Shown: piece by piece, positions 1 through 64,000 of the stretch | Position numbering within the stretch: position 1 is the first letter of the stretch | How the letters are laid out: every line of letters begins with the position of its first letter | Source: a virus | Length of the DNA stretch: 64,000 nt | IMG/VR virus record: IMGVR_UViG_3300045988_150292 | Span: 1-64,000 of that record | Strand: one strand, 5' to 3' | Notes under the pieces: model-generated | What the model was told of the DNA's origin: nothing | Database searches by the model: none | The model's input: the letters and a program-made list of their open reading frames with translations, nothing else | Program-made: the position numbers and the translations under genes

Positions 1-86
1 TCATCGGCTTCGAGCTCAACAAGGAGTATTACGACAAGGCTTGCAAGCGCATCAAGTTGGAGCAAGCGCAACCCACGCTGTTCTGA
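1..86 (+). CDS. 3' end of a DNA methyltransferase-like gene (partial; starts upstream of the window)
   Basis: Frame 3..83 plus TGA at 84-86 reads IGFELNKEYYDKACKRIKLEQAQPTLF*. This resembles the C-terminal tail of phage N4/N6 DNA methylases. Confidence 0.4.
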   Translation, partial: IGFELNKEYYDKACKRIKLEQAQPTLF

Positions 87-180
87 ATCGCGGACAGCAT
101 ACAGTTGTACTGATAGAATGCAACTGAACTCATAGTATATATACCCGCAAGCCTCCGGTGCATCCACATGGCAGCCGAAT

Positions 181-228
181 AGCAAGCCGTGTAGGGCCGG
201 ACGGCTTGCTTTCTTAAAACCGCATCAC
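181..228 (+). promoter_or_regulatory. Intergenic hairpin plus A/T leader unit upstream of the 229 CDS
   Basis: Perfect 10-bp stem AGCAAGCCGT(181-190)/ACGGCTTGCT(201-210), followed by TTCTTAAAACCGCATCAC-ATG. Same layout as the units at 55.5-63.6 kb. Confidence 0.45.
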
Positions 229-561
229 ATGAAGAAATTCAAGAACAACAATGACATCCCTTTCGAGAGGCAGATGCTACCCATCATACAGTCATACGAC
301 CAACTCAGAAGCCTCGTACAGGAGCTCAGAAAGGAGAACATCCAACTCCAGAATGAAAGGGATCTCGCAGAGAGATGCCGCAGGGATTTCCAAAGCGAGA
401 ACTCAAAGCTGAAAAAGAAAGTCCAGTTCCTTGAAAAGATACAACACAGGGAAGCGGAAAAACAGGCTGCAGAAGACATGAAAAAAACTCCAGAACAGCA
501 GTCCTTCGCACAACGGATGAAAAATCTTTTTTTTTGGAAAAAAGCTAATAACCTAAATTAG
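229..561 (+). CDS. Hypothetical coiled-coil protein
   Basis: 110-aa ORF, charged and heptad-like (LRSLVQELRKENIQLQNERDLAE). No family recognised. Confidence 0.55.
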   Translation: MKKFKNNNDIPFERQMLPIIQSYDQLRSLVQELRKENIQLQNERDLAERCRRDFQSENSKLKKKVQFLEKIQHREAEKQAAEDMKKTPEQQSFAQRMKNLFFWKKANNLN

Positions 562-586
562 GATATTAGGTTTTTCAGAACCTAAA
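550..586. repeat. AACCTAA/TTAGGTT half-site cluster (candidate initiator or repressor binding sites)
   Basis: AACCTAAATTAGG (550-562, palindromic), TTAGGTT (566-572) and AACCTAAAA (579-587), directly upstream of the replisome-organizer-like gene. Confidence 0.45.
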
Positions 587-601
587 ATGCTAAATTAGCA
601 T

Positions 602-1585
602 ATGAGAAAAATAACCCTGACATCCCAACACGCAAGCCTCTTGAGGAAAGTACCTGAAGAACACCTCGGAGATATACTTCTTGCAATAACGCAATTCCTT
701 GAAGGTCAGCAAGATATAACGTTTTCAGACCCTCTTTCAGACATCGTTTTTACGGCTCTCACAATGGACGCAAAAACCGAAGACAGAAGGAAATATACAT
801 CGGCGGAAAACGGCAGAAAACATACAAAAAACCTAATTTCAAAAATAGGTTCTGAAAAACCTAATTCTGAAAATAGGTTCAAAGAAAAAGAATCACACAA
901 TAATAATAATATATTTATTAAAGATGTAAATATAGATAATGGGAATTATACTATCCAGGATGATAATAATAATATACAGGATAATATACAAGACTTATCT
1001 GTAGATAATATAATTCAAGAAAAAACCAACATAAATGTTGGTAAAAAAGAAGTTCTTTTTTCGGAAGAAAACGAGAAGAAACCAAGCAAAGAAGACATCG
1101 ACTTCGACATGCTCCGGCTCTATTTCAACTCCAAGATGAAAGGACAGGCCATACGTCCCGTAAAGACAATGACCGACGTCAGAAAAAGGGCAGTTTCGGC
1201 GCGCGCGCGTATGCACGGGAAACAGAGCATCCAGACCGCCATCGACAAGGCGGCGGCTTCCGACTTCCTCAACGGACACAACAACTGCAACTGGGTGGCT
1301 GACTTCAACTGGATATTCCAGGAGAACCGCTTCGTGGATATACTTGAGGGGAAATATGACAACAATAAACAGCAAAGCTATGCAACAGGACAGAACAACG
1401 GATATGCCTGCCGTGACGAACAGCGGGAGGCGGAAAGACAACGGCGTCTTGAAGGTTACGCCGAAATCATCAGAGAAGGTCTCGAAGACGCTGCAAGCGA
1501 TCCTCGGGCGCTGGCCAACAGGCTCGGAACTTCTGGCGACTTTCCACGTGACACGCCAGGCACAGATAGCATCGAACCCTTTTAG
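602..1585 (+). CDS. Replication initiator / replisome-organizer-like protein
   Basis: The N-terminus (HLGDILLAITQFLEG...) resembles DUF6291-type phage replication proteins. The C-terminus (DFDMLRLYFNSKMKGQAIRPV...RKRAVSARARMHG...WVADFNWIFQENRFVDILEGKYDN) resembles the conserved phage C-terminal domain of DnaD-like organizers. A low-complexity N/D/I linker lies in the middle. Confidence 0.55.
   Translation: MRKITLTSQHASLLRKVPEEHLGDILLAITQFLEGQQDITFSDPLSDIVFTALTMDAKTEDRRKYTSAENGRKHTKNLISKIGSEKPNSENRFKEKESHNNNNIFIKDVNIDNGNYTIQDDNNNIQDNIQDLSVDNIIQEKTNINVGKKEVLFSEENEKKPSKEDIDFDMLRLYFNSKMKGQAIRPVKTMTDVRKRAVSARARMHGKQSIQTAIDKAAASDFLNGHNNCNWVADFNWIFQENRFVDILEGKYDNNKQQSYATGQNNGYACRDEQREAERQRRLEGYAEIIREGLEDAASDPRALANRLGTSGDFPRDTPGTDSIEPF
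826..880. repeat. Two 28-bp-spaced iteron-like repeats inside the organizer gene
   Basis: AAAAACCTAATTTCAAAAATAGGTTC and AAAAACCTAATTCTGAAAATAGGTTC. Each is an AACCTA/TAGGTT inverted pair. An AT-rich stretch follows at ~898-1030. Confidence 0.55.
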
Positions 1586-2021
1586 ATGCCATTTCTCCAA
1601 CGCACCCACACTCGCACAGGTGACACGGCTCTACGGAGAAGGGCTCACAAGAGGATGGCTCACGGCACAGTTGGTAAACCTCTCGGAGTTCAGCGGAGCG
1701 AGAGACAAGATAAACGATATGCAGCTGCGTGAGCTGGTGCAGCTCATAATCTCTGACAAGTATTTCCTCAACATGGCGGAGATAATGCTCTTCTGCCACC
1801 GGTTCAAGACCGGCAGATACGAGAAGCTCTACGGCACGGTAGACCCAATGGCGATAATGCGCTCTCTCCGGGAGTTCCTGTACGAACGCAACGACGCCTT
1901 CCACGAGAAGGAACAGAAGGCGCTCGACGAGAAGATGCGCAGGGACAGTCTCAACGCCGTGAGCTATCGGGAATATCGCGAACGAAAAAAAATGAAAGAC
2001 GAATGTAAAACCACTGACTGA
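1548..2021 (+). CDS. Conserved phage protein; start uncertain (GTG 1548 proposed)
   Basis: The track ORF 1344..2021 overlaps the previous gene by 240 nt out of frame. Protein-like sequence starts around FSNAPTLAQVTRLYGEG...MLFCHRFKTGRYEKLYGTVDP. The first plausible in-frame start near the upstream stop is GTG at 1548. Confidence 0.5.
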   Translation: MTRQAQIASNPFRCHFSNAPTLAQVTRLYGEGLTRGWLTAQLVNLSEFSGARDKINDMQLRELVQLIISDKYFLNMAEIMLFCHRFKTGRYEKLYGTVDPMAIMRSLREFLYERNDAFHEKEQKALDEKMRRDSLNAVSYREYRERKKMKDECKTTD

Positions 2022-2022
2022 C

Positions 2023-2316
2023 ATGGAAGACAAGACAAGGGAAATGGCGGAGGCTTTCGCCGACAGGATAGACGACGGGCAGCGCACCGCAAGGCAATGC
2101 GCAGTGCTCGCATACATGAAAGGGGCTGAAGGAAGGGCAAAGGCGGCTTGGCATCCTGCCGATGAGCTGCCGGAACATCCGGAAAAGGGCATCGTGATTG
2201 TCACGAAGGTAAGACGGCGCTTCGTACACGCGACATTCAACGGAGTGGAGCCCTGGAACGCCAAAATCAAGAACATCAACGCCTGGAAGTGGGCATACAA
2301 GGAGGACTTGCTATGA
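2023..2316 (+). CDS. Hypothetical protein, DUF551-like
   Basis: 97-aa ORF starting 2 nt after the previous stop. The WHPADELPEHPEKGIVIV pattern resembles the phage DUF551 domain. Confidence 0.5.
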   Translation: MEDKTREMAEAFADRIDDGQRTARQCAVLAYMKGAEGRAKAAWHPADELPEHPEKGIVIVTKVRRRFVHATFNGVEPWNAKIKNINAWKWAYKEDLL

Positions 2317-2441
2317 AATATCGCCGTAGAGGCTGCTGCGATTGTCTGTGGCGCGATGAACCGCACAATGTGGGCAATTGTCCCACCCCTGACGAGAAAT
2401 GCGGCGAGAAGTGCCCGAAATGGGAGTGGAGATACGAATGA
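2313..2441 (+). CDS. Small Cys-rich protein (42 aa; below the ORF-track cutoff)
   Basis: ATGA overlap with the previous stop. Reads MKYRRRGCCDCLWRDEPHNVGNCPTPDEKCGEKCPKWEWRYE*, with 7 Cys. Confidence 0.45.
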   Translation: MKYRRRGCCDCLWRDEPHNVGNCPTPDEKCGEKCPKWEWRYE

Positions 2442-2461
2442 ACTTTTAAAAACAAGACAAA

Positions 2462-2890
2462 ATGGAAAAAATCACAAGAAAGACAGGAACCTTCTTCGTC
2501 TGCACAGTGGCATACGAGAACGTGGAAGCAAAGAAAGTAAAAGAGCCTTATGTAATCGACGCACAGAGCTTCGCAGAGGCCGAAGCAAAGGTCCTCGGAG
2601 AAATGGACGGGTTCCACGACGTCGAGATGGCCGACATCAGCAGGGCGCAGTTCTCGGAGATATTCTCCGTGCAGAGTGACGAAGACATGAAATACTACAA
2701 GGTTAAGATAAACATTGTCGCACCCGACGAACGCACAGGAAAGGACAGGAAACAGACGATGTGTTTCCTCGTCATGGGAACTTCCACGAGAAACGCACAG
2801 ACGAACTTCGACGAGGCAATGAGGGAGACGCAGGTTGACTTCTCGGTCGAAGCGATAATTGAAAACCAAAAAATCGTCACGGTCCTCTGA
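2462..2890 (+). CDS. DUF4494-like protein
   Basis: 142 aa. FFVCTVAYENVEAKKVKEPYVIDAQSFAEAEAKV matches the Bacteroidota DUF4494 pattern from memory. Confidence 0.6.
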   Translation: MEKITRKTGTFFVCTVAYENVEAKKVKEPYVIDAQSFAEAEAKVLGEMDGFHDVEMADISRAQFSEIFSVQSDEDMKYYKVKINIVAPDERTGKDRKQTMCFLVMGTSTRNAQTNFDEAMRETQVDFSVEAIIENQKIVTVL

Positions 2891-2891
2891 T

Positions 2892-3044
2892 ATGACGCAG
2901 CGTGAAAGGAACATAATACAGATAATCCTCAAAATGGAAGACGGTGAGCTCTGCCAAGTACTTGACCTGGCAAAAGCGGTGTCTTCTCCCGATGCGAGGA
3001 ACATGATCAACAGAATATTGGAGAAGAGAAACAATGGCAACTAA
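2892..3044 (+). CDS. Small hypothetical protein
   Basis: An internal ATG at 2892 follows the upstream stop by 1 nt (MTQRERNIIQIILKMEDGEL...). The track ORF begins at 2859. Confidence 0.4.
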   Translation: MTQRERNIIQIILKMEDGELCQVLDLAKAVSSPDARNMINRILEKRNNGN

Positions 3045-3780
3045 AAAACAGACAGAACAGGCTGAACTGGCGGCGCAGCAGGAACAGAAGAATAAAACAG
3101 CCGCAATGGAACTTTACAACAGACTCCGCAAAGTGCCGCAGGAGGCGCTGAAGAATATACAGGCAGGACGTCTGAAAGGCATGAGTGACATCAACCCGAT
3201 GTGGAGAATACAGATGATGACTGAAGCGTTCGGGACCTGCGGCTTCGGATGGAAATACGAAATCGTGAAGCAATGGGCTGAAACCTACGGAAACGAGACA
3301 AAGGTGTTCTGTAACATCAATCTCTTCGTCATGGTTGAAGGCCACTGGTCTGATCCGATACCGGGAACTGGAGGTTCCGCCGTGGTCAGCTCGGAGCGTA
3401 ACGGTGTCTATGTCAACGACGAGGCTTACAAGATGGCGCTCACCGACGCTCTCTCGGTGGCGATGAAGGCGCTTGGCGTAGGTGCTGACGTCTACTACTC
3501 CAAAGGGGCACAGATAGTGGACTCTTCCACTAAATACAACATGAACGAGCAGCTGGCAATGGGCCAGGTGCAGCCATCGCAGCAGACTCCACAGAAACAG
3601 CCGGCGAAGAACGGAAACAGCATAAACCCAAACGACATCTTCCAGGCACAGGAGTTCCTTGCAAAGGCAACCACAAAGGAACAGCTGAAATGGATTTACG
3701 TCACTTTCGCACCATTGCAGAAGGACCCTACTTTCATGGGATTGTGCACCCAGAAAAAGAAGGAACTGAAAATCGGATGA
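3034..3780 (+). CDS. Single-strand annealing protein, Rad52 superfamily (Sak/Erf-like)
   Basis: GRLKGMSDINPMWRIQMMTEAFGTCGFGWKYEI ... GTGGSAVV ... DEAYKMALTDALSVAMKALGVGADVYY is the pattern of Rad52-like phage recombinases. It sits next to an exonuclease and an SSB. Confidence 0.6.
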   Translation: MATKKQTEQAELAAQQEQKNKTAAMELYNRLRKVPQEALKNIQAGRLKGMSDINPMWRIQMMTEAFGTCGFGWKYEIVKQWAETYGNETKVFCNINLFVMVEGHWSDPIPGTGGSAVVSSERNGVYVNDEAYKMALTDALSVAMKALGVGADVYYSKGAQIVDSSTKYNMNEQLAMGQVQPSQQTPQKQPAKNGNSINPNDIFQAQEFLAKATTKEQLKWIYVTFAPLQKDPTFMGLCTQKKKELKIG

Positions 3781-3824
3781 AAACTTTAGCATATTCTCAT
3801 AACACGTTGTAAACAAATGATATA

Positions 3825-4766
3825 ATGGAAAAGGAAAATCCTACGGAAGGTAACATCTCTCTGGCTGACTCCGGGGTGGTTTTTGACCAGTCGCAACACC
3901 GTTATTTCCTCGGGGGGAAAGAGTTGTCGGGTGTTACGTCTACACTCATAAAAAGAGCGTTCCCTTCCACTTACGACAACATTCCGCAGGCTGTGCTTGA
4001 CGCTGCGGCTCAGAGGGGGTCGGTGGTACATGCGTCGATTGAAATGTTCAACGGCATCTTCGACGGAGACGACTCGATGTTCCCTGCCGACGACTGGACG
4101 CCGGAACTGAGGTCTTACGTCGGAATGGTAAAGACCAACGGACTCAGATGTCTGGCTTCTGAATACATCGTCACCGACTTTAAGGACTACGCTTCGGCAA
4201 TCGACGGGGTGTATGCGGACTCCGACGGAGGGATTGTGTTGGTTGACTACAAGACCACCTCGCAGCTCTACTACGAGAGTGTGGCGCTGCAGCTCTCAAT
4301 CTATGCCCGCTTCTTCGAGATGGTGAACCGCGGACTAAAGGTCAAGTCCATAGCCTGCATGTGGCTAAGAGGCGACAAGGGCAGGTATGTGGAACTGGGC
4401 AGGGTAAGCGACGGAGTGCTCGATGAACTCATCCGTGCCGACCTTAACGAGGACCTGTCTTATTCCTACACTCCTGAAATACCGGGCGGCTTCTACGCTC
4501 TTGAACAGGAGTTCGTGGAGCTCTCGCGGAAGATCGGAGGATTGCAGGAACGGCAGACTGCCGTGAAGGACAAGATCCTGGCGCTCATGCGGCAGAACAA
4601 CGCCAAGTCTTACAAGACGGCGGCAGGCTCTTTCACTTACGTTCCTCCTACAACGGGGAAGAAATTCGATTCGGCCAAGTTGAAGGAGGATGACCCTGAC
4701 CTCTACGACAAGTATGCCAAGGAAAGCACAATCGCGGCATCCCTGAGAATTAAACTTAAAAAATAA
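3825..4766 (+). CDS. PD-(D/E)XK (RecB/Cas4-like) recombination exonuclease
   Basis: Motifs GSVVHASIE, IDGVY...GGIVLVDYKTT and QLSIYA. Located immediately downstream of the annealing protein gene. Confidence 0.6.
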   Translation: MEKENPTEGNISLADSGVVFDQSQHRYFLGGKELSGVTSTLIKRAFPSTYDNIPQAVLDAAAQRGSVVHASIEMFNGIFDGDDSMFPADDWTPELRSYVGMVKTNGLRCLASEYIVTDFKDYASAIDGVYADSDGGIVLVDYKTTSQLYYESVALQLSIYARFFEMVNRGLKVKSIACMWLRGDKGRYVELGRVSDGVLDELIRADLNEDLSYSYTPEIPGGFYALEQEFVELSRKIGGLQERQTAVKDKILALMRQNNAKSYKTAAGSFTYVPPTTGKKFDSAKLKEDDPDLYDKYAKESTIAASLRIKLKK

Positions 4767-4778
4767 AAACTTGAAAAA

Positions 4779-5162
4779 ATGGATATACAAGGAAAAATCA
4801 TCGCGGTGCTGGAGACTCGCTCCGGCGTTTCCGCAACCGGCACACAGTGGCAGGTCGCCTCTTATGTGCTTGAAACTGATGGTATGTACCCGAAGAAAAT
4901 GGTGTTCGAGGTCTACGGCCCTGACCGCATAGCGCAGATGAACATCCGGCAGGGGGAGGAACTGAAGGTGTATTTCGATGTGGATGCACATGAATGGAAC
5001 GGCAAATGGTTCAATTCCATAAAGGCATGGAAGGTGGAACGTCCCGGAGCAGGACAGACACAACAACCGGTACCACAGCAGACGGCGTTCCCAGAAGCTC
5101 CGGCGGCTCCGGCAGTAACGCAGCAGCCACCGCAGAGCGGAGACGACGACCTGCCATTTTGA
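4779..5162 (+). CDS. DUF3127-type OB-fold ssDNA-binding protein with an SSB-like acidic tail
   Basis: MDIQGKIIAVLETRSGVS..GTQWQVASYVLETDGMYPKKMVFEVYG...WFNSIKAWKV is DUF3127-like. The P/Q-rich linker ends in DDDLPF, like the SSB C-terminal tip. Confidence 0.7.
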   Translation: MDIQGKIIAVLETRSGVSATGTQWQVASYVLETDGMYPKKMVFEVYGPDRIAQMNIRQGEELKVYFDVDAHEWNGKWFNSIKAWKVERPGAGQTQQPVPQQTAFPEAPAAPAVTQQPPQSGDDDLPF

Positions 5163-5200
5163 CGAGACGGCGGACATGGTGATACGAATAGCCGAAAAGT

Positions 5201-5656
5201 ATGGTATACGACTTGTCAGACTGTCTTGAACGTGAACAGTTCACCGCCAGAGTGGAGTACCTCATGGGGAAATCTTCCCCTGGGGGAAACACTTTCCGGG
5301 TGGAACTTACGGAGAAGAAGCAGCGCACGTTGGCGCAGAACGCATATCTGCATTGCGCCATGGCTTATTTCGCATTGCAGATCGGACTGCCGATGCAGGA
5401 GGTCAAGGAGGTGTATTTCAAGGCAGTGTGCAATCCCGACCTGTTCCAGCGAACAAGGTTTGACAATATCCTGGGATGCGAACGTACCTTCATGAGGTCT
5501 TCCAAGGATCTCACCAAGGAGGAGATGACCACGGCAATCGACAGGTTCCTCAAATTCGCATCCGAAAAGGCAGGGATATACATTCCGCCGTCCGACGAAT
5601 ATATCGCAGTGCAGAGGATGCAGCACGAAGTGGAACGAAACAGCAGATATTTATGA
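5201..5656 (+). CDS. NinB/Orf-like recombination mediator (tentative)
   Basis: 151 aa. The KKQRTLAQNAYLHCAM motif resembles the RSLxQN motif of NinB-family proteins. Sits within the recombination module. Confidence 0.35.
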   Translation: MVYDLSDCLEREQFTARVEYLMGKSSPGGNTFRVELTEKKQRTLAQNAYLHCAMAYFALQIGLPMQEVKEVYFKAVCNPDLFQRTRFDNILGCERTFMRSSKDLTKEEMTTAIDRFLKFASEKAGIYIPPSDEYIAVQRMQHEVERNSRYL

Positions 5657-5931
5657 ACAGAAAACACAACAGAAACTTTCTCGACATCCTCACGGAGGAG
5701 GAGAAGGTGTATTATACGAACTACAAACTACAAATCGGGGGGGGGGGACTCGTCACTTCGTATGATGTGAAGATGCAGAACTCGATTTGCAGAAAACAGA
5801 AAAGATACAAGAAGGAAAAGGAATGGGCGGAAAGGATGGCCTATGACATAGCAATCGACTTCGGTGTTTCCGCCGGACTTGTCTCTGATGTTCTCTACTC
5901 TGCAATGGTGTGGGGAGAAACGATAAAATAA
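5653..5931 (+). CDS. Hypothetical protein containing a G11 homopolymer
   Basis: ATGA overlap with the upstream stop (MNRKHNRNFLDILTEEEKVYYTNYKLQIGGGGLV...). Confidence 0.5.
   Translation: MNRKHNRNFLDILTEEEKVYYTNYKLQIGGGGLVTSYDVKMQNSICRKQKRYKKEKEWAERMAYDIAIDFGVSAGLVSDVLYSAMVWGETIK
5737..5747 (+). repeat. Poly-G tract (11 nt) inside a CDS
   Basis: ATC GGG GGG GGG GGA encodes IGGGG. A length change would frameshift the ORF. Confidence 0.9.
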
Positions 5932-5946
5932 TATATTGAATCTTTC

Positions 5947-6144
5947 ATGATGCAGAAAGTTATCTATTGGCACAGAAGACTGAGCCAAAACGCTCTGGAT
6001 AAAATAAAGCGACGCTTTCACATCACCGGCACTACGGTAAACGGAGAAAGCATCGCTACCATCGACGAAGGTGATGAAGAAGCATTCCGGAAATGCATCG
6101 ACGGAGGCTTCTTTATAGTGAGAAACAAAACAATAAAACTTTAA
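5947..6144 (+). CDS. Hypothetical protein
   Basis: 65-aa ORF in the same-strand gene train. Confidence 0.4.
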   Translation: MMQKVIYWHRRLSQNALDKIKRRFHITGTTVNGESIATIDEGDEEAFRKCIDGGFFIVRNKTIKL

Positions 6145-6437
6145 TGTCTATGACAGAACAGACAATAACATTCACTCCCTCTGCCTCATTGCGCAAGGGT
6201 CTGAAACTAATCGCAAAGGGCATCTGGCTGACCATCGCGTCAATCGGCAGACTGATCGACGCAAGCATCCGCCGCTTCCCTTACGTATGGATTGCTGCCA
6301 TACTGGTCTTTTCGCTAATCACTGCCTATGTCAACATCGGCAAGGCGAGAGCCGAACGTGACCGCCTTAACAAGCAGAACTATGAACTAACACAGAAGGT
6401 AGAAAAACTCTCTTATGGAAAATTCGATGGAAAATAA
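6144..6437 (+). CDS. Small membrane/coiled-coil protein
   Basis: TAATG overlap with the previous stop. Hydrophobic segments GIWLTIASIG and YVWIAAILVFSLITAYV are followed by a coiled coil. Confidence 0.5.
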   Translation: MSMTEQTITFTPSASLRKGLKLIAKGIWLTIASIGRLIDASIRRFPYVWIAAILVFSLITAYVNIGKARAERDRLNKQNYELTQKVEKLSYGKFDGK

Positions 6438-7387
6438 GGACTGCAACATAAAGGCTGACATACGTAAGCCGAAAAAAGTGCTGAATGTCAGCACAAGCAG
6501 CGAACTGTCGCAGGCTCGCTTCACTCGCAGAAGGCAACACACAGAGCTAATCGCAAAGCGAATCAACTATCAGAAAGCTTGCGACAGTGTAGGCTGCCTC
6601 CTGTTCCTCGTCAACGACCAGGCAGGCTTCGCCATCTTTGATGCAATGGATAGGCTGAAACGCTCACCTCTCTACAAGCAGAAGGTGAAGCAACTGGCAA
6701 ACAAGGCGAGCAAGGCATACGACCTGTATGAGAAGACACGCCGCTCCATGTTCCTAAACAAGGACGTGGAGGAAGCTGAACTACATCCTGCAGGACAAGT
6801 ACCAGGACTGGTTGCAGAAGCACGTCAATATGCTCCGCTTCGCAGCATACAACGTGCTTACCCGGCTACAGGTGCCTGAACGTGAAGCCATTTCCTATGC
6901 CATCGCAGCCTACGGTGTCCTCTATCTCGCTGAGACGACCTTCGACATGCAGTTCGAAGCGCAGAGAATCCAGTACGGTGTAGATGTACGTAAGGAATAT
7001 GCCTTCGCTTCCATGCACGGCATCAAGCGGACGTGGAATGATCTCCTTGCATATCTCGTCCCGGAAGACGGGACAAGGGCGGTCAGCGATGACCATGATT
7101 TCCGCCTTGCAATGGAAATCCTCACCAAGAAGGCTTCGGATGTTGACGTCCTCAACGACATAGCCGGAGAGGTGATAGTCGAGAACAAGGAAAAGCTGCT
7201 CGCCAATGCCAGTAGCGACGAAGTAAGAGAATACATCGAAAAGGAATACATCGAAAAAAACTACAGGAACAATGACAACACTACTAATTTTCATCATCGC
7301 CTGCCTCTTCGTAGCAGACATCATCCTCCTCGTCTCTCTCAACCGCATAATGGGGGAGAACGAAAGACTGAAGGAGAAATACAATAA
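6415..7387 (+). pseudogene. Split gene: two overlapping frames that read as one protein across a +1 shift near 6758-6775
   Basis: Frame 1 (6415..) is protein-like up to ...RRSMFLNKD, then becomes junk (EEAELHPAGQVPG...). Frame 2 opens at 6758 and reads (T)WRKLNYILQDKYQDWLQKHVNMLRFAAYNVL... through to 7387. Confidence 0.5.
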
Positions 7388-7472
7388 ACTGGATAAGCGT
7401 CTCACTGACAAGCTCTACGAGTCTGCCGGTATCATCCAGGCGCTCCAGCGTCACATCAACGGAATAAAATAA
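7272..7472 (+). CDS. Small membrane protein
   Basis: N-terminal TM segment (TTLLIFIIACLFVADIILLVSL) followed by a coiled coil. Confidence 0.5.
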   Translation: MTTLLIFIIACLFVADIILLVSLNRIMGENERLKEKYNKLDKRLTDKLYESAGIIQALQRHINGIK

Positions 7473-7479
7473 AAGCCTT

Positions 7480-7788
7480 ATGATAACATACAGACTCAAC
7501 CAGCTTCCTCCCGAATACGGACTGATGGGTGTCGAACGAACCTTGATATTCCGATTGCTGGAAGCGGGGTTCAAGGTTAAATTTCTGAATGAGGCAGGGG
7601 AGATACACATTTGGGGCAAAGCATTCCATCTCTGCGAATGTGAAATCACCTTTCTTGAACTCCTCGACCTTATCAAGTTCATCAACTTTGTCGGCAGAAT
7701 TGAAATCGGTATTGACAGCATCACGATGCTCGAAGCCGAGCTAAAGAAATACAAATATCCAGAACATCCAATAACCTTGAAACAGTAA
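7480..7788 (+). CDS. Hypothetical protein
   Basis: 102-aa ORF, tightly packed with its neighbours. Confidence 0.5.
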   Translation: MITYRLNQLPPEYGLMGVERTLIFRLLEAGFKVKFLNEAGEIHIWGKAFHLCECEITFLELLDLIKFINFVGRIEIGIDSITMLEAELKKYKYPEHPITLKQ

Positions 7789-7795
7789 GAATAAT

Positions 7796-8410
7796 ATGAA
7801 AAGATACATTATCAAAAATGCGGATGGAAGCGAGCAAAGTGAAATGCAAGCCATCCACAATACACGCAACGAAGCTGTGGAAACCTTGATGGACTACATT
7901 TGCAACCACAACGAAGATTTGGACGTTGACGATGACGATTATTTGTCGCCGTTTGATTTCGCCCTTGAAGAAGTTGAATGCACGGAAGTGAATGAAGAAA
8001 TCACGGACTTTGAGAGCGCAAGAAAAGCCCTTGGCTTCAAGCCGAACACAGACTTTACCATTAAGGAGGTTCTTTCTGGAAACGTTGTTGAGCTTGAAGA
8101 TGTTAGAAGACTTGTGACCGGCATCAACCCCAAGCACATTGAAGCGTTGATTGCCCTTAACAGGTTGTTCACTATTGCCGAAGTATGGAACAAGGAAGAA
8201 GGCTTTGTACCCGATTTCTCGGATAGGAAACAATACAAGTGGATCCCTTGGTTCGAGTATGACAAGAGTGCTGCGGAGTTCGTGTGCACGGATACGGAGA
8301 TCGCGTCTACGGCTGTGGCTGTCGGTTCTCGGCTTTGCTTCAAATCGTCCGCGCGCGCCGCGCAATTCGGCAAGCAATTCATCGACCTTTACAACAAGGT
8401 TTTCTTGTAA
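7796..8410 (+). CDS. Hypothetical protein
   Basis: 204-aa ORF with an acidic N-terminal half. No family recognised. Confidence 0.55.
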   Translation: MKRYIIKNADGSEQSEMQAIHNTRNEAVETLMDYICNHNEDLDVDDDDYLSPFDFALEEVECTEVNEEITDFESARKALGFKPNTDFTIKEVLSGNVVELEDVRRLVTGINPKHIEALIALNRLFTIAEVWNKEEGFVPDFSDRKQYKWIPWFEYDKSAAEFVCTDTEIASTAVAVGSRLCFKSSARAAQFGKQFIDLYNKVFL

Positions 8411-8462
8411 TGTAATAGGCGAGAGTGAAATAGGTAACAATGATTATCCAAGATGCAATGAT

Positions 8463-8645
8463 ATGAATGCAAGACTTTTTTTCGACAAGGTGGTGGAAAT
8501 GCGCCGCCTACAAAAAGAATATTTCAAGTCAAGAAGTCTGTCTATCCTTGATAAGTCAAAGAAGATTGAAAGGGAGATTGACGATGAAATAAAGCGGGTG
8601 CAAACGATTGAATCCGCCAAGAAACAAAAAGGTCTATTTGATTAA
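8463..8645 (+). CDS. Small hypothetical protein
   Basis: Internal ATG of track ORF 8151..8645 (MNARLFFDKVVEMRRLQKEYF...). The upstream part of that ORF overlaps the previous gene. Confidence 0.4.
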   Translation: MNARLFFDKVVEMRRLQKEYFKSRSLSILDKSKKIEREIDDEIKRVQTIESAKKQKGLFD

Positions 8646-8673
8646 ATATGTTTCACTATAAAACAAAGCAGCA

Positions 8674-9171
8674 ATGAACAACAAGACAATGGGCAAGGAA
8701 ATTGCCAACCCAATCCAGCGTGAACAGTTCATCAAGGACAACGCGGATGCGTGCGAGAACAAGGGTTACATGAAGAAGTATATTGGAACTAAAGAAGTGA
8801 GTGCCACACCTGCATGGCAGATTGATGGAACAGTTTACCCGAAAGATGGTGTTGTCCCAAGATCAATGAACCGCAAGGATGGCTACAAAGTGGTTTATGA
8901 AGATGGCTACGAAAGCTGGTCTCCAAAAGATGTCTTTGAGAAGGCATACAAGCCTTCAGACACAGTTCTTGACAGACTCAAAATAGAGCGTGATGAACTA
9001 AAAGAGCGCATAGAGAAAATTGAAGCTTTATTAGGAAACGGCATTTACGAAGTGGTAAAAAAGGAAGGCGGTATACCACAGGCAGTACTGCTAATCCTAC
9101 AGGATTCCTATATGACAACCTACCTGAAAGTACTGGAAACGAGAATTGACTTGATGGAAGAGGGGAAGTAA
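8674..9171 (+). CDS. Hypothetical phage protein
   Basis: 165 aa. The DGYKVVYEDGYESWSPKDVFEKAY motif is common in small phage proteins. C-terminal coiled coil. Confidence 0.55.
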   Translation: MNNKTMGKEIANPIQREQFIKDNADACENKGYMKKYIGTKEVSATPAWQIDGTVYPKDGVVPRSMNRKDGYKVVYEDGYESWSPKDVFEKAYKPSDTVLDRLKIERDELKERIEKIEALLGNGIYEVVKKEGGIPQAVLLILQDSYMTTYLKVLETRIDLMEEGK

Positions 9172-9190
9172 CTAACCATCCTCTCCTTGG
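9168..9190 (+). repeat. Left copy of a ~20-nt direct repeat flanking the phosphatase cassette
   Basis: GTAACTAACCATCCTCTCCT here versus GTAACTAATCACCCTCTCCT at 9964-9983 (18/20 identical). Both start at a TAA stop codon. Confidence 0.6.
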
Positions 9191-9424
9191 TGAAATTAAG
9201 ATAATAATGAAGAAGTCGTGCTCAAATTAGATTGGTTGGCATTAGGTGTAGCCGTAAAATATCAATTACCGTTTGACAATTCACCTCAGAGCACTCTTAT
9301 GTGGAAAAGGCATCAAGCATTTAGTACACATCGAAGACCGTTAATGAGTGAAAGGCTCATAAAGACTCCAATCCGTTATTATTTTGGTGACAGCTGGGGG
9401 AGGATTTAAAATAGAAGAACAGTT

Positions 9425-9958
9425 ATGAATATAATGTTTGACAAGAGTGTGCTATTTATTGATTTGGATGGTACTTTAATCAAAACGGCATCAGGGAGTA
9501 CATTCCCCAAAGATTGCACTGACTTCATTATCCGAAAAGAAGTATTGGATAAAATCGCAGAAAAACTGCCAAATTTGTTTTGGATAGGTATCGTTACCAA
9601 TCAAGGAGGAATACCACAATTCATTTCAAAAAGAGACTTTAAAGCAAAGTTTGAAAGTATTATTCAATTTGTTGGCTCATATCTAGGAAGTAGAATCCCA
9701 AAGCTTTGTATTGAAGCAAAAGTTTTCGTAACGGGGTTGTACTGCTATTCTATAAAAGAGAGCGATAAGTACAGAAAACCGAATACAGGAATGCTAGAAA
9801 GGCTTCAAAAAGATTTTGGTGAATATTCTAAAAGTTCAATGATAATGATAGGTGATGCTAGTGGGAAGCCTGGAGACTTCTCTGACTCAGATAAGAAATG
9901 TGCTGAGAATTTTGGTATTGACTATATTGATGTTGAAGATTTTTTGAAACCATGGTAA
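9425..9958 (+). CDS. HAD-family polynucleotide/DNA 3'-phosphatase (PNK3P-like)
   Basis: FIDLDGTLIKTASGSTFPKD (motif I), IVTNQGGI (motif II), YRKPNTGM, and MIGDASGKPGDFSDSDKKCAENFGIDYIDVEDF match the PNKP phosphatase-domain pattern. Confidence 0.75.
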   Translation: MNIMFDKSVLFIDLDGTLIKTASGSTFPKDCTDFIIRKEVLDKIAEKLPNLFWIGIVTNQGGIPQFISKRDFKAKFESIIQFVGSYLGSRIPKLCIEAKVFVTGLYCYSIKESDKYRKPNTGMLERLQKDFGEYSKSSMIMIGDASGKPGDFSDSDKKCAENFGIDYIDVEDFLKPW

Positions 9959-9962
9959 CAGC

Positions 9963-9999
9963 GGTAACTAATCACCCTCTCCTGTAAAAGGTAGAGGGT
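9963..9999 (+). repeat. Right copy of the direct repeat plus a hairpin
   Basis: GGTAACTAATCACCCTCTCCTG, then the stem ACCCTCT(9973-9979)/AGAGGGT(9993-9999). Confidence 0.55.
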
Positions 10000-10015
10000 A
10001 AAAATATAAAGAATC

Positions 10016-10222
10016 ATGAAAATACTATACAGAATACTGGTAATCCTGCTTTGGATTCCTGTGTTAGTCAATGTTGCCATAGGACTGCCGATATGCTTTC
10101 TGATTTCTCCATTCGTTTTCCTTTTTACAGGAAAGACTAAAGGTCTTTTTTTTGAAATGTATCTTATGCTTCTTGACAAGATGATAGATATACTTGAATA
10201 TTATATAAAGAAAGGAGAGTAA
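10016..10222 (+). CDS. Small membrane protein
   Basis: 68 aa with two hydrophobic helices, in the AT-rich island. Confidence 0.5.
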   Translation: MKILYRILVILLWIPVLVNVAIGLPICFLISPFVFLFTGKTKGLFFEMYLMLLDKMIDILEYYIKKGE

Positions 10223-10223
10223 T

Positions 10224-10523
10224 ATGACAATTATCCTTATTATTGGAATGCTATATATGGTTGTGGGTCTTTTAATAAGTCTCATTTGTTTATTCTTAAA
10301 ACGATATGATAGTATAGGTTGGACAATAGCTCTCACCCTTAATATAGCAGGAATATTAAATGTTATAATTTATCATGCTACTGAAGCCCCATCAGCCCTT
10401 GATGATGAAGGCAAAATCTCCTTTGCCCACATCGTAGACCCTAACATAGCAAAATACTACAAAGGTTGGAATATCCCAGGCGTGCTTTATTGGATGCCAT
10501 TTAGTAACCCTTTAGAATTTTAA
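10224..10523 (+). CDS. Small membrane protein
   Basis: 99 aa with two or three hydrophobic helices. Starts 2 nt after the previous stop. Confidence 0.5.
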   Translation: MTIILIIGMLYMVVGLLISLICLFLKRYDSIGWTIALTLNIAGILNVIIYHATEAPSALDDEGKISFAHIVDPNIAKYYKGWNIPGVLYWMPFSNPLEF

Positions 10524-10527
10524 GATT

Positions 10528-10692
10528 ATGACAAACGTCGAATTAATAAAAAAACTACTGACAACAGTAGAAAATCGTGGTGTGCTTCCTGTTTATATAG
10601 ACGCAGCAATACTCATAGATTATAGATGTGGCGAAGATTCTGTTAAAGATGTTGTATGCCATGATGAATATGTAACACTTTATAATTATTAG
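10528..10692 (+). CDS. Small protein, tandem paralog A (54 aa; below the ORF-track cutoff)
   Basis: MTNVELIKKLLTTVENRGVLPVYIDAAILIDYRCGEDSVKDVVCHDEYVTLYNY*. Similar to the next ORF. Confidence 0.55.
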   Translation: MTNVELIKKLLTTVENRGVLPVYIDAAILIDYRCGEDSVKDVVCHDEYVTLYNY

Positions 10693-10695
10693 AAT

Positions 10696-10848
10696 ATGAC
10701 GAATGTAGAGTTGATAGAAGAATTGCAGAAATCAGTAGGCAAATATGGGGAACTGCCTGTTAAAATAGACATAGAAGCCCTCAAAAATGAAATGTCTATT
10801 GAAGATGTTAGATGTAATGGTGTGTATGTAACAATTTATGATTATTAG
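10696..10848 (+). CDS. Small protein, tandem paralog B (50 aa)
   Basis: MTNVELIEELQKSVGKYGELPVKIDIEALKNEMSIEDVRCNGVYVTIYDY*. Shares the same TTAGAATATG start context. Confidence 0.55.
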   Translation: MTNVELIEELQKSVGKYGELPVKIDIEALKNEMSIEDVRCNGVYVTIYDY

Positions 10849-10851
10849 AAT

Positions 10852-11271
10852 ATGGACAGAGAACAAGCTAAAGCCCTTCTGCCTATCATGCAGGCTTATT
10901 CAGAAGGCAAAACAATACAGTTTCTAAAACCTGATAGCGATGAATGGAGAGATGTCTTGAGAAACGAAAATAATGAAATCAACTTTGAAGACCTTGCAAG
11001 ATATGAGGTCTGTTATCGGGTAAAGCCAGAGCCAAAATGTCGTCCTTTCAAAAACGCAGAGGAGTGTTGGGCTGAAATGTTGAAGCATACACCCTTCGGA
11101 TGGGTAGAAAGTTTAAAGTCAAACGCTATGTATGAAATACAATGTCTGAAAAGAGGGGGTGGTGGTAAAATATATTCATACGATGATATTTTCTTTAGCA
11201 ATTTTGAAGAATTTTTTAAAGGTTATAAGTTTGCCGATGGAACTCCTTTCGGTATTTTAGAGGAGGAATGA
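10852..11271 (+). CDS. Hypothetical protein; its C-terminal domain is paralogous to 11711..12205
   Basis: YRVKPEPKCRPFKNAEECWAEMLKHTPFGW...FADGTPFGILEE versus YRIKPEYRPFANAQECLEEMKKHIPFGW...FLDGTPFGIRENF. Confidence 0.6.
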   Translation: MDREQAKALLPIMQAYSEGKTIQFLKPDSDEWRDVLRNENNEINFEDLARYEVCYRVKPEPKCRPFKNAEECWAEMLKHTPFGWVESLKSNAMYEIQCLKRGGGGKIYSYDDIFFSNFEEFFKGYKFADGTPFGILEEE

Positions 11272-11468
11272 ATATGGCATGGTTAGCAGTAGATAAAGAT
11301 GGTACAGAATGTATATGTAGCACTGAGCCTTATCGAGATTGGGTGGATTTTATGTGGTGCGTTGAAAATATTTTCGACTCCTGTGCTATAGGACTTCCAA
11401 AAGGTACAATTAAAAAAATTCTTGGAAGAAAACTTACATGGGAAGACGAACCTGTGGAACTTACATAG
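11268..11468 (+). CDS. Small hypothetical protein
   Basis: 66 aa. ATGA overlap with the upstream gene. Confidence 0.5.
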   Translation: MNMAWLAVDKDGTECICSTEPYRDWVDFMWCVENIFDSCAIGLPKGTIKKILGRKLTWEDEPVELT

Positions 11469-11508
11469 AATTAATAACTTGCAGATATGACAAAGACAAA
11501 GTAACAAT

Positions 11509-11703
11509 ATGAAAGAACTTAAAATAGGTGAAAAGGTAACAATAACCCTTGAAGTAGTAGAACAAAAAGGCTGTGACGGATGTTTTTTTTATGATAGAAT
11601 CAATTGCTATACCACGCCTATTAATGAAGGCATGGAAGGTCTTCAGTGTTCCGCAAGATACCGTTCTGACGGTAAAGATGTAATTTTTAAATTGATAAAT
11701 TAG
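11509..11703 (+). CDS. Small hypothetical protein
   Basis: 64-aa ORF. Confidence 0.45.
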   Translation: MKELKIGEKVTITLEVVEQKGCDGCFFYDRINCYTTPINEGMEGLQCSARYRSDGKDVIFKLIN

Positions 11704-11710
11704 TGAATGT

Positions 11711-12205
11711 ATGATAAATCTTATAGAAAAACTTAAAGACTGTCCTAAAAGGACAAAACTCTATTCCCCTGTATTTGGAGAAGTGGAGCTTATAAAAATT
11801 GAAACAGAAGATTTTGTCTGTCCTATTATAGTTAGAGTGTTAGATGATAAGGCTCCATATAACAAAACAGCTTTTACAGCTGAAGGCAAATGGTATAACA
11901 CTGAACAAAGTGAATGTTTGCTATTTCCATCAAAAGATAACAGAGATTGGAATAAGTTTGATTACCGCATTAAACCTGAATATCGTCCATTTGCTAATGC
12001 ACAAGAGTGCCTTGAGGAGATGAAAAAACATATACCATTCGGATGGCTTAAAAACAAGGATTCTTCTTATCCCATTGAAATGATTGGTACTAACTTTAGT
12101 AAGGGATGGATAAAATGCTATGGAATATGGTTTACTCCAGAGAAAATGTTTAAAGATACCACCTTCCTTGATGGAACACCCTTCGGTATTAGGGAGAATT
12201 TCTAA
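11711..12205 (+). CDS. Hypothetical protein, paralog of 10852..11271
   Basis: Shares the C-terminal domain described for 10852..11271. Confidence 0.6.
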   Translation: MINLIEKLKDCPKRTKLYSPVFGEVELIKIETEDFVCPIIVRVLDDKAPYNKTAFTAEGKWYNTEQSECLLFPSKDNRDWNKFDYRIKPEYRPFANAQECLEEMKKHIPFGWLKNKDSSYPIEMIGTNFSKGWIKCYGIWFTPEKMFKDTTFLDGTPFGIRENF

Positions 12206-12285
12206 TAAAGGTATTTTATCGAAGAAGACGGCGTTCCACTATTGCTTAGTTCAGAAGAAATATCGAAATTTAAAACAAAACAACA

Positions 12286-12615
12286 ATGAAAAAACTCACT
12301 TGCAAACTCAAAGCCCTGTGGAATATCCTCACGGCTCACGCATCTTGGTATTGCACATTCAGCAAGAAGGATGCTCCCTTCGTAGAAGCCGACATGCTGC
12401 ATTCCGTCATCCTCACCGCCGCCAGGAAACTTGTCGAGGCGGAAGTGATAAACGAAACGCGTCTGAATATGATACAGGACATTCTCGAAGACCGTTCCGT
12501 AGTCCTCCACACCGTAGCCTTGTCCGACAAGGATCTGCAAGTCCCCACACACTTTGTCTCCTACGACGCCACCGACGAGGACATTGACCTAATGAAGGAA
12601 GACGAGTTTATCTAA
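12286..12615 (+). CDS. Hypothetical protein
   Basis: 109-aa ORF. GC content returns to the backbone level here. Confidence 0.5.
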   Translation: MKKLTCKLKALWNILTAHASWYCTFSKKDAPFVEADMLHSVILTAARKLVEAEVINETRLNMIQDILEDRSVVLHTVALSDKDLQVPTHFVSYDATDEDIDLMKEDEFI

Positions 12616-12652
12616 AATCCAGAACGTCCAGAACATCTAAAAACAATACAAT

Positions 12653-13096
12653 ATGATAAAAGTAAAAATCCAACTCCTGCATCCCGATGCGAAAATCCCC
12701 TTCAAGACCTACGAAGAAGACTACTGCTACGACTGTGTGGCGGTCTCCGAAGAAGAGCTTGCACCGAACGTGTGGAAATACAAACTCGGCTTCGCCATCC
12801 AAAATGACGAACTGCTGACAGATTTATTCAACGCCGCCTTCACGCTTCGTCCCCGTTCCTCTATATGGGAGACAGGAATGGTGATGAGCAACAGCATTGC
12901 AACGATAGACGAACCGTTCACCGGCGAACTTTCCTGCGTCTTCTACCACGTTATGCCGGATATGCCTCGTTATCGTGTCGGCGACAAGGTCTGCCAGCTT
13001 CATTTCGATTCCACCTATCGCCTTAATTTCGTGCCTGTCAAAGAGCTTACACCCACGGCAAGGGGAAACAAGGGTTACGGCAGCACAGGACATTAA
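12653..13096 (+). CDS. dut: dUTP diphosphatase
   Basis: 147 aa with dUTPase motifs: PRSSI, IATIDEPFTGEL, GDKVCQL and a C-terminal RGNKGYGSTG. Confidence 0.8.
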   Translation: MIKVKIQLLHPDAKIPFKTYEEDYCYDCVAVSEEELAPNVWKYKLGFAIQNDELLTDLFNAAFTLRPRSSIWETGMVMSNSIATIDEPFTGELSCVFYHVMPDMPRYRVGDKVCQLHFDSTYRLNFVPVKELTPTARGNKGYGSTGH

Positions 13097-13110
13097 CCAT
13101 CTAACCCCAA

Positions 13111-13503
13111 ATGCTTATGAACAAATCACACTTAGCACTCCTCCGCTCTAACTACGAGAACGCCTGCAATGCCTACCTCAAAGCCTTCTGCCAAAAGCAC
13201 GGCTTCTCCGAAGCCTACTGGGTAGCCGACAGGGTGGGCGAGATAGCTGACTGCAACGAGACCTACACCTTCGAAATGTCAACCATCCGTACCGACATCG
13301 ACGAGGACGCACCCGAAGAGCAACTCCTTGAGTGGCATTCCTACACTGAGGAAGCCGACCTCTTCAACCTCACCACCCCCAACTTCCATCACTGGCTACA
13401 CGGATGCCCACGCTCCTCTCCCGAGGAACTGCAGAAGCTAAGGGACATGCGGCAGGAGTTTGAAGACAAGATAAAGGAAATCAACAAACACAACTCATTC
13501 TAA
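13111..13503 (+). CDS. Hypothetical protein (last gene of the + block)
   Basis: 130-aa ORF, followed by a convergent junction. Confidence 0.5.
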   Translation: MLMNKSHLALLRSNYENACNAYLKAFCQKHGFSEAYWVADRVGEIADCNETYTFEMSTIRTDIDEDAPEEQLLEWHSYTEEADLFNLTTPNFHHWLHGCPRSSPEELQKLRDMRQEFEDKIKEINKHNSF

Positions 13504-13549
13504 AAAAATCCTCATCAAGTTGTCTGATGCAGCCTGGTGGGGATTTTTT

Positions 13550-14050
13550 TCATTTGCGCCCTTTTCTGATGAAGAGCTTTCCGATCCTCCAACACTGACG
13601 CGTAGCAAAAGCATACACATACAGGGCACAGGTGAGGATGATTAGGATAAGGTCGGCGTCATACATCTCGTTGGTAATAAGCCACGATCCGTAAAACATC
13701 CTTATCACGTTCACACCAATAAGATATACGAACGGAATCCTGTATATCCAGCACAACTGGTAGAAATAGCTTGCCGGCATCATCATCAACACAGGGAATA
13801 CATAGGTCATGCAATACAGGTACACCAGACTACTTTCATTCTCTTCTATGTTCACTATAATCTCACGTGGGTTGGAATGAAAATCGAACACTCCATACCA
13901 ATGTGCGAGCATTATTACCAACGGGACGTATTTCAACGCCCATTCATACCACCAGAACGTTCCTTTGTTCAGTGGTAGCTTGTTTTCCGACTCTTCCATA
14001 AACTTACGGTTTGGTTGGTTATCTTTAGATTTTATTATTTTTCTTTGCAA
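13550..14050 (-). CDS. Multi-pass membrane protein
   Basis: 166 aa with four or more hydrophobic helices. Confidence 0.5.
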   Translation of the reverse strand: MQRKIIKSKDNQPNRKFMEESENKLPLNKGTFWWYEWALKYVPLVIMLAHWYGVFDFHSNPREIIVNIEENESSLVYLYCMTYVFPVLMMMPASYFYQLCWIYRIPFVYLIGVNVIRMFYGSWLITNEMYDADLILIILTCALYVYAFATRQCWRIGKLFIRKGRK

Positions 14051-14139
14051 ATTTAGCCATTAAAACTAAAGAATTGTTATTTCTGTTAGCGTTGGTTAAC
14101 AGATTTAACAACCCTTAGTGATAGAAATGACATATCGTT

Positions 14140-14496
14140 TCATTTCCTCATGGCATTCATATAATGCCATATTTTGCTACCCTCCAGTCCGTAGTCCTCA
14201 TCATTGAAGTAGAACTCATAGGCTGCTTTCAGTATCTCCCCGTCAGAGAGCACGGCGCAGGTGTCGGCATAGAAGCTGTTATATGCCACAAACTTGTCCC
14301 ACTCCGTTGTCCCTTCAGGAAAATCCAGTCCCTTTGTGGCTTCCTCTATCATCAGTGCGCTCCATTTCGGTTCTGTGTGTGTCACTCCGTCCTTGTCGGT
14401 ATATTTCAGCCCCTTCATCGCCATTTCTGCGGTTTTCTCACAAAAATGCGGCTCATGTGCCATTTTTACGGCATTTAAGAATATATACATCACCAT
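14140..14496 (-). CDS. Hypothetical protein
   Basis: 118-aa ORF. An alternative start is at 14463. Confidence 0.5.
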   Translation of the reverse strand: MVMYIFLNAVKMAHEPHFCEKTAEMAMKGLKYTDKDGVTHTEPKWSALMIEEATKGLDFPEGTTEWDKFVAYNSFYADTCAVLSDGEILKAAYEFYFNDEDYGLEGSKIWHYMNAMRK

Positions 14497-14507
14497 AGTC
14501 CTTCCTC

Positions 14508-14984
14508 CTAACTTAGTTTATCCACAAGCGTCCTCACAAGTCCTTTCAGCTCGTTCATGCCGCTTTCAAGCGAACCGATGCGCTCGTCCTGTTTCTTTTT
14601 CTCGGCAAACGCGGGATTCCACTCTTCTTTTATCCTCTCGCAGTCCTTCTTTCTCGCCTCGTGCTTTGCCACACTGTTTATGATGTCGGTGCTCTCGGCC
14701 TCCAGTGCGTCCACTTCTTTGAGTATTCCTTCCCTGTCTACGCTGAGTATCGTGTTTCCTGCGCTCACAACCGAAGAGTCTGCCGGCATGGTGTAGGTGT
14801 TGTTTGCTCCGTTGGTCTCCACGGTCACATCAACAACCGTTGACGATGCCGTTCCGCCGCCGCTGTATTGCGGAAAGCGTGGCTGGGTAATCGCCGTCAC
14901 CCTGCCTATCTCTTCTCTCAGTCCCTCGTCACCCTTGTGCAGCATATACACCGGGTGTCCTTTCTTTATGTCCTTGAACGTCAT
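14508..14984 (-). CDS. Hypothetical protein
   Basis: 158-aa ORF with a C-terminal coiled coil. Confidence 0.5.
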   Translation of the reverse strand: MTFKDIKKGHPVYMLHKGDEGLREEIGRVTAITQPRFPQYSGGGTASSTVVDVTVETNGANNTYTMPADSSVVSAGNTILSVDREGILKEVDALEAESTDIINSVAKHEARKKDCERIKEEWNPAFAEKKKQDERIGSLESGMNELKGLVRTLVDKLS

Positions 14985-15010
14985 AATCTCTGTCTTTTTG
15001 GTTATACAAT

Positions 15011-15041
15011 AAAAGCGGCATCCCGACTTGTGGAATACCGC
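15011..15041. repeat. Cassette-boundary element, copy A
   Basis: AAAAGCGGCATCCCGACTTGTGGAATACCGC is identical over 31 nt to 18096-18126. It is an imperfect inverted copy of 16194-16220. Confidence 0.85.
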
Positions 15042-15102
15042 TTTAGAATAAGGGGGAACAATGCTTTGGCACTGTTCCCTGAATCCCTAATTTGTGTAAA
15101 AG

Positions 15103-16134
15103 TTATAATTTTTCTGGAGGATTTTTCTTATTCCGTTTCAATTTCTTTATATCTTCATCAAGTTCTTTTAAACTCTCGATCTTCCTTTGTTGCTTTAATT
15201 TCTCCTTATATTCCTTATATACAAGTTGGACTTTCTTTTTAGCCATTTCCTTACTGATTTTCCCTTTGGTTTCAAGGATATTCTTCCTGTTCATCGTAAG
15301 AATAACATTCAGGCTCTTCTCCCAGTCTGCCATCATCATTGGTATGTGATTATAAGCCTGAGCTTCGGCAAAAGAAAGATATTGGTCAACTATGTATTTC
15401 AGATTCTCAATTTCCTCTTTATTTAGATAGTTCTTGCCTATACCAACATCAGAAGCTTTGACTATACCCTCATTCTCCGTAGAGGTAAGCCCCATCATTG
15501 GTAGTTCTGCATTTGCACGATAATATACGAGTTCAGCAGCCGTATGACCACTTACCGCCCATATTAATTTATTCTGAATAGCAGCAAAGAACTCTATGGT
15601 TTTCCTATCGTCTTTGTCATAGTCCGCACTGAGTTTGTAGATGTCCTTTATTTGCTGATAAAAGACCCTTTCAGATATACGTATCTGCCTAATGCGACTG
15701 AGTAACTCTTTGAAATAAGTCAAAGACTGCCCTTTGGTGAATCGCTTGTCATCAAGTACATATCCCTTGACAAGATACTCTTTCAAAGTTTTTCTTGCCC
15801 ATATCCTGAATTGAGTGGCACGCTTGCTATTAACACGGAAACCAACAGACACTATAGCATCAAGATTATAGAACTTGACTTTTCTTTTGACGCTACGTTC
15901 CCCTTCTTGACGAACAACTAAAGAATCCTTAGTAGTTGCTTTTTCATCAAGTTCGCCTTCGTTAAAGACATTCCTTAGATGGATAATCACATTCTCTTTG
16001 GTACAGCCGAATAAATCTGCCATACCCTTTTGTGTAAGCCATATAGTTTCGTTGATAGCGTCTATTTGTACGTTTATTTCGCCGTTTTCGCCACTAAATA
16101 TGACTATTTCTCCGAAATTATTATTTTCTTCCAT
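15103..16134 (-). CDS. rhuM: RhuM-family protein
   Basis: IWLTQKGMADLFGCTKENVIIHLRNVF...FYNLDAIVSVGFRVNSKRATQFRIWARKTLKEYLVKGYVLDDKRF is the RhuM-family signature. The start is moved to MEENNNF at 16134, downstream of a -7 box. Confidence 0.75.
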   Translation of the reverse strand: MEENNNFGEIVIFSGENGEINVQIDAINETIWLTQKGMADLFGCTKENVIIHLRNVFNEGELDEKATTKDSLVVRQEGERSVKRKVKFYNLDAIVSVGFRVNSKRATQFRIWARKTLKEYLVKGYVLDDKRFTKGQSLTYFKELLSRIRQIRISERVFYQQIKDIYKLSADYDKDDRKTIEFFAAIQNKLIWAVSGHTAAELVYYRANAELPMMGLTSTENEGIVKASDVGIGKNYLNKEEIENLKYIVDQYLSFAEAQAYNHIPMMMADWEKSLNVILTMNRKNILETKGKISKEMAKKKVQLVYKEYKEKLKQQRKIESLKELDEDIKKLKRNKKNPPEKL

Positions 16135-16156
16135 ATCATTATAACTTTTACATATG

Positions 16157-16164
16157 CAAATATA
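16157..16164 (-). promoter_or_regulatory. Bacteroidota-type -7 box (TATATTTG) for rhuM
   Basis: The reverse complement of CAAATATA matches TAnnTTTG, 22 nt upstream of the ATG. Confidence 0.45.
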
Positions 16165-16193
16165 CTGCAAAATAATGATACTGCAAAATTCAA

Positions 16194-16220
16194 GCGGTAT
16201 TCCAACAAGTCAAAGAACGC
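16194..16220. repeat. Cassette-boundary element, copy C (inverted relative to A)
   Basis: GCGGTATTCCAACAAGTCAAAGAACGC. Its reverse complement shares GACTTGT(T)GGAATACCGC with copy A. It is 26/27 identical to 18953-18979. Confidence 0.8.
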
Positions 16221-16244
16221 TTCATTTCCTTTTCTTTCCTAAAC

Positions 16245-16290
16245 GGAAGAGCCTCCGCACGGACTTCTTCTCCGTAGGCGCAGGCTCCTC
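16245..16290 (-). terminator. Long imperfect hairpin downstream of the 16297 gene
   Basis: GAGCCTCCGCACGGA...TCCGTAGGCGCAGGCTC. The inner stem ACGGA/TCCGT is perfect. Confidence 0.4.
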
Positions 16291-16296
16291 CTTAAT

Positions 16297-17118
16297 TCAT
16301 GTGGTCGCTGTAGTGGCCTTGGTTCCCAATGCCGCTATCAAGGTGGCATTCTGTCTCTGCTGCGACAGCTCAAGCTCTGCCCTGTTCAGGCGAAGCTGCA
16401 GGTCCTCCTGCCAGTGTCCGTTCAGCGTGTCGATGATGCGCTGTGTGTTGGCGTTAGCGTTGGTCTTCAGATCACAAGCCATCTGGCTCATCTGGAATCC
16501 CACGTTGGAGAAGCCTCTCTCCAGTCCTGTGTTCGTGTAGCTGAAACCCTGTTGCATTCCGTTCACGATGTCCTTCTGACCGAGCTGATTCTCATAACCC
16601 ATCTTGATGATGTTCTGCTGTGTCTGGCAGCAGCAGTCCTTCAACTGCTGTACGATGTTCATGTCACCGAGGTTCACGGCGTTGATGACTCTTTCTGCCG
16701 AAAAGCCCACCTGACCGCTAAGACGGTCGATGCCGCCACGAACATCACATATAGCAGAATTGAGAGTGTTGAAATCACAATTCAAGTTACCTGCCAAACG
16801 GTCAATAGCATTATTGTTACCCTTAATGGCATCCATCAGTAGATTTGAGTTCTGGTTGTCTGCCATCTGGGAACGGATAGCGTTTAGCTGACCTTGGATT
16901 TCAGCATTTTGAACTTTACTTCCATCGTCGCCCCACATCTTACGGGCAAACATCATCCATACAAGATAAACGAAGGGGTTATTCCATTGTCCGCCCATAC
17001 CTCCGTTCATCATCGCCGCCATAGCCATAGGGTCGTTACCCTTGTTTGCCATCGCAGCCCATGCCAGAGCGTCATTGTTCCTCGCTCCGTCACAACATAT
17101 AATCTTCTCTGCTTCCAT
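16297..17118 (-). CDS. Hypothetical N/Q-rich protein
   Basis: The start is moved to MEAEKIICCDG at 17118. 273 aa, Asn/Gln/Gly-rich. No family recognised. Confidence 0.5.
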   Translation of the reverse strand: MEAEKIICCDGARNNDALAWAAMANKGNDPMAMAAMMNGGMGGQWNNPFVYLVWMMFARKMWGDDGSKVQNAEIQGQLNAIRSQMADNQNSNLLMDAIKGNNNAIDRLAGNLNCDFNTLNSAICDVRGGIDRLSGQVGFSAERVINAVNLGDMNIVQQLKDCCCQTQQNIIKMGYENQLGQKDIVNGMQQGFSYTNTGLERGFSNVGFQMSQMACDLKTNANANTQRIIDTLNGHWQEDLQLRLNRAELELSQQRQNATLIAALGTKATTATT

Positions 17119-17165
17119 AATAAAAATGTGTTTGTGTCGTTTCGTTCCAAAATCAGAACTTGGTG

Positions 17166-17173
17166 CAAATATA
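17166..17173 (-). promoter_or_regulatory. -7 box TATATTTG
   Basis: Reverse complement of CAAATATA, about 48 nt upstream of the ATG at 17118. Confidence 0.4.
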
Positions 17174-17331
17174 GCCAATGTTCCGCCTAAGACACAACAT
17201 TGCTTTTCGTGGCAACATCCTGCCACATTACGGCACAAAAAAACAGTCCTGCCTCCCGACAGAACTGCCCTCCTGAAAAACAATTCAATAATTACCTTAA
17301 ATTTAGAAAGAAATCGTAGTAAAATAACATA

Positions 17332-17655
17332 TCAACTTAAATGATGAAAAGTATCAAGTTCCTCTTTCGTCCATCGGCGGCTGACATCACCGACGACCTT
17401 CTTCCCTTGCGGTATCTTGCCTTCACGCCGCAGCTTGTCAAACTTGCTCCTCGACATTCCGAGATACCTCATCGCTTCGGTCTTGTTGTAGGTCTTCTCC
17501 CTGCTGCCGGCAAACATCTCCAGGCAGCTGAGAAACCTCTCGTTCTGCTCTTCCGTAGTGCTGCAACGTCCGCTGTCTATGCGGTCTATCAGCTCTTGCA
17601 GCAACGCTCGTATCATCTGTAACGTAACGCTCAAAACCGTCTCTTTATTAGCCAT
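17332..17655 (-). CDS. Helix-turn-helix DNA-binding protein (Xis/AlpA/MerR-like HTH)
   Basis: The C-terminal KTEAMRYLGMSRSKFDKLRREGKIPQGKKVVG..RRWTKEELD pattern is typical of this HTH type. Start proposed at MANKETV. Confidence 0.5.
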   Translation of the reverse strand: MANKETVLSVTLQMIRALLQELIDRIDSGRCSTTEEQNERFLSCLEMFAGSREKTYNKTEAMRYLGMSRSKFDKLRREGKIPQGKKVVGDVSRRWTKEELDTFHHLS

Positions 17656-18068
17656 AGCAAAGATAATAAAATTATTGCTAATACACAACAGATTGGCACG
17701 AAATAATCCACCTTAATCTGCTCCCATCTCCCCAGTTTCTTCTCCACAGGGAACGGCACTCTCACGGAGTCCGTCTTCATCACCGTGTCCGTCTTGTTCG
17801 TATAAATATAGTGGTCCTCATGTTCCGTCCTTACCTTGTCCTTGAACACGGTATCTCCCTTCATCCACACGCTCACACTGTCATGCACCCACACGGAATC
17901 CCTTTTGATGAAGCTGTCCGTCCTCACCTTATATTCTGTGTGATATTCCGGCACACTCACATACCTCACGCTCCTACATCCCGTCAGCAGCGTCATTAGT
18001 CCGCACAACACGCATCCTACCAAGAATGCGGCAAACAGCCTTGCAACTCTTATCATTGCCTGTTCCAT
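17631..18068 (-). CDS. Unimolecular spanin (u-spanin) candidate
   Basis: MEQAMIRVARLFAAFLVGCVLCGLMTLLTGC provides a signal peptide with lipobox LTGC. The middle is beta-rich. A C-terminal TM helix (YFVPICCVLAIILLSLLWLI) is followed by KRRF. The gene sits downstream of holin and amidase. Confidence 0.55.
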   Translation of the reverse strand: MEQAMIRVARLFAAFLVGCVLCGLMTLLTGCRSVRYVSVPEYHTEYKVRTDSFIKRDSVWVHDSVSVWMKGDTVFKDKVRTEHEDHYIYTNKTDTVMKTDSVRVPFPVEKKLGRWEQIKVDYFVPICCVLAIILLSLLWLIKRRF

Positions 18069-18095
18069 AACATTTCCCTTTCTTTTATATACAAC

Positions 18096-18126
18096 AAAAG
18101 CGGCATCCCGACTTGTGGAATACCGC
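18096..18126. repeat. Cassette-boundary element, copy B
   Basis: Identical over 31 nt to 15011-15041. Lies 27 nt upstream of the u-spanin ATG. Confidence 0.85.
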
Positions 18127-18213
18127 CTGCTTAGTGATTCACCTCGACAGATTGCCTTTGCATATCTACACGAGTGAGCTACGGACACGTAGCCTTTCAA
18201 TATGACAAAGACT

Positions 18214-18660
18214 TTATTTGACTCTTGTAACGACCCAATTCCTTGTTCTCGGGTCGTAAGAAATTGCATCTCTGAACATGTTAAGTAAAAGAAGAGCAGA
18301 ATCAACCTTGTCTGCCTTGACTTTATAAAGACCGTTTTTGTTTTCTACATGTATATCATAGTTCCGTTCTATCAAGTCAAGACGTGTCTTATATTCGGAT
18401 ATGTCGTTTATAAGGTTCGCATTTTCCTTTACAAGGCTGTCTACGGAAATCTTGTTGCCGTTCCTGTCAGAAACCATCTTCGGCTCTGATACAAGACGGG
18501 TGTAATCTTGTATGATTTCATCTTTCTGTTCTATATCTTTCCTTAATCCGTCTATATGATAGTTGCTGATAAGGAAATAAGTTACGGAAAATACAGCCGT
18601 AACTATAAACAGTAGCCAACCCAGTGAATTACTATTTTTCTTTTCCATAACCGTATTCAT
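18214..18660 (-). CDS. Type-II membrane/coiled-coil protein (cassette 2)
   Basis: 148 aa. An N-terminal TM helix (LGWLLFIVTAVFSVTYFLI) is followed by a coiled coil. AT-rich. Confidence 0.55.
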   Translation of the reverse strand: MNTVMEKKNSNSLGWLLFIVTAVFSVTYFLISNYHIDGLRKDIEQKDEIIQDYTRLVSEPKMVSDRNGNKISVDSLVKENANLINDISEYKTRLDLIERNYDIHVENKNGLYKVKADKVDSALLLLNMFRDAISYDPRTRNWVVTRVK

Positions 18661-18904
18661 TTATTATCTCAATATTCTTTTCTCTCAGCTCAAAATATTT
18701 CTCCATATATTTCTCTTTCTGTTCAAGCAATTCTTTGGTGTGTCCGTTTCTCATCTCGGTAATCTCACGTTCTTTCTTTATGTTCTCGTAATACATCCCG
18801 AGTCTGAAAGATGTAACGGCAACGGCAAGAATAAAACCGACAAGCAAAGACAATTCCTTGTGGAGGGTGTTGAACTTCTGTAAAATGCCAACCTTTCTTG
18901 TCAT
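18632..18904 (-). CDS. Small membrane/coiled-coil protein (cassette 2)
   Basis: 90 aa. A TM helix (LSLLVGFILAVAVTSF) is followed by a charged coiled coil. Confidence 0.5.
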   Translation of the reverse strand: MTRKVGILQKFNTLHKELSLLVGFILAVAVTSFRLGMYYENIKKEREITEMRNGHTKELLEQKEKYMEKYFELREKNIEIINEYGYGKEK

Positions 18905-18921
18905 CAGCTTTTATTTTCTTG

Positions 18922-18929
18922 CAAAGATA
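18922..18929 (-). promoter_or_regulatory. -7 box TATCTTTG for cassette 2
   Basis: The reverse complement of CAAAGATA matches TAnnTTTG, 17 nt upstream of the ATG at 18904. Confidence 0.45.
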
Positions 18930-18952
18930 AAGAAAATTCTTGAATAGCACAA

Positions 18953-18979
18953 GCGGTATTCCAGCAAGTCAAAGAACGC
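18953..18979. repeat. Cassette-boundary element, copy D (inverted relative to B)
   Basis: GCGGTATTCCAGCAAGTCAAAGAACGC, 26/27 identical to copy C. Confidence 0.8.
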
Positions 18980-19054
18980 CTTTTTGAAAAGCCCCTATCC
19001 TCACGGACCGAGGCTTGAAAAAATTAACTAACACTTAAAACTATGAAGAAAAAA

Positions 19055-19489
19055 CTAAATATCCTTATATTCCTCCACCGCGTTGAAGCAAGGACAGCTC
19101 TTCTCCCATTTCTTCGGTGTGTCCTCTCCCCAGATGCTGCGGTGCCCCATTATCCTTGCGGCAGGGTACTTCTTGTGCAGTATGCCAAGCAGCTTCCTCA
19201 GTGTCGCTTTCTGCGCAGGAGTCCTGTTGTCAACTGCCACAATCTTCTTGTTCGGTCGCTCTATTCCTCCCACATAAGCCACATTGATGGCAGTGGAATT
19301 GTAGCCCTTCACTCCATTGCTCACCTCTTCCACTGCGAGCATCTGATGTACGCCTCCGTCAGCAGTCACTACATAGTGATAGCCCGGCTGTTTCCATCCT
19401 TTCGCCTTGAACTCCGCCCAAAGCTCCTTCGTTCCCCAGTTCTGGTTGCTTGCCGTGCAATGCACGAAAATCCTTTCTATCTTTCTCAT
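19055..19489 (-). CDS. N-acetylmuramoyl-L-alanine amidase endolysin (Amidase_2/PGRP type)
   Basis: IFVHCTAS..., GYHYVV..DG, NSTAINVAYVGG and a C-terminal CPCF pattern, as in T7-lysozyme-type amidases. Start proposed at 19489, 1 nt after the holin stop. Confidence 0.75.
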   Translation of the reverse strand: MRKIERIFVHCTASNQNWGTKELWAEFKAKGWKQPGYHYVVTADGGVHQMLAVEEVSNGVKGYNSTAINVAYVGGIERPNKKIVAVDNRTPAQKATLRKLLGILHKKYPAARIMGHRSIWGEDTPKKWEKSCPCFNAVEEYKDI

Positions 19490-19490
19490 T

Positions 19491-19994
19491 TTAATTCTGT
19501 TTTTTGTCATCTTCTTCCTCAAGTGCCTCCTCGATCGCATCGCCTACGTCATTGTTGCGCTTGCGAATAAGGCAGATGATGAATTTCTTTATACTCAGTT
19601 TGTTTGTCACTCCGTGCAGGGCGCAGATATGCCCCACGATGCTGTCCACTTCCCAGATACACCCGAAGCCGAGTCCCACCGCCGCCGTTGTCACGTGGTT
19701 GGCGATGCCCAGCGGCTCGAAGATGCCCAGACCGAAGAATGTTCCAAGCAGCAGGTAGCCGATGTAGTCCATGAACTTGTTACAGGTTCGTCTTCCTGCT
19801 CTGGAAAATCTGAAATGCTCCTTCTTCTGAAGGCTCTCGCTCAGTCCGTACCAGAAGTCCGCCACTATCAGCACTGCTATCAGTATCAGCATCCACCGCA
19901 GGTCATACACTACGCCCAGTGCTTCCTTCGAAAATGTTCCGCTACTTATGAACAGGAAAATCCCTCCTCTCGCCAGTCCCTCATTCATGCGCAC
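19491..19994 (-). CDS. Holin-family membrane protein
   Basis: 167 aa with three or four TM helices and a charged C-terminal tail (EEALEEEDDKKQN). Lies immediately upstream of the endolysin. Confidence 0.6.
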   Translation of the reverse strand: MRMNEGLARGGIFLFISSGTFSKEALGVVYDLRWMLILIAVLIVADFWYGLSESLQKKEHFRFSRAGRRTCNKFMDYIGYLLLGTFFGLGIFEPLGIANHVTTAAVGLGFGCIWEVDSIVGHICALHGVTNKLSIKKFIICLIRKRNNDVGDAIEEALEEEDDKKQN

Positions 19995-20046
19995 CTCCTT
20001 TCGTTATTCTATTCATAATCTTTCTCATTCAATTCCATTTATAAGG

Positions 20047-20517
20047 TTAAACCATCAACTTGTAAACACACACACCATACACCATCCCCATCCCTGCCAG
20101 TTCCGCAGCGAGCCATGCCCAGCGACTTTTAGTCACCTGCATCACGGCTACGTAAGCCACAAGGCTCAAAGCAACTATCTCCCAACAGGTTGCCATTCCC
20201 CAGGCCACTGCGCACACCCCTGCCACCTTTGCAGCAGTCTTGTGCAGCTTCGCCTCGTCACCTTTGTAGTGTGGAGCAACGGCAACGAACACCAGTGCCG
20301 CGGCAGCGAGGAAGCCGAGGAATTTCCAGTTTTCGGGAGCCACTGCCACCATCACCGGCATCAGCAGTGCTGCGCTCGACCCTATACAGGCAGTGAAGAG
20401 CGTCATCCCTCCTTCGTAGGCATATTCGCTCACCACCTCCTTGGCTCCGTATCTCATCGCCATTGCGATTACGTATGCCGTGAATATCACGCAGCTCAAG
20501 ATTACCATCCACATCAT
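20047..20517 (-). CDS. Multi-pass membrane protein
   Basis: 156 aa with about five hydrophobic helices. Lies next to the holin. Confidence 0.5.
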   Translation of the reverse strand: MMWMVILSCVIFTAYVIAMAMRYGAKEVVSEYAYEGGMTLFTACIGSSAALLMPVMVAVAPENWKFLGFLAAAALVFVAVAPHYKGDEAKLHKTAAKVAGVCAVAWGMATCWEIVALSLVAYVAVMQVTKSRWAWLAAELAGMGMVYGVCVYKLMV

Positions 20518-21104
20518 AGGCTTACCTCCATTCTTAGCTGTTCTGGATAGCCCTTGGTGTAGTCATAGCCAAGCACCTCTTCCACGGTATTCAGTTCCGC
20601 CACCGCCTTCTTGTGCGCTGCCGTCACATTGAAGCACTCTAAGGCATACATCTCCAAAGCAGAGAGCAGTCCGATAGCCTTGTCGCAGTTCACTTCTATC
20701 TCCATTCCTCCGAACCACAGCGTTGTTGTCGTCTTTCCCATCGCCTTTGCAATGGAGGTGGAGTTCATCAATCCCACACGCGTATCTTTGTTCAGCCACA
20801 CCCTCTGTCCGTTCAGCATGAAGCCGTTAACGGAAGGGGAGGTGTCGTATTTGTCTATCTGTTCCAGCACCATCTTCTGTGCCGCAGCAGTCAGAGCAGC
20901 CTCCGATGTCATTCCGCCTGTTTCCAGACGCACACCGTCATACACCCACACCTTACGTTCTACAGCTTCGGTAGTCTCCAGTCCGTTCCCGTCAGGCATA
21001 CCACCCATTGTTGCCGTCTCCTGCTTGCCATTCACAAGCAGCAGAACAACACCATCGCCAACAGTCAGTCTTGGCTGCGGATTGTCAAAATAATACTTCT
21101 CCAT
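20514..21104 (-). CDS. DUF4376-like tail-fibre-associated protein
   Basis: NGQRVWLNKDTRVGL...ALEMYALECFNVTAAHKKAVAEL.TVEEVLGYDYTKGYPEQL resembles DUF4376. Lies downstream of the fibre gene. Confidence 0.5.
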   Translation of the reverse strand: MEKYYFDNPQPRLTVGDGVVLLLVNGKQETATMGGMPDGNGLETTEAVERKVWVYDGVRLETGGMTSEAALTAAAQKMVLEQIDKYDTSPSVNGFMLNGQRVWLNKDTRVGLMNSTSIAKAMGKTTTTLWFGGMEIEVNCDKAIGLLSALEMYALECFNVTAAHKKAVAELNTVEEVLGYDYTKGYPEQLRMEVSL

Positions 21105-21143
21105 TTTTCTTTTCGTTTTTTCTGGTTTGTAAGATATTTCTGA

Positions 21144-24100
21144 TTATTCGCCACGTTGCACGATTCGGCACTGGGCGGAACCTCCAGTAAACGCAGCCAT
21201 ATCATTCGACGGATAGAGAGCATACAAAGTCCGAGGCGAACAAGACACAGCATTCGCAGTGTTACGTAAACGCAAGCAAATACGGACACGCTCGTCTTTA
21301 CGACGGCTCCAATATGGATAGGATTGTGCAAAAAAACACTGCCAGCTCTGTATGTTGCCACCATTTGCAATTTTGTAAGGAGTAAAGCCGAGGCGGTCTT
21401 GTGTATATCCTTCTGAGAGGATAGGAGGACCGAAGGTTCCCACCTTGGGATATAGAGACTCAAAGCTGAAGGTTCCGAGGTTCGCCTTGGTGTATGTATT
21501 TTCGTCCACCCATTTCCTCTGATCTGTCTCCAGGTAGAAATCCACATAGGCGTCTCTTAACTGCTCCGGATTATATCTGCCTCCAGTATCGAGTTTGTTG
21601 GTTCCCACCATCTCCAAACCGCCACCCCAATAGGCATAGATGTCACCACTGAGATTCATGCCGTGTATCAGACTCATTCTTAACGACAGTTCGAGGTCGT
21701 AGGTCACTTGTGTGCTGGCATCCTTGTAGCCTTTACAGGTGCCTTTCTTGATACGGTAAACCTTGCAGTTCATCACTCCGTCAGAAAGTTTTTCTGCACC
21801 GGGGATATTCTTATATCGGTAGACAGCTCCGTATGCATCAAAATCCGTATCTTCTGCCACACCGAACTCCGTAGCCCACGATGCTGCCATCTGGCTCTCC
21901 ATGCACTGTTCCTTCGGTCTGCCATAGTTGATGTAATAACTGAAGTTGTTCGTGTCCATATTGGCATTCGCTCCAAAGTACGCTTGTCTGCCCAAAATGG
22001 AATAAACCCAGTCTTGGGTGCCCTGCTCCTTGGTGCGCACTCCGCCGTTCTCTCTCCAATCGTTTTCGTTTTTTACGTTGTCGTTGCTCGATATTCCCGA
22101 ACCGAAGAGTGCGTTGGCGTGAAGATTTTTCGTACCATAGAGCAATTCCATACAAATGATGAATACATTCAGAGAGTGATAGCCACCCTCGGCAAACGGC
22201 ACCGGCGATTGTGAATTGACATTAGACACACGGGCTACAGCCTTATTCATTGCCTGGGAAATATCACTGCTTCTCGGATATGTGCGTCCGTCGTCTACGA
22301 ACATCGAGCATACATCCTTTCCATATTGGCTTACGTGGTTCATCGTGTTCGTATCACCCACGGCATAGGTATAGAAAAAATTCCTTGCATTGCCGCCCAA
22401 CGTAGTAATAGGACATGGCGACATTGCAGTGCCGAGAAATGGAAATCTGCCGGTGTCTATACCATCATACTTCACGGGTTTTTTGAATATTCCTGTCAGC
22501 ATCTTGCCGCTGTCGCCTGTCTGACGGTCTACAGGATAGAGGGTGTCGTATCTGCCTATCATCACCGAATACTTCGTCTCCGTGGTCTCCCATGGCAACA
22601 ACTGGCGCACCTTGTTACCCTCGCCATCGTATAGGTCAACAAGTCCCAGGGAATTATAAACCTCCGCTGCGTCGTAAGGGTGCTCACCTGCCTTATCGGT
22701 TACAATAACACCATTTTTCAGCGTCAATGGAGTAGTGTGCTCAGCATCGGTATAGAGCTGCACGTCACACGCAGCACGCATCTCCTCCGTAATGCCCACG
22801 GTAGGTGCGAACGCTCCACTCTTGAAGCGGAAGAGATTGTTACCCATCAGCTCACCCACAGGGTGCGTAGCCTCTCCTGTGTTGTCGGTGTGGTCGATGA
22901 GATAGAAGTGCCAGTCGGATAAGATTTCCTTGTTGCCTTTGCAGTTCTTGAAATTTGGATCACCTGTCTTCTCGTCGTTCTCGCCGACATAATAGTCGGC
23001 CATGCCCTCCATCTCGCTTCTCAGAGTCTCGATGTTTGCCTTCGTTTCGTCCACCTTCTGATTAATCTTGCTGAGCTGCGTACACATACTCGCCGTCATT
23101 CCGTCCCTCACAACCTTCATCGTAAGGTCGGCAACGTCAACCTTATAGCTCACCACCACCTTGATGGCACTGCGAGACTGAAAGTTTGACACAAAGCGAC
23201 AATATCCGTCCTCTGGAAGTTCAGCATCGGCATTGAGCAGAGTCATCGGCTGATAGCTGCCCACGGTAGTTTGGAATGTAGCAGGCAGATAATCCACGGT
23301 CTGCCCTGTCTGGTCGTCGGTAATCACGCAGCTCTCTACAGCCGCAGCATCAGCATCGTATGCGTAGGTGTAAGAATGAGTCTTGCCATCGTATGTAGCC
23401 TTGGCAGAGGCTATGCGTCCCTTCTCGTCGTATGTGTATGTATATTCAATCGCCCTACGCTCAATCTTGTCGATATACTCGGCAAACACGCACACATTTC
23501 CGTCTGTAGCCCCCGGCTTGAACAGGTATTCGTTGCCAAGCTCGGCAGTAAACACCGCAATCGCCCAGCCCTGCTTGCTCACCTTCACACCGTCGGCAGA
23601 AATAGCCACGTTCTGCTCCGAAGGAGTGAGCACAATGTCAGGACGCTCCGAATACGGACCAAGGCTCTTTTTCATTCTCGCTACATCGCTCACATCACCT
23701 AAATCGGCAGTCTTCACTGTTCCTGTGCGGTCGGTAACGGTCAGCACATGGTCGTCGTCCATCACGGCGTTCACCTTGCTTGCTCCGTTGGCGGCGGCAT
23801 TGGCATTAGCCGTTGCCGTGTCGGCATTTGTCGCTGCCGTGTCCGCCTTGCCCGTAGCAGTGTAAGCAGCAGCAGTAGCGGCTTCGGCAGCAGCCACCGC
23901 AGCATCATTGGCAGCCTTGTTATCTTTCGCAGCCTGCTCACGCTTTGCCTCTGCACGCTGTCGTGAGAGCTCGGCAAGTACACGTTCGGTTTCGGCGGAC
24001 ACTCTTGTCGTCTCGTTCTCCTGTCTCGCCTGTTCCGAAGTGGTGCGCTCCCTTTCGGCTGCCGTGCGTTCCTGTTCAGCTGATTTGCGCTCTGTTTCAG

Positions 24101-25208
24101 CAGTTATGCGCTCGGTCTCATTCTTGCCACGTTCGGTTTCAGCGGTCACTCTTGCAGTTTCGTTCTCCTGTCTTGTCTGTTCAGAAGCAGTGCGTTCCTG
24201 CTCGGTAGCCACACGTGAGGCTTCGCTGTCCTTCCTTGTCTGCTCTGCCGTGGTGCGTTCCTGCTCGGCATTGTCCCTGCCAGTCTCAGCCTGCTTGCGC
24301 AGCGTTTCGGCAGCGTCGCGCTTGCCCTCAGCGTCTGCTCTCACATTTTCGTGCTGACGGCGCTCCTGCTCGGCATCATTGCGGTCGTTCTCTGCCGTAT
24401 CACGGAGCTTTTCGGTTGCCTTGCGGCTTGTCTCCGCATCCTCACGCTCTTTCTCGTTGCGGATGCGGTCTGCCTCGTCACTCTTGCGCATCTTCTCCGC
24501 TTTCTCACGTGATGTCTCGTTTGCATCGCGGCGCTGCTCGGCATCGCTTCTGCCGGTCTCGGCGCTCGCTCTGTTCTCCTCTGCGGTCTTGCGCAGGTTC
24601 TCGTCGCCCTGCCTTGCCTGTTCCGCCTTGTCGCGTGCGGTTTCGGCAGTAGTGCGCTCCTGCTCTGAGGTGATACGACCTTCTTCCGCCTCCTGTCTTG
24701 CCGTTTCCGCTGCCTTGCGTTCCGCTTCTGCTTCCGCTACATCTGCGGCGATGTCGGTGGCTGGCTTGCGCAGAAAAGCGTACCAGTCTGCGAGTGTTCC
24801 CGTGTTGCCCTCACTGAGCCACACTTCGTATGCCGAAAGTCCGGGCTTGCCTATGAGCACGTTGCTCTGTAGACTCACCATAAAATCCTCGAACTCCACA
24901 TCGTCGTCGCTCTCCTCGCAGGAATGTGCCACGAGTATGAATGCCTGGTCTGCACAGACTGTCCTACGTGGTGCTCCTTCGGTAGCGTCTTCGAGTATCA
25001 CCGCCCTTGCTCCCGTCATGCGCTGCATGGAAGCAGGGTAGACAAAGCTCACCACGCAGCCTTCCACTGTGAAGGTCGTGATTTCTTCTTTCCTATACGC
25101 CGACCTCAGGTAGAGCTTCAGCGCCTTCCCTTCGAGGCTCACGGCTTGTCCGTCCGTCTTCACCTCCCATCTGACATTGATGTCATTGCCGATTCTTACC
25201 TTTCTCAT
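21144..25208 (-). CDS. Tail fibre / receptor-binding protein (1354 aa)
   Basis: The N-terminal Ig-like part resembles BppU_N. The GKPGLSAYEVWLSEGNTGTLADWYAFL motif is common in fibres. A long heptad coiled coil is followed by a ~900-aa C-terminal globular part. Confidence 0.65.
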   Translation of the reverse strand: MRKVRIGNDINVRWEVKTDGQAVSLEGKALKLYLRSAYRKEEITTFTVEGCVVSFVYPASMQRMTGARAVILEDATEGAPRRTVCADQAFILVAHSCEESDDDVEFEDFMVSLQSNVLIGKPGLSAYEVWLSEGNTGTLADWYAFLRKPATDIAADVAEAEAERKAAETARQEAEEGRITSEQERTTAETARDKAEQARQGDENLRKTAEENRASAETGRSDAEQRRDANETSREKAEKMRKSDEADRIRNEKEREDAETSRKATEKLRDTAENDRNDAEQERRQHENVRADAEGKRDAAETLRKQAETGRDNAEQERTTAEQTRKDSEASRVATEQERTASEQTRQENETARVTAETERGKNETERITAETERKSAEQERTAAERERTTSEQARQENETTRVSAETERVLAELSRQRAEAKREQAAKDNKAANDAAVAAAEAATAAAYTATGKADTAATNADTATANANAAANGASKVNAVMDDDHVLTVTDRTGTVKTADLGDVSDVARMKKSLGPYSERPDIVLTPSEQNVAISADGVKVSKQGWAIAVFTAELGNEYLFKPGATDGNVCVFAEYIDKIERRAIEYTYTYDEKGRIASAKATYDGKTHSYTYAYDADAAAVESCVITDDQTGQTVDYLPATFQTTVGSYQPMTLLNADAELPEDGYCRFVSNFQSRSAIKVVVSYKVDVADLTMKVVRDGMTASMCTQLSKINQKVDETKANIETLRSEMEGMADYYVGENDEKTGDPNFKNCKGNKEILSDWHFYLIDHTDNTGEATHPVGELMGNNLFRFKSGAFAPTVGITEEMRAACDVQLYTDAEHTTPLTLKNGVIVTDKAGEHPYDAAEVYNSLGLVDLYDGEGNKVRQLLPWETTETKYSVMIGRYDTLYPVDRQTGDSGKMLTGIFKKPVKYDGIDTGRFPFLGTAMSPCPITTLGGNARNFFYTYAVGDTNTMNHVSQYGKDVCSMFVDDGRTYPRSSDISQAMNKAVARVSNVNSQSPVPFAEGGYHSLNVFIICMELLYGTKNLHANALFGSGISSNDNVKNENDWRENGGVRTKEQGTQDWVYSILGRQAYFGANANMDTNNFSYYINYGRPKEQCMESQMAASWATEFGVAEDTDFDAYGAVYRYKNIPGAEKLSDGVMNCKVYRIKKGTCKGYKDASTQVTYDLELSLRMSLIHGMNLSGDIYAYWGGGLEMVGTNKLDTGGRYNPEQLRDAYVDFYLETDQRKWVDENTYTKANLGTFSFESLYPKVGTFGPPILSEGYTQDRLGFTPYKIANGGNIQSWQCFFAQSYPYWSRRKDERVRICLRLRNTANAVSCSPRTLYALYPSNDMAAFTGGSAQCRIVQRGE
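23949..24731 (-). repeat. About 35 consecutive 21-nt (heptad) coding repeats, [A/S/T/N/D]E-x-x-R-x-x
   Basis: AETARDK AEQARQG DENLRKT AEENRAS AETGRSD ... AETERVL, spanning roughly aa 160-420 of the fibre. Confidence 0.85.
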
Positions 25209-25228
25209 GTTTTTTATTGTTTTTTTGT

Positions 25229-28200
25229 TTATTCCACAAAAACTTCCACTCTCTCTCTCGTTCCGTCCACGTCGGTATAGTAGTTATACACGTAGATGGC
25301 GAGCACATTCAGTCCGTTCTTCTTCGTTCCCCAATGCAGTTTCTCGCCCTTTTCGATATACACTCCCGAGGTGATAAGTTGCAAACTGCCGTTCAAATAC
25401 AGCGGTCGGCGGTTAAACCATTTTCCGTCTGCCTGTTGTGCCAGAGCAGGGGTGTTGATGCCGTTGGCAGTGTCTGCTACATAAGCGTTGCTAACCCTCG
25501 CAGCACGATAGTAATAGATGTCGGCAGACTGGTTCATTCTCGATTTCGGCTCGTAGCCTGCTCCTGTAGCGGCGCTTGGCATGAGCTGACTCTTGAACTT
25601 GCTGTCTATGATATTGTCTCCGTCGGAATTGGTGTGATACACATCATCGTCGTATGAGGTCACACCGCCCATCACAATCACATTCGCGAAGAAGGTGCCG
25701 AGTCTTTCTGCCGAATAGGTTGACACACTGGCGGTCTGCAAGCCCTTGTTCTCAAGTCCGCCGGGACCGAGATTGTAAAGAAGGTTGCCGAGGTTGTCGT
25801 AATACGAGAGCACCATCATTCCGCTGTTCGGATCGAGACCGAACTGGATGTTCAGCTGACCCTTGCCGTTGAACACTTCCATGAGTCCGTCCTGTGCTTT
25901 CACGTAGCCCTCGCCTCTGTTCATCGTTGCGAGTATGCCTGCCGTGAGCTGCCCGTCGGCAGTGATTGCCGTGGTGGTCTCGCCCAGCCTGTTCCTCACG
26001 AGGAAATTGTCCGCCGTGGCGATTATCTTCTGTGCCTCGATGTCGATGCCGACGGGCAGAAGCTGACCTGCCGTGAGGGTACGCTCTGTGTATTCCGTGG
26101 CCCTGTAGCTCTTTTCGAGCTTCACTCCTGCCACCCACACTTCGCCGCCGGCAGAGAGCTGCACGGGGACAAGGGTGTCTTTCACGTCTTCCAGCGTGTG
26201 GTACACCGATGGGATGTGTCCTTCGTTGAGCATCACTTTGCCGATGCCGGCGTATTTCTGCGTAAAACGGAATATCACGAGCTGTGAGTTGCCCTTCACA
26301 TTCTTTGCCTGGAAGGTCACTGTGTGGTTTGTGATAGTCTCGTCTGCGGCTATCGTTATGCTGCCGCTGCTGGTCGCCGTGACTGCCTTTCCGTCGAGAT
26401 ACACTTCCGCAAGGGTCGTGTTGGCGAGCAGTAGTGTGAGTCCGAAACTGGTGACGCTGAACTGCAGGGTGTATATCTTGCCGGCAGAGAGAGAGACCGT
26501 CTGCGAAATCTGACCGTAGCCTGTGCTTGTGGGTAAAGCCGTGAGATAAGCCATACCGTTGGCTCTCACCTCCCATGTTCCCATCCTGTTCCATGACGTG
26601 AGCTGTCCTGCCGCGTCGTTGTAGCCGGAGTTCTTTATCATGTTGTAGACGCTGAATGCCGTTGACCATCTTACGATTATCTTCCTCCAGTCTGCCGTGA
26701 GGGTGTTTGCCACTCCTCCTGCCGCACCTGTAGATTCGTGTCCTTGGTTGTCTTCTGTGAGCGCGCAACATGCAGGTCCGAGTATCGTTCCTAAGGTGCC
26801 CGTGCCCTTCACCCACATAGACAGGGTGTAAGCGGATTCTCCGTCCAGTGTCACAGGGCATTGCAGCAGCATGAGCGCCTTGTTCTTCGTATCTTTGTAG
26901 TGGGCTACCGTAGTGTGTCTTCCGTCCACCACGTAAGCGTCGGTGGTGAGCTCCGTTCCCGATGCCTTCACCCATCCTCCTTCATCGAGACAGGGCAGAA
27001 GATTGCCTGTTACGGCAGGGTCTTCTTCGGCTGGGGTCCAGGGTGTCGCCGTGTCTCCTTCTTCTATCTGCATATAGTCGAGACGGAAGAATCCTTTTTC
27101 CTGCGCCCGTCTGTTGCCGTAAACGCTTACTGACTCATTGTGCCAAGCGTAGGCTGCCACATTGTAGTTTCCGCTTTCGGTAATGTCGAAGGTGACGCTC
27201 GCGGTCTGGTCTTCGCCGGTGATTTCCACTGCCTGTACGAATGACCATCCGTCATTGTAGAGGTAGACTCTCAGACTGCCTCCTGTGCTTGTCAGACTGT
27301 TTTCCGCCGTGCCTCTCGTGCTGAGCGTGTAGACAGTCCCTGCTTCAAGTCTCACTGTCCTGCGACACACTTCATAGCCGTTGCTCCTCAGCATCACCTT
27401 GGAGTCGGGGATGAGGTTGCGGTATGTCCTCGCCACGTTATCCACCTTCGCGGAAATTTTGTCGGCTTCTACTTTCAGCTCGGCGATGGTCTTCGACAGT
27501 CCGTCAAGTGCTTTTCCCTGCTCGTCAAGTGCTTTTCCCTGCTCGTCAAGTGCGAACGACAGTTCCTTCGTGCCGTTCTGCGCATAGAAAGCGCCACGGA
27601 TGATGTTGCCGCTCGGGGAGAGTTTCGTCACCTCCTTGCCCGTCAGGGTGTAATCATTGATGCCGGCATACTGGATGAAGCTCGGCGCTCCATCGCCAGT
27701 AGTGTTTATCATCACGGCATTGCCTCTTTCCGTCGCATGTGTCTTGCTTCCCAAGCAGCAGATGTCGTCGCCTGCCGACGGGATGTCACTGCCTGTCATG
27801 CAGTCGGTGCCGCTCAGCACTATCAGGTGGAATTTCCGTCCGGCAAGGATCGTCTTGCCGCTGTTGTCGTTTTCGTAGGTGTTTGGCGATACCCACGTCA
27901 CCTTGCGCCAGTAGTCCTTGTTCTGCACATTCTGGTACACTCCTGTCTTCACGTTGAAGGTCTTGCATCTTGCCAAGTCGCCTTCCTTCCAAAGATTCTC
28001 TGTAGCCTTCTCTCCGTCGTCGGCAAGGATATAGCACCAGTAGTCCCCTTCCACCAGCTCTACGTGATACAGACTGCTTCCTGCCGGGGAGAAAACGAAA
28101 TTACCGCCGACATACGACAGCTTGCGTATCTCAAGTTCATGGAACACCGCCTTGCCCCATACTTCAAGGTCTGTAAGCGAGAGCTTGTATTTTCCGTCAT

Positions 28201-30727
28201 TCCTTTTCTTCAGTCCGTAGCCGCTCTGTTCGTCTGCGTTATAGTCCGTCGATGCTATCTCTCCCAGTGTCGCGTCTCCCGTGCTTGTGATGCCGTATTT
28301 CCCCAGAGTGAGGCTTTTCAGCACCGCCTCTCCCAGCTCGCTGATGGAATACTCGCTGCCAAGCTGGATGCCGCGGAGGAATGTTATCAGTCCTTTGGCT
28401 GTATCTGCCTCCGTCTTCGACAGGAAATGGTTCTTGCCTGCCTGGGCTACCATCTGTTCTATCTGTCTGCTCGTGAAGCTGCCGAGACCCAAGGAACCGC
28501 TGACGATGCTTGATACCTGGTTCTGGATCTTCTTGATGGTGCTGACTTCCTTTTCTTCTTTCAGGGTTATCTCAAAGGTGGGAATCTTGCCGTCCTGCTC
28601 CTTTATCACGAGGTTGTTGATGGTTATCCTCGTGTCAATGGAAAGGTCGTCGTCCCTGAACTGGAGGATGTCGCCTTCTTTCAGTGTCTTGTAGAGGGAA
28701 ATGGTGGTGCCTGTCGTATCGCTTTCGGCAGCATCATCCTGGCGTGCCATGAATATCTCGTCTACTTTCGGGGTGTAGGTCTTGCGGGTGTAGTCATTGT
28801 CGTCAAGCTTGGCGATGGCGTATTTCAGCATCTCTATGGAGGCGTTTTCGATGTATTCTTTCGGCAGGTCGATGCCGGTAAGGACGAAATGGTCGCCTTT
28901 GCTTATAGGGAAATCCTTGTAGGGGAAATAGAGGTTGAGGTCGCTGTCTTTCGCTCTTTCAAGTTTCAGACGCCATCTTCCGTCTTTCTCGTGGTGGATG
29001 GCGGCTACATTGAAACTCCTGCCGCCGCACATACCGTCTTTCATGTTGACCTGGAAATCGCTCTGGGCAAGGAGCTGTAAATCGAAATTTATCTGTGATT
29101 TCAGATAGATGTCGAAATTGGGGATGTCTTTCACGGTGTCCTTGAACACACCGGGGTCGGTAACGCTTTCTTCCGTTCCGGTCTCTATTTCGTCGATGCG
29201 CTGACCGTCCACTTTCATTTCTTCTATCGTGGGATAGATGTCCTTCAAGCCTTCTTTTTCGTTGTCGGTGTCGAAAAACACTGATGACGGACGTATGCCT
29301 ATCTTGTCGCGGTTCTCTGACTCTATGTAGGGCCTGTATTTGTCGGTGGAGAAATAATGTTTGCGGCCGTTGGGATTCACATAGTTCTTTATATCGTCAC
29401 TCTGGGCTTCCCACCACTCCTGGAGGGATTTCTCCGGGAAGCCGGGCAGCATAAGGACATTTACTGACATCCTGTCGGGAACGAGGCTCGTACCGTCGAG
29501 GTTGCCTGACGGGATGTTGGTCTTCACTGTACCTTCGTCAAAATACACGCGCTTGCCAACGCCGCTGCCTCTGATGAAGGCTTCAACATTCGTGGGGTTG
29601 CTGTCGGCGATGGGGTAGTGGGTGGGGTTGGCGGTGTTCCTGGCTTCTACTTGCAACAGGGTGTATTTGGTGCCTTCACTATGGTAATTGCCGTCGAGGT
29701 CATAGTAACTGCGCTCCACGAAGCCTTTTACTGCCTCTCCTGTTGACAGACGGACTTTCACCAGATGGGCATCGTGGCACAGTCCTTCGATGTCGTCTAT
29801 CTTGTTCGTGAAATACTTGTCGTCGTATTCCAGCGCAAGGACGAGCCTCACCCATCTGCTTTCAAGGGAGTATGTCTTGTTCTTGATGATGGCGTAGCTC
29901 AGCGTGCCTATCTCGGCGTAGTAATGGTTGGGGAGGTTCTTGTCTGAACCGTAGGCGCGGAGTCTCGTGATTACGAGCTGACTGCTGTCTGCGGCTTCTT
30001 CTATCTCATACAGGCCCTTGCCCCTGCCATACTCGAAAATGTGGTCGGCCCATATCTCGGCTGGCTCGATGTAGATGTTCCTGCCGCGGACCACGAAATT
30101 CACGTCAAACTGGCTGTTCACGAGACTCAACACGTCCCAACAGCTCTGGCTGCTTACCGAAAGGGAGGTGCTTTCTATTGTCTTGCCTGCTCCTGCGCCT
30201 TTGTAGCGCTCGTCCCACAAAGTGCCGTCGCAGCCGCGGTCGGTGACGCTCTTCACGCGGTCGCGCGTATATACGTGCCACAATCCGTCGCCGAACTGTT
30301 CGTTCAGGTTGGCCTGCAGACGGTCGGCGATGTCGTCGAGACTGCTCACGTAGAACACGAACTTGGGAAGGGCGGTGTAATGGATGTTGTTGTCGTTCAA
30401 CACGATGTCGAGGAACTCTGAACGGGAGAGCTCGTCTACAGGGCTGTTGAAAACTATGTTGCTGTACTTGAAACCGTCGCCTTTCACACCGGACGGGGCG
30501 TTCTTGATCTTGCCGGGGTCGTAGTTTATCTCGAAACGCTCGCCACGGTAGTCCAGATAGTCGCCGATACTGAAAGGGATGGGGCGCTCGTTCTCGATGG
30601 TGACGCTGACATTGCACGCTCCCATCCATTCACCGCTGTATTCAAGGGTGCTGACGGATATTTCCTTGCCGCCGGTGTCTTTCAGCGGGGTGCCGTCTTT
30701 CTTGTATATGGTTATCTTGCTCTTCAT
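25229..30727 (-). CDS. Tal-like tail tip / baseplate hub protein with a long C-terminal extension (1832 aa)
   Basis: The gene follows TMP and Dit. The N-terminal ~350 aa resemble the prophage tail endopeptidase (Tal) domain. The remainder is beta-rich. Confidence 0.6.
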   Translation of the reverse strand: MKSKITIYKKDGTPLKDTGGKEISVSTLEYSGEWMGACNVSVTIENERPIPFSIGDYLDYRGERFEINYDPGKIKNAPSGVKGDGFKYSNIVFNSPVDELSRSEFLDIVLNDNNIHYTALPKFVFYVSSLDDIADRLQANLNEQFGDGLWHVYTRDRVKSVTDRGCDGTLWDERYKGAGAGKTIESTSLSVSSQSCWDVLSLVNSQFDVNFVVRGRNIYIEPAEIWADHIFEYGRGKGLYEIEEAADSSQLVITRLRAYGSDKNLPNHYYAEIGTLSYAIIKNKTYSLESRWVRLVLALEYDDKYFTNKIDDIEGLCHDAHLVKVRLSTGEAVKGFVERSYYDLDGNYHSEGTKYTLLQVEARNTANPTHYPIADSNPTNVEAFIRGSGVGKRVYFDEGTVKTNIPSGNLDGTSLVPDRMSVNVLMLPGFPEKSLQEWWEAQSDDIKNYVNPNGRKHYFSTDKYRPYIESENRDKIGIRPSSVFFDTDNEKEGLKDIYPTIEEMKVDGQRIDEIETGTEESVTDPGVFKDTVKDIPNFDIYLKSQINFDLQLLAQSDFQVNMKDGMCGGRSFNVAAIHHEKDGRWRLKLERAKDSDLNLYFPYKDFPISKGDHFVLTGIDLPKEYIENASIEMLKYAIAKLDDNDYTRKTYTPKVDEIFMARQDDAAESDTTGTTISLYKTLKEGDILQFRDDDLSIDTRITINNLVIKEQDGKIPTFEITLKEEKEVSTIKKIQNQVSSIVSGSLGLGSFTSRQIEQMVAQAGKNHFLSKTEADTAKGLITFLRGIQLGSEYSISELGEAVLKSLTLGKYGITSTGDATLGEIASTDYNADEQSGYGLKKRNDGKYKLSLTDLEVWGKAVFHELEIRKLSYVGGNFVFSPAGSSLYHVELVEGDYWCYILADDGEKATENLWKEGDLARCKTFNVKTGVYQNVQNKDYWRKVTWVSPNTYENDNSGKTILAGRKFHLIVLSGTDCMTGSDIPSAGDDICCLGSKTHATERGNAVMINTTGDGAPSFIQYAGINDYTLTGKEVTKLSPSGNIIRGAFYAQNGTKELSFALDEQGKALDEQGKALDGLSKTIAELKVEADKISAKVDNVARTYRNLIPDSKVMLRSNGYEVCRRTVRLEAGTVYTLSTRGTAENSLTSTGGSLRVYLYNDGWSFVQAVEITGEDQTASVTFDITESGNYNVAAYAWHNESVSVYGNRRAQEKGFFRLDYMQIEEGDTATPWTPAEEDPAVTGNLLPCLDEGGWVKASGTELTTDAYVVDGRHTTVAHYKDTKNKALMLLQCPVTLDGESAYTLSMWVKGTGTLGTILGPACCALTEDNQGHESTGAAGGVANTLTADWRKIIVRWSTAFSVYNMIKNSGYNDAAGQLTSWNRMGTWEVRANGMAYLTALPTSTGYGQISQTVSLSAGKIYTLQFSVTSFGLTLLLANTTLAEVYLDGKAVTATSSGSITIAADETITNHTVTFQAKNVKGNSQLVIFRFTQKYAGIGKVMLNEGHIPSVYHTLEDVKDTLVPVQLSAGGEVWVAGVKLEKSYRATEYTERTLTAGQLLPVGIDIEAQKIIATADNFLVRNRLGETTTAITADGQLTAGILATMNRGEGYVKAQDGLMEVFNGKGQLNIQFGLDPNSGMMVLSYYDNLGNLLYNLGPGGLENKGLQTASVSTYSAERLGTFFANVIVMGGVTSYDDDVYHTNSDGDNIIDSKFKSQLMPSAATGAGYEPKSRMNQSADIYYYRAARVSNAYVADTANGINTPALAQQADGKWFNRRPLYLNGSLQLITSGVYIEKGEKLHWGTKKNGLNVLAIYVYNYYTDVDGTRERVEVFVE
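27503..27553 (-). repeat. 21-nt tandem repeat, 2.4 copies, in-frame
   Basis: GTCAAGTGCTTTTCCCTGCTC x2 plus a partial copy. Encodes (GKALDEQ)2GKALD. Confidence 0.9.
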
Positions 30728-31233
30728 CCCAGTCTGGTTATTATGCCTTTTTTGTTGGTGATGGTGGATATTGATATTGAGGTGACGGGGTCGTCTGCCT
30801 TGAACTCAAACTCGGCGACGAGGATGTCGCCTTCATCGCCGTTCCTCACAAGCTCGGCTTCACCCGGTAGCTTCGTGAGGCGCACATGGCGTCTGCCTAT
30901 GCCTGTATAGTCGCAGTACAGCTTCATGTAAACGCCGCTGCCGTCTGCTCCCGTGAGGTAGTCCACAAATTCCTTGAGCTTGGGGTTGGCGCCGTATTTC
31001 GCACCTTTGTAGCCGAACTTTATCTTTATCGTGTAGGCTTCGAGGCTCAAACGGCCGGGTACATAGGTGTCAAGACCGTCTTCGCCTGCCCAGCTCCTCT
31101 CACTCAGGGCCTTGATGCCGTCGCCGACGCTCATCGGGATGCTCATGCAGTACATGCCGAAAGCGGCGATAGTCTCTTTCAATGGGGCTCCGTCGCCTTC
31201 TTTCTGCATATATACTTTGTAATAATCGGTCAT
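30724..31233 (-). CDS. Distal tail protein (Dit) candidate
   Basis: 169 aa. Lies between the TMP-proximal gene and Tal, with a 4-nt overlap with Tal. Confidence 0.45.
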   Translation of the reverse strand: MTDYYKVYMQKEGDGAPLKETIAAFGMYCMSIPMSVGDGIKALSERSWAGEDGLDTYVPGRLSLEAYTIKIKFGYKGAKYGANPKLKEFVDYLTGADGSGVYMKLYCDYTGIGRRHVRLTKLPGEAELVRNGDEGDILVAEFEFKADDPVTSISISTITNKKGIITRLG

Positions 31234-31298
31234 AACGCAATATTTTACAACAAAGTTAATAATTTATGTATAAATATATAATAAATATCGCATTTTTA

Positions 31299-31814
31299 TT
31301 ACTCTTTCATTCTTTCCCTGACTGTCACTCTGCCTTCACTCGTCAGTCTTCCGCCGTAGTGGTACACGAAACACCTTGCTCTTCCTTCGCAGTGGATGGT
31401 TGCTTCGCTGTCGTCGTAGAGGTTCACTCTTACGTATGACTGGTCGCCTGCGGTTATCCTCACTTTGCTCTTGTGACGCACGTAGATGTTGCTGACGGCG
31501 TAGTCACGGCAGGTTACGGAGGCATCGCAATGGCCGTTGAATATAGCAGTGAAAGGATTGAGGAGACTGGTGCTTTCGTCAACATATACTCCGTGCCGGT
31601 GGATGACGTCGCCGAAGCTCTTTTTCATCACTTCCACACTGGGCCAGTTGTGTTGGATGCAGAAGTCTATGCCTTCAACGAATTTTTCTACCATATCGTC
31701 TTTGTTCGTGCCGTCTTGCCACTCGGCGGTCCATTGGGCGCACAGACCCAATGTGACTGCTTCGTGTTTCATCTTGTCGGAGAGACGGCGCTCCTTGTTG
31801 CTTGTCTTGCTCAT
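31299..31814 (-). CDS. Hypothetical tail-module protein
   Basis: 171-aa ORF immediately downstream of the TMP gene. Confidence 0.45.
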   Translation of the reverse strand: MSKTSNKERRLSDKMKHEAVTLGLCAQWTAEWQDGTNKDDMVEKFVEGIDFCIQHNWPSVEVMKKSFGDVIHRHGVYVDESTSLLNPFTAIFNGHCDASVTCRDYAVSNIYVRHKSKVRITAGDQSYVRVNLYDDSEATIHCEGRARCFVYHYGGRLTSEGRVTVRERMKE

Positions 31815-31817
31815 GTC

Positions 31818-34800
31818 TTATGCTATGTATAGTTTTCTTGTTCCGTTGGTGGTCGAACGCATCCAGTCGTACATCTGGTCGAGCTTGTCGTTACGCGCCT
31901 GCGAAAGGCTTACAAGGGTATTTAGCTGGGTGAGCTGCGACTGGGCGATGACATTGAGGTTAGGGAGAAGCTTCACGGCTTCAACGACAATGGAGAGGTT
32001 GGCGCGGTTCACGCTCACGTCGAGCCTTATGGCGTTGATGTAACTGGCGAGAAGGTCGGCGGTCTCTTCGGTGACTCCCTTGATGGTGTTGCTTGTCGAA
32101 AGACTGCCGTTCTCACTCAGATCGAGACCTTTTTCTTTCAGACTGTCAAGGATGGAGACGATGGAGTCGATGGCATTGCCTTCGGCATCTATCAGACTGT
32201 CGGTGATGGAGAGCACGTCTTCGGCTTCCAGTTTGCCGCCGTTGGCCTTTAGCTTGTTCTCAAGATTGTCAAGGGTCGGCTTCAATGCCACTTCCAGGAT
32301 CTTCTGCGAAAGGATGTTCTTCGTCAGACTGTTCATCAGCTCTTTCACCTTGTCTTCGTAGGCATCAACGGCATCTTCGCCTTTCTGCCAGGCTTCAATA
32401 ATGGCGTCCGTCAACTGGCTCGCCCAGTCTTTGAGGTCAATGCTGTAGATGGTCTTGGCCCACTCCTGTGCAAATTCGGAAATCTGTTGGTTGGCTTCTT
32501 CTATCTGCGCGTCGTAGTCACTGATGGCGTTCTTGTCTTTCTTCTTCTTGTTGTTTTCGGAGTCGCGTTGCTTCTGGAGCTCGTCGCGCTGGACCATAAG
32601 GGAGGCGAGCTGGGCATCGAAATTGCTGTCCTTGTTTTGCAGCGACTTCTCCACCTGCTCTGCGGTCTGTTCGCTGTAACGGCTCTTGTTCTTGTTGGTC
32701 TTCTCCCATTTCTGGGTCTGGAAATTGAATTTGGTGTTCTCTTTCCGGAAGGTTTCAAGAACTTCCGTGAGCTTGTCGCGGGTCTTGTCATTCATAGTGT
32801 ATGAATACACTCCTCCCAGGGCAATCTCGATGGCGTGCTGGAGGTTCTTGGTCAGATTCTCCATCTCTTTCTGACGCTGCTTGCTGGCTTCTATCTCGCG
32901 TTCCAAAGCGGCGTCATGGGCGGCGGCGAAACTGCTGATGATACTGATGGCGGCAGCGGCAGCGGCTCCGTACGGACCGGCTTGCTCCAGACCGAGGTTG
33001 TTCAAGGCTCCGGCTGTACTGCCTGCTGCACTCAAGGCGTCACTGCCACCTTGTATTATACCGCCGGCCACGGTGTCTTCCTTGCCGAAAGCGGCGAAGA
33101 GGTCTACCACGGGCGACATGATGCTTTCCAATGCCTTGAACTTGTTGGCGACGCTCTGGAGGCTCTTGCTGAAATCCGTGTACTTGCCTTGCTGCCCGTT
33201 CTCAAGCTCGCCTTTGGTATACTTGCCTTCCTGCATGCCCATACGTTTGCCCGCTTCGGCACTGACTATATATTTGCCGTCCTTGCCGGGTTCGCTGCGT
33301 TTCAGAAAGTCACCGATAGCATTGCCCTGGCCTATGGTGTTGAACATCACACCGAACGGGCTGCGGTCAATCTGCTCGTTGCGCAGCTTGTCAAGGGCAT
33401 CACGGAGCTGCTTCACCACCTCTACGCTCAGACCGGCTTTCTTCGAGAATTTCTCTATCTCCGTGCACATGGTGTCGATAGTGTTCGATGACACCCTGTC
33501 AAGGTCGTCGAAAATCGTCACCCAGTCGGTGTTGTTCTTGAACTGTTCGAACTCAAGCTTGGCGCGTTTGTCCTGCCATTCCTTGTTCTCGCCTTCCGAA
33601 GCGCGTTTCTTCATTTCGGTGGTGGTGCTGCTTCCCCATATCTTTGTCTGGTTGCTTTCGTGCTCCCTGTCGAGGTCGGCAATCTGCTGATCCAAGGTCC
33701 TGTTGTCCTTGATGAGGTCTGTCATTTTCTTGATGGTGTCGAGGCGCACCTTGTCACTCTCTTTCTTGTAGCGCTGCACCAATACGCTCAACGCTTCGCT
33801 CTTTTCTCCGAAAAGCTTGTTGAAATCGTTGTCAGACAGTGCTGTGACATCTGCGGCTTTAGTTCCCGGATGGCTCTTGTCAAGCTCGTCCTGTATCTGT
33901 TTCATAAGCGACTGCAGGAGGCTCTGGCTTTGTACGGTATTCCCCTGGAAGGCTACTTGCATAGCGCCTTGGCTGTCGCCTGTCAGATCATAGAGCTGCT
34001 TGTATAGGTCGTATTCTTCTGACAGCAGGTCGAGCTTGCGCGACAACTCGCTGTTCACGTCTTCTATTCTCTTCTGCTCTTCTTCACGCTCTTTGGACGA
34101 GATTCCGGCGATGGACTGCTCGACGAACGACTTGCGCTCTTCCGTGTTCTTCGGCAGTCTGCCTACAAGCTGACGGATACTGCCGCCGTAGTCACTGCGG
34201 TCTTTCAGGCCATATCCCTTGATAGGAGCGAAGTTCTTGTCCTTCATCAGCTCCTTGTCGGCATCGGCTCCATACAGCTTTCGGTATTTCTGCAGCTCTG
34301 TGTAGTAGGTCTTATACAGCGACACCTTGTCTTTCAGGGCCTTCAGTACCTTGTCGTCCTTGTTGCCGCCGTCTTTGCCGAAATCTCCGCTTACCTTGTC
34401 CTTGCCGACATCAAGGGAAACGCCTATCTTGGCCGCGGCTTCTTCAAGTAGCTTCATCTTGTAGTAATAGGGCTGCTTCTCCCCGGCTTTCCTGGCCTGG
34501 TTGTTCTCATCACGCCATTCTTTGTATTGCTTGCGGATGGCTTCTCCGTACTCGTGCCAGCCGGAACTCTTGCCCTGGTCTATGTTAAACAGGACATTGG
34601 CCATGTCTCTGTGCTTGTTCTTTAGCAGACCGGCGGCTTCGAGCTTGTCGTATGTCTTTCTGCCTATCGTGCCTTCTCTTAAAGGGTTCGTCCAACCTTT
34701 CGGCTTCTTGGGTTTCGGGGTCTCTGGAACAACCATATCGGCGGCTTCATACCACATTCTTTTCAGTGCCTCGCGTATCTTCGGCGCTGAAATGTTGGCG

Positions 34801-37800
34801 ATTGACAGGAGACTGTCAAACATCGCCTGGAACTTTTTAGGGTTGCGCTGGCAGAAGGTCTTGAACTCACTTTCGGTCATACCAAGGTCTTTGCGCCAGC
34901 TTTCCATTATCTTCGGGAAGTCGTCTTCGGCTATCTCTTTCAGGTCTTTTGACATATTCTTGCCTGCTTTGCCGATGTTCTTGAGGTGCTTGGCGGTTGT
35001 CTCGTCTCCGTTGGCTACTCTCTTGACTATCTCTTCCCAAGCGTCACTGTTGTACTTGGCGAGGTAGGCGATTTTCTCCTCAAGTGACATTACACGTTGT
35101 TCCGGGCTCAAGAAAGCATCGGCGACGCTTTCAAGCTTGCTCCTCGCATCGCTTGACAATATGTCAAGTTGGGCTGAGACTTTCATCAGACTGTTGTTCA
35201 GGTCGTTGCTGTTCTTCTCCAGATCATCATTAAATAGACCGCTGATATAACCGAAAACACCGCCGTGTTCGGAAAGACCTGCAGCGTCGGATATACGGGA
35301 TAGTATATCGTACTGACCAGCCCACGCTCCTCCTCTCTGGCTCTCGAACATGGCATTGGCGGCCATCTGGGTGTACTGCCCTTGGGCTTTGGCATTTTCA
35401 GATGACTCCTTTGTCTTGGAAACCAGAAGGTCGTATTCTTCGTTGATGTCACCACATGCCTCAAGCTGCTCGTTGAGTTCGTCTGTGAAATAGCCTGTCT
35501 GTGTCAGCAGGTCTTTCATATTGTCTATTCCGGCAATCTTGTCGCCTTCACCTGGACTGGCAGGGAGTCCTTTTACATAATCGCTGAGCTGCTTGAAATG
35601 GTCTTCGGCTGACTTGCGCATGTTTTCCATGCTTTGCTCAAGCTTGCTCGTATATTGGTCATAGCCCATCCATATCGCAGCTCCTACGGCGGCTCCTACG
35701 GCGGCTACATTGCCACCTGTGAGAAGGCTTCCCAACTTGCTCGTAGCTTGGTTCCAGGCGAGCTGACTGCGGGCTATAAGACCGCTTTTGAGAATAAGCT
35801 CTGACTGCTTGCTGCTTATCATACCCATCAGCTCAAGCTGCTTGATAAGCTCTGGGGAGATCATGCGCTCTTGGACAAGACGTTGCATCTGCAACATTGA
35901 GAGTTTGCCTTTTATCGCAAGCTCTTCCATCGCATTCCTCTTGTTTATCGTGCCATTCAGGAAACCTGCTCTGGCGACAAGATTCTGTCTTAGCTCTTCC
36001 TGCGTAATCTTTCCTTCTACCAACAGACGTTGCTGTGCTATCGCATAGCGTCTCAATTCGGCTGCCTGTGCCGCTTTCATCGCCGTGAGTTCCTGTGCTA
36101 TACCTGTTCTTGCAGCTACTGCACCTAAACCTTTACGCAGGGCGAACATCGCACCGAATGATACCAAAGCCGGGGAAAGTTTGTCGAGCATAAGGACAAG
36201 ATTGGCGGCTTGTTTGACTATCGAAGTGAATACGCCTCCGATAACGTTGTTGCCTTCGGCAAACTTGCCCAACATGATGTCCCATGCGTCGATAAGCTTG
36301 TTCCACTGGCCTAAAAGGGTATTTGACAACACAAGCTGCATATTATAGAACTTGCCGCCTTCGTCGGTCATGCCCCACAATACTTTCTGCACGTCTTCAA
36401 ATGACACCTGGCGCTGACTGATCATCTTCTTGATGTCACTTTCGGTATAGTCGGTCTTGCCGCTCCTGCCTGTTTCGTTATACATCTCTGCGATGCTCTT
36501 CAACAATGGAAGACCGGCGTAGGCGAACTGGCGTAACTCTTTTCCGTCAAGCCATGAACGGGCTTTTACCTGACCGTAGGCAAGTCCCAAGCGCTCGAAG
36601 CTGACTCCAAGTCCTGACGCGATGTCGGCAAGACGTTTCGTCGTGTCGTAAAGGTCGTTGGCTTCTACGCCGAAGGCGGCAAGCTGCTTGACGTCTCGGT
36701 TCAACTCTCCGAACTTGAAGGGTGACTGCAGGGCAAGCTGCTGGGTCTGGGCGAAGAGTTCGTCTGCCTTGGCTATGTCTCCGATGATGGAACGGAGGGC
36801 TACATGCTGCTGTACAATTTCACCTCCGGTCTGTATTATACTGTCTGCAAACTGCTTCGCGCCGTATATCAGACCGCCCTGCAGGAAGAGGCTCTTCAAA
36901 TCCTGCACTGCGGAGCTCATACCCCCGGCTGACTTCTTCGCCTGCTCGAAGGCGCTTACAAGGTCACTCCTTACACGGGCGGCGGTGGCGGCGACTTCCT
37001 GGCGGTGTCTCTCTTCCAGGGCGATGGCTTGTCTCTTCTCGCTGTTTGCCTTGGCTTGCTCTGAGGACAGGCGCTTCGCTCCTTCGGCGAGGGTGCCGAA
37101 ATAGTTGTAGTTCAAGCTTCCGAGGCTGCTTTGCCAACCGACGCCCTTGTTGCCAAGCATATTGCTGTATTCACGCAATGTGCGCAGGGCGCTTATCATT
37201 GAACGTATCTTGGCATCGGCTTCGGAGGTGTCAAGCCCCAAAGCTTTTCCTGCCTGGCGCTCTCCCCATAATCTGTTCAGAGCGTCTTTCAGTGCTTTGA
37301 TTTTCTGTTGGCTCTTGTCAAGTTCCGCCTGTCGCTGCTTCTCGTTCTTGGCAGCTTCAGCGGCTTCCCTCTTCTCGGCTTCCATCCTCTCAAGAATGGC
37401 GTTCTTCAAGGCGTTAGTTTCCTGCAGACGCCTCTGGGCTTGTTCTTGCGGAGTGGTAGCGTTGGGCTTGTATGTGGCATCGAGTCGGGCGGCAGTCTGC
37501 ATTGACAGTCGCTCGGAGGCGGCGACAAGGCGCTGCATCTGACTTTCCACTTCTGCAAGCTGTGCTTTTGTCTTCACAAGCCATTCGTCGTCTTTAGGGC
37601 CGTGGAAACTGGAAATCTTCTGCTGTAGCCGGTCGTATCTCTCTCCAAGGGCGTCAAAGGCTTTGCCGTAGGCTTTCTGGACTTCATTTATCTGGTCCAT
37701 ATTGCCGGCAAACGGAACGTAATAACGGGTTGGCTCAGAAGCAAAGGATGCCCTGACCGCACGACGTCTATCAAATTCCGTTCCTCCCACCCTGGAGCGA

Positions 37801-38390
37801 CGGAGCTTCTCCTCTGCTTCCATCTGCTTCTGTAGGGCTTGGGCGAAGGCACGCGACTTCTGTTCGGCGGCGGCTATCTCCTGCCGGTATGCCTCCTGCG
37901 CCATCTGTGCGGAGATTTTCTGGCGTTCCTGCTTCTGCTTCTCAAGCTCCTCCTCCCTCTTGGCTTGCTGTTCCTGGGCATGGCGGCGTTGCTGTAAAAG
38001 TTCTTCAACGCGCTGCATGTCTTGGTAGTCGGAAAAACCTGCGTGGCCTTTCCCGGTTGCATTTATTCTTTGTAGTATTTGCAACACTTTCCCATATTGC
38101 TCTGCTATGGCGGTTATATTATTGACCGTCTTGGAATCAACCCCCAGACCCTCAGCTCTGGCGGCAAACGCCTGATATTGCGCTATAGCATCTTGCAGTT
38201 TCTTGATGTCGGCAACTCCCTTGCTGCTAAGGGTACTTGTTGCTTCCGTTATCAGATTCAGTGCGTCCTGGGCTCGCTTGCCGGTGACGTCAATCTTGTT
38301 GAGAGCGTTAATAAGCTTCTTGGATTCTTCCTCCATGCGCGTCTTCAACGTGAGCGTCATGCTCAAATCTCCTAAATTTCCTCCTGCCAT
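31818..38390 (-). CDS. Tail tape measure protein (2190 aa)
   Basis: Size, extensive coiled coil, and a TP901-type tape-measure core (VALRSIIGDIAKADELFAQTQQLALQSPFKFGEL...LGLAYGQVKARSWLDGKELRQFAYAGLPL). Lies downstream of the chaperone genes. Confidence 0.85.
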   Translation of the reverse strand: MAGGNLGDLSMTLTLKTRMEEESKKLINALNKIDVTGKRAQDALNLITEATSTLSSKGVADIKKLQDAIAQYQAFAARAEGLGVDSKTVNNITAIAEQYGKVLQILQRINATGKGHAGFSDYQDMQRVEELLQQRRHAQEQQAKREEELEKQKQERQKISAQMAQEAYRQEIAAAEQKSRAFAQALQKQMEAEEKLRRSRVGGTEFDRRRAVRASFASEPTRYYVPFAGNMDQINEVQKAYGKAFDALGERYDRLQQKISSFHGPKDDEWLVKTKAQLAEVESQMQRLVAASERLSMQTAARLDATYKPNATTPQEQAQRRLQETNALKNAILERMEAEKREAAEAAKNEKQRQAELDKSQQKIKALKDALNRLWGERQAGKALGLDTSEADAKIRSMISALRTLREYSNMLGNKGVGWQSSLGSLNYNYFGTLAEGAKRLSSEQAKANSEKRQAIALEERHRQEVAATAARVRSDLVSAFEQAKKSAGGMSSAVQDLKSLFLQGGLIYGAKQFADSIIQTGGEIVQQHVALRSIIGDIAKADELFAQTQQLALQSPFKFGELNRDVKQLAAFGVEANDLYDTTKRLADIASGLGVSFERLGLAYGQVKARSWLDGKELRQFAYAGLPLLKSIAEMYNETGRSGKTDYTESDIKKMISQRQVSFEDVQKVLWGMTDEGGKFYNMQLVLSNTLLGQWNKLIDAWDIMLGKFAEGNNVIGGVFTSIVKQAANLVLMLDKLSPALVSFGAMFALRKGLGAVAARTGIAQELTAMKAAQAAELRRYAIAQQRLLVEGKITQEELRQNLVARAGFLNGTINKRNAMEELAIKGKLSMLQMQRLVQERMISPELIKQLELMGMISSKQSELILKSGLIARSQLAWNQATSKLGSLLTGGNVAAVGAAVGAAIWMGYDQYTSKLEQSMENMRKSAEDHFKQLSDYVKGLPASPGEGDKIAGIDNMKDLLTQTGYFTDELNEQLEACGDINEEYDLLVSKTKESSENAKAQGQYTQMAANAMFESQRGGAWAGQYDILSRISDAAGLSEHGGVFGYISGLFNDDLEKNSNDLNNSLMKVSAQLDILSSDARSKLESVADAFLSPEQRVMSLEEKIAYLAKYNSDAWEEIVKRVANGDETTAKHLKNIGKAGKNMSKDLKEIAEDDFPKIMESWRKDLGMTESEFKTFCQRNPKKFQAMFDSLLSIANISAPKIREALKRMWYEAADMVVPETPKPKKPKGWTNPLREGTIGRKTYDKLEAAGLLKNKHRDMANVLFNIDQGKSSGWHEYGEAIRKQYKEWRDENNQARKAGEKQPYYYKMKLLEEAAAKIGVSLDVGKDKVSGDFGKDGGNKDDKVLKALKDKVSLYKTYYTELQKYRKLYGADADKELMKDKNFAPIKGYGLKDRSDYGGSIRQLVGRLPKNTEERKSFVEQSIAGISSKEREEEQKRIEDVNSELSRKLDLLSEEYDLYKQLYDLTGDSQGAMQVAFQGNTVQSQSLLQSLMKQIQDELDKSHPGTKAADVTALSDNDFNKLFGEKSEALSVLVQRYKKESDKVRLDTIKKMTDLIKDNRTLDQQIADLDREHESNQTKIWGSSTTTEMKKRASEGENKEWQDKRAKLEFEQFKNNTDWVTIFDDLDRVSSNTIDTMCTEIEKFSKKAGLSVEVVKQLRDALDKLRNEQIDRSPFGVMFNTIGQGNAIGDFLKRSEPGKDGKYIVSAEAGKRMGMQEGKYTKGELENGQQGKYTDFSKSLQSVANKFKALESIMSPVVDLFAAFGKEDTVAGGIIQGGSDALSAAGSTAGALNNLGLEQAGPYGAAAAAAISIISSFAAAHDAALEREIEASKQRQKEMENLTKNLQHAIEIALGGVYSYTMNDKTRDKLTEVLETFRKENTKFNFQTQKWEKTNKNKSRYSEQTAEQVEKSLQNKDSNFDAQLASLMVQRDELQKQRDSENNKKKKDKNAISDYDAQIEEANQQISEFAQEWAKTIYSIDLKDWASQLTDAIIEAWQKGEDAVDAYEDKVKELMNSLTKNILSQKILEVALKPTLDNLENKLKANGGKLEAEDVLSITDSLIDAEGNAIDSIVSILDSLKEKGLDLSENGSLSTSNTIKGVTEETADLLASYINAIRLDVSVNRANLSIVVEAVKLLPNLNVIAQSQLTQLNTLVSLSQARNDKLDQMYDWMRSTTNGTRKLYIA

Positions 38391-38452
38391 ATTCCTACCA
38401 TTTTTGTGTTTTTTTAATCAAGTCCATATCTCTCCAGAATACCTGTTTACAC

Positions 38453-39174
38453 TCACTTCAGGAAATCCCCGAACGTCACTCCTTCTTTTCCTACAAGCTT
38501 GTCGCCGCCTTCCTTCTCCTTGCGTGCCTTCCAACGTGCATAGGCGGAGGCGAGTTTCTTGCGGGTCGGCCCCTTGTCTTTCTTCGGATATACCACCAAT
38601 GGCTGATCGGCGACCATAAGGTCTATCTGCGCTGACGTGTAGCCCCACCAGTAGTCGTAGGCACGGATGCCGTAACGGCGCTCGAAGAGGAAAGGGAACT
38701 TCTCGGCTAACGAATATGCGGCTCCCCAGCTTGTTCGGCTTGGATAGCATCGACTTCCTTCGTCGTCATCGTCATCGTCATCGTCATCCTCAGATTCGTC
38801 ATTCCTATCACTAATATGGTAAGCAGTGAGGATGCTGTCGATTGAGTTTTTTTTTTCGCAGTTTCCAAAAGACGCAACACTTCCACATCGTCAAGGTCGC
38901 AGAAGTAATACAGCCAACGCCAATAGATACCGTAGAAGGCACGGATCTTCCAGATGTTGTTAAGAAGCACAACGGCGCATATCTTCGCATTGCGACGGTT
39001 CTCGTTCTTCTCTCTCGCCACGATATGACTGAATTTCATTATCGTACCCTTGTGGAGCCAACCTATAGTACGGCGCTTGCCTCTGAACTCCACGTCAAGG
39101 GGCTCGGCGGCAAGAACGGCATCAAGCATCTTCTGGTATTCTACGGAGGGTTGCTCTATCTTTTTTTCTGACAT
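38453..39174 (-). CDS. Tail assembly chaperone, -1 frameshift product (gpGT-like)
   Basis: From the A10 run the -1 frame stays open for 133 codons with protein-like sequence (...ESEDDDDDDDDDEG...AAYSLAEKFPFLFERRYGIRAYDYWWGYTSAQIDLMVADQPLVVYPKK...GDFLK*). It ends at 38453, 62 nt before the TMP ATG. Confidence 0.65.
38707..39174 (-). CDS. Tail assembly chaperone, frame-0 product (gpG-like)
   Basis: Lies between the major tail and TMP genes. Start proposed at MSEKKIEQ (39174). Contains the A10 slippery run. Confidence 0.6.
   Translation of the reverse strand: MSEKKIEQPSVEYQKMLDAVLAAEPLDVEFRGKRRTIGWLHKGTIMKFSHIVAREKNENRRNAKICAVVLLNNIWKIRAFYGIYWRWLYYFCDLDDVEVLRLLETAKKKTQSTASSLLTILVIGMTNLRMTMTMTMTTKEVDAIQAEQAGEPHIR
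38847..38856 (-). promoter_or_regulatory. Slippery A10 run (programmed -1 frameshift site)
   Basis: The minus strand reads GCG AAA AAA AAA ACT, which contains an A_AAA_AAA heptamer. Confidence 0.65.
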
Positions 39175-39203
39175 GATATTTGGCTTAGTGTGATTGATAC
39201 AAT

Positions 39204-39240
39204 TAAAAAGGCGGCACGGCATTTCTTATGCCTGCCGCCT
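39204..39240 (-). terminator. Intrinsic terminator after the major tail gene
   Basis: 13-bp stem with one bulge (AGGCGGCAGGCAT/ATGCCGTGCCGCCT on the minus strand), followed by TTTTT. Confidence 0.75.
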
Positions 39241-39299
39241 CTAAGGTTCTGTGGTGTCTCAGACTGTCGGTTTTTCTTCCTTTTTAGCCGACTGTGTCG

Positions 39300-39884
39300 C
39301 TACGCTGACTTTTTTTTTAGATAAGCGAAGCTCTTCTTGCCTGCACCTTCAATACTGCCGGTCAGCTGGATGGCAAACGGCTGTGTGCCTGGGTTGTCAT
39401 ACAACTGCTTGGCGTAAAGGGCGAGGTTGGTAATTACCACAAGGTTCTTCTTCTCTGAGTCTACAAGGAAGAAGGTTCCTGTAATCTTCTTCTTCTTCAG
39501 CTCCCATGCGTGACCTTCAAAACCGGTTGTGCCGTCAAGCTCGGTGTCACCGGTGGTCATAGTGGCTGTAGGGACATCCTTCACGGCGTCTGCGCCGTAG
39601 AAAATCTTCATCACTTCCTTGTCAAGGGTTGGGACGGTGAGCTGGATTTTCACGTCTCCGGAGGTTGAACTTGAGGTCCAGTCGGCATCAAGGCCGATTA
39701 CCTTGTAGTGGTTGATGGTCGGGTCGTCCTGGGTGATCTGCAGTGTGTCTACAGTCACCGGAAGGTTGAACTCTGGGGCAAACTTCAATGTAGTCTGCTC
39801 GAAGTCCACAACGGCCTGCTGATAGTAAAGGTCGGCGATGTCATTGAAAACGACCTTCAATTCCTGTTTTGTCTTTGCTGCCAT
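39300..39884 (-). CDS. Major tail protein (candidate)
   Basis: 194 aa, beta-rich. Lies upstream of the chaperones and TMP, with a strong terminator downstream. Confidence 0.55.
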   Translation of the reverse strand: MAAKTKQELKVVFNDIADLYYQQAVVDFEQTTLKFAPEFNLPVTVDTLQITQDDPTINHYKVIGLDADWTSSSTSGDVKIQLTVPTLDKEVMKIFYGADAVKDVPTATMTTGDTELDGTTGFEGHAWELKKKKITGTFFLVDSEKKNLVVITNLALYAKQLYDNPGTQPFAIQLTGSIEGAGKKSFAYLKKKSA

Positions 39885-39912
39885 ATACTTATAAGTTTTT
39901 GGTTGGTTATTG

Positions 39913-40317
39913 TTATCTTGTCCTTAAACGGCCTTGTATCATCGTGATGTCGAATCCGTCTCCGTCATCGGTCTGCAGTATCACCTTGGGCTTCGTGACG
40001 ATTATCCGGGGGGTACGGATGGGGAAGACGGACAGCACACGCTCAAGCTTCTCGTCCATGGCGTCAAGGTCTGTGCAGTTGCCGAGACCGGAGGAAACAC
40101 GGTTCCTCGTGTAGATGCTTATCTGGACGGTAGTGCTGTAGTCGTTGTATGAGCCGTCATCGCTTATCTCGTTGTTACGGATGGCGTAGGGCAGGCTCAC
40201 GACGATAAAGCTGTCATAGCGCTTGTCTACCGTGTCGGGACGGTTGCGGGCTATGACGACATCACAGATGCCTTTCACGGCATTGCCCAAATCGTAGTAT
40301 ATCTGTTTCAGGTCCAT
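39913..40317 (-). CDS. Tail terminator / tail completion protein (by position)
   Basis: 134-aa ORF in the neck module. Confidence 0.35.
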   Translation of the reverse strand: MDLKQIYYDLGNAVKGICDVVIARNRPDTVDKRYDSFIVVSLPYAIRNNEISDDGSYNDYSTTVQISIYTRNRVSSGLGNCTDLDAMDEKLERVLSVFPIRTPRIIVTKPKVILQTDDGDGFDITMIQGRLRTR

Positions 40318-40323
40318 CTTGCA

Positions 40324-40890
40324 TTATATGTCAAAGTTTAGCGTTCCGTTGGTTTCTGCTATGCCGATTTGCAAAAGGAATGGAACGTCTTCGTAGGTGC
40401 TGTAGACGGTTTCGACGATTTTCTCATTGAACTTGGCGTATTCCACAGGGCACACGCACATCAATGCCCATTCGCCTCCGGGCTTGAACTTGCCGATGCG
40501 GCCGTAGATGAGGTTCGGACCCCATTGTCCGCCTTTGCCTGTCTTTCCTCTGAATGGAGGATCTGCTTCGTCGCCTTCATAATAGGATGGCTTGTCGTAG
40601 ATTTCGCCTTTACGGAGGGTGGGACGGGTTGGAGGGGCTTCGCCGTCTGCGGAACGGGAGACGTACATCAGCTTGCCGCGGTAGTAGACGGAGGCATAGA
40701 ACGAGGTGAAGGTGTTTCCTGTCACATTATAGAACTCACGGTTCTTCTTGAATGCCTCTACCACCTTGTCGGCGGCCTTCTTCATGATGGCGTAGGCTCG
40801 CTCGTAGGCGTATTTGTTTATCTTGCCGAGCATCTCGTGCTCGAACTGCAAGCCTAACGACAGTCTGCGTTCATATCCTCCCATTGTCAC
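40324..40890 (-). CDS. Neck protein, HK97 gp10-like (tentative)
   Basis: 188 aa. The NVTGNTFTSF motif and position suggest this family. Confidence 0.35.
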   Translation of the reverse strand: MTMGGYERRLSLGLQFEHEMLGKINKYAYERAYAIMKKAADKVVEAFKKNREFYNVTGNTFTSFYASVYYRGKLMYVSRSADGEAPPTRPTLRKGEIYDKPSYYEGDEADPPFRGKTGKGGQWGPNLIYGRIGKFKPGGEWALMCVCPVEYAKFNEKIVETVYSTYEDVPFLLQIGIAETNGTLNFDI

Positions 40891-41261
40891 ACTCTTTTCA
40901 AACTCCAGTACACTACGGTCCTGTTATTGTCTCCCTCGCAGTCTTTCACGATGCCTTCTTCCGTGTGGTTGCCTATCCTGCAACGGATGATGTCACCGTC
41001 CAAAGGAAACTTGCAGCCGGACCAGGCATCGAAACGTATCGGGATGCTGGCCTTCCGCTTGTTCTCGTCTATACGGCTGTCTCCGGTCGTGGTGGTGTCG
41101 GTGTAGATACGACACTTTCCGCAGTACAGCTCTTCTTCCACATCGAGTAGGGGGGCGTCGGCTTCACAGAACGGGTTGTCCGGGTCTTTCCTGCCGTGGA
41201 TGACGCGCACGATGCTCACATAGTGGGGGTAGCGGGGGTTGTCAATACGGGACTCTCTCAT
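40887..41261 (-). CDS. Head closure / head-tail adaptor (by position)
   Basis: 124 aa. 4-nt overlap with its neighbour. Confidence 0.35.
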   Translation of the reverse strand: MRESRIDNPRYPHYVSIVRVIHGRKDPDNPFCEADAPLLDVEEELYCGKCRIYTDTTTTGDSRIDENKRKASIPIRFDAWSGCKFPLDGDIIRCRIGNHTEEGIVKDCEGDNNRTVVYWSLKRV

Positions 41262-41265
41262 ACGC

Positions 41266-41697
41266 TCAATGCTTTATGACGTGGGGCAACGGCATACCAT
41301 ACGATGTGTAGGTGGCTCGCTTGATGCCGTGGGAGACAATCTTGAAGGAGGACTGGCTCTTGAATACTGACGAGGGCTCAAGTTCCTGGTAGATGGCGTT
41401 GGCCTCTTCCTTCAACTCGCGCCGGTCGGTGTCGCTGAGCTCGTAACCTCCTCCCGAATGACTCCAGCCGTTATCGGAATCGGAGGTGTTGTTCACCTTG
41501 CTCGCACCAAGGACAAACCATTTCAATATGTCGGCGTAGGCAAGACGCAGGGCGGACTTGTCGGCGTCGCCGTATTGAATGTCAAGGTCGAGACCGCGGT
41601 CCAACAGTATCGGGCGCAGCGCTTCGTCGTTGACGCCGAACTTCACTTTGCCTGAAAGATAATCGGCCACGGTGTATGTTTCACACTCCTTTTCCAT
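41266..41697 (-). CDS. Head-tail connector protein (by position)
   Basis: 143 aa, immediately downstream of the capsid gene. Confidence 0.35.
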   Translation of the reverse strand: MEKECETYTVADYLSGKVKFGVNDEALRPILLDRGLDLDIQYGDADKSALRLAYADILKWFVLGASKVNNTSDSDNGWSHSGGGYELSDTDRRELKEEANAIYQELEPSSVFKSQSSFKIVSHGIKRATYTSYGMPLPHVIKH

Positions 41698-41718
41698 GTC
41701 GTTTCTCGGTATTTAGGG

Positions 41719-42900
41719 TTAGCCCTTTCCCTTGATGTTGATGATCCAACGGTAAGGGAAGTCGAGCATCGCGGGAACAGCAGCGAGGAACAGGTCTGTC
41801 TTGAACTCCTTATACAATCCGTTAGGAGTGGTCATGTTCCTCAACAGACCGAGGCCGTTGTTGGTGGTTGCCCAAACTACGTCTACCATCTTGTTGCCCA
41901 AGGCTTCGAATATCACCTTGTCGCTGATCTGCTTGCGCTTGAAGGTGAATGCCTTGCCTGCCGGACGCAATACTACCGTACCGTCAGCCCAGCCCTGGAT
42001 GGTCTCGACGCTGCCGTCGAAACGGATGTTCTGCTCCTGCTCCTCCACAATCTCGATTGGAGAAAGACCGTTGAGGTCGGTCACGGACTTCAGGAACATC
42101 TCCTTGTTCACGCCGTAGTTCTGCAACACTGCTACATAGTTGGCGGCTGCCCAGCTCTTCCAAAGCTCCTGCACCTGCTTGTTCTTCAGAAGAACGTTGT
42201 TGAAGTCGTTCTTCGTCATCTGCCATACAAGTGGGGTCTTGGCGTACTGTGGGTATGCCTTGCGCCAGTTTTCCTCAAACTGGCGCATCTGCTCCAGAAT
42301 GTCGCAGTCCTTGTTGGCCCACTCCAGCTTGCCGGCTTTCTTGAAGTTCTCCTTCGGAATGTTGGCGGTGTGGAGAGGTGCCTGGATGCCGCGGCCAATG
42401 TTCGTGTAGTCGAGCTCACCGGTAGAAGCGAGACGGGCGGTCATGAAGGTCATGGTACTGTTCAGGGAGTCCACAAGGTCCTGAAGCTTGTCGGTATACT
42501 CGTCCACGAGGTCGGCGTCGTCACCGAACTCCTCACCGAGCATCTTCATGCGATACCAACGCTCTGTGGCGGTCTCGCGGAAACCGTCGGCGGCGAAGTC
42601 GGGGATGGTGGCGGTATACCAGTTCATGTTGCCCTTCTCTTTCTGATAGCCTTCACTGAGCGGAGCACGGAGGTTCATCAGAGTGGCGGCTTTCAGCTCG
42701 CGGGATTTCACCGAGAAGGTGGCAAGTCCCTTGTTGTCGGTAGGAGTAACGTCGGTGGCGATGGTTCCCTGGGTGAGATACCAGTCGTAGTTACTGAGAA
42801 GGATGCCTTCTTTGTTGATGTATGTCTGCAAATAGTCACGGTTTATCTTCGAAGAGAAGAACTTGGCCATTCGAGAATCGTTGAAATTGAATTTTCCCAT
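41719..42900 (-). CDS. Major capsid protein (gpE-like)
   Basis: 393 aa. Follows the scaffold and decoration genes. Overall similarity to lambda-E-type capsid proteins, judged from memory. Confidence 0.65.
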   Translation of the reverse strand: MGKFNFNDSRMAKFFSSKINRDYLQTYINKEGILLSNYDWYLTQGTIATDVTPTDNKGLATFSVKSRELKAATLMNLRAPLSEGYQKEKGNMNWYTATIPDFAADGFRETATERWYRMKMLGEEFGDDADLVDEYTDKLQDLVDSLNSTMTFMTARLASTGELDYTNIGRGIQAPLHTANIPKENFKKAGKLEWANKDCDILEQMRQFEENWRKAYPQYAKTPLVWQMTKNDFNNVLLKNKQVQELWKSWAAANYVAVLQNYGVNKEMFLKSVTDLNGLSPIEIVEEQEQNIRFDGSVETIQGWADGTVVLRPAGKAFTFKRKQISDKVIFEALGNKMVDVVWATTNNGLGLLRNMTTPNGLYKEFKTDLFLAAVPAMLDFPYRWIINIKGKG

Positions 42901-42938
42901 ATCCTGTTACAATCTTTTTACGTTATACTTTGCGTTGG

Positions 42939-43700
42939 TTAAATGCGCCAGAACTCTGGGTACAAGCTCTTGTTCATGGCAGCAACGGCCGGACATACGG
43001 GACCCATCTTGTCTTTCCACATCACAAGGTCGGGGTGCAACATACAGAAGTTGATGTTGTAACGGGGCTTGTGATACTTGTCGCCACCGAGGTCGAAGAA
43101 CGGAAGGTCGTAGTCGTTCGGGGCGAAACAGTTAGGGTTTGTAACCATTGGCAAAACACTGGCACCTGCTGCAGATGCCTCGACAAGAACTGTCTTTTTC
43201 TCCAGTGTGCCTAATGTGGCGGAAAGGGTTACTTTCCATACGTCACCGGCTGTAGCGTCTGTCTCGGTCTCTACCTTGGTCACGGTAACACCGGTGCCCT
43301 TGGTGGTGAAGTCTTTCTGGCCTATCATAATGTTGTCGCCGACAAACGGGATGTGGACGAAACCGTTGCGGGTAAGGTATATCACCGTGTCTGTGGCGCT
43401 TCCGGTTGCTTTGGCCACCTCGTAGGCTTTCAGCACTTTCACTGTCGCACCCTTGCCGCTTACAATGCCAAGGTCGTGCTCGATGAGGTCTCCTGCGTAG
43501 ATCTTGGCGGGACCGGGGAACGGATTGGCAAGCTGACCGCCGATTGGTGGACGGTTGAAAGCGTTCTTGACAAGGGCCTCAAGACCGGCGAACACATAAC
43601 GCTGACCGCCGATGGAACCTTCGGCCTGCAGCATCACACCGCCGTTCATCACGGCTCCCTGGGCGAGCATCTGGTCGTAGTAATTCATAGAGTTATCCAT
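42939..43700 (-). CDS. Head decoration / auxiliary capsid protein (by position)
   Basis: 253 aa, between the scaffold and major capsid genes. Confidence 0.35.
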   Translation of the reverse strand: MDNSMNYYDQMLAQGAVMNGGVMLQAEGSIGGQRYVFAGLEALVKNAFNRPPIGGQLANPFPGPAKIYAGDLIEHDLGIVSGKGATVKVLKAYEVAKATGSATDTVIYLTRNGFVHIPFVGDNIMIGQKDFTTKGTGVTVTKVETETDATAGDVWKVTLSATLGTLEKKTVLVEASAAGASVLPMVTNPNCFAPNDYDLPFFDLGGDKYHKPRYNINFCMLHPDLVMWKDKMGPVCPAVAAMNKSLYPEFWRI

Positions 43701-43730
43701 AATCAGTCTTTTTTGTTTTTGTTTGTTCTG

Positions 43731-44417
43731 TTACTTCTTTTCGTCTACCTTTCCGAAACGGCGCTTCCTACGCTCTATGATGTCGTCAAACTCATGGTCG
43801 TCAACCTTGCCGGTGTCATTGCCCGGGGTGACATGCTTGGTTGGGATGGCGGCACCGCCGTTGGCGCGCTTGTAATCGGTGGTGTAGATACTCTCGGCCT
43901 TCGCCGTCAGTTCTGCGATGTCGGCATCATCGTCTGGAACGGCGAGCTTCGAAAGCGCGGTTTCAAGGAAGAAGTCGTTCATCTCAAGGTTCGCCTTGCT
44001 GAACTTGTCCTTCAAACCGCTTCTTACGGAGTCAAGGGCGGCCTGCTTTGCTGCGCGCTTGTCTCGCTCTTCGTTGGCGGCAAGGAGCTTGTTGAGCTTA
44101 TTTTCCAGAGCCTGGTAACGGTCGTCTTCGCTTTCCTCTCCCTGCTTCTGGCGCTCGTCTTCCTCCTTCTTCTTCTTGCGCTCTGCCTCGGCTCTGTTCT
44201 TCTTCATCTCGTCGGAGACGTTCTTGTGAAGGTTGCCGTCCATGCGCTTCAAGCGGTTCGCCAACTTGGTGACTATCTTGGAATTGGCTTCCTCGTCATC
44301 ACCGAAATCTTCCAGGACATCATCAAGTTCTTCATTGATGGTCTTCTGGCTTAATGATGTGAACTTGGTAGTGTCTGCTTCCTTGTTCACAAGGTTCAAG
44401 AGTTCTTCCCTTGTCAT
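43731..44417 (-). CDS. Scaffolding protein
   Basis: 228 aa, highly charged coiled coil (KKNRAEAERKKKKEEDERQKQGEESEDD). First gene of the minus-strand virion operon. Confidence 0.55.
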   Translation of the reverse strand: MTREELLNLVNKEADTTKFTSLSQKTINEELDDVLEDFGDDEEANSKIVTKLANRLKRMDGNLHKNVSDEMKKNRAEAERKKKKEEDERQKQGEESEDDRYQALENKLNKLLAANEERDKRAAKQAALDSVRSGLKDKFSKANLEMNDFFLETALSKLAVPDDDADIAELTAKAESIYTTDYKRANGGAAIPTKHVTPGNDTGKVDDHEFDDIIERRKRRFGKVDEKK

Positions 44418-44494
44418 GGTGTAAAATGTTTAGTTTTTGTGTCGGTTACATCGGGGTGCTTCCCCGGAATGCATAAGTATAAATATTTACATCG

Positions 44495-44502
44495 CAAAAA
44501 TA
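44495..44502 (-). promoter_or_regulatory. -7 box TATTTTTG for the virion operon
   Basis: Reverse complement of CAAAAATA, in the 153-bp AT-rich divergent region. Confidence 0.4.
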
Positions 44503-44536
44503 TGTATAAATATGCAATTATACAAATAAAATTCGA

Positions 44537-44544
44537 TATTTTTG
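44537..44544 (+). promoter_or_regulatory. -7 box TATTTTTG for the terL operon
   Basis: Matches TAnnTTTG, 27 nt upstream of the TerL ATG. Confidence 0.45.
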
Positions 44545-44570
44545 CATTTAGAATATATATATATACCTAA

Positions 44571-46211
44571 ATGGAGACTTTTACTGGACTTAAACTTGAC
44601 AATGGAGCTCCTGTTTATACGCAGGAGTACATACAATCTCTGCGCGACGCTGACCGCAAGCATCCTGACAGACTCAAAATCGTGGCGCAGCGTGGAGGAC
44701 AGGAACGTATGCTCTCTATCAACGCTGACATCAAAATTGTTGGAGGTTCAAGAGGTGGTTCTAAATCGTTCTCTTCTCTCATGGAGGTTCTGAAAGACAT
44801 CAAGAAACCTGACTTCCATGCAGTTATTGTCAGAAAGGAGAAGGATGACTTGCAGTCGCTGATTACCGACTCTTACACGCTGTTCTCGCAGTTCGGCACT
44901 TACAACAAGTCTCCGAACGACATGACTTGGAACTTCACTAACGGAGGATGGCTGAAATTCTCGTATTACTCCGGGTCATTCAAGGACTTCAAGGACAGGT
45001 TCCAGGGAAGGCAGTTCGCATATATCTGCATTGATGAGGGTACGCAGTGCCCGTACAAGAAATTCAAATACCTGCTCACAAACAACCGTAACGCGGCGCA
45101 CATAAGAAACAGATTCTGGATCACTTGCAACCCGGACCCGGAATCCTGGGTGAGGAAGTTCATCGACTGGGGGGTGGACGAGGACGGATATATCATACCT
45201 GAACGTGATGGTGTCATAAGGTATTGCTTTATGGATGGCTACACACCGGACTCGATATACTGGGGTAACACCAGAGAGGAGGTCTACGAACAGTGCTCAC
45301 ACCTCATAGACAGACTATGGAACAAATACAGGGACAGCTATGAACCGCTTGGGTACACGAAATATGACGTGTTCATAAAATCGGCAACATTCATAAGGGC
45401 TGACGTTTCGGAGAACATAAAGCTGATTTCTACCGACCCTTCGTATATAGCGAACCTCGCACAGCAGGACGAGGAGCAGAGAATGCGCGACCTTGAGGGT
45501 AACTGGAACTGGAAAGCGGCGGGCGATGACTTGATAAAGATGGGGGACATGGAGGCTGTCTTTGAAAACGCAGAGCAGGAGGGGGACGGTATCGACAGGG
45601 CATCGGCGGACATCGCCTTCACTGGTGGCGACAACTTCGTGATGTGGCACTGGAAAGGATTCCACATCAAGGACCTTGTGGTTTTGAGACTCGACGCAAA
45701 GAGACTGGTGTCGTGCATTCAGACGAAACTCAGGGAGTGGGGAGTGGAGGAGTGTAACTTCACATACGACTTGCAGGGTATCGGACAGTACCTCAAAGGA
45801 TTCATGCCGGAGGCTGTGCCGTTCAACAACCAGGCGGCACCGATGGCGAAGAACAAAAAGGAACAGGAGGGAGTGAAATACTTGTACAAGAACCTGAAAT
45901 CGCAATGCGCATGGCTGTTCTACAGGCTTGTCAAGGACAAAGGGCTGTCAATAGACAGGGGGCTGCTTGACAGGAAATTCTCTGGTGACGGCTTCAAGAA
46001 CTGGACTCTGAGGCAGATTCTGCAGAAGGAGAGGAAAATGCTACGGCGTGACGAGAACGGGGATGACAAGGGATTCAACCTGCTGGCAAAGACCAAGGCG
46101 AAGAAATATGTCGGACACTCGCCTGACTTCTTCGAGTCGCTGATATACATGATGATTTTCTCACTCACAAAAACTAAAAACAAAAATATTAAAGGATTAT
46201 GGAGGATTTGA
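44571..46211 (+). CDS. terL: Terminase large subunit
   Basis: Walker A GGSRGGSKS, Walker B FAYICIDEG, and a C-terminal nuclease-like half. The portal gene follows. Confidence 0.8.
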   Translation: METFTGLKLDNGAPVYTQEYIQSLRDADRKHPDRLKIVAQRGGQERMLSINADIKIVGGSRGGSKSFSSLMEVLKDIKKPDFHAVIVRKEKDDLQSLITDSYTLFSQFGTYNKSPNDMTWNFTNGGWLKFSYYSGSFKDFKDRFQGRQFAYICIDEGTQCPYKKFKYLLTNNRNAAHIRNRFWITCNPDPESWVRKFIDWGVDEDGYIIPERDGVIRYCFMDGYTPDSIYWGNTREEVYEQCSHLIDRLWNKYRDSYEPLGYTKYDVFIKSATFIRADVSENIKLISTDPSYIANLAQQDEEQRMRDLEGNWNWKAAGDDLIKMGDMEAVFENAEQEGDGIDRASADIAFTGGDNFVMWHWKGFHIKDLVVLRLDAKRLVSCIQTKLREWGVEECNFTYDLQGIGQYLKGFMPEAVPFNNQAAPMAKNKKEQEGVKYLYKNLKSQCAWLFYRLVKDKGLSIDRGLLDRKFSGDGFKNWTLRQILQKERKMLRRDENGDDKGFNLLAKTKAKKYVGHSPDFFESLIYMMIFSLTKTKNKNIKGLWRI

Positions 46212-47911
46212 AAGTAACGGATTTGAGGGAACTGCTCGTGAAAAAGCCGTTCTTCGAAGTGACGCCTAAAGGCTACATGAAACACGACCTGTTCAACAGG
46301 GAGGTGACGGACAAGGAGAACCCTTCGATGCCGGAGGACACGCTCTACAGAAGGATCAAGACGCAGGCGGACTTCCTCAGGGAGTTCTATCCTTCTGGAC
46401 ACCGCATCTGGGATGAGGAGGAATATCCTGACATATACAAGCAGAACCCGGAGGACGGGAAATGGTACGTACAGAAGATAATGAGGACGGCGTTCGCATT
46501 CCAGTTCCTGATATGGGTGAAGCATGTACTGCACGTGACGGGAAATGACATCCAGTTCGAACTTACCGACAGCGAAAACGATAAGGGCATCGAAGATGAC
46601 CTGAAACTGCTTTCCAAGTTCAAGAAGGGATGGCTGACACACAACGTCGAGATAAGGTTCTTCGAAGCGGTTTGTGCGTATATGAAGGTCGCCGAGGGGG
46701 CTATTGTGGGTTTCTTTGACAAAAACAAGAGGTTTGGACTGAAAACTCTGTCTTACGATAACGGGGACATTTTATACCCGCATTATGACTCGCTGACAGG
46801 TGAGACGGCAGCTTTCGCAAGAAAATACTACGACTATGATGATGACGGAAAGGAAATCACTGAATGGGTCGAAGTGTGGGATGACAGGAAATTCTACAGG
46901 TTCAAGAAGGGACTCGGTAAAGGGAAACTGGCTAATACGGTCGTAAGGATAGCGAGGATTTTCGGAATCAGTGACTATACGCTTGTCAATGAGGAACTGC
47001 ACGGATTCCTGTTCGTGCCTGTGGCTTACAAAAGGAATGATGACGGACCGTGCTGGAGCCCGGTGCAGAGAAACATTGAAGACTATGAGGAGGCGTATGC
47101 TTACCTGTGCGAGAACAACAAGGCGTATGCGTTCCCTATACTGTCTCTGACGGGTGACGGAGAGAGCATTTCTGTGACAGGAGACAATACGGGAGCGGCT
47201 AAGACTATTCTTATCACCGACCCTGACGGAAAAGCGCAGTTCCTCAACGGAACGGATGCATCTAACGCTTTCGCAACTCAGCTGAACAAATCGTATGACC
47301 TTATTTATGAATTGTCGTTCACTGTAAAGCCTCCTGAGCTGAAATCGGGTGACTTGCCTGGGGTCGCTCTGAAACTGCTGTATTCTCCGGCTATAGAAAT
47401 GGCTACCAATGATGCACAGAAACTGCAGCCGTTCCTCGACCAGATTGTGCGTATTTGCAAGTTCGGAATAGGAACAGAGGAGGACTGCATGGCGTCGATG
47501 ACGGGGTTGTCTGTAAACGCATGGATTGAACCGTATGTGCATCAGAATGACACGGAGCTGGTGACGAACCTCGCAACGGCGGTACAGAACAGCTTCCTGT
47601 CGAAACAGACGGCTTCGGAACGTAATTCCAAGTTCAGCAAGAATGATGAGTTTACTCGCATCATGAGGGAAAAGAAGGAGGAGCAACAGCAGGATCTGCT
47701 TATGGACATCGAAAGGGCGGACAACGAGACGGAAAACGCTATCCAACAACAGAAGGAAGCGGCAAAGATAAACCAACAGTCTTCGGGAAGCGATATGAAT
47801 ACCGGTAACGGAAGGAAAGCGGGAAGACCGAACAAGTCCGGAAAGGAATATGACGAAAACAGAAACTGGGACGGACGCAACAACTGGCAGAATTACAACC
47901 GTAGTCATTGA
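46199..47911 (+). CDS. Portal protein
   Basis: 570 aa, directly after TerL with an overlap. Acidic, Q-rich C-terminus. Confidence 0.65.
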   Translation: MEDLKVTDLRELLVKKPFFEVTPKGYMKHDLFNREVTDKENPSMPEDTLYRRIKTQADFLREFYPSGHRIWDEEEYPDIYKQNPEDGKWYVQKIMRTAFAFQFLIWVKHVLHVTGNDIQFELTDSENDKGIEDDLKLLSKFKKGWLTHNVEIRFFEAVCAYMKVAEGAIVGFFDKNKRFGLKTLSYDNGDILYPHYDSLTGETAAFARKYYDYDDDGKEITEWVEVWDDRKFYRFKKGLGKGKLANTVVRIARIFGISDYTLVNEELHGFLFVPVAYKRNDDGPCWSPVQRNIEDYEEAYAYLCENNKAYAFPILSLTGDGESISVTGDNTGAAKTILITDPDGKAQFLNGTDASNAFATQLNKSYDLIYELSFTVKPPELKSGDLPGVALKLLYSPAIEMATNDAQKLQPFLDQIVRICKFGIGTEEDCMASMTGLSVNAWIEPYVHQNDTELVTNLATAVQNSFLSKQTASERNSKFSKNDEFTRIMREKKEEQQQDLLMDIERADNETENAIQQQKEAAKINQQSSGSDMNTGNGRKAGRPNKSGKEYDENRNWDGRNNWQNYNRSH

Positions 47912-48690
47912 TGCTTATGGACGAGAAAAGACGTGGAGCTGAATATGCGGCGAAAAGGGCGCAGGCTCTCAGAAACATGGAACGAAGAATACAGAAAGAA
48001 CTGTTCCCAAAAGCGAAGCTCATCATTGCAGCGGCAAGGAAATACCGGCGCGGAAACAAACTCTACAGACAGGAGAAGCTGCTTGAAGAGGCGAGGGGGA
48101 TAACGAGAGAGGCGGCAGGGAACATCTTGAAGTTCACGGAGGCTTATGCCTACGCTTCGGCTGACATTCTCGGCACTGAAGGGAACGGCATCGCTTCCCT
48201 GCTCTCCGGGAAGGTGTACGGAAGGACCATCAGCGAGAGGATGATGGCGTACCTTGACAATTTCGCAGAGGATATGGTGAGAATGGTCAAGGCTGGCGTG
48301 ATGATGGACTACAAGGAGGAGCAGATTCTTTCGGCTATAAGGACTGGCTATAAGGACCCTTACCGAACTTCGGTAATCACAAAGGCGAGGAGAAAGGATG
48401 TTAACATCGCTACGCCTTCTTACGGGAAGGGTGTATTCCGCAATGCATACAGGAACATCGTCAGAAACTCTACGCAGGTGATTGCATTGGCGTGGGGACT
48501 GGCAGAGAAGGAATATGGCATGGAAATGGAAGCTGTCGGATTCCGGGTGTATCGGGGGTCAAGCTTTCCGTGCGACCAATGCGACCATGAGTGTTCTTAT
48601 GTTCACAAATGGACGGACCCGTTCCCGCCTTTCCACGTATCGTGCGTGTGCTATGTGGAGTTTGTGTTTGAAGATGATTTAATTTCTTGA
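47908..48690 (+). CDS. Head morphogenesis protein (Mu F / SPP1 gp7-like)
   Basis: Lies after the portal gene. The C-terminal FPCDQCDHEC...PPFHVSCVCYV motif is typical of MuF-like proteins. Confidence 0.6.
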   Translation: MMLMDEKRRGAEYAAKRAQALRNMERRIQKELFPKAKLIIAAARKYRRGNKLYRQEKLLEEARGITREAAGNILKFTEAYAYASADILGTEGNGIASLLSGKVYGRTISERMMAYLDNFAEDMVRMVKAGVMMDYKEEQILSAIRTGYKDPYRTSVITKARRKDVNIATPSYGKGVFRNAYRNIVRNSTQVIALAWGLAEKEYGMEMEAVGFRVYRGSSFPCDQCDHECSYVHKWTDPFPPFHVSCVCYVEFVFEDDLIS

Positions 48691-48696
48691 AGATAA

Positions 48697-49215
48697 TTGT
48701 GTATGGATGGATATACTTTGACGGTACAGGCGCTGAAAACAGCGAAATCGTATGGAATGAAGGCACCGGAATATCTTATTTACGCTGACCTCAGAGCAGC
48801 GGGATGGTGCAAGCGTGATGCATGGAGCGTGGCGTTCCAGGGAATAGGGCTGAACTGGGAGAAAGCGGAGCTTGAAAGGGAGATGAACAAGCTGGAGGCG
48901 CTCGGCTCGGTGCAGAGGCGCGTGGCGGAACAACAGGAGAAAAGCAGAGGGGATGAAATATCTCCGGAGGAACTGGCGAAGGAGACTTCAAAGGAGACTA
49001 TTCTCAAAAAACTGGTAAGGGCAGAGAAAAAGGCTAAATTCGGCTCTACGGAGTGGATGAAGATTGTGGCGCTTGAAGCTGACTACAACAAGATTAAGCA
49101 GGATGAGATTGATACGGAGAACAATACCGTACACTATTACTTGCCTAAAGACTATCCTACGTGCAAGGAGGACTGTCTGTTGTTCAAGAACAATCTCTGC
49201 AAAGGGGGAAAATAG
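48697..49215 (+). CDS. Hypothetical protein; possible small terminase subunit
   Basis: 172 aa. An N-terminal HTH-like part (EYLIYADLRAAGWCKRDAWSVAF) is followed by a coiled coil. No other TerS candidate lies near TerL. Confidence 0.3.
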   Translation: MCMDGYTLTVQALKTAKSYGMKAPEYLIYADLRAAGWCKRDAWSVAFQGIGLNWEKAELEREMNKLEALGSVQRRVAEQQEKSRGDEISPEELAKETSKETILKKLVRAEKKAKFGSTEWMKIVALEADYNKIKQDEIDTENNTVHYYLPKDYPTCKEDCLLFKNNLCKGGK

Positions 49216-49334
49216 TTAATTTAATGTTAAAGGCAACAGGCAATTGGGAATAAGTGGAAGAATTGGTTACTTTTGCAACAACTTTTAATGAGCGGGGAGC
49301 TTTCCTCGTTTCATAATTCTAAAATTTTCAGTTG

Positions 49335-49367
49335 AGGCGGTGCTGTGAAGCATCGCCTTCTTTTATT
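49335..49367 (+). terminator. Intrinsic terminator at a convergent junction
   Basis: 9-bp stem AGGCGGTGC/GCATCGCCT with a 6-nt loop, followed by TCTTTTATTT. Confidence 0.6.
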
Positions 49368-49560
49368 TGTACTCCTTGCCGGTGATGCGCTCAAGAATGG
49401 CGAAGAATGTTTCGTTCACAAGACTGTCACTGAAAAGCGGAAGGCTGCTTTCTGGTGGAAGTTGTCTGGTTCCCAAAGACCAAAGGATAATGCGCATGGC
49501 TTGCTCCATAGCGTAGCGGTCTTCTATGATTTCTACAAGTCTGTCAATTCCGTTGATCAT
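49363..49560 (-). CDS. Small hypothetical protein
   Basis: 65-aa ORF overlapping the end of the upstream gene. Confidence 0.4.
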   Translation of the reverse strand: MINGIDRLVEIIEDRYAMEQAMRIILWSLGTRQLPPESSLPLFSDSLVNETFFAILERITGKEYK

Positions 49561-50116
49561 CTCCTGTCTCCTTTCTCATTATTTCTTCTGCCATGTCAAG
49601 AAGGGTATTGGCGTGGGTCTCTCTCGCTGCGGTTTCTTCAACGGCGGCTTCGTTCTCCTTGCGAAGTTCTTCGTCGCTCTTGCCGGTATCGGCTTTCTTG
49701 TTCAGCTCCTTGCCTGCACGGTCAAGGTATTCTGACAGGAGCTTCTGTTTGGCTACCTGGTATTCGTAGTCACCTACAACGGTGGTGTCGGCGAACATCG
49801 CAACGAACATGGCTTCGGCGTTCTTGGCTTCTACTCCATACAACTGTCTCTCGCCGGTTTCGTCCATAACAACACGCAGTGCGTCGATGGCGTCATACAT
49901 GGATGTGCCCATGATATACTCAACCGACCACGAACCGCTGATTGTACCTACCTTGATGAAAGGCAGTGTACGGCCGTTGCCAAGATGTTTCTGCACTTTC
50001 CTGGGGATGCCTGACGCGTTTCTCAAACGGCTAAGTTCTTTCTTGCCAAGACCTTTGGCATACTTCAAGATGTAGTAGTTGCCTACTTTGACTTTTACTC
50101 CAAACTCTAATTTCAT
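49544..50116 (-). CDS. Hypothetical protein
   Basis: 190-aa ORF with an acidic C-terminal tail. Confidence 0.5.
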   Translation of the reverse strand: MKLEFGVKVKVGNYYILKYAKGLGKKELSRLRNASGIPRKVQKHLGNGRTLPFIKVGTISGSWSVEYIMGTSMYDAIDALRVVMDETGERQLYGVEAKNAEAMFVAMFADTTVVGDYEYQVAKQKLLSEYLDRAGKELNKKADTGKSDEELRKENEAAVEETAARETHANTLLDMAEEIMRKETGDDQRN

Positions 50117-50133
50117 ATTCCTCTTTTTTTATG

Positions 50134-50586
50134 TTATAAATTCTGTCTTCTTCCGTACTCGCAAATAAGCAGGGCGTCGCAGGTGGCAAGCGTTATCTTC
50201 TTGCCCAAATGCGGGAACATCTGCTGCGCCTTGGCTTTTAGCCTGTTCTTCCACTCTGTCTTTGTGTACTTGCCGCTGCTGCCAAGCTGGTATGCCTTCT
50301 CCCACTTGTTCGGCGTGACGTCTTCTGTGGGGATATGCAGGGCGAGCAACGCCATCTGCAGGTGGCCGTAGCCCTTGCCGAAGTTGAACATCGCACTGCC
50401 GCCGTTGCCGGGCATTCCGCCTACTCGCTCCAGTGTGCAGAAGCTGTCGTCCTTGTACTGCTCCAGGAAGTCAAGCAAATCCTGCGGCGTTTCCGGCATC
50501 TTCACTACATCAAGCACCTCCCCGTCGGCTCCCATCACTGCGATGCCACCGTGCTTGCCTGGGTCTATTCCTATATATCTCTTCAT
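50134..50586 (-). CDS. RuvC-like Holliday junction resolvase
   Basis: RYIGIDPGKHGGIAV (catalytic Asp), CTLERVGG, and a C-terminal ATCDALLICEYG, as in phage RuvC-type resolvases. Confidence 0.7.
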   Translation of the reverse strand: MKRYIGIDPGKHGGIAVMGADGEVLDVVKMPETPQDLLDFLEQYKDDSFCTLERVGGMPGNGGSAMFNFGKGYGHLQMALLALHIPTEDVTPNKWEKAYQLGSSGKYTKTEWKNRLKAKAQQMFPHLGKKITLATCDALLICEYGRRQNL

Positions 50587-51116
50587 TTCTCCTCCTTTCT
50601 TTCAAGTTCCATAATCGTCAGGATGGCGTAGTTTGCAAGGTCTTTAAGACTGTCCTTCATCCCTTCGCCTTTCACCTTCGCCTCATCCTTCATAAGCGAC
50701 TTCACTCGCTCCAGTTTCTCCTTCATGTGTCCGTAGGCGTATGTCATGCCGCACTCCTTGAACAGATTGCTGAAGCTATTCCCGTAGTCTTGATTCTTAG
50801 CCTTATAGGTATCGAGCATCTTGTCAGTGATAGTTTTGAAGCAGTCTGCATCGCTTTTCTCGGTTTCTGTTTTAAAAACCAAGAGATCAGCAACCTTCGC
50901 CAGTGAGACTATATCCACATTATAGGAATACAACGTAGATATGGTTGCTTTAATCCTACACATTTTGTTTCCTATATCAATAATCTTGATGAAGAACGAA
51001 CCAATATTATGTAGAGGATCTATTACGTCAACAAACGACAAACTTGTAATCTCTATCAAATCAAACCTCTCTATCTGCAAGATTGAACCAACCTTAATAT
51101 ATTCTTCCTTAATCAT
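50583..51116 (-). CDS. DUF1599-like domain protein with an AT-rich N-terminal extension
   Basis: The C-terminal half (KAKNQDYGNSF...MKEKLERVKSL...SLKDLANYAILTIMEL) resembles DUF1599. The N-terminal ~90 aa are encoded by much more AT-rich DNA. Confidence 0.5.
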   Translation of the reverse strand: MIKEEYIKVGSILQIERFDLIEITSLSFVDVIDPLHNIGSFFIKIIDIGNKMCRIKATISTLYSYNVDIVSLAKVADLLVFKTETEKSDADCFKTITDKMLDTYKAKNQDYGNSFSNLFKECGMTYAYGHMKEKLERVKSLMKDEAKVKGEGMKDSLKDLANYAILTIMELERKEEK

Positions 51117-51119
51117 AAT

Positions 51120-51464
51120 CTATTCCTCCTCTTGAAACGTATGAATCTTTTGAATCATATCCTTAGGCGGATTATGGAAGAGAATAATGCAGAAGTCGCC
51201 ATGCTCTTTCGTATGCACCTTTTTCAGGCCACAACCGACAAGCCAGCCAGCACCATTAATAAACGGTTTAAGAATCTCGTGTACCGCACTCTTTGCGTCC
51301 GGCTTAACGATAATAACTCCGCCGGTCTTACGAAGCCCTTCAAGTTTCTCCCACTGGGCTTCAATATTTTTATCACCTACAAAAAGCTCGTATCCATAAG
51401 GATTAACAACCTCTTTGTCTATACCCATTCCCTCTACAATTTCTATTACAATAATCGGTTTCAT
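51120..51464 (-). CDS. Hypothetical protein
   Basis: 114-aa ORF, AT-rich. Confidence 0.45.
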   Translation of the reverse strand: MKPIIVIEIVEGMGIDKEVVNPYGYELFVGDKNIEAQWEKLEGLRKTGGVIIVKPDAKSAVHEILKPFINGAGWLVGCGLKKVHTKEHGDFCIILFHNPPKDMIQKIHTFQEEE

Positions 51465-51469
51465 ATTTC

Positions 51470-51817
51470 TTATTCTTTTATATCTTTAATTTCAATAAAA
51501 TTACCAATGCCCAAACGAGCCTTGTTGATGCAAGATGCAATCCAACCCATAAGGTAGGCGGAAGCCTCATGGCAACAAAGCCCCATCTTCATAGAACCCT
51601 TGCTTTCAAAATTAATAAATGAACAAATCTTCTTATTCGCCTTATCTCTAACGCAATCGTAGGTTACTGCGTCATAATTAGTGAAATCAACCATCAAAAC
51701 CTCGCCATTTCTGCCTTCAAAACACTTATTAGCGTCCTCTTGGTTCATACCAATAGCGACACACAACCTCCTCGGATAGATAACAGGGTCGTATTCGTAA
51801 TATCCTTTCTTCTTCAT
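51470..51817 (-). CDS. Hypothetical protein
   Basis: 115-aa ORF, AT-rich. Confidence 0.45.
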   Translation of the reverse strand: MKKKGYYEYDPVIYPRRLCVAIGMNQEDANKCFEGRNGEVLMVDFTNYDAVTYDCVRDKANKKICSFINFESKGSMKMGLCCHEASAYLMGWIASCINKARLGIGNFIEIKDIKE

Positions 51818-52170
51818 TATAATTCACGAATTAGCTTAGTTATACGTTTGTATACCTTGATCATTGGAGCATTAAAAAATTCAGTTTTAACAATATATGT
51901 TCTACCTTGTTTTATAACTCCAACAAGTTGAGGATTAGCCCATATCCCATACAAATCTATACGATACGCCCCCTTGTCTGTAGCCACAAGATAATAGGTC
52001 TCTGTGCTAAACTTTTCTTTGCTTCCAGACGTTTCTACGATTTTGTCTACAGAGTACACCGTAATGGTGTCATACAACTCACGATTGCCCTCTTGGAATC
52101 TCTGATCCCTGCTGCACATTGCCAATAGCAACGTCATAGCGATTAATGCAATGAATAAATATTTCCTCAT
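51817..52170 (-). CDS. Lipoprotein
   Basis: Signal peptide with lipobox LAMC (MRKYLFIALIAMTLLLAMCS). Confidence 0.55.
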   Translation of the reverse strand: MRKYLFIALIAMTLLLAMCSRDQRFQEGNRELYDTITVYSVDKIVETSGSKEKFSTETYYLVATDKGAYRIDLYGIWANPQLVGVIKQGRTYIVKTEFFNAPMIKVYKRITKLIREL

Positions 52171-52280
52171 ATCTCAACTATTTTATTATTAAAAATCCAG
52201 TTTCTTCCTCAATGGCTCGCTCAGTTTCTGTATCACCTCGCTATAATCAAATGTCATCTCTGAATTTATCATCATCTATA

Positions 52281-52493
52281 CTATCTTTTATGTCCTATAT
52301 GCCACATACTGCATACATGGCACTTGTATACTGTCATTCCCTGTCCGGCAAGTCTCGGATTCTGCTGCAGGTATTCCCATGCTTCATCCTCGCTCCTGTA
52401 CGCCACCTTAGCCTTCCACGACCTCGACTTCCTCGTCCAGTGCTCAGAGTCTGGAGTGAAAGGAGGCATCTTGTTCCTGTATCTCCCCGCCAT
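52281..52493 (-). CDS. Small conserved phage protein
   Basis: 70 aa. The C-terminal YKCHVCSMWHIGH motif suggests a zinc-binding-like fold. Confidence 0.45.
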   Translation of the reverse strand: MAGRYRNKMPPFTPDSEHWTRKSRSWKAKVAYRSEDEAWEYLQQNPRLAGQGMTVYKCHVCSMWHIGHKR

Positions 52494-52494
52494 A

Positions 52495-54042
52495 TCAGTC
52501 GTCGTCTCTGATGAAACTCTCGCTGTCCTCCTTCTTCACCGGAAGCTCGGAAAGCAACACCTGCTCCATAACCCTATCCTCAGTGGCTCCGTATACCTTA
52601 TAGACCATGCCGGAAGGTGTCTTCCTCTTGAAGAAACGCTCCTTGTCCCTCATAAGCCTGCCGAAACGCTGTATAGAAGGGATGTCCCTCTCGTCAACGT
52701 CATTGTCCCTGCAGAACGTAGTGAAGCTCGTATACATCTTCGCAGCGGGTATCTCAACGCCTATCTCGTTCTGCGCCTCCTTGCCCGGACGCATACCGTA
52801 AGCCGCTACCCAGGCAGTAATTGGCTGGCTGCTCATCAGACTCAACAGCTTCTGCCTGTCGTTCAAGTCTGACTCCGGGAACACGAAACGACGCTTCCTC
52901 AGCTCCTGTGCACCGCGAAGGACCCAGTTGAAGACTCCGCTGAGCTCGGAAGAGACTATCTTTGAAGACAATGCCTTGTCCTCCTTCTCCTTGGGGACTA
53001 CGACGTTGAAGCTCACGAACTGAAGCCTTCGTATGAATCCGAAAGAGGCATCCTCGGAAAAAGGAAGCTCGTTCATGTTGAAGATCATATACGGAAGCCT
53101 GCGGGTCTCAAGGATATTCTTCCCCAATTCCCTCATAGGGACAGGCTCTCCGCTGACAAGTCTCTTGAACATTCCGTTGTCTCCCCTGCCGAACTTCTTA
53201 GCGTCAGAGTCCATTGACCAGTTGAAGATGGCGTTCCTTATAGGGAACCTCCCTCTCATTCCCTCGTCTCCCTGCGCAGTCAGCGCCCCGTAGTCCATGG
53301 AACTTATCCTCTCCTTGCCGAAAAGGGCACTCATGACCTCATACACTACGCTCTTGCCGTTCTTTCCGGTACCGAGGAGTATAAGGCACAACTCTATCTT
53401 GGAAGTCGTCTTCCCGTCATATTTGTTATACGCATCACCCCTCTGCACAAGACCGAGTCCGAGGAACATCTGAAGTATCAGACGGGAGGTCTTGTCCGGA
53501 AGCATCTCGTGAAGGAAACTCTGCCATCTCAAACACTTCGCCTTGGGGTCGAAATCATAAGGGTGGTAGTATATGACGTGCCACTCGGGACCGAATGGCA
53601 TCACCTGAGGGTCTATCCTGTTAGTGCCGAAATCAACAACACCGTTCTTGAAAGCTACGACATCAAACTGCGGACTCAATACATTATACAGCTTTATCGT
53701 AGCCAGAAACACATCCCTCATCACTGTAACGTTGTCAACCATCCTCGCAAGCGCAAGACCTTCAAGCAACAGCCTGTACGCCTGCTTCACCACATCATCG
53801 TCACACCTCTCGTATATCACTCCGTTGAAAAGATAGAAACTGCCGTTATACCACTTCACAGGACAGTCCTTCGCAAGCTCCCTTATGCCACGGCAGAAAG
53901 AAAGCTTCTTGCTGTTATACAACTCACCATTGGTACGTCCCCACTCACTCCGCAGAGAGTCAAGACCGTAACGCGGATTCCTCGACAACGTAAGCAACTG
54001 CTGGTACAGAGTGTCTATCATCAATCCTGTATTCCTGCTCAT
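52495..54042 (-). CDS. P4-type primase/helicase (D5-like SF3 NTPase)
   Basis: Walker A LLGTGKNGKS and Walker B-like IFNWSMDSD. Layout matches the phage/plasmid primase P4 C-terminal domain. Confidence 0.7.
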   Translation of the reverse strand: MSRNTGLMIDTLYQQLLTLSRNPRYGLDSLRSEWGRTNGELYNSKKLSFCRGIRELAKDCPVKWYNGSFYLFNGVIYERCDDDVVKQAYRLLLEGLALARMVDNVTVMRDVFLATIKLYNVLSPQFDVVAFKNGVVDFGTNRIDPQVMPFGPEWHVIYYHPYDFDPKAKCLRWQSFLHEMLPDKTSRLILQMFLGLGLVQRGDAYNKYDGKTTSKIELCLILLGTGKNGKSVVYEVMSALFGKERISSMDYGALTAQGDEGMRGRFPIRNAIFNWSMDSDAKKFGRGDNGMFKRLVSGEPVPMRELGKNILETRRLPYMIFNMNELPFSEDASFGFIRRLQFVSFNVVVPKEKEDKALSSKIVSSELSGVFNWVLRGAQELRKRRFVFPESDLNDRQKLLSLMSSQPITAWVAAYGMRPGKEAQNEIGVEIPAAKMYTSFTTFCRDNDVDERDIPSIQRFGRLMRDKERFFKRKTPSGMVYKVYGATEDRVMEQVLLSELPVKKEDSESFIRDDD

Positions 54043-54589
54043 ATCAATTCTCTCTTCTCCTCATTTCACAATTATATTATACAATACGCTAAATACATCA
54101 AAACACACGCAAAAACATATGTAAAAACGTATATCCAATGTAAAAATGCACATTATGATTATTCAGTGCACACTTCTGAACATTGTAGAAGATTGACGTT
54201 TTTCATCAAGTCGTTGAAAACCAATGATTTACGAAATTATCCATACCCGTGGTTTTTTGCCTAACCCAATTTTAACTTCAATCTATTGTATAGCAAAGAT
54301 AAGAAAAATTTCTATAAATATGCAGAAGTACTTTAAAATAAGGGGATTATTATGCATTGTTAACATACATAATATGTAGGATAAATATGCTAAGACAAAA
54401 TCTGACATTTTGAGTGTTTGACCACACTCATATTTTCAAAACAAGCCCCTCTGTATACTTATGCAAAATAACAGGTGTTAACAATCAATGAATAAATCTT
54501 GACAATTAACCTAAATTTGCAGTTGAGAAAAACAAGAAAAAGAAAAAATTTTTGTGGGGTGAGTGACCGCGAAAGCGCCCATTTCCCAT

Positions 54590-54598
54590 GGGGGGGGG
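54590..54598 (+). repeat. Poly-G tract (9 nt) in a GC-rich islet of the AT-rich control region
   Basis: CCCATGGGGGGGGGTGGGTG, preceded by a CGC-GAAA-GCG tetraloop hairpin. Confidence 0.9.
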
Positions 54599-55003
54599 TG
54601 GGTGTCCTTCATTTTTGGTGTCATACCAACACTTATTAAACGTCTATCACACACGTTAAACTATGTTATTTTAGATAACCTTGTTTTGTAAAGATTTTTT
54701 CACACTTTGAAAACCCTTTGTTACTTTTGTAATTATATTTTGTAACCCTCTGTCCTTCAACCACTTACATCCGTATATTAATTCTTTTCTTTTGTATATA
54801 TATCCACAAAAGGCTGAATATTGTATAATTGTATTTACACACTCAAACGTTATCATTATTTAATTAAACTTATATAAAATTCACTCTGTTATTGACCCTC
54901 TTTTGTTAACACACCTTTCGTTTCTTAATTTATATTTTGTGTTTATTGTGTAACTTATTGAATATCAGTTATTTACACGTTAGGTTAAAAATCTAAATTT
55001 TTG

Positions 55004-55011
55004 TATATTTG
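55004..55011 (+). promoter_or_regulatory. -7 box TATATTTG; candidate promoter of the + strand early array
   Basis: Matches TAnnTTTG with a TTTTTG stretch just upstream. No + strand gene lies before it in the 1-kb gap. Confidence 0.45.
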
Positions 55012-55142
55012 TTTGGCAGCTACATATATTGTTAGTACCTTGGGGTACGTTCAGCGGAACGCATATATATACCTATGCTATAGGCGTATCTGGTTGTCTG
55101 GTAGAACCGATATTAAATCTGCCACTTAAATTACATAGAATT

Positions 55143-55433
55143 ATGGATATTATTTTAAGAAATGCTTTTTTCTTCGATGAAAAAACTGGAGTGTTAACAG
55201 ATGAGCTAACTACAGATTTTGTAAGGGCTTGCAAGGCGTGTGGCGTGTGGGAAACTTATGGCATCGTATGCCTCCCCAATCGTCTGTTACGTGTCATTTA
55301 CTTCGATGTTGCGGAATTTGATGAATACACTTTAAACGTGTGGCTGAAAAAATTCCCAGAAAATACTTGGGGGCTTGATGATGAACATCAAGCAATTGCC
55401 GTGGTATTCGCAGAGTACCCAATACCGTATTAA
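55143..55433 (+). CDS. Hypothetical early protein
   Basis: An internal ATG sits in the AGAATTATG context (MDIILRNAFFFDEK...). The track ORF begins at 55029. Confidence 0.5.
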   Translation: MDIILRNAFFFDEKTGVLTDELTTDFVRACKACGVWETYGIVCLPNRLLRVIYFDVAEFDEYTLNVWLKKFPENTWGLDDEHQAIAVVFAEYPIPY

Positions 55434-55443
55434 TTAATGGCAA

Positions 55444-55490
55444 TCCGTGTTAGTTCGAGGCTATACCGTGGTTCAAATCCATGGCACGGA
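55444..55490 (+). other. tRNA-like T-arm plus acceptor-like stem (not a complete tRNA)
   Basis: CCGTGG-TTCAAAT-CCATGG (55466-55484) is a canonical GGTTCAAATCC T-arm. It is enclosed by the stem TCCGTG(55444-55449)/CACGGA(55485-55490). No D arm or anticodon arm is present. Confidence 0.35.
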
Positions 55491-55495
55491 ACAAC

Positions 55496-55531
55496 GGCAA
55501 TATTGCCCAATAACTAAAAAAATTCAAAATT
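55496..55531 (+). promoter_or_regulatory. Hairpin + TAAC-box leader unit U0
   Basis: GGCAATATTGCC palindrome, then CAATAACTAAAAAAATTCAAAATT-ATG. Confidence 0.5.
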
Positions 55532-56050
55532 ATGAAAACTCTAAACGAACGTGTGAAAGATGTGGTGCGTACCGTTGTACTCGATGCGGATTATACGGAA
55601 TTAGGTGAACAATCTAAAGCCGTGCAAGAATGGCTACAGAATGATGCTAAATTCATTCAGTTGAAAAAAGCGTTAGAAGCCTACAGACTTAAGGCTTTTG
55701 CAGAAAACGCTGAGTACCAGAAAATAAGCCGTGCTACATTGTTCACCGCTTTTGTAGCGGTAGTAAAGTTGGTAAAAGGTGTCAACATTCCCGAAAACTA
55801 CCTAACTGAGGACGACGGTAATACCCTTGCGCGTCTTGCATCTGAGAATATATGTGATACAGATTCACGTATAGCTTCACTTATATGTCGGATTAACGAC
55901 ACCTTTAAGCCGGCAAAGGTTACACGTACAACAGAATTCATTCCGTACACTATTGCGGAAATTCGCAAATTGGTTGAACTCATTCAGTTGGGTATTTTGG
56001 AACGTGAAGCGGTGCGAAGACAAGTAAGAGAAGGAAAACGGAAACGTTAA
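55532..56050 (+). CDS. Hypothetical early protein
   Basis: 172-aa ORF with a basic C-terminus. Confidence 0.55.
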   Translation: MKTLNERVKDVVRTVVLDADYTELGEQSKAVQEWLQNDAKFIQLKKALEAYRLKAFAENAEYQKISRATLFTAFVAVVKLVKGVNIPENYLTEDDGNTLARLASENICDTDSRIASLICRINDTFKPAKVTRTTEFIPYTIAEIRKLVELIQLGILEREAVRRQVREGKRKR

Positions 56051-56072
56051 CCGCTACAGACAAGACAAAAAA

Positions 56073-56102
56073 AGGATTGCAATATATTGCAGTCCTTTTT
56101 TT
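56073..56102 (+). terminator. Intrinsic (bidirectional-type) terminator
   Basis: 10-bp stem AGGATTGCAA/TTGCAGTCCT, flanked by A7 upstream and T7 downstream. Confidence 0.8.
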
Positions 56103-56118
56103 GATACCAGATTTTTTT

Positions 56119-56144
56119 AGGGTGCCCAAATTGGGTACCCTTTG
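56119..56144 (+). terminator. Second hairpin terminator
   Basis: 9-bp stem AGGGTGCCC/GGGTACCCT, followed by TTTGTT. Confidence 0.5.
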
Positions 56145-56887
56145 TTATATCCTTTTTTTTCAGAGGATGAAGATTCTAAAAACTGTCTAAACCGACATTC
56201 CGTATATCTCAAGTAACGGAACACTTCCAGACGGAAATAAATTTCCGGAGGATGTGGCAGGTGAGAGGACAGACAGAGGGCAAACCTTCATAGTGATATG
56301 GAGGAGCGGAGGAGAAATCCCGTCGAGCTGTCGAGAAAATCAGGAAGGAGTCAAGCGAGCGTTTAAGCGTGCTAACTACCTTTTCCGAGTCAAGCCCTAC
56401 GCACTGAGTAGGAGTAGATGCAGGCACGGAGAGCAGGATCACGGCAAAAGTTGTACGGATCCCGCCACGATCCGAAGGCAAAGGAGAAGGCAAGAGCAGC
56501 CAGCAGAGGCAGGAGCGGAAACTCCCAGGAGAGCAACCCAATGCACCGTGGAGCCTGAGCCTAACATAAAGCGTTATGTGGGTATTGAGAATTAATCATA
56601 ATTCATATTCTATCGTATGAGCGTGCGAGGTGTGGTTAACCAGAAACGCTCAATATCCGTTATCCGTCACGTGTGGCGGAGCGAGTGAAGAAAGTAGATA
56701 CTGAACGGATTAATGAAATCTACCTGAAAGCGGTTATATGTGAGCCGTGTTACCCTTGAGTATGCAGCAGAAAAACATATCGGACCAATCTTGTTTAATT
56801 GGAGGGTGCCGAATGACGTGAGACATTTTGCAACGAGAGCAAAAGGAAATAGAGGCATCCTGGCTAATGGGGTTGAGAAATCAACCC
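56145..56887 (+). ncRNA. Candidate large structured non-coding RNA (class unknown; strand tentative)
   Basis: About 0.75 kb with no credible ORF in an otherwise tightly packed genome. GC content is like coding DNA and the + strand is purine-rich. It contains many short perfect hairpins: 56198-56221, 56232-56247, 56456-56474, 56564-56579, 56664-56679, and 56870-56887 (GAAA loop). Confidence 0.4.
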
Positions 56888-56917
56888 TACAATATAAACC
56901 ATTAAAATTGTAGAATT
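56870..56917 (+). promoter_or_regulatory. Hairpin + AACC-box leader unit U1
   Basis: GGGTTGA-GAAA-TCAACCC, then TACAATATAAACCATTAAAATTGTAGAATT-ATG. Confidence 0.55.
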
Positions 56918-57148
56918 ATGAAGAAGATTGCGTGCAGTTCATTGTGTGTGTTGTTTATCATTTTGGCGTGCTCCCTGATACCTGCCTATATCACAGGTGT
57001 CAGGGAGCTGCTGGATTCAGCCACACTGACGGAGATAGACTGGAGCCTGACAGTGTGGAGCGGTGTATTGTTCACCGTTTCCACTGCCTTCCTCGGTGTT
57101 GTCATTGCAGATGTGTTCATAACTGCATATCTGGCGGTAAAGAAGTAA
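56918..57148 (+). CDS. Small membrane protein
   Basis: 76 aa with two TM helices. Confidence 0.55.
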   Translation: MKKIACSSLCVLFIILACSLIPAYITGVRELLDSATLTEIDWSLTVWSGVLFTVSTAFLGVVIADVFITAYLAVKK

Positions 57149-57158
57149 AGCCTTAACG

Positions 57159-57238
57159 AGCAGGACATCGTGTAATGTGGTGTCCTGCTTTCATCATTAA
57201 CTGAATGATTTGGAATTTAATTTGAAAACTATAGAATT
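57159..57238 (+). promoter_or_regulatory. Hairpin + TAAC-box leader unit U2
   Basis: AGCAGGACA...TGTCCTGCT, then TTCATCATTAACTGAA...TATAGAATT-ATG. Confidence 0.55.
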
Positions 57239-57355
57239 ATGACAAACGACGAGATTTATTACGAGATGGCAGGCGGTTATATCTGCCTCTGCCATTATGG
57301 AGAGCAGCTCCCAGAGACTTCACCAGAGAGAGAAGGAAAGGAGGTGGCACTATGA
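57239..57355 (+). CDS. Very small protein (38 aa; below the track cutoff)
   Basis: MTNDEIYYEMAGGYICLCHYGEQLPETSPEREGKEVAL*. ATGA coupling to the next gene. Confidence 0.4.
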   Translation: MTNDEIYYEMAGGYICLCHYGEQLPETSPEREGKEVAL

Positions 57356-57588
57356 GAAGAGAGAAGATATATTCAAGTACGATAATTCTGCTTGGAATTA
57401 TTCAGGTGCTTCCAATTTTCCTGCTCCTGGGAAGTACGATAATTGGCGGTCTGCTTGGAGTGTTTTATGCCGTTCTGCTCTGGAAATTCTGGAGAAGTAC
57501 GAGAATTGGAAGATGGTTCATGCGAGAGTGGTGGCGTTCCACGCTGCTGCTTGAGAGGATCATCTTCGGAGGCAATGCAGAGTGTTGA
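57352..57588 (+). CDS. Small membrane protein
   Basis: 78 aa with two TM helices. Confidence 0.5.
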   Translation: MRREKIYSSTIILLGIIQVLPIFLLLGSTIIGGLLGVFYAVLLWKFWRSTRIGRWFMREWWRSTLLLERIIFGGNAEC

Positions 57589-57620
57589 AATTCTGCGGTG
57601 AAAATGCCGGAGCCTGAAAA

Positions 57621-57667
57621 CTGCCTGTAATCCGGGCAGTACGATAATAACTAAAAACGAAAGAATT
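57621..57667 (+). promoter_or_regulatory. Hairpin + TAAC-box leader unit U3
   Basis: CTGCC...GGCAG, then TACGATAATAACTAAAAACGAAAGAATT-ATG. Confidence 0.5.
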
Positions 57668-57841
57668 ATGAAAGTATTGATTAGAGAAAGGTATTTTACA
57701 GACAAGTTCACCTGCAACGAGTTTTACAGAGAACATGTCATTACACGCATGGAAGAGCGTGGAGATATGTACCAGTTGTATCAGGGTGCATATACATACA
57801 TGTGTGTCCCAAAAAGTGACATTATAAATATAGAATCATGA
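57668..57841 (+). CDS. Small protein (57 aa; below the track cutoff)
   Basis: MKVLIRERYFTDKFTCNEFYREHVITRMEERGDMYQLYQGAYTYMCVPKSDIINIES*. Confidence 0.45.
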   Translation: MKVLIRERYFTDKFTCNEFYREHVITRMEERGDMYQLYQGAYTYMCVPKSDIINIES

Positions 57842-57990
57842 AAACAAGAAGACAGGCAGCCATGGAGCTGCTTCCATTGTATAATTCAATGGAAACAAGG
57901 AAAATCACATTAGGCACTCTCGCAAGGAAAATGTATAAGTGCGGTGATTGCTGGAGATGTACCGGTGTTGGCTACGACTACACCGTGTAA
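57838..57990 (+). CDS. Small Cys-containing protein (50 aa)
   Basis: ATGA overlap with the upstream gene. Contains ...KMYKCGDCWRCTGVGYDYTV*. Confidence 0.45.
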   Translation: MKTRRQAAMELLPLYNSMETRKITLGTLARKMYKCGDCWRCTGVGYDYTV

Positions 57991-57997
57991 GCCAAAA

Positions 57998-58050
57998 AAG
58001 GCAGTACGATAATCTGTGCTGCCTTCATTGTCTAACTAAAACTTTGAATT
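57998..58050 (+). promoter_or_regulatory. Hairpin + TAAC-box leader unit U4
   Basis: AAGGCAG...CTGCCTT, then CATTGTCTAACTAAAACTTTGAATT-ATG. Shares GGCAGTACGATAAT with U3. Confidence 0.55.
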
Positions 58051-58377
58051 ATGGAATATATCAGAACAAAAGAGTATGACACGCCCATCGACGTGTATTT
58101 CGACGGAGAGAAGTACGTTTTCATCAACCGCTTCATCGGTCTCGTTGCCGTTGCCAGAAGAAAAGGGACATCGGCATTCTCCGATGACGGGAACACCTGT
58201 TATTCCACATTCTCAGTGGAGCACACTGACGGCATCTGCAAGGAGACGATAATAAAGGTGATACAGAAGCAGGAGAGCCAGTATCTCCCGTGCAGCGTCG
58301 CCTACAAATGGAAGGAGGAGCAGAAATATTCCTCTCTTCGTTACTCTGTCTCCGTGAAGCTGGAGAGAATGGGATAA
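58051..58377 (+). CDS. Hypothetical early protein
   Basis: 108-aa ORF. Confidence 0.55.
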   Translation: MEYIRTKEYDTPIDVYFDGEKYVFINRFIGLVAVARRKGTSAFSDDGNTCYSTFSVEHTDGICKETIIKVIQKQESQYLPCSVAYKWKEEQKYSSLRYSVSVKLERMG

Positions 58378-58387
58378 GCCTGAACGG

Positions 58388-58443
58388 TCCTCACCTCAAA
58401 AAGGTGGGGATTTCTTTTTACTAACCCTAAAAAAAGAAGAATT
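58388..58443 (+). promoter_or_regulatory. Hairpin + TAACC-box leader unit U5
   Basis: TCCTCACC-TCAAAAA-GGTGGGGA, then TTTCTTTTTACTAACCCTAAAAAAAGAAGAATT-ATG. Confidence 0.6.
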
Positions 58444-58806
58444 ATGAGAACAAGAAAGTACAAGACCCTGACAGGGCTGCTGAAGGCATACGACAGAAAG
58501 CAGTTCACAATGAACGATTTCTTGTCTGGACGAATCTATGACGGCTACAAGACATTTAAGTTTGAACTGTCTGACGAAGCCCTAAGAGAATTGTCCGACG
58601 GCTTTTGTTATGCCTGCAACTGCCAGAAATCAAAACGCGACACGGTTTTCTTCAACATGAAATTCCATAAGATATTGAACCGTGGTATTCTGGACAGGCT
58701 ATGGGTGGAGTTATGGAATGGCAAACCGAGCTTCACCTTCTGCGTAGGACAGGACGGAGATTATGAGTATCCGCTTGTTAGAAGAACCCTATATCGGGGT
58801 TATTGA
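58444..58806 (+). CDS. Hypothetical early protein
   Basis: 120-aa ORF. Confidence 0.55.
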   Translation: MRTRKYKTLTGLLKAYDRKQFTMNDFLSGRIYDGYKTFKFELSDEALRELSDGFCYACNCQKSKRDTVFFNMKFHKILNRGILDRLWVELWNGKPSFTFCVGQDGDYEYPLVRRTLYRGY

Positions 58807-58813
58807 GCCAAAT

Positions 58814-58869
58814 GGCGTACATTTCCAAGTGTGCGCCTCATTTTACTAACCCTTTAAAACATTAGAATT
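58814..58869 (+). promoter_or_regulatory. Hairpin + TAACC-box leader unit U6
   Basis: GGCGTAC...GTGCGCC, then TCATTTTACTAACCCTTTAAAACATTAGAATT-ATG. Confidence 0.6.
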
Positions 58870-60438
58870 ATGATTTTTATTAAAAGTTTCAAAAACTACG
58901 AAGAGTTCAAGAAGTTGTTTGCAATCGTGGAACACGGCAACGGAGCCAAGTCTCGCAAGAACAAGATTCTGCTTGCATGGCTCAAGGACAGACGCTTCCT
59001 CAAGGCGTGGCTCTCTTTCCAGAGGACCATGCTGAACAAAGGACTGGTGGCTGAAGAGTTCGTCTACAAATACGATTATCTTAACGCCAGAAGTATGGAC
59101 GATGTGAAAAAAGCCGTTCTCCGTATCTCGGAGTCATTCGCCGCATATCATTTTGACGGCGGACAACCTCAATGGATGGAGAATTACGGACCTTTTGTCC
59201 TTAACGACTGGCCATTGCGCCACCGGACTCTCTATATCGACAGCCGCCACGGGTTGTGTGCCGACGGAGACACGAAATCCGTCCGCTACATCAATTCAGA
59301 GCGTGGCGACAGGGTGTTCAAGATGAAGGCAGGAAAATTCATAACTTCCTGTCTCGACAGCCTGCCGTTCACAGAAATCCTACCTGAACAGGTCAAACGA
59401 TGGATAGGCGAGGAGTTCGCCCGTGACTGGCAGGTATATGCAGAGTCCCTTATCGGAGAGTCTGCGTTGACGCTCCACGTGGGATCTGACAAAAGCGACT
59501 TTGAGACCATCTACGACAAAAACCTATACAAGGGAGATTTCCACTCCTGTATGGGAGGCGAGGACCAATACTTCTTCTATGCCGACGCCGTGGATGCCAG
59601 CGCAGCATGGCTGACAGACAGTGACGGAATGATAGTGGCACGTTGTGTCATCTTCAATGACGTCATAGACGAGGAAGGGAAATCCTGGAGACTGGCAGAG
59701 CGTCAATACTCGTCCGATATGGACGAAGTTCTAAAGCAGACGCTTGTGAACAGACTCATCAAGGAAGGCCTCATCGACGGCTACAAGCGTGTCGGTGTCG
59801 ATTGTCACGACAACAGGAATTTCGTCGCCAACAACGGCGAGTCCCTGAGGGCGAAGCGGTTCTCTATCGAATGCCGGCTGTGCGATGGTGATACGTTGTC
59901 GTATCAGGACAGCTTTGTCTGTTACGACTACAACAAGGACATCGCATACAATCATTCCGATGTATACTACACCGACGATCTGGACGTAACCAATCATCAT
60001 TTCTACTGTTCACACGACAACGAAAGATGGTCGGACTATTCGCAAGAGTGGATCGCCGATAATGTCGCCGAGTATGACGACTATCACGAGGACTGGATGC
60101 ACGAGGACTGTTCGACTGATGCTATATATAACGGACACCACATCCATATCAACGAATACCGCACGAATGATTTCGTGTGGTCTGAAGAGGAAGACTGCTA
60201 CATCTATGAGGATGAGGCGGTATGGGTTGAAAACCTCAACGACGACATCCTCAGAAGAAACGCCGTCGAGGACATCCACGGAGAGTGGCAGCGTGCAAAC
60301 GATTGTGTGCACTCTGCATATCACGATGAGTACATCCTCAAAGAGGATGCTATTTACTCCGAAGTCCTCGAAGACTGGTTCGAAGACGAGGATACGATGC
60401 ACGAAGCAGAGAAAGAAGAACTTGAAGTAGAAGCCTGA
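58870..60438 (+). CDS. Large early protein with a hyper-acidic, aromatic-rich C-terminal third
   Basis: 522 aa. The last ~170 aa are dominated by D/E/Y/W/H (DDYHEDWMHEDC..., EEEDCYIYEDEAVWVENLNDD..., EDWFEDEDTMHEAEKEELEVEA). No family recognised. Confidence 0.6.
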   Translation: MIFIKSFKNYEEFKKLFAIVEHGNGAKSRKNKILLAWLKDRRFLKAWLSFQRTMLNKGLVAEEFVYKYDYLNARSMDDVKKAVLRISESFAAYHFDGGQPQWMENYGPFVLNDWPLRHRTLYIDSRHGLCADGDTKSVRYINSERGDRVFKMKAGKFITSCLDSLPFTEILPEQVKRWIGEEFARDWQVYAESLIGESALTLHVGSDKSDFETIYDKNLYKGDFHSCMGGEDQYFFYADAVDASAAWLTDSDGMIVARCVIFNDVIDEEGKSWRLAERQYSSDMDEVLKQTLVNRLIKEGLIDGYKRVGVDCHDNRNFVANNGESLRAKRFSIECRLCDGDTLSYQDSFVCYDYNKDIAYNHSDVYYTDDLDVTNHHFYCSHDNERWSDYSQEWIADNVAEYDDYHEDWMHEDCSTDAIYNGHHIHINEYRTNDFVWSEEEDCYIYEDEAVWVENLNDDILRRNAVEDIHGEWQRANDCVHSAYHDEYILKEDAIYSEVLEDWFEDEDTMHEAEKEELEVEA

Positions 60439-60440
60439 AA

Positions 60441-60500
60441 AAAGGCGGGAGATGTAATGCTCCTGCCTTTACATCATTAACCATTAAAACATTTAGAATT
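60441..60500 (+). promoter_or_regulatory. Hairpin + TAACC-box leader unit U7
   Basis: AAAGGCGGGAG...CTCCTGCCTTT, then ACATCATTAACCATTAAAACATTTAGAATT-ATG. Confidence 0.6.
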
Positions 60501-61442
60501 ATGAAAGAAAAATTGAATTACGAGTTACTTAAAGATCTGTACTGCATCCATTCAAAAAGCGGCAGCGAGAAACGCATCCGTCGATTCATCAAGAAATGGC
60601 TAAAAGCTAATGTTCCTGAAGCTGTCGTGACACAGGACAATATAGGAAACCTCTACATCACGAAAGGTGTTGCGGTTAATTACCCCTGCCTGTGCGCACA
60701 CATGGACCAGGTGCAGGATTTCCATCCTTCTGACTTCACTTGTGTGGAGACTGACGAGGTCATTTTCGGCTATTCGCCCAAGATGCGCAAGCAGTGCGGA
60801 CTGGGAGCCGACGACAAGAACGGGATATTCCTTGCGCTCTCTGCGCTGATGGAATACCCTGTCCTCAAATGTGCCTTCTTCATCGGAGAGGAAATCGGCT
60901 GCATCGGCTCAAGCGCCGCAGACATCGGCTTCTTCATAGACTGCCGTTTCTGCGCCCAGATTGACAGGCGTGGAAGCAGTGACATGGTGACAGAAATCTC
61001 CGGTCCGCTCTGCTCAGATGGTTTCATCAAGGCTGCGGACTGCGAGAGCTGGGGCTACCATGAGTCCGGCGGAATGATGACGGACGTAGAGGCGCTTGCA
61101 GAAGCCGGTGTCAGCGTGTCGTGCATCAATCTGTCCTGCGGATATTACGATCCGCACACCGACTGCGAGTTCACCCACAAGCCCGACCTTGAGAAATGCT
61201 GGGCTTTCGTATGCCATCTCATAGAGGACTGCACTGCGGTCTATCCGTTCGAATACACAAACGGATGTCAAGGTTCAACAAGAACTTTTTACGTCAAAGA
61301 CAGTCTCTTATATGAGATGGAATGTGTCCTTGCAGAAGAACCGAATACCACATTCAGAGACTTCTACGACAACGTGGGATGTATGTATTCTGAGGTCAGT
61401 AGAGAAAGTCAGCACATACTGTTCGACTTTGCTAAGAAGTAA
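60501..61442 (+). CDS. Zinc metallopeptidase-like protein (M20/M28/M42 clan pattern)
   Basis: The ordered ligand-like motifs CAHMDQV, GLGADDKNG, GEEIGCIGS and YDPHT are typical of co-catalytic aminopeptidases. Confidence 0.5.
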   Translation: MKEKLNYELLKDLYCIHSKSGSEKRIRRFIKKWLKANVPEAVVTQDNIGNLYITKGVAVNYPCLCAHMDQVQDFHPSDFTCVETDEVIFGYSPKMRKQCGLGADDKNGIFLALSALMEYPVLKCAFFIGEEIGCIGSSAADIGFFIDCRFCAQIDRRGSSDMVTEISGPLCSDGFIKAADCESWGYHESGGMMTDVEALAEAGVSVSCINLSCGYYDPHTDCEFTHKPDLEKCWAFVCHLIEDCTAVYPFEYTNGCQGSTRTFYVKDSLLYEMECVLAEEPNTTFRDFYDNVGCMYSEVSRESQHILFDFAKK

Positions 61443-61451
61443 GCCTTAAAG

Positions 61452-61508
61452 AGCCCTGCTCCTCACGGAGTGGGGCTTCCTATTTTCTAACCTTTAAATT
61501 TCAAGAAT
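61452..61508 (+). promoter_or_regulatory. Hairpin + TAACC-box leader unit U8
   Basis: AGCCCTGCTCC-TCAC-GGAGTGGGGCT, then TCCTATTTTCTAACCTTTAAATTTCAAGAAT-ATG. Confidence 0.6.
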
Positions 61509-62186
61509 ATGGACAAGAAAAAGTACATTGAAATTCTGTCTTCCGAGGCGGAGAAGAACGGCAGGCCACAAGAGTCTGCCCTGGATGATTTCCTCGACTA
61601 CGTGATAGACTATTTCGACGTCAAGAGCCTGCAGTCCGGTATGGACTCATACGGCAATCACATTCTGGAGCAGAGGCGCAAATCGCACGGCTTCTTCAAT
61701 CTTGTCATAATGTGGCTTCAAGATGTCGCCAAGGCTATGGAGCGTGGAGAATGGCTCGATGTGTTCGGCATTCTTTATGAGGAGATGTACCTCTCTCGCG
61801 GCAAGGCTTCACGCACGGGACAGTTCTTCACTCCCCAGTGCGTGTCAGGCCTCATGGCTCAGGTAATCGACACCGGCAAGGAATGTGGCACGGTCAACGA
61901 CTGCGCTTCCGGCAGCGGACGTCTCCTTCTCGCCCATTATATCAGCAAGAGCAGGACGGATCATTATGCCGGACGCCGCTTCAAGTATGTGGCGCAGGAT
62001 TGCGATCCTATCGCCTGCAAGATGTGCGCCTGCAACATGATGGCGCACGGAATGTACGGAATGGTCATCTGCCAGAACACTCTGACGATGAGCGTGCCCT
62101 CCGTTGTGTACTACATCAACGAGGCTAAATATCCGTTCGACACACCTTACTGCTCCATCCGTGCGGTACGCAACGAAAAAGCCTGA
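61509..62186 (+). CDS. HsdM/N6-methyltransferase-like SAM-binding protein with no recognisable catalytic motif IV
   Basis: FGILYEEMY...TGQFFTPQCVSGLMAQVI, motif I VNDCASGSGRLLLA, and YVAQDCDPIACKMCACNMMAHG. The protein ends ~35 aa after CQNTLTM with no (N/D)PP(F/Y/W). Confidence 0.55.
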   Translation: MDKKKYIEILSSEAEKNGRPQESALDDFLDYVIDYFDVKSLQSGMDSYGNHILEQRRKSHGFFNLVIMWLQDVAKAMERGEWLDVFGILYEEMYLSRGKASRTGQFFTPQCVSGLMAQVIDTGKECGTVNDCASGSGRLLLAHYISKSRTDHYAGRRFKYVAQDCDPIACKMCACNMMAHGMYGMVICQNTLTMSVPSVVYYINEAKYPFDTPYCSIRAVRNEKA

Positions 62187-62190
62187 AACG

Positions 62191-62228
62191 GCCTCCCCTG
62201 TGGAGGCACATGTTTAACCAATTAAAAA
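62191..62228 (+). promoter_or_regulatory. Hairpin + TAACC-box leader unit U9
   Basis: GCCTCC-CCTGT-GGAGGC, then ACATGTTTAACCAATTAAAAA(ATG)ATT-ATG. Confidence 0.6.
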
Positions 62229-62447
62229 ATGATTATGAATACGAATTTAAAAATTGCGCAGTGTGGAATCAGTGATGTTGTCGGTGGCAGAATGTGGTTT
62301 TGTGTAAAGCCCGACAATCCGCGTAAGGTTGAACGTTTTTATACAAAGAGAGAGTGCGAGGCGTATATACGCAAAGAACATAATTCTAATCCTTATCTTC
62401 TGAAAGAATTGCGTAATACTCATGGCAGAGCTTTTATTTACGCCTAA
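62229..62447 (+). CDS. Small early protein
   Basis: 72 aa. An alternative start at 62235 fits the ATTATG context. Confidence 0.5.
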   Translation: MIMNTNLKIAQCGISDVVGGRMWFCVKPDNPRKVERFYTKRECEAYIRKEHNSNPYLLKELRNTHGRAFIYA

Positions 62448-62450
62448 AAA

Positions 62451-62496
62451 CAGAGAGTTTGTGCTCTCTGACATTATTAACCAAAATTCAGAATTT
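62451..62496 (+). promoter_or_regulatory. Hairpin + TAACC-box leader unit U10
   Basis: CAGAGAG-TTTGTG-CTCTCTG, then ACATTATTAACCAAAATTCAGAATTT-ATG. Confidence 0.65.
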
Positions 62497-62769
62497 ATGA
62501 GAAAGATAAAATGTGACTACCATTATGTAGACAACCTCGTCGCACGATACGAAGAGAAGGGAGGATATGCCATACAGCTCAATGAGGGTTCGCTCGCTTC
62601 TGGCGACTGGATTCTGTACGACGACACAGGGAAGCTGAAATGCTTCTATATCTACGAGGAAGCTCTCAGCTCATGGGCTTCTTGCCAGATCGTACAGGTT
62701 TACAGGGACTGGAACGGATTCCCGAAGAAATACAAGAAGATGGTGGAATCCTGCTGTGTCTACGCCTAA
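62497..62769 (+). CDS. Small early protein
   Basis: The start is moved to MRKIKCDYHY. The track start at 62422 would read through the hairpin and box. Confidence 0.5.
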   Translation: MRKIKCDYHYVDNLVARYEEKGGYAIQLNEGSLASGDWILYDDTGKLKCFYIYEEALSSWASCQIVQVYRDWNGFPKKYKKMVESCCVYA

Positions 62770-62772
62770 AAA

Positions 62773-62819
62773 CAGAGGGAGCAATCCCTCTGCCATTATT
62801 AACCAAATTATCAAGAATT
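62773..62819 (+). promoter_or_regulatory. Hairpin + TAACC-box leader unit U11
   Basis: CAGAGGGA-GCAA-TCCCTCTG, then CCATTATTAACCAAATTATCAAGAATT-ATG. The flanks are near-identical to U10 while the stem has compensatory changes. Confidence 0.65.
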
Positions 62820-63047
62820 ATGAAGAGATTTTACGTATCAGTCACAGAGACTTTAAACAAGGTAGTAAGTGTAGATGCCGAGAACGAGAAAGACGCATTG
62901 GAACAAGTAAAAGCAGCCTACTATGATTCGGCTATTGTTCTTGATTCTGACAATTTCTGTGGAGAAACTATAGAGATTGAAGACGACCAGCAGTTCTATA
63001 TCGACTATGAGAAGGACTACGGCAAAACCTATCAGCACGTAGACTGA
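62820..63047 (+). CDS. Small early protein
   Basis: The start is moved to [14 protein letters not shown]... (75 aa). Confidence 0.5.
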
Positions 63048-63054
63048 GCCGGAC

Positions 63055-63097
63055 GGAGGCACACGCCTCCACATCATTAACCAAATTTTTTACAATC
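63055..63097 (+). promoter_or_regulatory. Hairpin + TAACC-box leader unit U12
   Basis: GGAGGC-ACAC-GCCTCC, then ACATCATTAACCAAATTTTTTACAATC-ATG. Confidence 0.6.
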
Positions 63098-63574
63098 ATG
63101 GATATAGCAATAATGAATTATTCGACAGCTGAAATCACAACAATCACAGGCTGTCCCGACAAGTGGGAGAACGAGCAGATCGAAGAATATCTCTTCAAGA
63201 AACTCAATCTCAAAGAGAGTGAAATACACTATATGTGTGCCAAAAGCGTCACCCACAAGACGGAGAAATACCGGACGCTTGAGGTGTGGCCTCTCCTGGA
63301 GCAGTTCCAGGAGCTGAAAGTGAAGCATCCTGATGCCCTGTTGCTCTTCCGTAGCGGCGATTTCTACGAGGCTTATATGGAGGATGCAGTGACAGCCGCC
63401 AATCTCCTCGGAATAACGCTGACACGCTACAGCAAGCAGGTGGACGGCGAAGGCAAGCCGATAAAACTGGCAGGATTCCCTTATCATGCTCTCGACACCT
63501 ATCTGCCGAAACTCATACGGGCAGGACAGCGGATAGCCATCTGCGACTATACGGATATTCTTCCTGAACGATAG
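63098..63574 (+). CDS. Standalone MutS domain I (mismatch-binding domain) protein
   Basis: Residues ~65-150 ([47 protein letters not shown]...[32 protein letters not shown]) align with the MutS N-terminus (TPMMQQYL.LKAQHP..LLFYRMGDFYELF..DA..AS.LL.I.LT.R....G.PIPMAG.PYHA...YL.KLV..G..VAICEQ). The Phe-x-Glu motif is kept. No other MutS domain is present. Confidence 0.75.
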
Positions 63575-63589
63575 CCGCAAGCCTTGAAA

Positions 63590-63636
63590 GGTGGGGTTGA
63601 AAAGCCTCACCGCATACAAACCAAAACTTTAGGAAT
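63590..63636 (+). promoter_or_regulatory. Hairpin + AACC-box leader unit U13
   Basis: GGTGGGG-TTGAAAAG-CCTCACC, then GCATACAAACCAAAACTTTAGGAAT-ATG. Confidence 0.55.
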
Positions 63637-64000
63637 ATGACAGAACAGGAAATCATCAGGAGGGTGGAGAACGGAGAGAAGTTCTTCATAAACCTCGAAA
63701 AGCGCACTCTGCGCATCGCAAACCACCTCGTTGACCTCAAGGAGGTGGAGATGCCCGAATACGACGGCGACGTGTTGAAGGAGATAGAGAGGAGATACAG
63801 GATATACAAGCACTCCGTCCCCTCCGAACGCTCTGAGTCCCACCGTCGCAGGTATTTCAAGGCTCTGCCGGAAAGTAAGCTGTCCGACGAGGCGATGATG
63901 TACGGAGAGCAGCGTGAGGTCGCACGGTGCAGCCTTGAGCTATTCGTCCTTATGGCAATAGTCAGAGGCATCCTCACATGGCACGAGGAATGGGGCTCGT
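63637..64000 (+). CDS. Hypothetical early protein (partial; runs off the window)
   Basis: The frame is open from the ATG at 63637 to the window end (MTEQEIIRRVENGEKFFINLEKRTLRIANHLVDLKEVEMPEYDGD...). It is absent from the track because no stop codon is reached. Confidence 0.55.
   Translation, partial: MTEQEIIRRVENGEKFFINLEKRTLRIANHLVDLKEVEMPEYDGDVLKEIERRYRIYKHSVPSERSESHRRRYFKALPESKLSDEAMMYGEQREVARCSLELFVLMAIVRGILTWHEEWGS

Follow-up and report, generated by a model that had tools for sequence, protein, structure and literature searches.

Two different cargoes in this viral sequence lie between the same pair of short inverted elements, which raises the question of what these elements are and how unrelated genes came to be placed between them. 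In the window (the whole stretch of 64,000 nt that was analysed), the left element of the first site, AAAAGCGGCATCCCGACTTGTGGAATACCGC, lies at 15011-15041 and the right element, GCGGTATTCCAACAAGTCAAAGAACGC, at 16194-16220. The first-pass annotation described the two as imperfect inverted repeats that also bracket a second cassette, and this description is borne out. At the first site, GACTTGT(T)GGAATACCGCTT pairs with AAGCGGTATTCCACAAGTC; a second copy of the left element, at 18096-18126, is part of a longer match of 39 nt (15003-15041 versus 18088-18126, 38/39 identical); and the right element is repeated at 18953-18979 with 26/27 identities, in a match that extends to 30 nt (16191-16220 versus 18950-18979). 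The repetition is far above chance: shuffled versions of the window gave an expectation of 0.10 occurrences of the 17-nt core with up to three mismatches, against two found on the plus strand; the right-hand copies consist of the core plus one inserted base and were thus missed by the scan. As argued below from comparison of assembled contigs, the elements are probably the 5' and 3' boundary modules of self-contained accessory-gene cassettes that are exchanged by homologous recombination at the modules.

All genes of this region are on the minus strand and the cassettes are read in that direction, with a 5' boundary module (R') ahead of the cargo and a 3' boundary module (L') behind it (Table 1). 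Three parts make up R': the invariant R'5 motif (GCGTTCTTTGAC), then a loop, then the R'3 arm, whose sequence complements the 5' arm of L'.

Table 1 Features of the two cassette slots and their resident neighbours in the window.
Feature	Position	Strand	Sequence, match or remark
Resident gene downstream of slot 1, 158 aa	14508-14984	minus	phrog_28898
L' of slot 1, 3' boundary module	15003-15043	minus	AAGCGGTATTCC-ACAAGTC-GGGATGCCGC-TTTTATTGTATA
Small hairpin of rhuM, part of cargo	15054-15079	minus	GGGAACAGTGCCAAAGCATTGTTCCC
rhuM cargo gene, 343 aa	15103-16134	minus	PF13310
Predicted cassette promoter, slot 1	16157-16187	minus	consensus match
R' of slot 1, 5' boundary module	16189-16223	minus	GAA-GCGTTCTTTGAC-TTGTT-GGAATACCGC-TTGAA
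Resident hairpin after 273-aa gene, outside cassette	16244-16290	minus	also in relatives without cassette
Resident gene upstream of slot 1, 273 aa	16297-17118	minus	phrog_16490
Resident lipoprotein-like gene downstream of slot 2	17631-18068	minus	
L' of slot 2	18088-18126	minus	same terminator, tail TTTTGTTGTATA
Slot-2 cargo, two small membrane-type ORFs	18214-18904	minus	ORFs 18632-18904 (90 aa), 18214-18660 (148 aa)
Predicted slot-2 promoter box	18922-18929	minus	TATCTTTG
R' of slot 2	18950-18979	minus	GCGTTCTTTGACTTGCTGGAATACCGCTTG
Resident amidase endolysin upstream of slot 2	19055-19540	minus	PF01510 E = 1.6e-15; phrog_822 E = 3e-42

At slot 1, R' is followed by a predicted promoter with a -7 box, TATATTTG, that matches TAnnTTTG at 16157-16164 (minus strand) and a -33 TTTG at 16184-16187, separated by a 19-nt spacer; TAnnTTTG with TTTG is the Bacteroidetes promoter consensus. 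The cargo gene had been assigned to the rhuM family, and its product is indeed a full-length RhuM protein (PF13310, E = 1.1e-97, 326.7 bits versus a cut-off of 33.7, profile positions 1-250/252), with a further match to PDC-S05, a candidate defence family of PADLOC (E = 2.9e-126). The insert is AT-rich, as first noted, with a GC content of 0.36 versus ~0.47–0.50 around it. It was said to hold one promoter box and the rhuM gene only; box and gene are present, but the insert also has a small hairpin, which is 99% conserved along with the cargo at the other slot of a related phage (L177). Between the end of L' and the next start codon lie ~18 nt. The 158-aa and 273-aa resident genes are direct neighbours, 70–135 nt apart, in most relatives and 1312 nt apart in the window. 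L071 and L076 retain the resident hairpin outside the cassette, with compensating changes. At slot 2, the next gene starts ~21 nt after L', and the cassette is 99.9% identical in L185, while L061–L065 are without both the cassette and its two boundary elements.

Comparison with close relatives supports the earlier argument that two cargoes between the same boundaries point to insertion or exchange. Over 1 kb per side, the slot-1 flanks of L185 match the window at 98.2% and 98.8% identity, yet the cargo differs; identity ends after GGAATACCG and restarts at AAGCGGTATTCC. At slot 1, the window carries rhuM; L185, L161, and L100 carry a Panacea pair (toxin–antitoxin); L191 has KilA-N, of which decayed remnants are left in L061 and L062; and L068 has an HTH pair. 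The same cargo is also found at different slots: the rhuM cassette at slot 1 of the window and slot 2 of L177 is 99.4% identical over 1155 nt, with a chimeric right junction in L177 (TTTTATTGTATA joined to TAAAAG), and the Panacea cassettes of slots 1 and 2 are 94.3% identical. An empty site with a single element between the two resident genes had been predicted, and was seen in L064 and L065 as GCGTCTTTGACTTGTGG[G/A]ATGCCGCTTTT. The arm of this element in L065 is an R'/L' hybrid and the R'5 motif carries a deletion in both empty slots. Such a solo hybrid element fits the product of a deletion between repeated arms, judging from these alignments; only two solo landing-pad elements were found among the matches listed. 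These comparisons show that the boundaries remain in place at a slot and that what lies between them can be replaced, lost, or copied into a second slot. The breakpoints map to the inner edges of the boundary modules and are ragged where promoters are shared.

The first-pass annotation also proposed a survey of what lies between inverted pairs. Using blastn-short to find copies of the boundary elements, we detected at least 154 cassettes of at least 150 nt in public data, which fall into at least 55 cargo groups, with at least 12 groups in a single slot. Cargo consists of one to three AT-rich genes, mostly toxin–antitoxin or candidate anti-phage genes, and includes the PADLOC candidates PDC-S05, PDC-S22, and PDC-M04A. 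In the first set of cassettes, GC content of the cargo groups was 0.29–0.39 versus ~0.47–0.55 in the late region, and every full-size group had TAnnTTTG within 8–174 nt of R'. Several cargoes bring their own terminators, and some of these are strong. Cassettes are single and at dispersed slots, each with a predicted promoter box, and no tandem arrays were seen. No cargo group was found in two boundary types among the cassettes listed, where only rhuM and Panacea occupy two slots, and these slots are of one boundary type. The unit occurs in at least five different genome contexts with identical outer ends. Carriers are Prevotella/Bacteroidales gut phages distantly related to LoVEphage. In the GenBank phage collection, the mini-cassette query matched only one unannotated record, MT835742.1, and there is thus no annotated precedent in that collection; a megablast of window positions 13500–20000 against GenBank phages returned no match. 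Many 16-nt core matches in viral contigs were dismissed as chance, being located inside coding sequence with no L' partner.

The orientation of these units bears on two mobile-element explanations. In every R'..L' unit detected, R' precedes L' on the same strand, and the main cargo ORFs were in sense in 27/27 groups of the first set and in 11/11 sampled groups of the enlarged set. Bacteroidales are rich in invertible DNA switches, and inverted repeats that flank a promoter-bearing segment are what an invertase would flip. We nevertheless reject an inverton, given this constant orientation, and the ~80 window ORFs and ~28 cargo proteins tested revealed no integrase, transposase, or invertase domain; this explanation is barely credible.

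Terminal inverted repeats of a non-autonomous transposon, mobilised in trans by a host transposase, were among the candidates first put forward and are now disfavoured. The imperfect inverted repeats of 17–23 nt (up to ~40 nt counting A/T tracts) and the presence of the unit in several genome contexts would suit such an element. However, neither slot 1 nor the other contexts showed a target-site duplication, and the possible AAAAG at slot 2 lies beside a downstream flank of another allele, in which the lipoprotein signal peptide also differs, the flanks being replaced in this comparison. In the empty slot, one half of either end remains where a clean target would be expected; symmetry is best conserved at the inner rather than the outer ends; and the interior is different in every copy. 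With orientation always that of the flanking genes, no cargo across boundary types, and no transposase in the window or the tested cargo proteins, we consider a transposon very improbable.

The slot-1 L' is the top terminator-like site in a scan of the window, and its 13-bp hairpin and U tract (13 pairs, then TTTTATTG) identify it as a predicted intrinsic (factor-independent) terminator. Folding energy of the sense RNA was -19.2 kcal/mol (z = -4.8) and only -11.5 for the antisense, the fold being strand-specific through G.U pairs, and the helix was paired in 100% of 250 cells representing 25 distinct copies. Of the original candidates, a hotspot at a recombination site or split terminator fits best. 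In R', the 12-nt R'5 motif (GCGTTCTTTGAC) is invariant in 68/68 copies and in 14 more with variant arms, whichever search anchor was used. Outside the motif, R' varies in step with the L' of its own cassette; its short loop and ~10-nt arm are the reverse complement of the L' 5' arm and loop. R':L' pairing was found in 89% of cells versus ≤54% in slid controls, four pairs were changed on both sides, and the observed score was reached by 1/500 shuffles. Across nine boundary types, pairing with the own partner averaged -24.3 kcal/mol versus -14.4 kcal/mol for cross pairs, and the RNA of the mini-cassette folds into a single R':L' helix (-48 kcal/mol, z = -6.5). The overall layout of core, inverse core, and core corresponds to R'3, L'5, and L'3.

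Other roles for these sequences were tried and set aside. R' does not behave as a hairpin of its own or as an antisense terminator (sense -6.8 kcal/mol, z = 0.2; antisense z = -0.13). R'5 is not a fixed promoter element, as its distance to the first TAnnTTTG spreads over 30–200 nt. On a reading of the sequences, conservation of R'5 for pairing with the L' 3' arm relies on G.U pairs in the window type and fails in the GGAATTACCG type, and the likeness of R'5 to the downstream gene start (ATGACGTTCAAGGAC) is judged a coincidence, as it is missing from other contexts. A search with Rfam 15 covariance models gave two chance-level matches inside cargo genes and none on R' or L'.

A cassette consists, in order, of R', a predicted host-type promoter of its own, AT-rich genes, and the L' hairpin with its U tract, and such cassettes are probably exchanged in co-infection by homologous recombination through the 30–40 nt modules. 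Recombination could be aided by the host RecA or by the phage's own RecE-like exonucleases, encoded in the window at 3034-3777 and 3825-4763, and its SSB, encoded at 4779-5159. Cargo loss would result from slippage between two arms that are direct repeats, the GGAATACCGC of R' and the GGGATGCCGC of L', leaving a single hybrid element as in the empty slots, and L' would halt transcripts from the cassette promoter short of neighbouring lysis and virion genes. Several observations count against this account. Inverted copies of the boundary, kept across boundary types, are superfluous for homologous recombination, which also leaves the constancy of 12 nt in R' without explanation. The first arrival of the unit in at least five genome contexts with the same outer ends is beyond its reach, solo landing-pad elements number only two among the matches listed, and cargo-borne terminators mean that L' is not strictly needed as a terminator.

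A role at the RNA level would account for the kept inverted repeat. R':L' complementarity might act on RNA as a conditional terminator or an RNase III processing stem, a less likely possibility that is compatible with homologous exchange. Transcripts from upstream would carry R', which would capture the L' 5' arm, prevent the terminator hairpin, and allow read-through into resident genes, or else the long duplex would be cleaved by RNase III; transcripts from the cassette promoter would lack R' and stop at L'. The co-variation, partner preference, strand specificity, and mini-cassette fold described above all speak for this. The cassette promoter is always downstream of R', and no promoter box lies between L' and the closely following gene at either slot. 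In an equilibrium ensemble, which ignores kinetics and ribosomes, R'3:L'5 pairing had a predicted probability of 1.0 and the terminator 0.0 with R' present in both window cassettes, and the terminator probability was ~1.0 without R'. On the other hand, the strong internal terminators of some cargoes lie beyond R' masking, such that read-through needs another route anyway; the long helix still adjoins the U tract and may itself terminate; and the pairing must bridge ~1 kb of translated RNA. All R'3 variants shift towards the L' 3'-arm state, so direct-repeat conversion could mimic compensation, while one boundary type has two uncompensated R'3 changes and the invariant R'5 is left unexplained. 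Speculatively, and with modest expectation, the boundary pair might form a switch that depends on promoter of origin and lets a cassette fit any operon, with GCGTTCTTTGAC as a site for an antitermination or processing factor, or a recombinase, common to several lineages.

The invariant motif could instead point to dedicated, integron-like recombination in which a phage or host enzyme reads GCGTTCTTTGAC as double strand and the L' hairpin in folded form to insert and excise cassettes. Invariance of the 12-nt motif across copies, its partial deletion in two empty slots, the same outer ends in at least five genome contexts, and the core/inverse core/core layout, which resembles integron cassette boundaries, are consistent with such an enzyme. 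Nonetheless, no recombinase domain was found among the window ORFs or cargo proteins tested, tandem arrays are absent, and the cassettes have their own promoters. A motif-directed enzyme should also permit cargo sharing across boundary types that carry the same motif, which is not seen, and breakpoints are ragged where promoters are shared. We therefore regard a dedicated enzyme as improbable and return to homologous exchange of cassettes as the preferred explanation.

The cassettes show how abundant gut Bacteroidales phages trade defence-like and toxin–antitoxin genes, through slots present in hundreds of public contigs. The 12-nt motif offers a search handle for accessory and candidate anti-phage genes in metagenomes, and it predicts safe insertion sites for engineering such phages. 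If the RNA switch were true, synthetic biology could make use of the pair as a small, naturally occurring insulator that can be bypassed.

The moron concept was reportedly developed by Juhala and Hendrix for lambdoid and other phages. A moron is an autonomous promoter–gene–terminator unit of deviant base composition that separates two genes found side by side in relatives. The cassettes show each of these three features, with promoter and terminator as consensus and fold predictions. Classical morons are not known to share boundary sequences, whereas here dozens of unrelated morons carry the same two modules.

Each integron cassette terminates in attC, an imperfect hairpin-forming site of variable sequence; such cassettes are mostly promoterless, form tandem arrays, and lie next to an attI site and the IntI tyrosine recombinase. 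The cassettes described here share the hairpin end site and the boundary arrangement, but differ in having their own promoters and in lacking an integrase (~80 window ORFs), an attI/Pc platform, arrays, and a GTTRRRY core. In lambda sib/tI retroregulation and rRNA processing stalks, RNA structure depends on the promoter of origin or on distant complementary segments, the same logic as the RNA-level alternative above, though by analogy only.

Fixed positions, conserved flanks, and swappable anti-phage or toxin–antitoxin cargo are likewise features of the defence hotspots in P2-like phages and P4-like satellites (Rousset et al. 2022, PMC9122126) and of phage diversity hotspots (bioRxiv 10.1101/2024.10.15.618418). 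Those hotspots are set by conserved flanking genes, while the slots here are set by non-coding modules of 30–40 nt at several positions and in several lineages.

PeSL (promoter-early stem-loop) cassettes are found in T4-type phages (Arbiol et al. 2010, PMC2839356; Comeau et al. 2014, PMC4122927). As in our cassettes, the motifs are short, conserved promoter/terminator sequences in intergenic regions. They mark where close phages differ by indels or replacements, flank small genes whose function is unknown or accessory, and are proposed both to serve as points of homologous exchange and to keep early transcription out of late genes. Recombination between PeSL motifs reportedly yields deletions and mini-circles. 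The PeSL and the modules described here have no sequence similarity. A PeSL is a single composite unit, with a sigma-70 early promoter overlapping or adjoining the stem-loop, in direct orientation and mostly in early hyperplastic regions of lytic Proteobacteria myoviruses. In the Bacteroidales phages, by contrast, slots are in late, lysis, and early regions, the promoter lies outside the conserved module at 30–200 nt from R', and the boundary is divided into two distinct, mutually inverted modules, a 5' motif and a 3' terminator, whose 12-nt motif is invariant while the arms co-vary.

Both boundary sequences described in the first-pass annotation, which had proposed that a rhuM gene and a second, unrelated cassette sit between the same inverted elements, lie where it placed them. 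For the right element, identity is 26/27 over the span first described and 29/30 when lengthened (16191-16220 versus 18950-18979); for the left element it is 38/39 (15003-15041 versus 18088-18126). Their 17-nt core matches twice on the plus strand of the window, compared to 0.10 matches in shuffled versions. The enclosed gene is RhuM as annotated (PF13310, E = 1.1e-97), and the insert is AT-rich (GC 0.36, surroundings about 0.47-0.50).

From about 13.5 to 44.4 kb all genes lie on the minus strand, in a block that encodes the major capsid protein, a tail fibre protein, a holin-like protein and an amidase. Read on this strand, slot 1 begins with the stop of a 273-aa gene and that gene's own hairpin, followed by the 5' boundary module R' (GAAGCGTTCTTTGACTTGTTGGAATACCGCTTGAA), a predicted promoter (TTTG-19 nt-TATATTTG), rhuM with its own small hairpin, the 3' boundary module L' (AAGCGGTATTCC ACAAGTC GGGATGCCGC TTTTATTGTATA) and, about 18 nt past L', the start codon (ATG) of the downstream gene. 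Slot 2 is flanked by the amidase and a lipoprotein-like gene and has the same layout, with two small membrane-type ORFs as cargo. L' is the top-ranked predicted terminator-like site of the region; its sense RNA has a predicted fold of -19.2 kcal/mol (z = -4.8), while the antisense reaches only -11.5 kcal/mol because two G.U pairs turn into C.A. No significant fold is predicted for R' on its own (z = 0.2). In distant relatives (intergenic regions of L071 and L076), the long hairpin that follows the 273-aa gene persists with different, compensating stem sequences, which suggests a conserved attenuator at that place. Read by eye, a TATATTTG box lies upstream of the 273-aa gene itself, so host-type promoters appear to serve at least some virion-block genes.

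Using the 273-aa protein as query, we recovered 80 related loci, in most of which the two resident genes of slot 1 are 70-135 nt apart. In the close relatives, slot 1 contains a single hybrid element, GCGTCTTTGACTTGTGG[G/A]ATGCCGCTTTTATTGTATAACC, in L064 and L065, with the R' 5' part fused to the L' 3' part; R' and L' separated by 59 nt in L062 and L063; a decayed KilA-N remnant of 253 nt in L061; an intact KilA-N gene in L191; a Panacea antitoxin with a membrane partner in L185, L161, L100 and L007; and an HTH pair in L068. Over 1 kb on either side of the slot, L185 matches the window at 98.2% and 98.8% identity, which stops directly after GGAATACCG and restarts at AAGCGGTATTCC. Slot 2 is empty and free of boundary elements in L061-L065, and in another relative, L177, it contains the window's rhuM cassette (99.4% identical), with the slot-2 variant base retained in R' and a chimeric tail. 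A Panacea cassette likewise occurs at both slots (94.3% identical), and the same boundaries recur in at least three additional genome contexts, including an early region. This comparison of assembled contigs, on which all our evidence rests, supports the earlier interpretation that cassettes are inserted or exchanged between these boundary elements, and shows a real feature. Titles of metagenome-assembled genomes suggest that the hosts are Prevotella and related Bacteroidales. Among cultured phages the closest relative is Bacteroides phage LoVEphage (terminase 56.7% identical); a term search of the LoVEphage paper gave no mention of such elements.

A first set of 77 cassettes fell into 27 cargo groups, and exact-pattern scans of the collection enlarged this to at least 154 cassettes of at least 150 nt in at least 55 groups. 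Cargo families include RhuM (PADLOC PDC-S05), KilA-N (PDC-S22), DUF3800 (PDC-M04A), many SocA/Panacea pairs, IrrE/M78 and P63C each with HTH, an SDH-type ClpP-like protease, Bro-N, NYN, a SecB-like protein, DUF1828/1829 and DUF2335; several cargoes have no family match. Main cargo ORFs are sense-oriented in all groups examined, a TAnnTTTG box (predicted promoter) lies near R' in nearly all full-size cargoes, and cargo GC is about 0.29-0.39.

In an alignment of 25 distinct R'/L' pairs (A1), every cell of the L' helix is paired (100%), with A/G variation in the 3' arm, and the loop and arm of R' pair with the 5' arm and loop of L' in 89% of cells (slid controls ≤54%). Four R':L' base pairs are altered on both sides, and the observed score was matched in 1 of 500 shuffles, a count rather than a probability. 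With only the R' 5' part as anchor, a scan matched at least 120 further viral contigs with other arm sequences (GGAATTACCG, GGAATCACCG, GGATTACCG, GGAACACCG, GGGATTGTAG, GGGGAGTG), each type with its own matching hairpin and T tract 0.35-2.3 kb downstream. Among the matches listed, 123 R' copies are followed by sequence long enough to judge, and 117 of these have a partner hairpin; controls were noisy (28/123 for shuffled queries, 24/67 for upstream searches), the latter perhaps inflated by L' hairpins of neighbouring cassettes. Across nine boundary types, own-partner duplexes average -24.3 kcal/mol versus -14.4 for cross pairs. In the reverse scan, with one L' type as anchor, 82/84 listed matches have R' upstream, and all 82 have GCGTTCTTTGAC intact; the motif thus does not vary, whereas the arm changes along with L'. 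In the empty slot 1 of L064 and L065, the motif is short of one T.

In the distant relatives L129 and L081, a solo motif copy ((A)GCGTTCTTTGAC / ACGTTCTTTGAC) without an L' partner occurs 56-66 nt upstream of the 273-aa gene's TATCTTTG promoter box; further solo copies occur in L210, L215, L257, L259, L271, L262, L277 and L313. An unrelated viral contig, L019, has a perfect hairpin (GCGGTATTCCGGCAAGTCCGGAATACCGC) with a T tract; this hairpin has the arm sequence in common but lacks an R' partner, and appears to be an ordinary terminator.

Folded as an equilibrium ensemble, ignoring kinetics and ribosomes, a transcript with R' is predicted to have the L' 5' arm captured (P = 1.0) and no terminator hairpin, and one from the cassette promoter to form the terminator (P about 1.0). 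These two states, set by the presence or absence of R', would fit an RNA-level role in which resident genes are read through the cassette and its own transcripts stop. We consider this role rather unlikely, given strong internal terminators in some cargoes, a long R':L' helix still adjoining the U tract, and the need for pairing over a translated stretch of 1 kb; conversion from the L' 3' arm could also produce the R' arm variants. Alternatively, the complementarity may act as a DNA palindrome that stimulates recombination, or a factor may recognise the complementary pair.

Among the matches listed, no cargo group spans two boundary types, and only the rhuM and Panacea groups occur at two slots, slots 1 and 2 being of one boundary type. 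Such confinement is predicted by homology-limited exchange and not by a motif-directed enzyme. The chimeric L177 junction and promoter sequences common to different cassettes fit crossovers inside the modules. The window encodes RecE-like exonucleases and SSB; no integrase, transposase or invertase domain was detected in about 80 window ORFs, nor any recombinase domain in the cargo proteins tested. Slippage between GGAATACCGC and GGGATGCCGC, direct-repeat arms that the inverted repeat would juxtapose, is expected to give the solo hybrid element. Based on this confinement, the L177 junction, the RecE-like and SSB genes, the lack of recombinase matches and the solo element, cassettes probably move via homologous recombination at the boundary modules, a reading that does not account for the unit's first arrival in each context.

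In an insert of another kind, direct repeats (TAACTAA[C/T]CA[T/C]CCTCTCCT) flank a polynucleotide kinase 3'-phosphatase gene and duplicate the 5' half of a hairpin, CCTCTCC...GGAGAGG; three relatives (L163, L175, L187) have an R'/L' cassette in its place. A perfect 20-nt inverted repeat (ATTAGGTTTTTCAGAACCTA / TAGGTTCTGAAAAACCTAAT, 261 nt between arms) at the start of a DnaD-like replication initiation gene, beside very AT-rich sequence, may be origin-related. Many plus-strand early genes share a recurring leader of 27-32 nt (roughly TAACCnTTTAAAAnnTTAGAATTATGA) whose final bases are their start codon (repeat families D2, D4, D7, D12). Fifty further window ORFs gave single matches to MutS domain I, a crAss001_48-related protein, DpnD/PcfM, dUTPase and DUF4376.

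Positions of features in the window and, where named, in related or unrelated contigs
Feature	Position	Strand	Detail
20-nt inverted repeat	565-584, 846-865		
DnaD-like gene	602-1582		
Non-R'/L' insert	9170-9990		repeats about 9170-9190 and 9966-9990
3'-phosphatase gene	9425-9958		PF08645, E = 4.7e-28
Leader copies	10500-10531, 10668-10699, 56895-56921, 57216-57242, 58421-58447, 58847-58873, 60478-60504, 62794-62822	plus	
Slot 1 L', R'	15003-15043, 16189-16223		
Hairpin after 273-aa gene	16244-16290		
TATATTTG box of 273-aa gene	about 17150-17165	minus	
Slot 2 L', R'	18088-18126, 18950-18979		
1354-aa ORF	21144-25208		
Diverged direct repeats	23981-24723		within 1354-aa ORF; spacings 63 and 147 nt
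Giant ORF after 1354-aa ORF	25229-30727		1832 aa
Second giant ORF	31818-38390		2190 aa
Major capsid protein	41722-42900	minus	
D5-like primase	52498-54042		
N6 methylase	61509-62183		
Solo motif, L129	5862-5873		
Solo motif, L081	about 5873		
Hairpin, L019	161-195		

We found no equivalent in Rfam or the GenBank phage collection. In how they work, these cassettes resemble morons, defence hotspots and the PeSL cassettes known from T4-type phages. Unlike those systems, they are bounded by two dissimilar modules in inverted relation, with an invariant 12-nt motif and co-varying arms, and in several lineages of Bacteroidales phages they occupy the late, lysis and early regions.

Follow-up and report, generated by a model that had tools for sequence, protein, structure and literature searches.

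The window analysed here, the whole 64,000-nt stretch taken from one IMG/VR virus record, belongs to a temperate phage of gut Bacteroidota, probably with Segatella or Prevotella as host. Its + strand carries an array of accessory genes in which one recurring module of ∼60 nt occupies nearly every junction. The module most probably consists of a stable RNA hairpin and, 3' of it, a standardised translation leader that lacks a Shine-Dalgarno sequence (Table 1). The array begins at 55143, not at 55496 as previously proposed, and its first gene also carries ACATAGAATTATG. Upstream lies a 1.1-kb divergent control region containing three -7 promoter motifs.

Table 1. Junction units, associated features and comparable sites in the window.
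Feature	Position	Strand	Details
First array gene	55143-55433 (96 aa); start context 55137-55145	+	AGAATT-ATG, without hairpin or AACC box
U1, degenerate	55496-55534	+	4-bp palindrome GGCA/TGCC GGCAATATTGCC; AATAACT box 55512; AAAATT-ATG 55532
Intrinsic terminator	56066-56141	+	A-tract, hairpin 56074-56095, T7 run (to 56102); second hairpin 56119-56141
U2	56868-56920	+	Hairpin 56868-56889, GAAA loop, dG -12.4; AACC 56897; TAGAATT-ATG 56918
U3	57158-57241	+	Hairpin 57158-57190; AACT 57199; unusually long 36-nt spacer; AAAACTATAGAATT-ATG 57239
U4	57620-57670	+	Hairpin 57620-57640; AACT 57649; AAAGAATT-ATG 57668
57-aa gene, absent in L001-L005	57668-57841	+	Breakpoints 57673, 57832
U5	57998-58053	+	Hairpin 57998-58025; AACT 58034; TTTGAATT-ATG 58051
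U6	58386-58446	+	Hairpin 58386-58412, T-rich tail, terminator-like; AACC 58423; AAGAATT-ATG 58444
U7	58814-58872	+	Hairpin 58814-58837, T-rich tail; AACC 58848; TAGAATT-ATG 58870 (522-aa gene)
U8	60441-60503	+	Hairpin 60441-60470; ACATCATT-AACC 60479; TAGAATT-ATG 60501
U9	61451-61511	+	Hairpin 61451-61478, dG -20.8, T-rich tail; AACC 61489; CAAGAAT-ATG 61509
U10	62191-62237	+	Hairpin 62191-62207; AACC 62216; ATG 62229 or 62235
U11	62451-62499	+	Hairpin 62451-62470 (CAGAGAG/CTCTCTG); ACATTATT-AACC 62479; ATG 62497; direct repeat of U12
U12	62773-62822	+	Hairpin 62773-62792 (CAGAGGGA/TCCCTCTG, GCAA loop); AACC 62801; AAGAATT-ATG 62820
U13	63055-63100	+	Hairpin 63055-63070; ACATCATT-AACC 63079; ATG 63098 (MutS domain I protein)
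U14	63590-63639	+	Hairpin 63590-63611, GAAA loop; AACC 63619; AGGAAT-ATG 63637
Complete unit outside the array	14982-15044	-	Hairpin ∼15044-15012; TATTGTA; TAACC 15004; AAAAAGACAGAGATT-ATG 14984
Partial look-alike	181-231	+	Hairpin 181-210; AAACC 218; ATG 229; no AGAATT
Canonical Bacteroidota -7 motifs	54512-55011	+	TAAATTTG 54512, TACTTTTG 54722, TATATTTG 55004 (TAnnTTTG scan)

Anatomy and conservation of the junction units

A preliminary description had claimed a shared architecture for 14 junctions. Reading the sequence and folding every stop-to-ATG spacer confirms 13 of them as clean units (U2 to U14), whereas U1 is weak, with only a 4-bp palindrome. The confirmed units have stems of 6 to 15 bp with dG between -9.6 and -20.8 kcal/mol (z -3.5 to -6.6 relative to shuffles), followed after 7 to 10 nt by AAC[CT] and, 9 to 18 nt further on, by the ATG, U3 being exceptional at 36 nt. 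The units also have a fourth conserved part, (A)GCCT(G/A/T)AA(A), directly 5' of the hairpin, with the stop codon often within or abutting it. All eight + strand copies of AGAATTATG in the window fall within 55137 to 62814. The density of units in the array is above chance: the loose composite of hairpin, AAC[CT] and ATG occurs 12 times on the + strand of the ∼7-kb array, against about 16 times per 128 kb, both strands counted, in shuffles. The near-identical flanks of U11 and U12 enclose different stems (CAGAGAG versus CAGAGGGA), which bears out the earlier view that pairing is conserved and sequence is not. Two further resemblances fared less well. The look-alike at 181 to 228 has a good hairpin and AAACC, but just 7 nt separate the box from its ATG, and AGAATT is absent. 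The link to the iterons at 550 to 880, found within and around a DnaD-like initiator gene, looks coincidental, since these are inverted AACCTAAT...ATAGGTT repeats and the boxes at the junctions occur without an inverted copy.

The arrangement is conserved in related phages. About 100 phage contigs of IMG/VR yielded 843 non-identical units that share a common architecture, with the consensus stop–GCCTAAAA–[hairpin, variable sequence]–CnAnTATT–AACC–AAnAAA…AGAATT–ATG and tight spacing (hairpin to box 5 to 10 nt; AACC to ATG 13 to 18 nt). These units contain 479 distinct hairpin sequences, and at the junction before the 522-aa gene (the U7 orthologue) a hairpin is kept in every lineage, with unrelated sequences. 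Among 350 tetraloops, 119 are GNRA and 40 UNCG, against 31 reverse-complement GNRA; the hairpin thus acts in sense-strand RNA. The closest GenBank relative, the Bacteroides phage LoVEphage, lacks the units, which are therefore no general requirement for expression in Bacteroidales.

The loop bias weakens the proposal that the box is a DNA operator. Broadened to a DNA-level site, this reading would make the box either a stoperator-like target of a phage protein or an integron attC-like recombination target, with the hairpin extruded as a cruciform. Like the L5 stoperators (treated in PMC3203893), the motif is indeed orientation-specific and located at junctions; two tyrosine recombinases are encoded by relatives, and AACC is present in the ori iterons too. 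However, the sense-strand preference for GNRA/UUCG loops points to RNA, there is no pairing between the conserved flanks such as attC R'/R'' sites show, the iterons, as inverted repeats, are built differently, and homologous exchange between duplicated units explains the indels. We consider a DNA-level role very improbable.

The AACC box and the proposed translation leader

The AACC box lies 19 to 24 nt 5' of the ATG, a distance close to the modal 5'UTR of 23 nt in B. thetaiotaomicron (PMC7366714). Anchored on the ATG, the 843 units have A at -13 (80%), -12 (75%), -6 (72%), -4 (71%) and -3 (79%), and T at -1 (84%). Positions -3, -6, -12 and -13 are experimentally defined positive determinants of initiation in F. 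johnsoniae (PMC6847099), and the units follow these Bacteroidia rules, with A at -13/-12, -6 and -3 and no Shine-Dalgarno sequence. The unit's 3' half is a textbook example of a translation-initiation region of Bacteroidia, a function that the preliminary description had not considered.

Promoter-driven copies place the box within the transcript. In about ten independent cases in relatives, AACC and the usual start region are preceded by a canonical TAnnTTTG, which lies 7 to 15 nt (most often 8) from AACC, so the box there is transcribed leader; the window holds one such arrangement at 14055 on the minus strand. Nor is the TAACC box specific to the array. It is also found before structural genes, 20 to 25 nt ahead of the ATG of the genes at 7796 and 10528 on the + strand and of those that start at 13999, 14984, 39884 and 41697 on the - strand. 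Bacteroidota chromosomes contain exact ATTAACCA-N7-13-AGAATTATG matches at real gene starts, including the internal operon gene tsf, and AACC is enriched 2.3-fold at -25 to -16 among 232 Bacteroidota genes, a small effect for which the corresponding TAAC figure is confounded by TAA stop codons.

On balance, we lean towards an intercistronic RNA hairpin joined to a standardised leader without Shine-Dalgarno sequence, the whole doubling as a recombination cassette boundary. Each unit would be a module within a long accessory-gene transcript made by host RNA polymerase. Its 5' half, an A-tract and then a thermodynamically optimised hairpin right after the stop codon, would fold in the sense RNA and probably serve as a leaky attenuator, read through by polymerase, and as a 3'-end or stability element; it probably also insulates the next start region by preventing base pairing with the adjacent coding sequence. 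The remaining 22 to 24 nt or so would form the leader: first (T)AACC, then a run of A from -14 to -11, and finally AGAAUU-AUG. Between them, the A-run and AGAAUU would provide A at -13, -12, -6 and -3, the adenines that increase initiation in Bacteroidia. The leader would start with AACC, at the point where transcripts of the host usually have their 5' end and relative to which canonical promoters are positioned in relatives, and AACC may enhance translation in the manner of the T7 gene 10 epsilon element UUAACUUUAA.

Two properties of the box count against this explanation. AACC is present at 75% of wide array junctions versus about 9% of sampled host genes, a conservation too strong for a loose initiation preference; its flanks come in lineage-specific flavours (CATYATT-, TCTATT- or GCTATTGTTT-AACC), a sequence pattern suggestive of a specific factor that recognises the box, or of gene conversion between the units. 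Its spacing to the hairpin (5 to 10 nt) is also as tight as that to the ATG, and in U3 hairpin and box remain together, whereas the A-run and AGAATT keep their place by the ATG.

Possible processing and the transcription of the array

That the U3 box travels with the hairpin and not with the ATG fits a reading in which the unit is an RNA-processing or stability signal. An endoribonuclease, either a host RNase E/G- or Y-like enzyme or one encoded by the phage, would cut within the unpaired, A/U-rich stretch UAUU/AACC immediately 3' of the hairpin, leaving the upstream mRNA with a protective 3' hairpin and the downstream mRNA with a host-like 5'UTR of ∼22 nt starting near AACC, much as at the early RNase III sites of T7 or the intercistronic expression elements of plastids. 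Consistent with this are loops optimised for sense-strand RNA, the fixed hairpin-to-AACC distance across an A/U-rich, G-poor linker, and the position of AACC at the usual mRNA 5' end, as judged from the promoter-driven copies and the B. thetaiotaomicron modal 5'UTR. However, no nuclease is known to act on such a site, nor was one identified in the phage; RNase III would need longer stems than these of 5 to 14 bp; and box leaders without a hairpin exist behind promoters and at the genes starting at 7796 and 10528. Processing is viable if unlikely; it stands close to the hairpin-leader explanation, with which it is compatible, neither excluding the other.

Transcription of the array is not explained by the hairpin-leader module. 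The only host-type + strand promoters before 64000 are those of the control region, and the + strand from 55004 to 64000 contains no TAnnTTTG other than one chance copy inside a gene, which upholds the earlier remark that the units are unlike host promoters. Equally, U-tracts are absent from most unit hairpins, as had been noted: of the 8 nt that follow the stem, at least five are T only in U6, U7 and U9, which are decent terminators, and the family average is 2.7. Most hairpins are weak terminators, in contrast to the phage's own full terminator at 56074 to 56102 with its run of seven T. Since this strong terminator is followed by 8 kb of array with no canonical promoter, transcription must proceed by read-through, by antitermination or by restart at an unrecognised element.

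Restart at every junction would make the units true analogues of the promoter-early stem-loops (PeSLs) of T4-type phages. The hairpin would terminate the upstream transcript, and host RNA polymerase would start anew at the CnAnTATTAACCAA box, a compact promoter or initiator of non-canonical type. A phage factor made from the first two genes, so far unrecognised, may redirect the polymerase to it. Every gene would then be transcribed separately, with a leader of some 15 to 20 nt. Several observations agree with this: the strong conservation and lineage-specific flavours of the box, its fixed 5 to 10 nt from the hairpin, its position at the transcription start site where a canonical promoter is present, the terminator-like U6, U7 and U9, the more than 8 kb devoid of canonical promoters, and the layout and evolutionary behaviour shared with PeSLs (PMC2839356). 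Yet the units have neither a -7 nor a -33 host motif, the place required for the former being taken by the variable 3' arm of the hairpin, and most hairpins lack the U-tract. Identical box and start-region sequences lie inside host operons such as rpsB-tsf. The location of the box before structural genes and downstream of host promoters in relatives would be unexpected for a class-specific promoter. Pfam scans of most window proteins of at least 50 aa and of the larger ORFs from the remaining genome of relatives detected no RNA polymerase or sigma factor domain, nor did PHROGs and PDB searches with the three largest proteins find either. These results speak against the phage-specific promoter of the preliminary description and leave stop-and-restart cassettes a doubtful reading.

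Gene gain and loss at the units

The likeness to PeSLs holds for evolution and not for promoter content. Because about 40 nt are common to all junctions, the units would also be sites of homologous or microhomology recombination, at which cassettes could be added, deleted or swapped. Alignment with the relatives L001 to L005 places breakpoints at units or between duplicated units, which thus mark sites of gene gain and loss between related phages. Both breakpoints of the extra 57-aa gene lie in shared AGAAT(T/C)ATGAAA start contexts. Those at 62500/62761 correspond to the U11/U12 repeat, the gene between them (62497 to 62769) being missing from L002, and further indel breakpoints lie at 62227-62246/62442-62472. 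Conversely, L003 carries an extra gene flanked by two copies of U6.

Repeated units at the gene junctions

The accessory-gene array starts on the + strand at 55143, downstream of a 1.1-kb divergent control region. The preliminary description listed 14 array junctions built as a hairpin, a TAACC-type box and an A/T-rich stretch ending in AGAATT-ATG. Thirteen of them are clean, each spacer having one dominant hairpin; the first (U1, 55496) is a weak case, and only part of the unit is present in the look-alike at 181. Every stop-to-ATG spacer longer than ~40 nt between 56859 and 63636 folds into a single dominant hairpin, and the window hairpins have stems of 6 to 15 bp (dG −9.6 to −20.8, z −3.5 to −6.6). 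AAC(C/T) lies 7 to 10 nt past the hairpin and the ATG 9 to 18 nt further, with U3 as an exception (36 nt). The window has eight + strand copies of AGAATTATG, every one of them inside the array, where a loose composite of the unit is ~13-fold denser than shuffling predicts; a fixed-spacing pattern search (8 matches, 8.9 expected) was uninformative because the spacing varies. Directly 5' of the hairpins, an (A)GCCT(G/A/T)AA(A) element is conserved and usually overlaps or abuts the stop codon. Rfam gave no match at gathering thresholds and terminator look-alikes only at permissive ones.

The units are shared by a broad group of relatives, retrieved from IMG/VR through the 522-aa protein encoded after U7 (58870) and reaching down to ~40% protein identity. 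Each relative (L001-L011, L014, L016) carries 14 to 25 units on the array strand and 1 to 6 on the other. An exact-pattern scan of IMG/VR returned at least 120 stretches and, among the matches listed, most dense-array loci have at least one array protein in common with the window. Pooling the loci yielded 843 non-identical units with the consensus GCCTAAAA-[hairpin]-CnAnTATT-AACC-AAnAAA..AGAATT-ATG-AA, in which stems measure 5 to 14 bp, loops are mostly 4 to 6 nt, the gap is 5 to 10 nt and AACC stands 13 to 18 nt from the ATG. The core is AACC, not AACU, in 88% of units. Lineages have their own flavours, both on the 5' side (e.g. TAAGCCTGAA versus TAGTCTC) and ahead of AACC (CATYATT, TCTATT or GCTATTGTTT). 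The unit is absent from LoVEphage, and the module is not described in the literature searched.

No tRNAs were called in the window; a T-arm-like sequence, GTGGTTCAAATCCAT, occurs at 55466-55484 in the spacer before U1, and another, GGTTCGATTCC, at ~7620 of the relative L140, both without an ARAGORN call. Each may be a fragment of a tRNA or what is left of an att site. The divergent control region also contains a G-run-rich hairpin, GCGCCCATTTCCCATGGGGGGGGGTGGGTGT, at 54575-54610, with a similar G-rich element at ~7060 of L014.

Hairpin and probable translation-initiation region

The 843 units contain 479 distinct hairpin sequences, and at the orthologous junction before the 522-aa gene a hairpin is retained in each lineage, but its sequence is unrelated from one to the next. 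GNRA accounts for 119 of the 350 tetraloops (~11 expected if all loops were equally likely) and UNCG for 40, with 31 matching the reverse complement of GNRA. This loop bias, together with the unrelated hairpin sequences, indicates that what is selected is a stable hairpin in the sense-strand RNA and not a DNA site.

As first noted, most hairpins lack a U-tract: five or more T among the 8 nt following the stem occur only at U6, U7 and U9 in the window and in 66 of the 843 family units, where the mean is 2.7 T. The units thus share the GC-rich hairpin of canonical intrinsic terminators, mostly without the U-tract, which suggests weak termination by most of them. In the phage's own terminator, at 56074-56102, an A-tract and a stem are followed by seven T.

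On the 5' side of the hairpins, the A-tract (51-79% A at −5 to −2) exceeds the T-rich 3' flank in both strength and conservation, so the units would look more like terminators on the antisense strand; at 62451-62470, for example, the minus strand reads as a hairpin followed by TTTTTAGGC, like an intrinsic terminator. In this way they might keep antisense transcripts from entering the array. A ~0.7-kb purine-rich region (56145-56860, A+G 59%) with no convincing ORF and no Rfam match separates the strong terminator from U2. It is 91-97% identical in L001-L004, and two islands, 56590-56632 (with the palindrome GAATTAATCATAATTC) and 56724-56778, are kept in distant relatives. This region may form a leader, specify a non-coding RNA, or serve the array in regulation or antitermination.

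The 3' half of the unit is, judging by its base composition, a Bacteroidia Shine-Dalgarno-less translation-initiation region. Aligned on the ATG, the 843 units have A at −13 (80%), −12 (75%), −6 (72%), −4 (71%) and −3 (79%), T at −2 and −1, at most 4% G from −19 to −11, and no Shine-Dalgarno sequence. In minimum free energy folds of the window spacers, all bases 3' of the hairpin are unpaired in 11 of 14, with weak extra pairing in U3, U6 and U14. Adenine enrichment, lack of a Shine-Dalgarno sequence and a single-stranded start region thus occur together, as in Bacteroidia initiation, where A at −3, −6, −12 and −13 are positive determinants in F. johnsoniae according to ribosome profiling and mutagenesis (Baez et al. 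2019, PMC6847099). The resemblance extends to the G-poor, unstructured leader and the AAA-rich second codon, and the leader length is near the modal 5'UTR of B. thetaiotaomicron (23 nt), which the TAACC-to-ATG distance (19 to 24 nt) equals (PMC7366714). Host start regions, however, follow loose preferences, whereas the phage units repeat ~25 nt (AACC..AAAA..AGAATT) near-verbatim at hundreds of junctions, couple this leader to an upstream hairpin and include an AACC element absent from published Bacteroidia rules.

Other start regions in the genome differ. Some genes have a strong Shine-Dalgarno-like motif, AGGAGG or AAGGAG, 5 to 12 nt before the ATG, though the host class is thought to be Shine-Dalgarno-blind; such starts also occur in L006, L011 and L140 (CI-like repressor, integrase). 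Start regions in the genome therefore come in three styles, one given by the AACC module, one generically A-rich and one Shine-Dalgarno-like.

The most economical reading, which we favour by a modest degree, is a polycistron in which a stabilising and insulating hairpin would close the 3' end of each cistron and a standard Shine-Dalgarno-less leader would open the next. It leaves unexplained the near-invariance of AACC, the lineage flavours and the tight coupling to the hairpin, as well as transcription past the strong terminator and the terminator-like U6, U7 and U9; two other readings stand for that reason. The first, that the units are RNA-processing sites, is unlikely, and it is compatible with the polycistron. 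The RNase III sites of the T7 early region and the intercistronic expression elements of plastids likewise place a structure at each polycistron junction, yielding stable single-gene mRNAs. RNase III, however, requires stems of ~20 bp or longer with internal loops, and the perfectly paired 5- to 14-bp stems of the units are too short to be its sites; processing here is a candidate only.

The AACC box and the promoter question

The second reading, that each unit stops transcription and restarts it from its own promoter, would accommodate the terminator-like units; we consider it unlikely. TAnnTTTG, the canonical Bacteroidota primary-sigma promoter motif (centred near −7, with or without TTTG near −33), is in no unit and is absent from the + strand between 55004 and 64000, save for one chance intragenic copy. 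The phage-specific promoter, one of the alternatives given in the preliminary description, fares poorly: Pfam scans of most window proteins of at least 50 aa, and of the larger ORFs of the remaining genome in relatives, detected no RNA polymerase or sigma domain, and the box also stands behind host promoters. In ~10 independent cases among the relatives, exemplified by the integrase gene of L001 and L140, TAnnTTTG lies 7 to 15 nt (mode 8) ahead of AACC, followed by an A-run and AGAATT-ATG. The same order is found at 14055 on the minus strand of the window, where the box is predicted to fall within the opening nucleotides of the RNA. Beyond the array, the box also precedes the ATG of several structural and replication genes by 20 to 25 nt.

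Specific promoter architectures were also considered. TTAACC as a −35 and TAGAAT as a −10 of sigma-70 or ECF type was rejected on account of the variable spacing (7 to 13 nt) and a start that would fall within the ORF. N4-type hairpin promoters and promoters of phage single-subunit RNA polymerases depend on a (virion) polymerase that the phage itself encodes, and on conservation of the promoter's hairpin or sequence. Both were rejected, as no RNA polymerase domain was detected in the proteins scanned and the hairpin sequence is not conserved. Three giant ORFs had raised the suspicion of a crAss-like virion RNA polymerase promoter, which was rejected: the 2190-aa giant was identified as the tape-measure protein, TerL, portal and major capsid protein are of siphovirus type, and the giant proteins have no relatives in the PDB. 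The early promoters of phi14:2 have no common motif (bioRxiv 2020.03.07.982082).

In bacterial genomes, ATTAACCA-N7-13-AGAATTATG is matched exactly about as often as chance predicts; by our own tally, ~70% of the matches in Bacteroidota lie at the start of long ORFs, versus ~23% in other phyla, and the Bacteroidota matches include an operon-internal EF-Ts gene. In 232 other Bacteroidota genes, AACC is 2.3-fold enriched at −25 to −16, a modest excess. At tight junctions of translationally coupled genes in the phage arrays, AACC falls within the upstream CDS in 9 of 71 cases, several of which are ORF-calling artefacts. AACC and the 5' flank are not known to have convincing complementarity to the Bacteroidia 16S 3' tail.

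A bolder proposal, improbable in our view, is that hairpin and AACC together form either a signal for internal start-site selection or a compact class of promoter/initiator for a stop-restart programme. To our knowledge, only weak positional adenine preferences are known to guide internal start-codon choice in Bacteroidota, which do not use Shine-Dalgarno pairing. In such bacteria, a stable hairpin placed ~30 nt upstream would imitate the 5' end of an mRNA, and AACC, bound by a ribosomal component (e.g. bS1) or a phage factor, would place the 30S subunit at a fixed distance from the AUG. In the promoter version, a temperate phage would run the stop-restart programme on the host polymerase. Either version, if true, would make the unit a portable, phage-optimised expression part for Bacteroidota.

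The epsilon enhancer of the T7 gene 10 leader, reportedly first studied by Olins and Rangwala, lies roughly 16 to 25 nt upstream of the start codon and acts with a strong Shine-Dalgarno sequence in E. coli by a disputed mechanism. Like the units, epsilon (UUAACUUUAA, cited in PMC9590205) has a UUAAC core followed by A/U-rich sequence. The units differ in having no Shine-Dalgarno sequence and AACC rather than AACU, and the likeness is one of sequence and position.

The AACC core also recurs in the inverted AACCTAAT...ATAGGTT iterons at 549-600 and 826-880, just upstream of and within the DnaD-like initiator gene, a lambda-O-like layout with the origin inside the initiator gene. The shared AACC, pointed out in the preliminary description, is taken as coincidence because the iterons, being inverted repeats, have a different architecture. 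At 10528-11271, a tandem of three small paralogues (54, 50 and 139 aa) has junctions of nearly the same sequence, ATGTAACA(A/C)TTTAT(A/G)ATTATTAGAAT-ATG, lying within the preceding CDS, with a box-like TAAC and no hairpin.

Cassette behaviour, related systems and phage identity

Gene gain and loss breakpoints fall at the units, as the preliminary description anticipated and comparison with relatives bore out. The 57-aa gene (57668-57841) is absent from L001-L005, with breakpoints (57673/57832) in the shared AGAAT(T/C)ATGAAA. L002 lacks the gene between the near-identical U11 and U12 (62500/62761), and in L003-L005 the U10-U11 segment is swapped for 0.3 to 2.8 kb of other genes (62227-62246/62442-62472). 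L003 has an extra gene with a copy of U6 on either side, and the stems of the two copies are set apart by compensatory changes. The repeated module would thereby double as a recombination substrate.

This behaviour matches the promoter-early stem-loops (PeSL) of T4-type phages (Arbiol et al. 2010, PMC2839356; Comeau et al. 2014, PMC4122927), where a short composite motif of stem-loop, conserved flanks and the next gene's start region marks junctions of small, mostly ORFan genes, and where insertions, deletions and replacements between close relatives, including genes between two copies, are bounded by the motifs (PMC2839356). The analogy therefore stands for the repeated stem-loop motif and the motif-bounded indels, and falls for the consensus host primary-sigma early promoter. 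Mini-circle formation is a further PeSL trait. In PeSL, a complete sigma-70 consensus promoter of the host comes with an AT-rich upstream element as well as a Shine-Dalgarno sequence, and termination by their stem-loop has been demonstrated (PMC2839356, PMC4122927), whereas the units lack TAnnTTTG and a Shine-Dalgarno sequence, most stems have no U-tract, and the carrier is a temperate siphovirus-like phage of Bacteroidota.

The start-associated sequences (SAS) and extended SAS (ESAS) of Cluster K mycobacteriophages (Pope et al. 2011, PMC3203893) are likewise asymmetric, one-orientation motifs just 5' of many non-structural ATGs, kept across subclusters with variants of their own; an inverted repeat lies directly upstream at about half of the SAS sites, and a role in translation initiation is a proposal, their function being unproven. 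SAS, however, is a 13-bp motif with an AGGAG Shine-Dalgarno core 3 to 7 nt from the start codon, and the 17-bp arms of ESAS are conserved in sequence with RNA pairing not supported (PMC3203893). In the units, the box is 13 to 18 nt from the ATG without AGGAG, and pairing and RNA tetraloops are conserved while stem sequence varies; they are analogues of SAS/ESAS and not members. Integron attC sites consist of mutually pairing R''/R' core sites (RYYYAAC/GTTRRRY) around a variable centre and work with the IntI integrase. The units were rejected as attC sites, their 5' flank (GCCTAAAA) and 3' flank (TATTAACC) not being complementary and their loops having an RNA-strand bias.

The PeSL idea of regulatory cassettes as recombination substrates for ORFan shuffling is thus carried from T4-type phages of Proteobacteria to temperate gut phages of Bacteroidota, and the shared element here appears translational or RNA-structural rather than a promoter. 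A large gut-phage group has converged on a ~25-nt near-invariant leader with an upstream tetraloop hairpin, repeated hundreds of times. The module would represent a natural, strongly selected start-region consensus that includes AACC, absent from current rules, and, as an insulator joined to a start region, it is a candidate standard part for use in engineered Bacteroides and Segatella.

Window genes were named from PHROGs and Pfam matches, and the resulting set identifies a siphovirus-like phage, not a crAss-like one. TAnnTTTG precedes several window operons in a motif scan, which points to a Bacteroidota host. The nearest GenBank relative is LoVEphage, a Bacteroides phage with 57% TerL identity and the same gene order; by megablast, the array itself matched no GenBank phage.

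Coordinates of annotated features in the window and in relatives
Feature	Position	Strand	Basis
DnaD-like replication initiator	602-1585		PHROGs/Pfam
Tape-measure protein, 2190 aa	31818-38390	-	PHROGs/Pfam
Major head protein	41719-42900	-	PHROGs/Pfam
Large terminase	44571-46211		PHROGs/Pfam
Portal protein	46199-47911		PHROGs/Pfam
Primase	52495-54042	-	PHROGs/Pfam
Canonical promoters of the divergent control region	54512, 54722, 55004	+	TAnnTTTG scan
Genes with Shine-Dalgarno-like starts	14140-14496, 49363-49560, 50134-50586, 50583-51116, 52495-54042	-	
Genes with Shine-Dalgarno-like starts	starting at 10224 and 11268	+	
Post-array genes in relatives	L005:10699-11964; L001:16507-17772; L140:1206-2174, 3715-4932, 5252-5779		

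Downstream of the array, the IMG/VR relatives (75-83 kb) encode a reverse transcriptase, two tyrosine integrases, an antirepressor and a CI-like repressor. The integrases and repressor functions indicate a temperate, LoVEphage-like group, and the window phage itself is probably temperate; 'early' may therefore be the wrong label for the array. The RVT_1 reverse transcriptase probably belongs to a diversity-generating retroelement. In the exact-pattern scan of bacterial genomes, several exact matches to the unit occurred in one assembly only, on a contig of a Segatella copri MAG. Within the array, a 225-aa protein (61509-62186) has a partial N6 DNA methylase domain and a 158-aa protein (63098-63574) consists of MutS domain I by itself; both may be decoys or anti-defence proteins.

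Follow-up and report, generated by a model that had tools for sequence, protein, structure and literature searches.

The window analysed here, a stretch of viral DNA of 64,000 nucleotides, carries on its plus strand an operon of mostly orphan genes in which a long gene-free stretch precedes the ATG at 56918. The features on either side of this stretch are the following:

55143-62822 (+): operon in which most genes are orphans and the gene starts have the cassette hairpin-UAACY-N11-17-(U)AGAAUUAUGA in common; the proposed target set of the RNA described below
55143, 55532, 56918, 57239, 57668, 58051, 58444, 58870, 60501, 61509, 62820 (+): start codons of the operon
56073-56102 (+): terminator 1, of the upstream 172-aa gene, with the hairpin GGATTGCAATATATTGCAGTCC between an A-run and a T-run
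56119-56160 (+): second terminator-like hairpin (56119-56141), then the T-rich box TCCTTTTTTTT (56150-56160)
56889-56921 (+): spacer with an AACC box (56897-56900) and the start site UAGAAUUAUGA (56911-56921; ATG 56918)

The initial annotation had placed two tandem terminators upstream, and both were recovered, the first by reading the sequence (hairpin at 56074-56095 followed by seven T residues) and the second by a terminator scan. Since its hairpin is flanked by an A-run and a T-run, terminator 1 could act both ways; it lies outside the RNA, and in an Rfam E-value scan it matched only terminator-containing families, for example Thr_leader. In every subtype the T-rich box (YCCTTATTTTT in relatives) directly precedes the first structured element; it could be either the U-tract of a terminator or a Bacteroidetes -7-like promoter box. 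A sigma-70 promoter scan is uninformative for this phylum, and the motif TTTG-N19-21-TA found upstream of the box in some subtypes is absent in the window.

That no credible gene lies here proved correct. Between 56145 and the ATG at 56918 all six frames are interrupted by several stops, of two or more kinds in each, and therefore no single stop-codon reassignment opens a frame. The two overlapping ORFs (56254-56595 on the plus and 56209-56541 on the minus strand), already dismissed in the initial annotation, have no Pfam match, and a GTG start at 56740 is lost in relatives (GTG to GTC). A conserved coding frame in homologs would have refuted an RNA, yet none was found, indels not being multiples of three and whole domains being swapped. 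A protein-coding gene, whether standard, recoded or frameshifted, was rejected on the same grounds, each frame holding stops of two or three kinds. The peculiar composition was also borne out: GC content is coding-like (0.50-0.55 at 56200-56600 versus 0.24-0.33 in the other large intergenic gap), and on the plus strand purines make up 58-61% of the stretch as against 48.7% of the whole window. The description of the genome as having almost no other non-coding space needs a qualification, as this second sizeable gap exists at 54043-55030.

A tRNA-like T-arm reported upstream (55444-55492) is real as a fold but is not called a tRNA by ARAGORN. This program found neither tRNA nor tmRNA in the window and no tRNA in 30 related loci; only sporadic mini tRNA-like folds are present. 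An identity as tRNA or tmRNA was accordingly discarded, and the suggested tRNA association in the style of GOLLD and ROOL fails.

A modular family of large phage RNAs

Our data support the conclusion that positions 56183-56888 of the plus strand encode a member of a previously undescribed family of large RNAs. The stretch initially delimited, 56145-56890, stands as gene-free RNA sequence with its borders corrected to about 56183-56888. The family comprises at least 135 distinct sequences in gut-phage contigs from human-gut metagenomes (two scans of viral contigs gave 110 and more than 120 matches) and ranges in length from ~0.6 to 0.9 kb, the window copy measuring ~0.75 kb. The carriers are temperate siphovirus-like phages of the human gut, and their hosts are probably Bacteroidales. 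Searches of GenBank phages by blastn and megablast with the region, the surrounding 20 kb and a commoner subtype gave zero matches, and a scan of bacterial genome contigs with GAGTATGCAGCAGNAAAAC returned 22 chance matches and no family member, hence the host remains unidentified. We found no description of the RNA or its motif sequences in the literature searched, nor on targeted inspection of PMC10879173, PMC10690425 and a 2026 Minerva bioRxiv preprint; it may be one of the candidates left unnamed in the IMG/VR catalogue of PMC10690425.

The proposal of a large structured plus-strand RNA outside the named classes is backed by covariation and by an empty Rfam 15 result, the whole window giving no match at gathering score. 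At E<=10 the segments 55350-57250, 56140-56345 and 56580-56925 yielded only terminator or snoRNA-type noise, and 14 relatives gave one sub-threshold HDV-like match and nothing else. GOLLD, ROOL, HEARO, raiA, OLE and all other Rfam 15 families were set aside for want of a gathering-score match. A group I or II intron was also rejected: the upstream gene ends in a stop followed by two terminators, the downstream gene has its own start and no Rfam model matches.

Read from 5′ to 3′, a variable 5′ module and a conserved junction are followed by an exchangeable purine-rich domain, then by the invariant 18-mer AUCAUAAUUCAUAUUCUA and a 3′ domain with pseudoknots, and the RNA ends in a hairpin. This modular, domain-swapping architecture was missing from the initial annotation. 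Leaving aside the 18-mer, the elements are:

56183-56277 (+): window-type 5′ module; CUGUC (56183-56187) pairs with GACAG (56268-56272), enclosing three elements
56198-56221 (+): 5′ module hairpin UUCCGU/ACGGAA
56222-56228 with 56250-56256 (+): 5′ module helix CACUUCC/GGAUGUG
56232-56247 (+): 5′ module hairpin CGGAAA-UAAA-UUUCCG
56272-56339 (+): conserved junction, GACAG-AGGGCAAAC, then a GNRA hairpin, GAGCGGAGGAGAAAUCCCGUCGAG (56305-56327) and the closing CUGUC (56328-56332)
56285-56304 (+): junction GNRA hairpin CCUUCAUA-GUGA-UAUGGAGG
56340-56585 (+): exchangeable purine-rich central domain, 246 nt
56370-56373 with 56495-56498 (+): central domain long-range helix UGCU/AGCA
56379-56386 with 56483-56490 (+): central domain long-range helix CCUUUUCC/GGAGAAGG
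56396-56412, 56456-56474 and 56564-56579 (+): central domain hairpins
56613-56651 (+): pseudoknot and hairpin with conserved loop, with covariation
56619-56624 with 56646-56651 (+): helix b GAGCGU/ACGCUC, interleaved with a short helix a
56629-56641 (+): hairpin GGU-GUGGUUA-ACC
56652-56721 (+): subtype-specific middle arm
56655-56660 with 56705-56710 (+): middle arm helix AUCCGU/ACGGAU
56664-56679 (+): middle arm hairpin CCGUCA-CGUG-UGGCGG
56694-56699 with 56718-56723 (+): middle arm helix GUAGAU/AUCUAC
56722-56809 (+): core of the 3′ domain, beginning after CUGAAAGCGGUU and including the conserved sequence GAGUAUGCAGCAG
56730-56733 with 56745-56748 (+): helix Hc GCGG/CCGU, interleaved with H1
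56736-56741 with 56775-56780 (+): helix H1 AUAUGU/ACAUAU
56751-56753 with 56760-56762 (+): helix Hd UAC/GUA
56785-56789 with 56798-56802 (+): helix Hb CCAAU/AUUGG
56804-56888 (+): 3′ three-way junction and terminal hairpin, with covariation
56804-56810 with 56854-56860 (+): three-way junction helix GGGUGCC/GGCAUCC, with inner hairpin UUUUGC/GCAAAA
56858-56867 (+): conserved sequence UCCUGGCUAA
56869-56888 (+): terminal GNRA hairpin GGGGUUGA-GAAA-UCAACCC(U)

The six hairpins initially listed are all present, and five of them keep their pairing through compensatory or G-U/A-U changes in alignments or sequences of relatives. Since the folding energy of the single sequence is modest (z = -2.0 for the plus and -0.9 for the minus strand), the case for a conserved structure rests on comparative data. 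A lack of covariation would have spoken against it; strong covariation was found instead, backing at least 12 helices, among them three interleaved (pseudoknot) pairs. In four pair-count analyses 93-97% of the cells are paired, versus 72-88% in shuffled and 25-59% in slid controls, and in none of the four was the observed covariation score reached by any of 500 shuffles. A covariance model (R1), bearing on the core of the 3′ domain, finds the window with 89 bits (E = 7e-19) and also recovers two non-seed relatives (E = 1e-8 and 3e-6), with nothing from chance loci. Conserved G-U pairs and GNRA loops identify the plus strand as the RNA strand and, as they occur on this strand only, make the alternative of a DNA-level element unlikely.

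The evidence is distributed over the whole molecule. The helices of the 5′ module, which has no Rfam match in the window, are kept through changes in relative L163 (UCCCGC/GCGGA, UGGAA/UUCCA and GGAU/AUCC, from alignments and sequences). The closing helix of the junction covaries (GACAG/CUGUC, GCUAUCC/GGGUAGC, GGUAUC/GAUACC, GGGCGUC/GAUGCCC), its GNRA hairpin appears in relatives as CGUUCCAU-GCGA-AUGGAGCG or CGUUCCGU-GUGA-AUGGAGCG, and 54 of 136 members contain the motif GGCAAAC...AAUCCCGUCG. Homologues of the central domain in L163 and L138/L143 show 13 pairs with compensatory change, and two relatives (L002, L003) have this domain swapped for an unrelated, also structured, domain of 165 nt. 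The middle arm of L002 has a G to A change which converts a U-G into a U-A pair; in other subtypes the arm is different and contains GUGAGGUAUAUCC. For the pseudoknot at 56613-56651, 92.6% of the cells are paired versus 72% in shuffles, with compensatory changes in 9 of 11 pairs and none of 500 shuffles scoring as high (18 sequences). One analysis of the 3′ domain core gave 92.6% paired cells and 11 of 17 compensatory pairs; with 24 distinct sequences these values were 96.8% (74% in shuffles) and 11 of 13. At 56804-56888 the paired fraction of 95.4% exceeds that of shuffles (88%) and of slid controls (39-59%), and 10 of 24 pairs are compensatory.

In about half of the subtypes the 5′ module has the fold of an HDV-like self-cleaving ribozyme, which heads the RNA of many relatives and was invisible to a reader of the window alone, the window subtype carrying a different module. 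The criterion applied was a nested double pseudoknot P1-P2-P3-P4, with a 7-bp P1 from the cleavage site, a P3 hairpin, P4, a P2 formed by J1/2 and the 3′ tail, and a conserved C in J4/2; only relatives satisfy it. In these sequences both P1 and P3 are predicted, and P1 covaries at three compensatory positions of the alignment. P2 and P4 differ between types, P2 occurring as UUUUGG/CCAAAA, UCUGUAA/UUACAGA, UUUUCGG/CCGAAAA, UUUUCAG/CUGAAAA (L151) and UUUUCAAU/AUUGAAAA, and J4/2 reads G(G/A)C(U/A)AA. Positions 51-124 of one relative (L222) match RF02682 with 38.3 bits (E = 2e-5 in a 900-nt search), below the gathering score of 44 bits; no match of this type was found at E<=1 in other sequence types of the same element, and none in the window. 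Cleavage itself is inferred from the fold, in the absence of cleavage data.

An invariant 18-mer complementary to start sites

A single segment of the RNA is invariant in sequence and non-helical, an 18-mer, hereafter the seed, which the initial annotation overlooked together with its complementarity to the neighbouring start context, the context itself having been noted:

56595-56612 (+): invariant seed AUCAUAAUUCAUAUUCUA, with two half-sites
56596-56604 (+): half-site 1 UCAUAAUUC, complement of GAAUUAUGA
56604-56612 (+): half-site 2 CAUAUUCUA, complement of UAGAAUAUG

Read as its reverse complement, the seed gives the start context (UAGAAUUAUGA / GAAUAUG) common to nearly every gene of the downstream operon. 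It is present in 110 viral contigs, versus ~10 chance matches for a pattern of similar length, and 81 of 84 distinct members chosen by an independent anchor contain the exact 18-mer amid rewritten flanking helices. In the window, 8-11 contiguous bases complementary to the seed are found at 10 of the 14 operon genes versus 4 of 21 and 2 of 19 in other gene sets, and GAATTATG occurs 12 times (2.2 expected), nine of these at ORF starts between 55143 and 62820. The same association holds across 75 distinct relatives, where four start-site 8-mers occur at 2.39 per kb on the RNA's strand in the 6 kb downstream, compared with 0.013 per kb on the opposite strand, 0.057 upstream on the same strand and ~0.06 by chance.

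One divergent relative (L015) has a matched change in seed and start sites: all six of its downstream genes start with GAUUAUGA, and its seed is altered to contain UCAUAAUC. Scanning IMG/VR for this seed variant returned 44 chance matches and L015's own contig only, so that the co-variation remains a single evolutionary event. The start-site variants UAGAUUAUG, GGAUUAUG and GAAAUAUG are not compensated by seed changes, which means that the seed is more conserved than any single target.

The criterion for an antisense regulator, a conserved unpaired segment complementary to target start regions, is satisfied. Accessibility predictions place the seed no higher than average to moderately high (0.42-0.82 unpaired), a point against this role. 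In RNAfold calculations nearly all representatives pair the seed with the first start site (9-13 pairs expected). The start site UAGAAUUAUGA of the first downstream gene is thus the predicted partner of the seed in cis, and a functional tie of the RNA to positions 56911-56921, an addition to the initial account of the element, is our inference from these predictions; no pairing data are available. Bacteroidetes ribosomes favour an A-rich start context, Kozak-like contexts being found in the phylum, and part of the recurrence of the start motif could therefore be ordinary.

A second possible contact involves the conserved loop at 56629-56641, in which GGUUA complements the UAACY box of the gene-start cassettes. 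The box precedes 8 of 14 operon genes versus 6 of 21 and 2 of 19 in other gene sets (2.5% background). We treat this pairing as suggestive and weak, since the box is fairly common before the phage's other genes too.

Possible roles of the RNA and related systems

The reading we favour, on which we find belief and doubt evenly balanced, is that of a co-transcribed antisense regulator which masks the start sites of the operon and so exerts operon-wide translational control; the function is untested, and both the pairing and the direction of regulation are inferred. The RNA heads an operon of small accessory or early genes. The terminal hairpin always lies ~30 nt from the next ATG and, there being no terminator before the first gene, the RNA is presumably on the same transcript as the downstream genes, a transcription for which expression data are lacking. 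In about half of the subtypes its 5′ end would be freed by the HDV-like ribozyme. The seed half-sites, antisense to the two variants of the start context, would pair across the start codons. With the first gene this would happen in cis and close the 3′ domain; with the remaining genes it would be in cis or in trans. Such pairing would mask the start codons from ribosomes and make the RNA an operon-wide translational repressor or timer, while the large folded domains would add stability or bind a partner not yet known. As each transcript carries one seed for ~10 start sites, repression would require the RNA to accumulate. Against antisense regulation it can be said that a simple antisense regulator needs neither 700 nt nor several pseudoknots, which leaves most of the molecule unexplained, and that the window subtype lacks the ribozyme and has no identified promoter behind its two terminators.

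More tentatively, the ~10-nt context of nearly every operon gene might constitute a private start-site code, read by a ribozyme-processed 0.7-kb RNA machine that would dock on all start sites to time, protect or route translation in a host phylum devoid of Shine-Dalgarno pairing. The device could be RNA-only or ribonucleoprotein-like, going beyond a passive antisense plug.

A purely cis-acting giant leader, whose seed-start helix closes the 3′ domain and gates the first downstream gene only, by fold-back inhibition or by riboswitch-like sensing of an unknown signal, appears unlikely to us, although the fixed distance to the next ATG without a terminator between and the RNAfold closure of the 3′ domain through this helix would suit it, and the inability of the 5′ strand to drift would follow if its 3′ partner strand is constrained as a start site. 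The similar starts of the later genes would then be incidental. The downstream gene is non-homologous between subtypes, variants of the adjacent start site are uncompensated in the seed, and the two half-sites match two start-site variants spread across the whole operon, none of which is expected of such a leader. We also see little likelihood in a stand-alone ornate RNA unrelated to the start sites (a self-assembling scaffold, ribozyme or protein sponge with the 18-mer as a protein-binding or multimerisation site). It would fit the size, the many pseudoknots, the conserved unpaired nucleotides, the phage location and the 5′ ribozyme processing in relatives, and ROOL, GOLLD and OLE indeed form RNA-only multimers (PMC12286853); it leaves unexplained both the ~40-fold enrichment of seed-complementary starts in the downstream operon and the matched change in L015, and neither its sequence nor any model match relates the RNA to ROOL or GOLLD.

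The position of the RNA at the head of the operon and the G+C-rich hairpin followed by a U-rich stretch before almost every gene also recall processive antitermination elements such as HK022 put, which would here modify RNA polymerase to read through the hairpins separating the operon genes. We think this improbable, as put is ~70 nt long and needs no anti-start-site sequence, so that the seed complementarity is unexplained, and as a proper U-tract is missing from many hairpins between the genes (a terminator scan finds few). Hardly tenable, and largely refuted by covariation, is the idea that the locus is no RNA gene, being instead a decayed or recoded protein gene or a DNA site (origin, pac or operator) with a protein-bound inverted start cassette: a primase gene and an AT-rich region do lie 2-3 kb away and TAACC-N21-TAGAATATGAATTATGA on the minus strand resembles a gene-start cassette, yet no frame opens under any single reassignment, the small minus-strand ORF following the pseudo-start within the seed has 4, 12 or 35 codons in three subtypes (window, L103 and L093, by eye) and is unconserved, and compensatory changes maintain RNA pairs, the G-U pairs among which would read C-A on the opposite strand.

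Large structured RNAs of bacteria and phages are rare and most are without a known target. The present RNA, widespread in the gut, comes with a hypothesis that is immediately testable because the only part of its sequence that is invariant is antisense to the starts of the genes in the operon behind it. Bacteroidales initiate translation without Shine-Dalgarno pairing, and their post-transcriptional control is little known. If antisense regulation is correct, the phages of this order would possess an RNA-based, operon-wide translational control system, the RNA would offer a new pseudoknot-rich fold for structural work, and some of the 'orphan' HDV-like ribozymes of non-coding phage DNA would acquire a function. 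Non-coding phage DNA is reported to contain 493 such (theta) ribozymes of unknown role (PMC10879173).

The relatives of our RNA share with the HDV-like ribozymes of gut phages (HDV-F-prausnitzii, RF02682; theta, PMC10879173) the fold and the G(G/A)C(U/A)AA sequence of J4/2, but the ribozyme is here merely the 5′-end module of some subtypes, sub-threshold in Rfam and missing from the window copy. GOLLD and ROOL resemble the RNA in being very large, pseudoknotted, borne by phages or prophages, of unknown function and endowed with variable peripheral domains. They differ in host range and core, their models do not match and adjacent true tRNAs are missing here, whereas the present RNA offers an obvious candidate target sequence.

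Closer in proposed function is the c4 antisense RNA of phages P1 and P7 (immI operon c4-icd-ant), a 77-nt RNA with one target that is encoded ahead of its targets within one operon, excised from the common transcript by RNase P and complementary through short segments to a downstream translation start region. The temperate phage, the upstream position in the targets' operon and the complementarity to a translation start region are common to both. In contrast to c4, of which there is no Rfam match, the present RNA has 600-900 nt and several pseudoknots, faces ~10 matching start sites and has an HDV-like ribozyme in place of RNase P processing; it would be a much larger analogue. It would likewise be a counterpart of the RegA protein of phage T4, a single phage factor recognising an AU-rich, AUG-overlapping sequence of many early mRNAs and shutting them off, with the difference that the recogniser would be an RNA using Watson-Crick pairing. 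With base-pairing small RNAs it shares an invariant single-stranded seed that complements start regions in a group of mRNAs, but it exceeds them tenfold in size, belongs to one operon with its proposed targets and faces near-identical target sites.

A widespread structured RNA family without known relative

The initial annotation had proposed a large structured RNA in a gene-free stretch, and what it said of the locus agrees with our analysis. No gene lies between position 56050, where the 172-aa gene ends, and the ATG at 56918, terminator-like hairpins precede the stretch at about 56074-56102 and 56119-56141, the GC content is coding-like (0.50-0.55 versus the AT-rich gap at 54043-55030) and the + strand is purine-rich (58-61% versus 48.7% in the window). 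The two long ORFs, already dismissed as genes, have no Pfam match. Since each frame of either strand is interrupted by multiple stops, of two kinds or more, no single stop reassignment opens a frame. Single-sequence folding gave only a modest gain over shuffles (z = -2.0 for the + strand, -0.9 for the - strand), and we therefore searched for relatives.

Two neighbouring genes, the one upstream and the primase, gave access to close IMG/VR relatives, and primase homologs in a large protein collection to further contigs. The latter have gene-free gaps of 0.7-1.7 kb at the equivalent position, with diverged RNA copies in L091, L093, L097, L098, L330, L332 and L333; one divergent relative, L015, has a primase 59% identical. 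The aligned relatives share a 5′, a central and a 3′ block, the central one being swapped wholesale in some, and a constant 18-mer, ATCATAATTCATATTCTA (the seed, 56595-56612, +). A scan of viral contigs for the 18-mer gave 110 stretches, against ~10 chance matches for a pattern of similar length. A second anchor from the 3′ domain, unrelated to the 18-mer, has at least 120 viral-contig matches, and among the matches listed 81 of 84 distinct members chosen by it carry the identical 18-mer. The collection comprises 135 distinct members (25 clusters at 96% identity), and among the family members from a metagenome scan are contigs labelled human gut metagenome assemblies. The closest cultured phages by primase (~30% identity) infect Bacteroides, Phocaeicola and Parabacteroides; integrases encoded in L097 and L330 point to temperate phages.

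Downstream of the 18-mer the sequence differs from subtype to subtype while base pairing is preserved. This was counted independently in four alignments of RNA parts, each against shuffles and slid controls.

Helices and pair counts in the four alignments
A7, 18 sequences: short helix a interleaved with helix b, hairpin with loop GUGGUUA; 92.6% of cells paired (shuffles 72%, slid 28-51%); compensatory 9/11
A5, 12 sequences: H1, Hd, Hb, and Hc interleaved with H1; 92.6% (shuffles 73%, slid 25-51%); compensatory 11/17
A6, 13 sequences: long-range helix, inner helix, terminal hairpin; 95.4% (shuffles 88%, slid 39-59%); compensatory 10/24
A10, 24 distinct sequences fitted to model R1: H1, Hd, Hb; 96.8% (shuffles 74%, slid 27-43%); compensatory 11/13

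In none of the four did any of 500 shuffles match the observed covariation score, which bears out the proposed structured RNA. A5 served to build the covariance model R1, which finds the window with 89 bits (E = 7e-19), recovers L097 and L098, both absent from the seed alignment, and does not match chance loci. A third interleaved pair, Ha/Hb, directly before UAGGGUG was seen by eye and is not countable in one register. The RNA strand must be the + strand because only there are conserved G-U pairs and GNRA tetraloops (GUGA/GCGA, GAAA) found. The window's purine-rich central domain is structured as well: GGAGAAGG, a run of purines, is paired with CCUUUUCC located 100 nt upstream, and homologs in L163 and L138/L143 preserve 13 pairs via double changes. 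Of 136 members, 54 have a conserved junction, GGCAAAC-hairpin-...AAUCCCGUCG, closed by a helix that covaries.

The architecture is modular. L107, L108 and L129 retain the seed together with the first hairpins and, at the end, the GGCAA/GGCUAA hairpin; their R1-recognised core is replaced by a longer, different insert (3′ domain of ~400-430 nt), so that the 3′ domain is modular too.

As the initial annotation had supposed, the RNA falls in no named class: Rfam 15 has no match at gathering score in the whole window, and at E<=10 the RNA sub-regions give only terminator or snoRNA-type noise. We found no similar DNA in GenBank phage records and no description of the family in the literature searched, motif sequences included. 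Parts of it may be present, without a name, in an IMG/VR catalogue of structured-RNA candidates (PMC10690425).

ARAGORN calls no tRNA or tmRNA in the window. The T-arm fold noted earlier does exist (55444-55492, +), but it too escapes ARAGORN. Such mini tRNA-like folds adjoin the large RNA sporadically, lying ~214 nt upstream of the seed in L098 and ~402 nt in L138, L143 and L111. Each combines an acceptor-like stem with a 7-nt-loop hairpin (UUCGAGG, UCAAAGG or UUAAAGG) and a T-arm whose loop reads UUCRANY; a D-arm is absent, and none is called by ARAGORN. They may serve as attP cores or as signals for RNase P/Z processing.

Elsewhere the window has three consecutive giant ORFs on the - strand (21144-25208, 25229-30727 and 31818-38390; 1354, 1832 and 2190 aa). 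Large-terminase genes reach 714-936 aa in some relatives versus 538-551 aa in others (L095 16926-17557; L099 10895-13183; L101 8114-10258). One long gene has a LAGLIDADG match, and L095 has a NUMOD homing-endonuclease gene close by; the extra length probably reflects inserted inteins or homing elements.

An invariant 18-mer antisense to the operon's start sites

The RNA heads an operon, and the reverse complement of its 18-mer is the start context of neighbouring genes, a context already noticed in the initial annotation: UCAUAAUUC pairs with GAAUUAUGA and CAUAUUCUA with UAGAAUAUG. The window holds 12 copies of GAATTATG (2.2 expected), nine of them marking + strand ORF starts within 55143-62820. 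Stretches of at least 8 contiguous bases (8-11) complementary to the seed occur in 10/14 operon genes versus 4/21 and 2/19 in other gene sets. Across 75 distinct relatives, four start-site 8-mers reach 2.39 per kb on the RNA strand in the 6 kb downstream, compared with 0.013 on the opposite strand, 0.057 upstream on the same strand, 0.33 upstream on the opposite strand, and ~0.06 expected by chance. In L015 all six of 6 downstream genes start with GAUUAUGA, and its seed, AAUCAUAAUUCAUAAUCAU, contains the exact complement UCAUAAUC. As this is the sole such seed variant in IMG/VR, we count the matched change as one event.

A cassette of G+C-rich hairpin, UAACY box, A/U-rich spacer of 11-17 nt and (U)AGAAUUAUGA precedes almost every gene of the operon (55143-62822, +) and of the RNA-downstream operons in L015, L093, L330 and L333. 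The hairpin loop GUGGUUA is complementary, in correct antiparallel order, to the UAACY box 11-17 nt upstream of the start context; this is weak evidence, since the box precedes other phage genes fairly often too. The cassette resembles the repeated promoter-stem-loop units of hyperplastic regions in T4-like phages and may drive gene shuffling too. Only two operon genes have family matches, the rest being orphans: 60501-61442 (+) matches a PHROG peptidase family (phrog_4191, E = 2e-47) and 61509-62186 (+) the unknown-function phrog_5696 (E = 6e-22), with weaker DNA-methyltransferase-like matches (from E = 1e-10).

The 5′ end of the RNA

When 14 relatives were scanned by E-value, the only match was to the HDV-like ribozyme family RF02682, exactly at the RNA 5′ end in L222 (38.3 bits, gathering 44; E = 2e-5). 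About half of the clusters carry this element, in four sequence types. P3 does not vary and P1 shows covariation; P2 and P4 vary between types with complementarity retained, including a G-C to A-U swap in P2 of one close-relative pair. Judged by sequence, many relatives have an HDV-like fold here, a putative self-cleaving ribozyme. The window subtype does not; its 5′ module is unlike the ribozyme type, also covaries and has no Rfam match. A survey of theta ribozymes, HDV-like elements of gut phages, listed 493 non-tRNA-associated non-coding matches of unknown biological function (PMC10879173), and some of these may be the present element.

Every subtype has a conserved T-rich box, YCCTTATTTTT (TCCTTTTTTTT in the window, 56150-56160), directly 5′ of the first structured element or putative cleavage site. 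In some subtypes a TTTG 19-21 nt upstream of its TA recalls the spacing of Bacteroidetes -33/-7 promoters. If the box were a promoter, the ribozyme would cut off only a few nucleotides plus the 5′ triphosphate. Separately, the gene-free, very AT-rich 1-kb gap at 54043-55030 (GC 0.24-0.33) divides the divergently oriented primase gene from the + strand operon and probably contains divergent promoters, perhaps also a replication origin.

Proposed function

We infer that the RNA would be co-transcribed with the operon, trimmed at its 5′ end, and would mask the operon's start sites as an operon-wide repressor or timer. The case for this model is about evenly balanced, because it leaves most of the RNA's size and complexity unexplained. 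The RNA might instead be a cis-only gate acting on the first gene. In nearly all representatives RNAfold predicts the seed to be paired with the first start site downstream; start-site variants adjoining the RNA show no compensating seed change, which argues that many targets, not one, hold the seed constant. It might also be an ornate RNA with a role unrelated to start sites, or an antitermination element. Covariation and strand asymmetry contradict a non-RNA element and essentially exclude it.

For start-site masking by an RNA, the closest precedents would be c4, an antisense RNA of phages P1 and P7 with the same layout but only 77 nt long and with one target, and T4 RegA, which shares the logic but is a protein.
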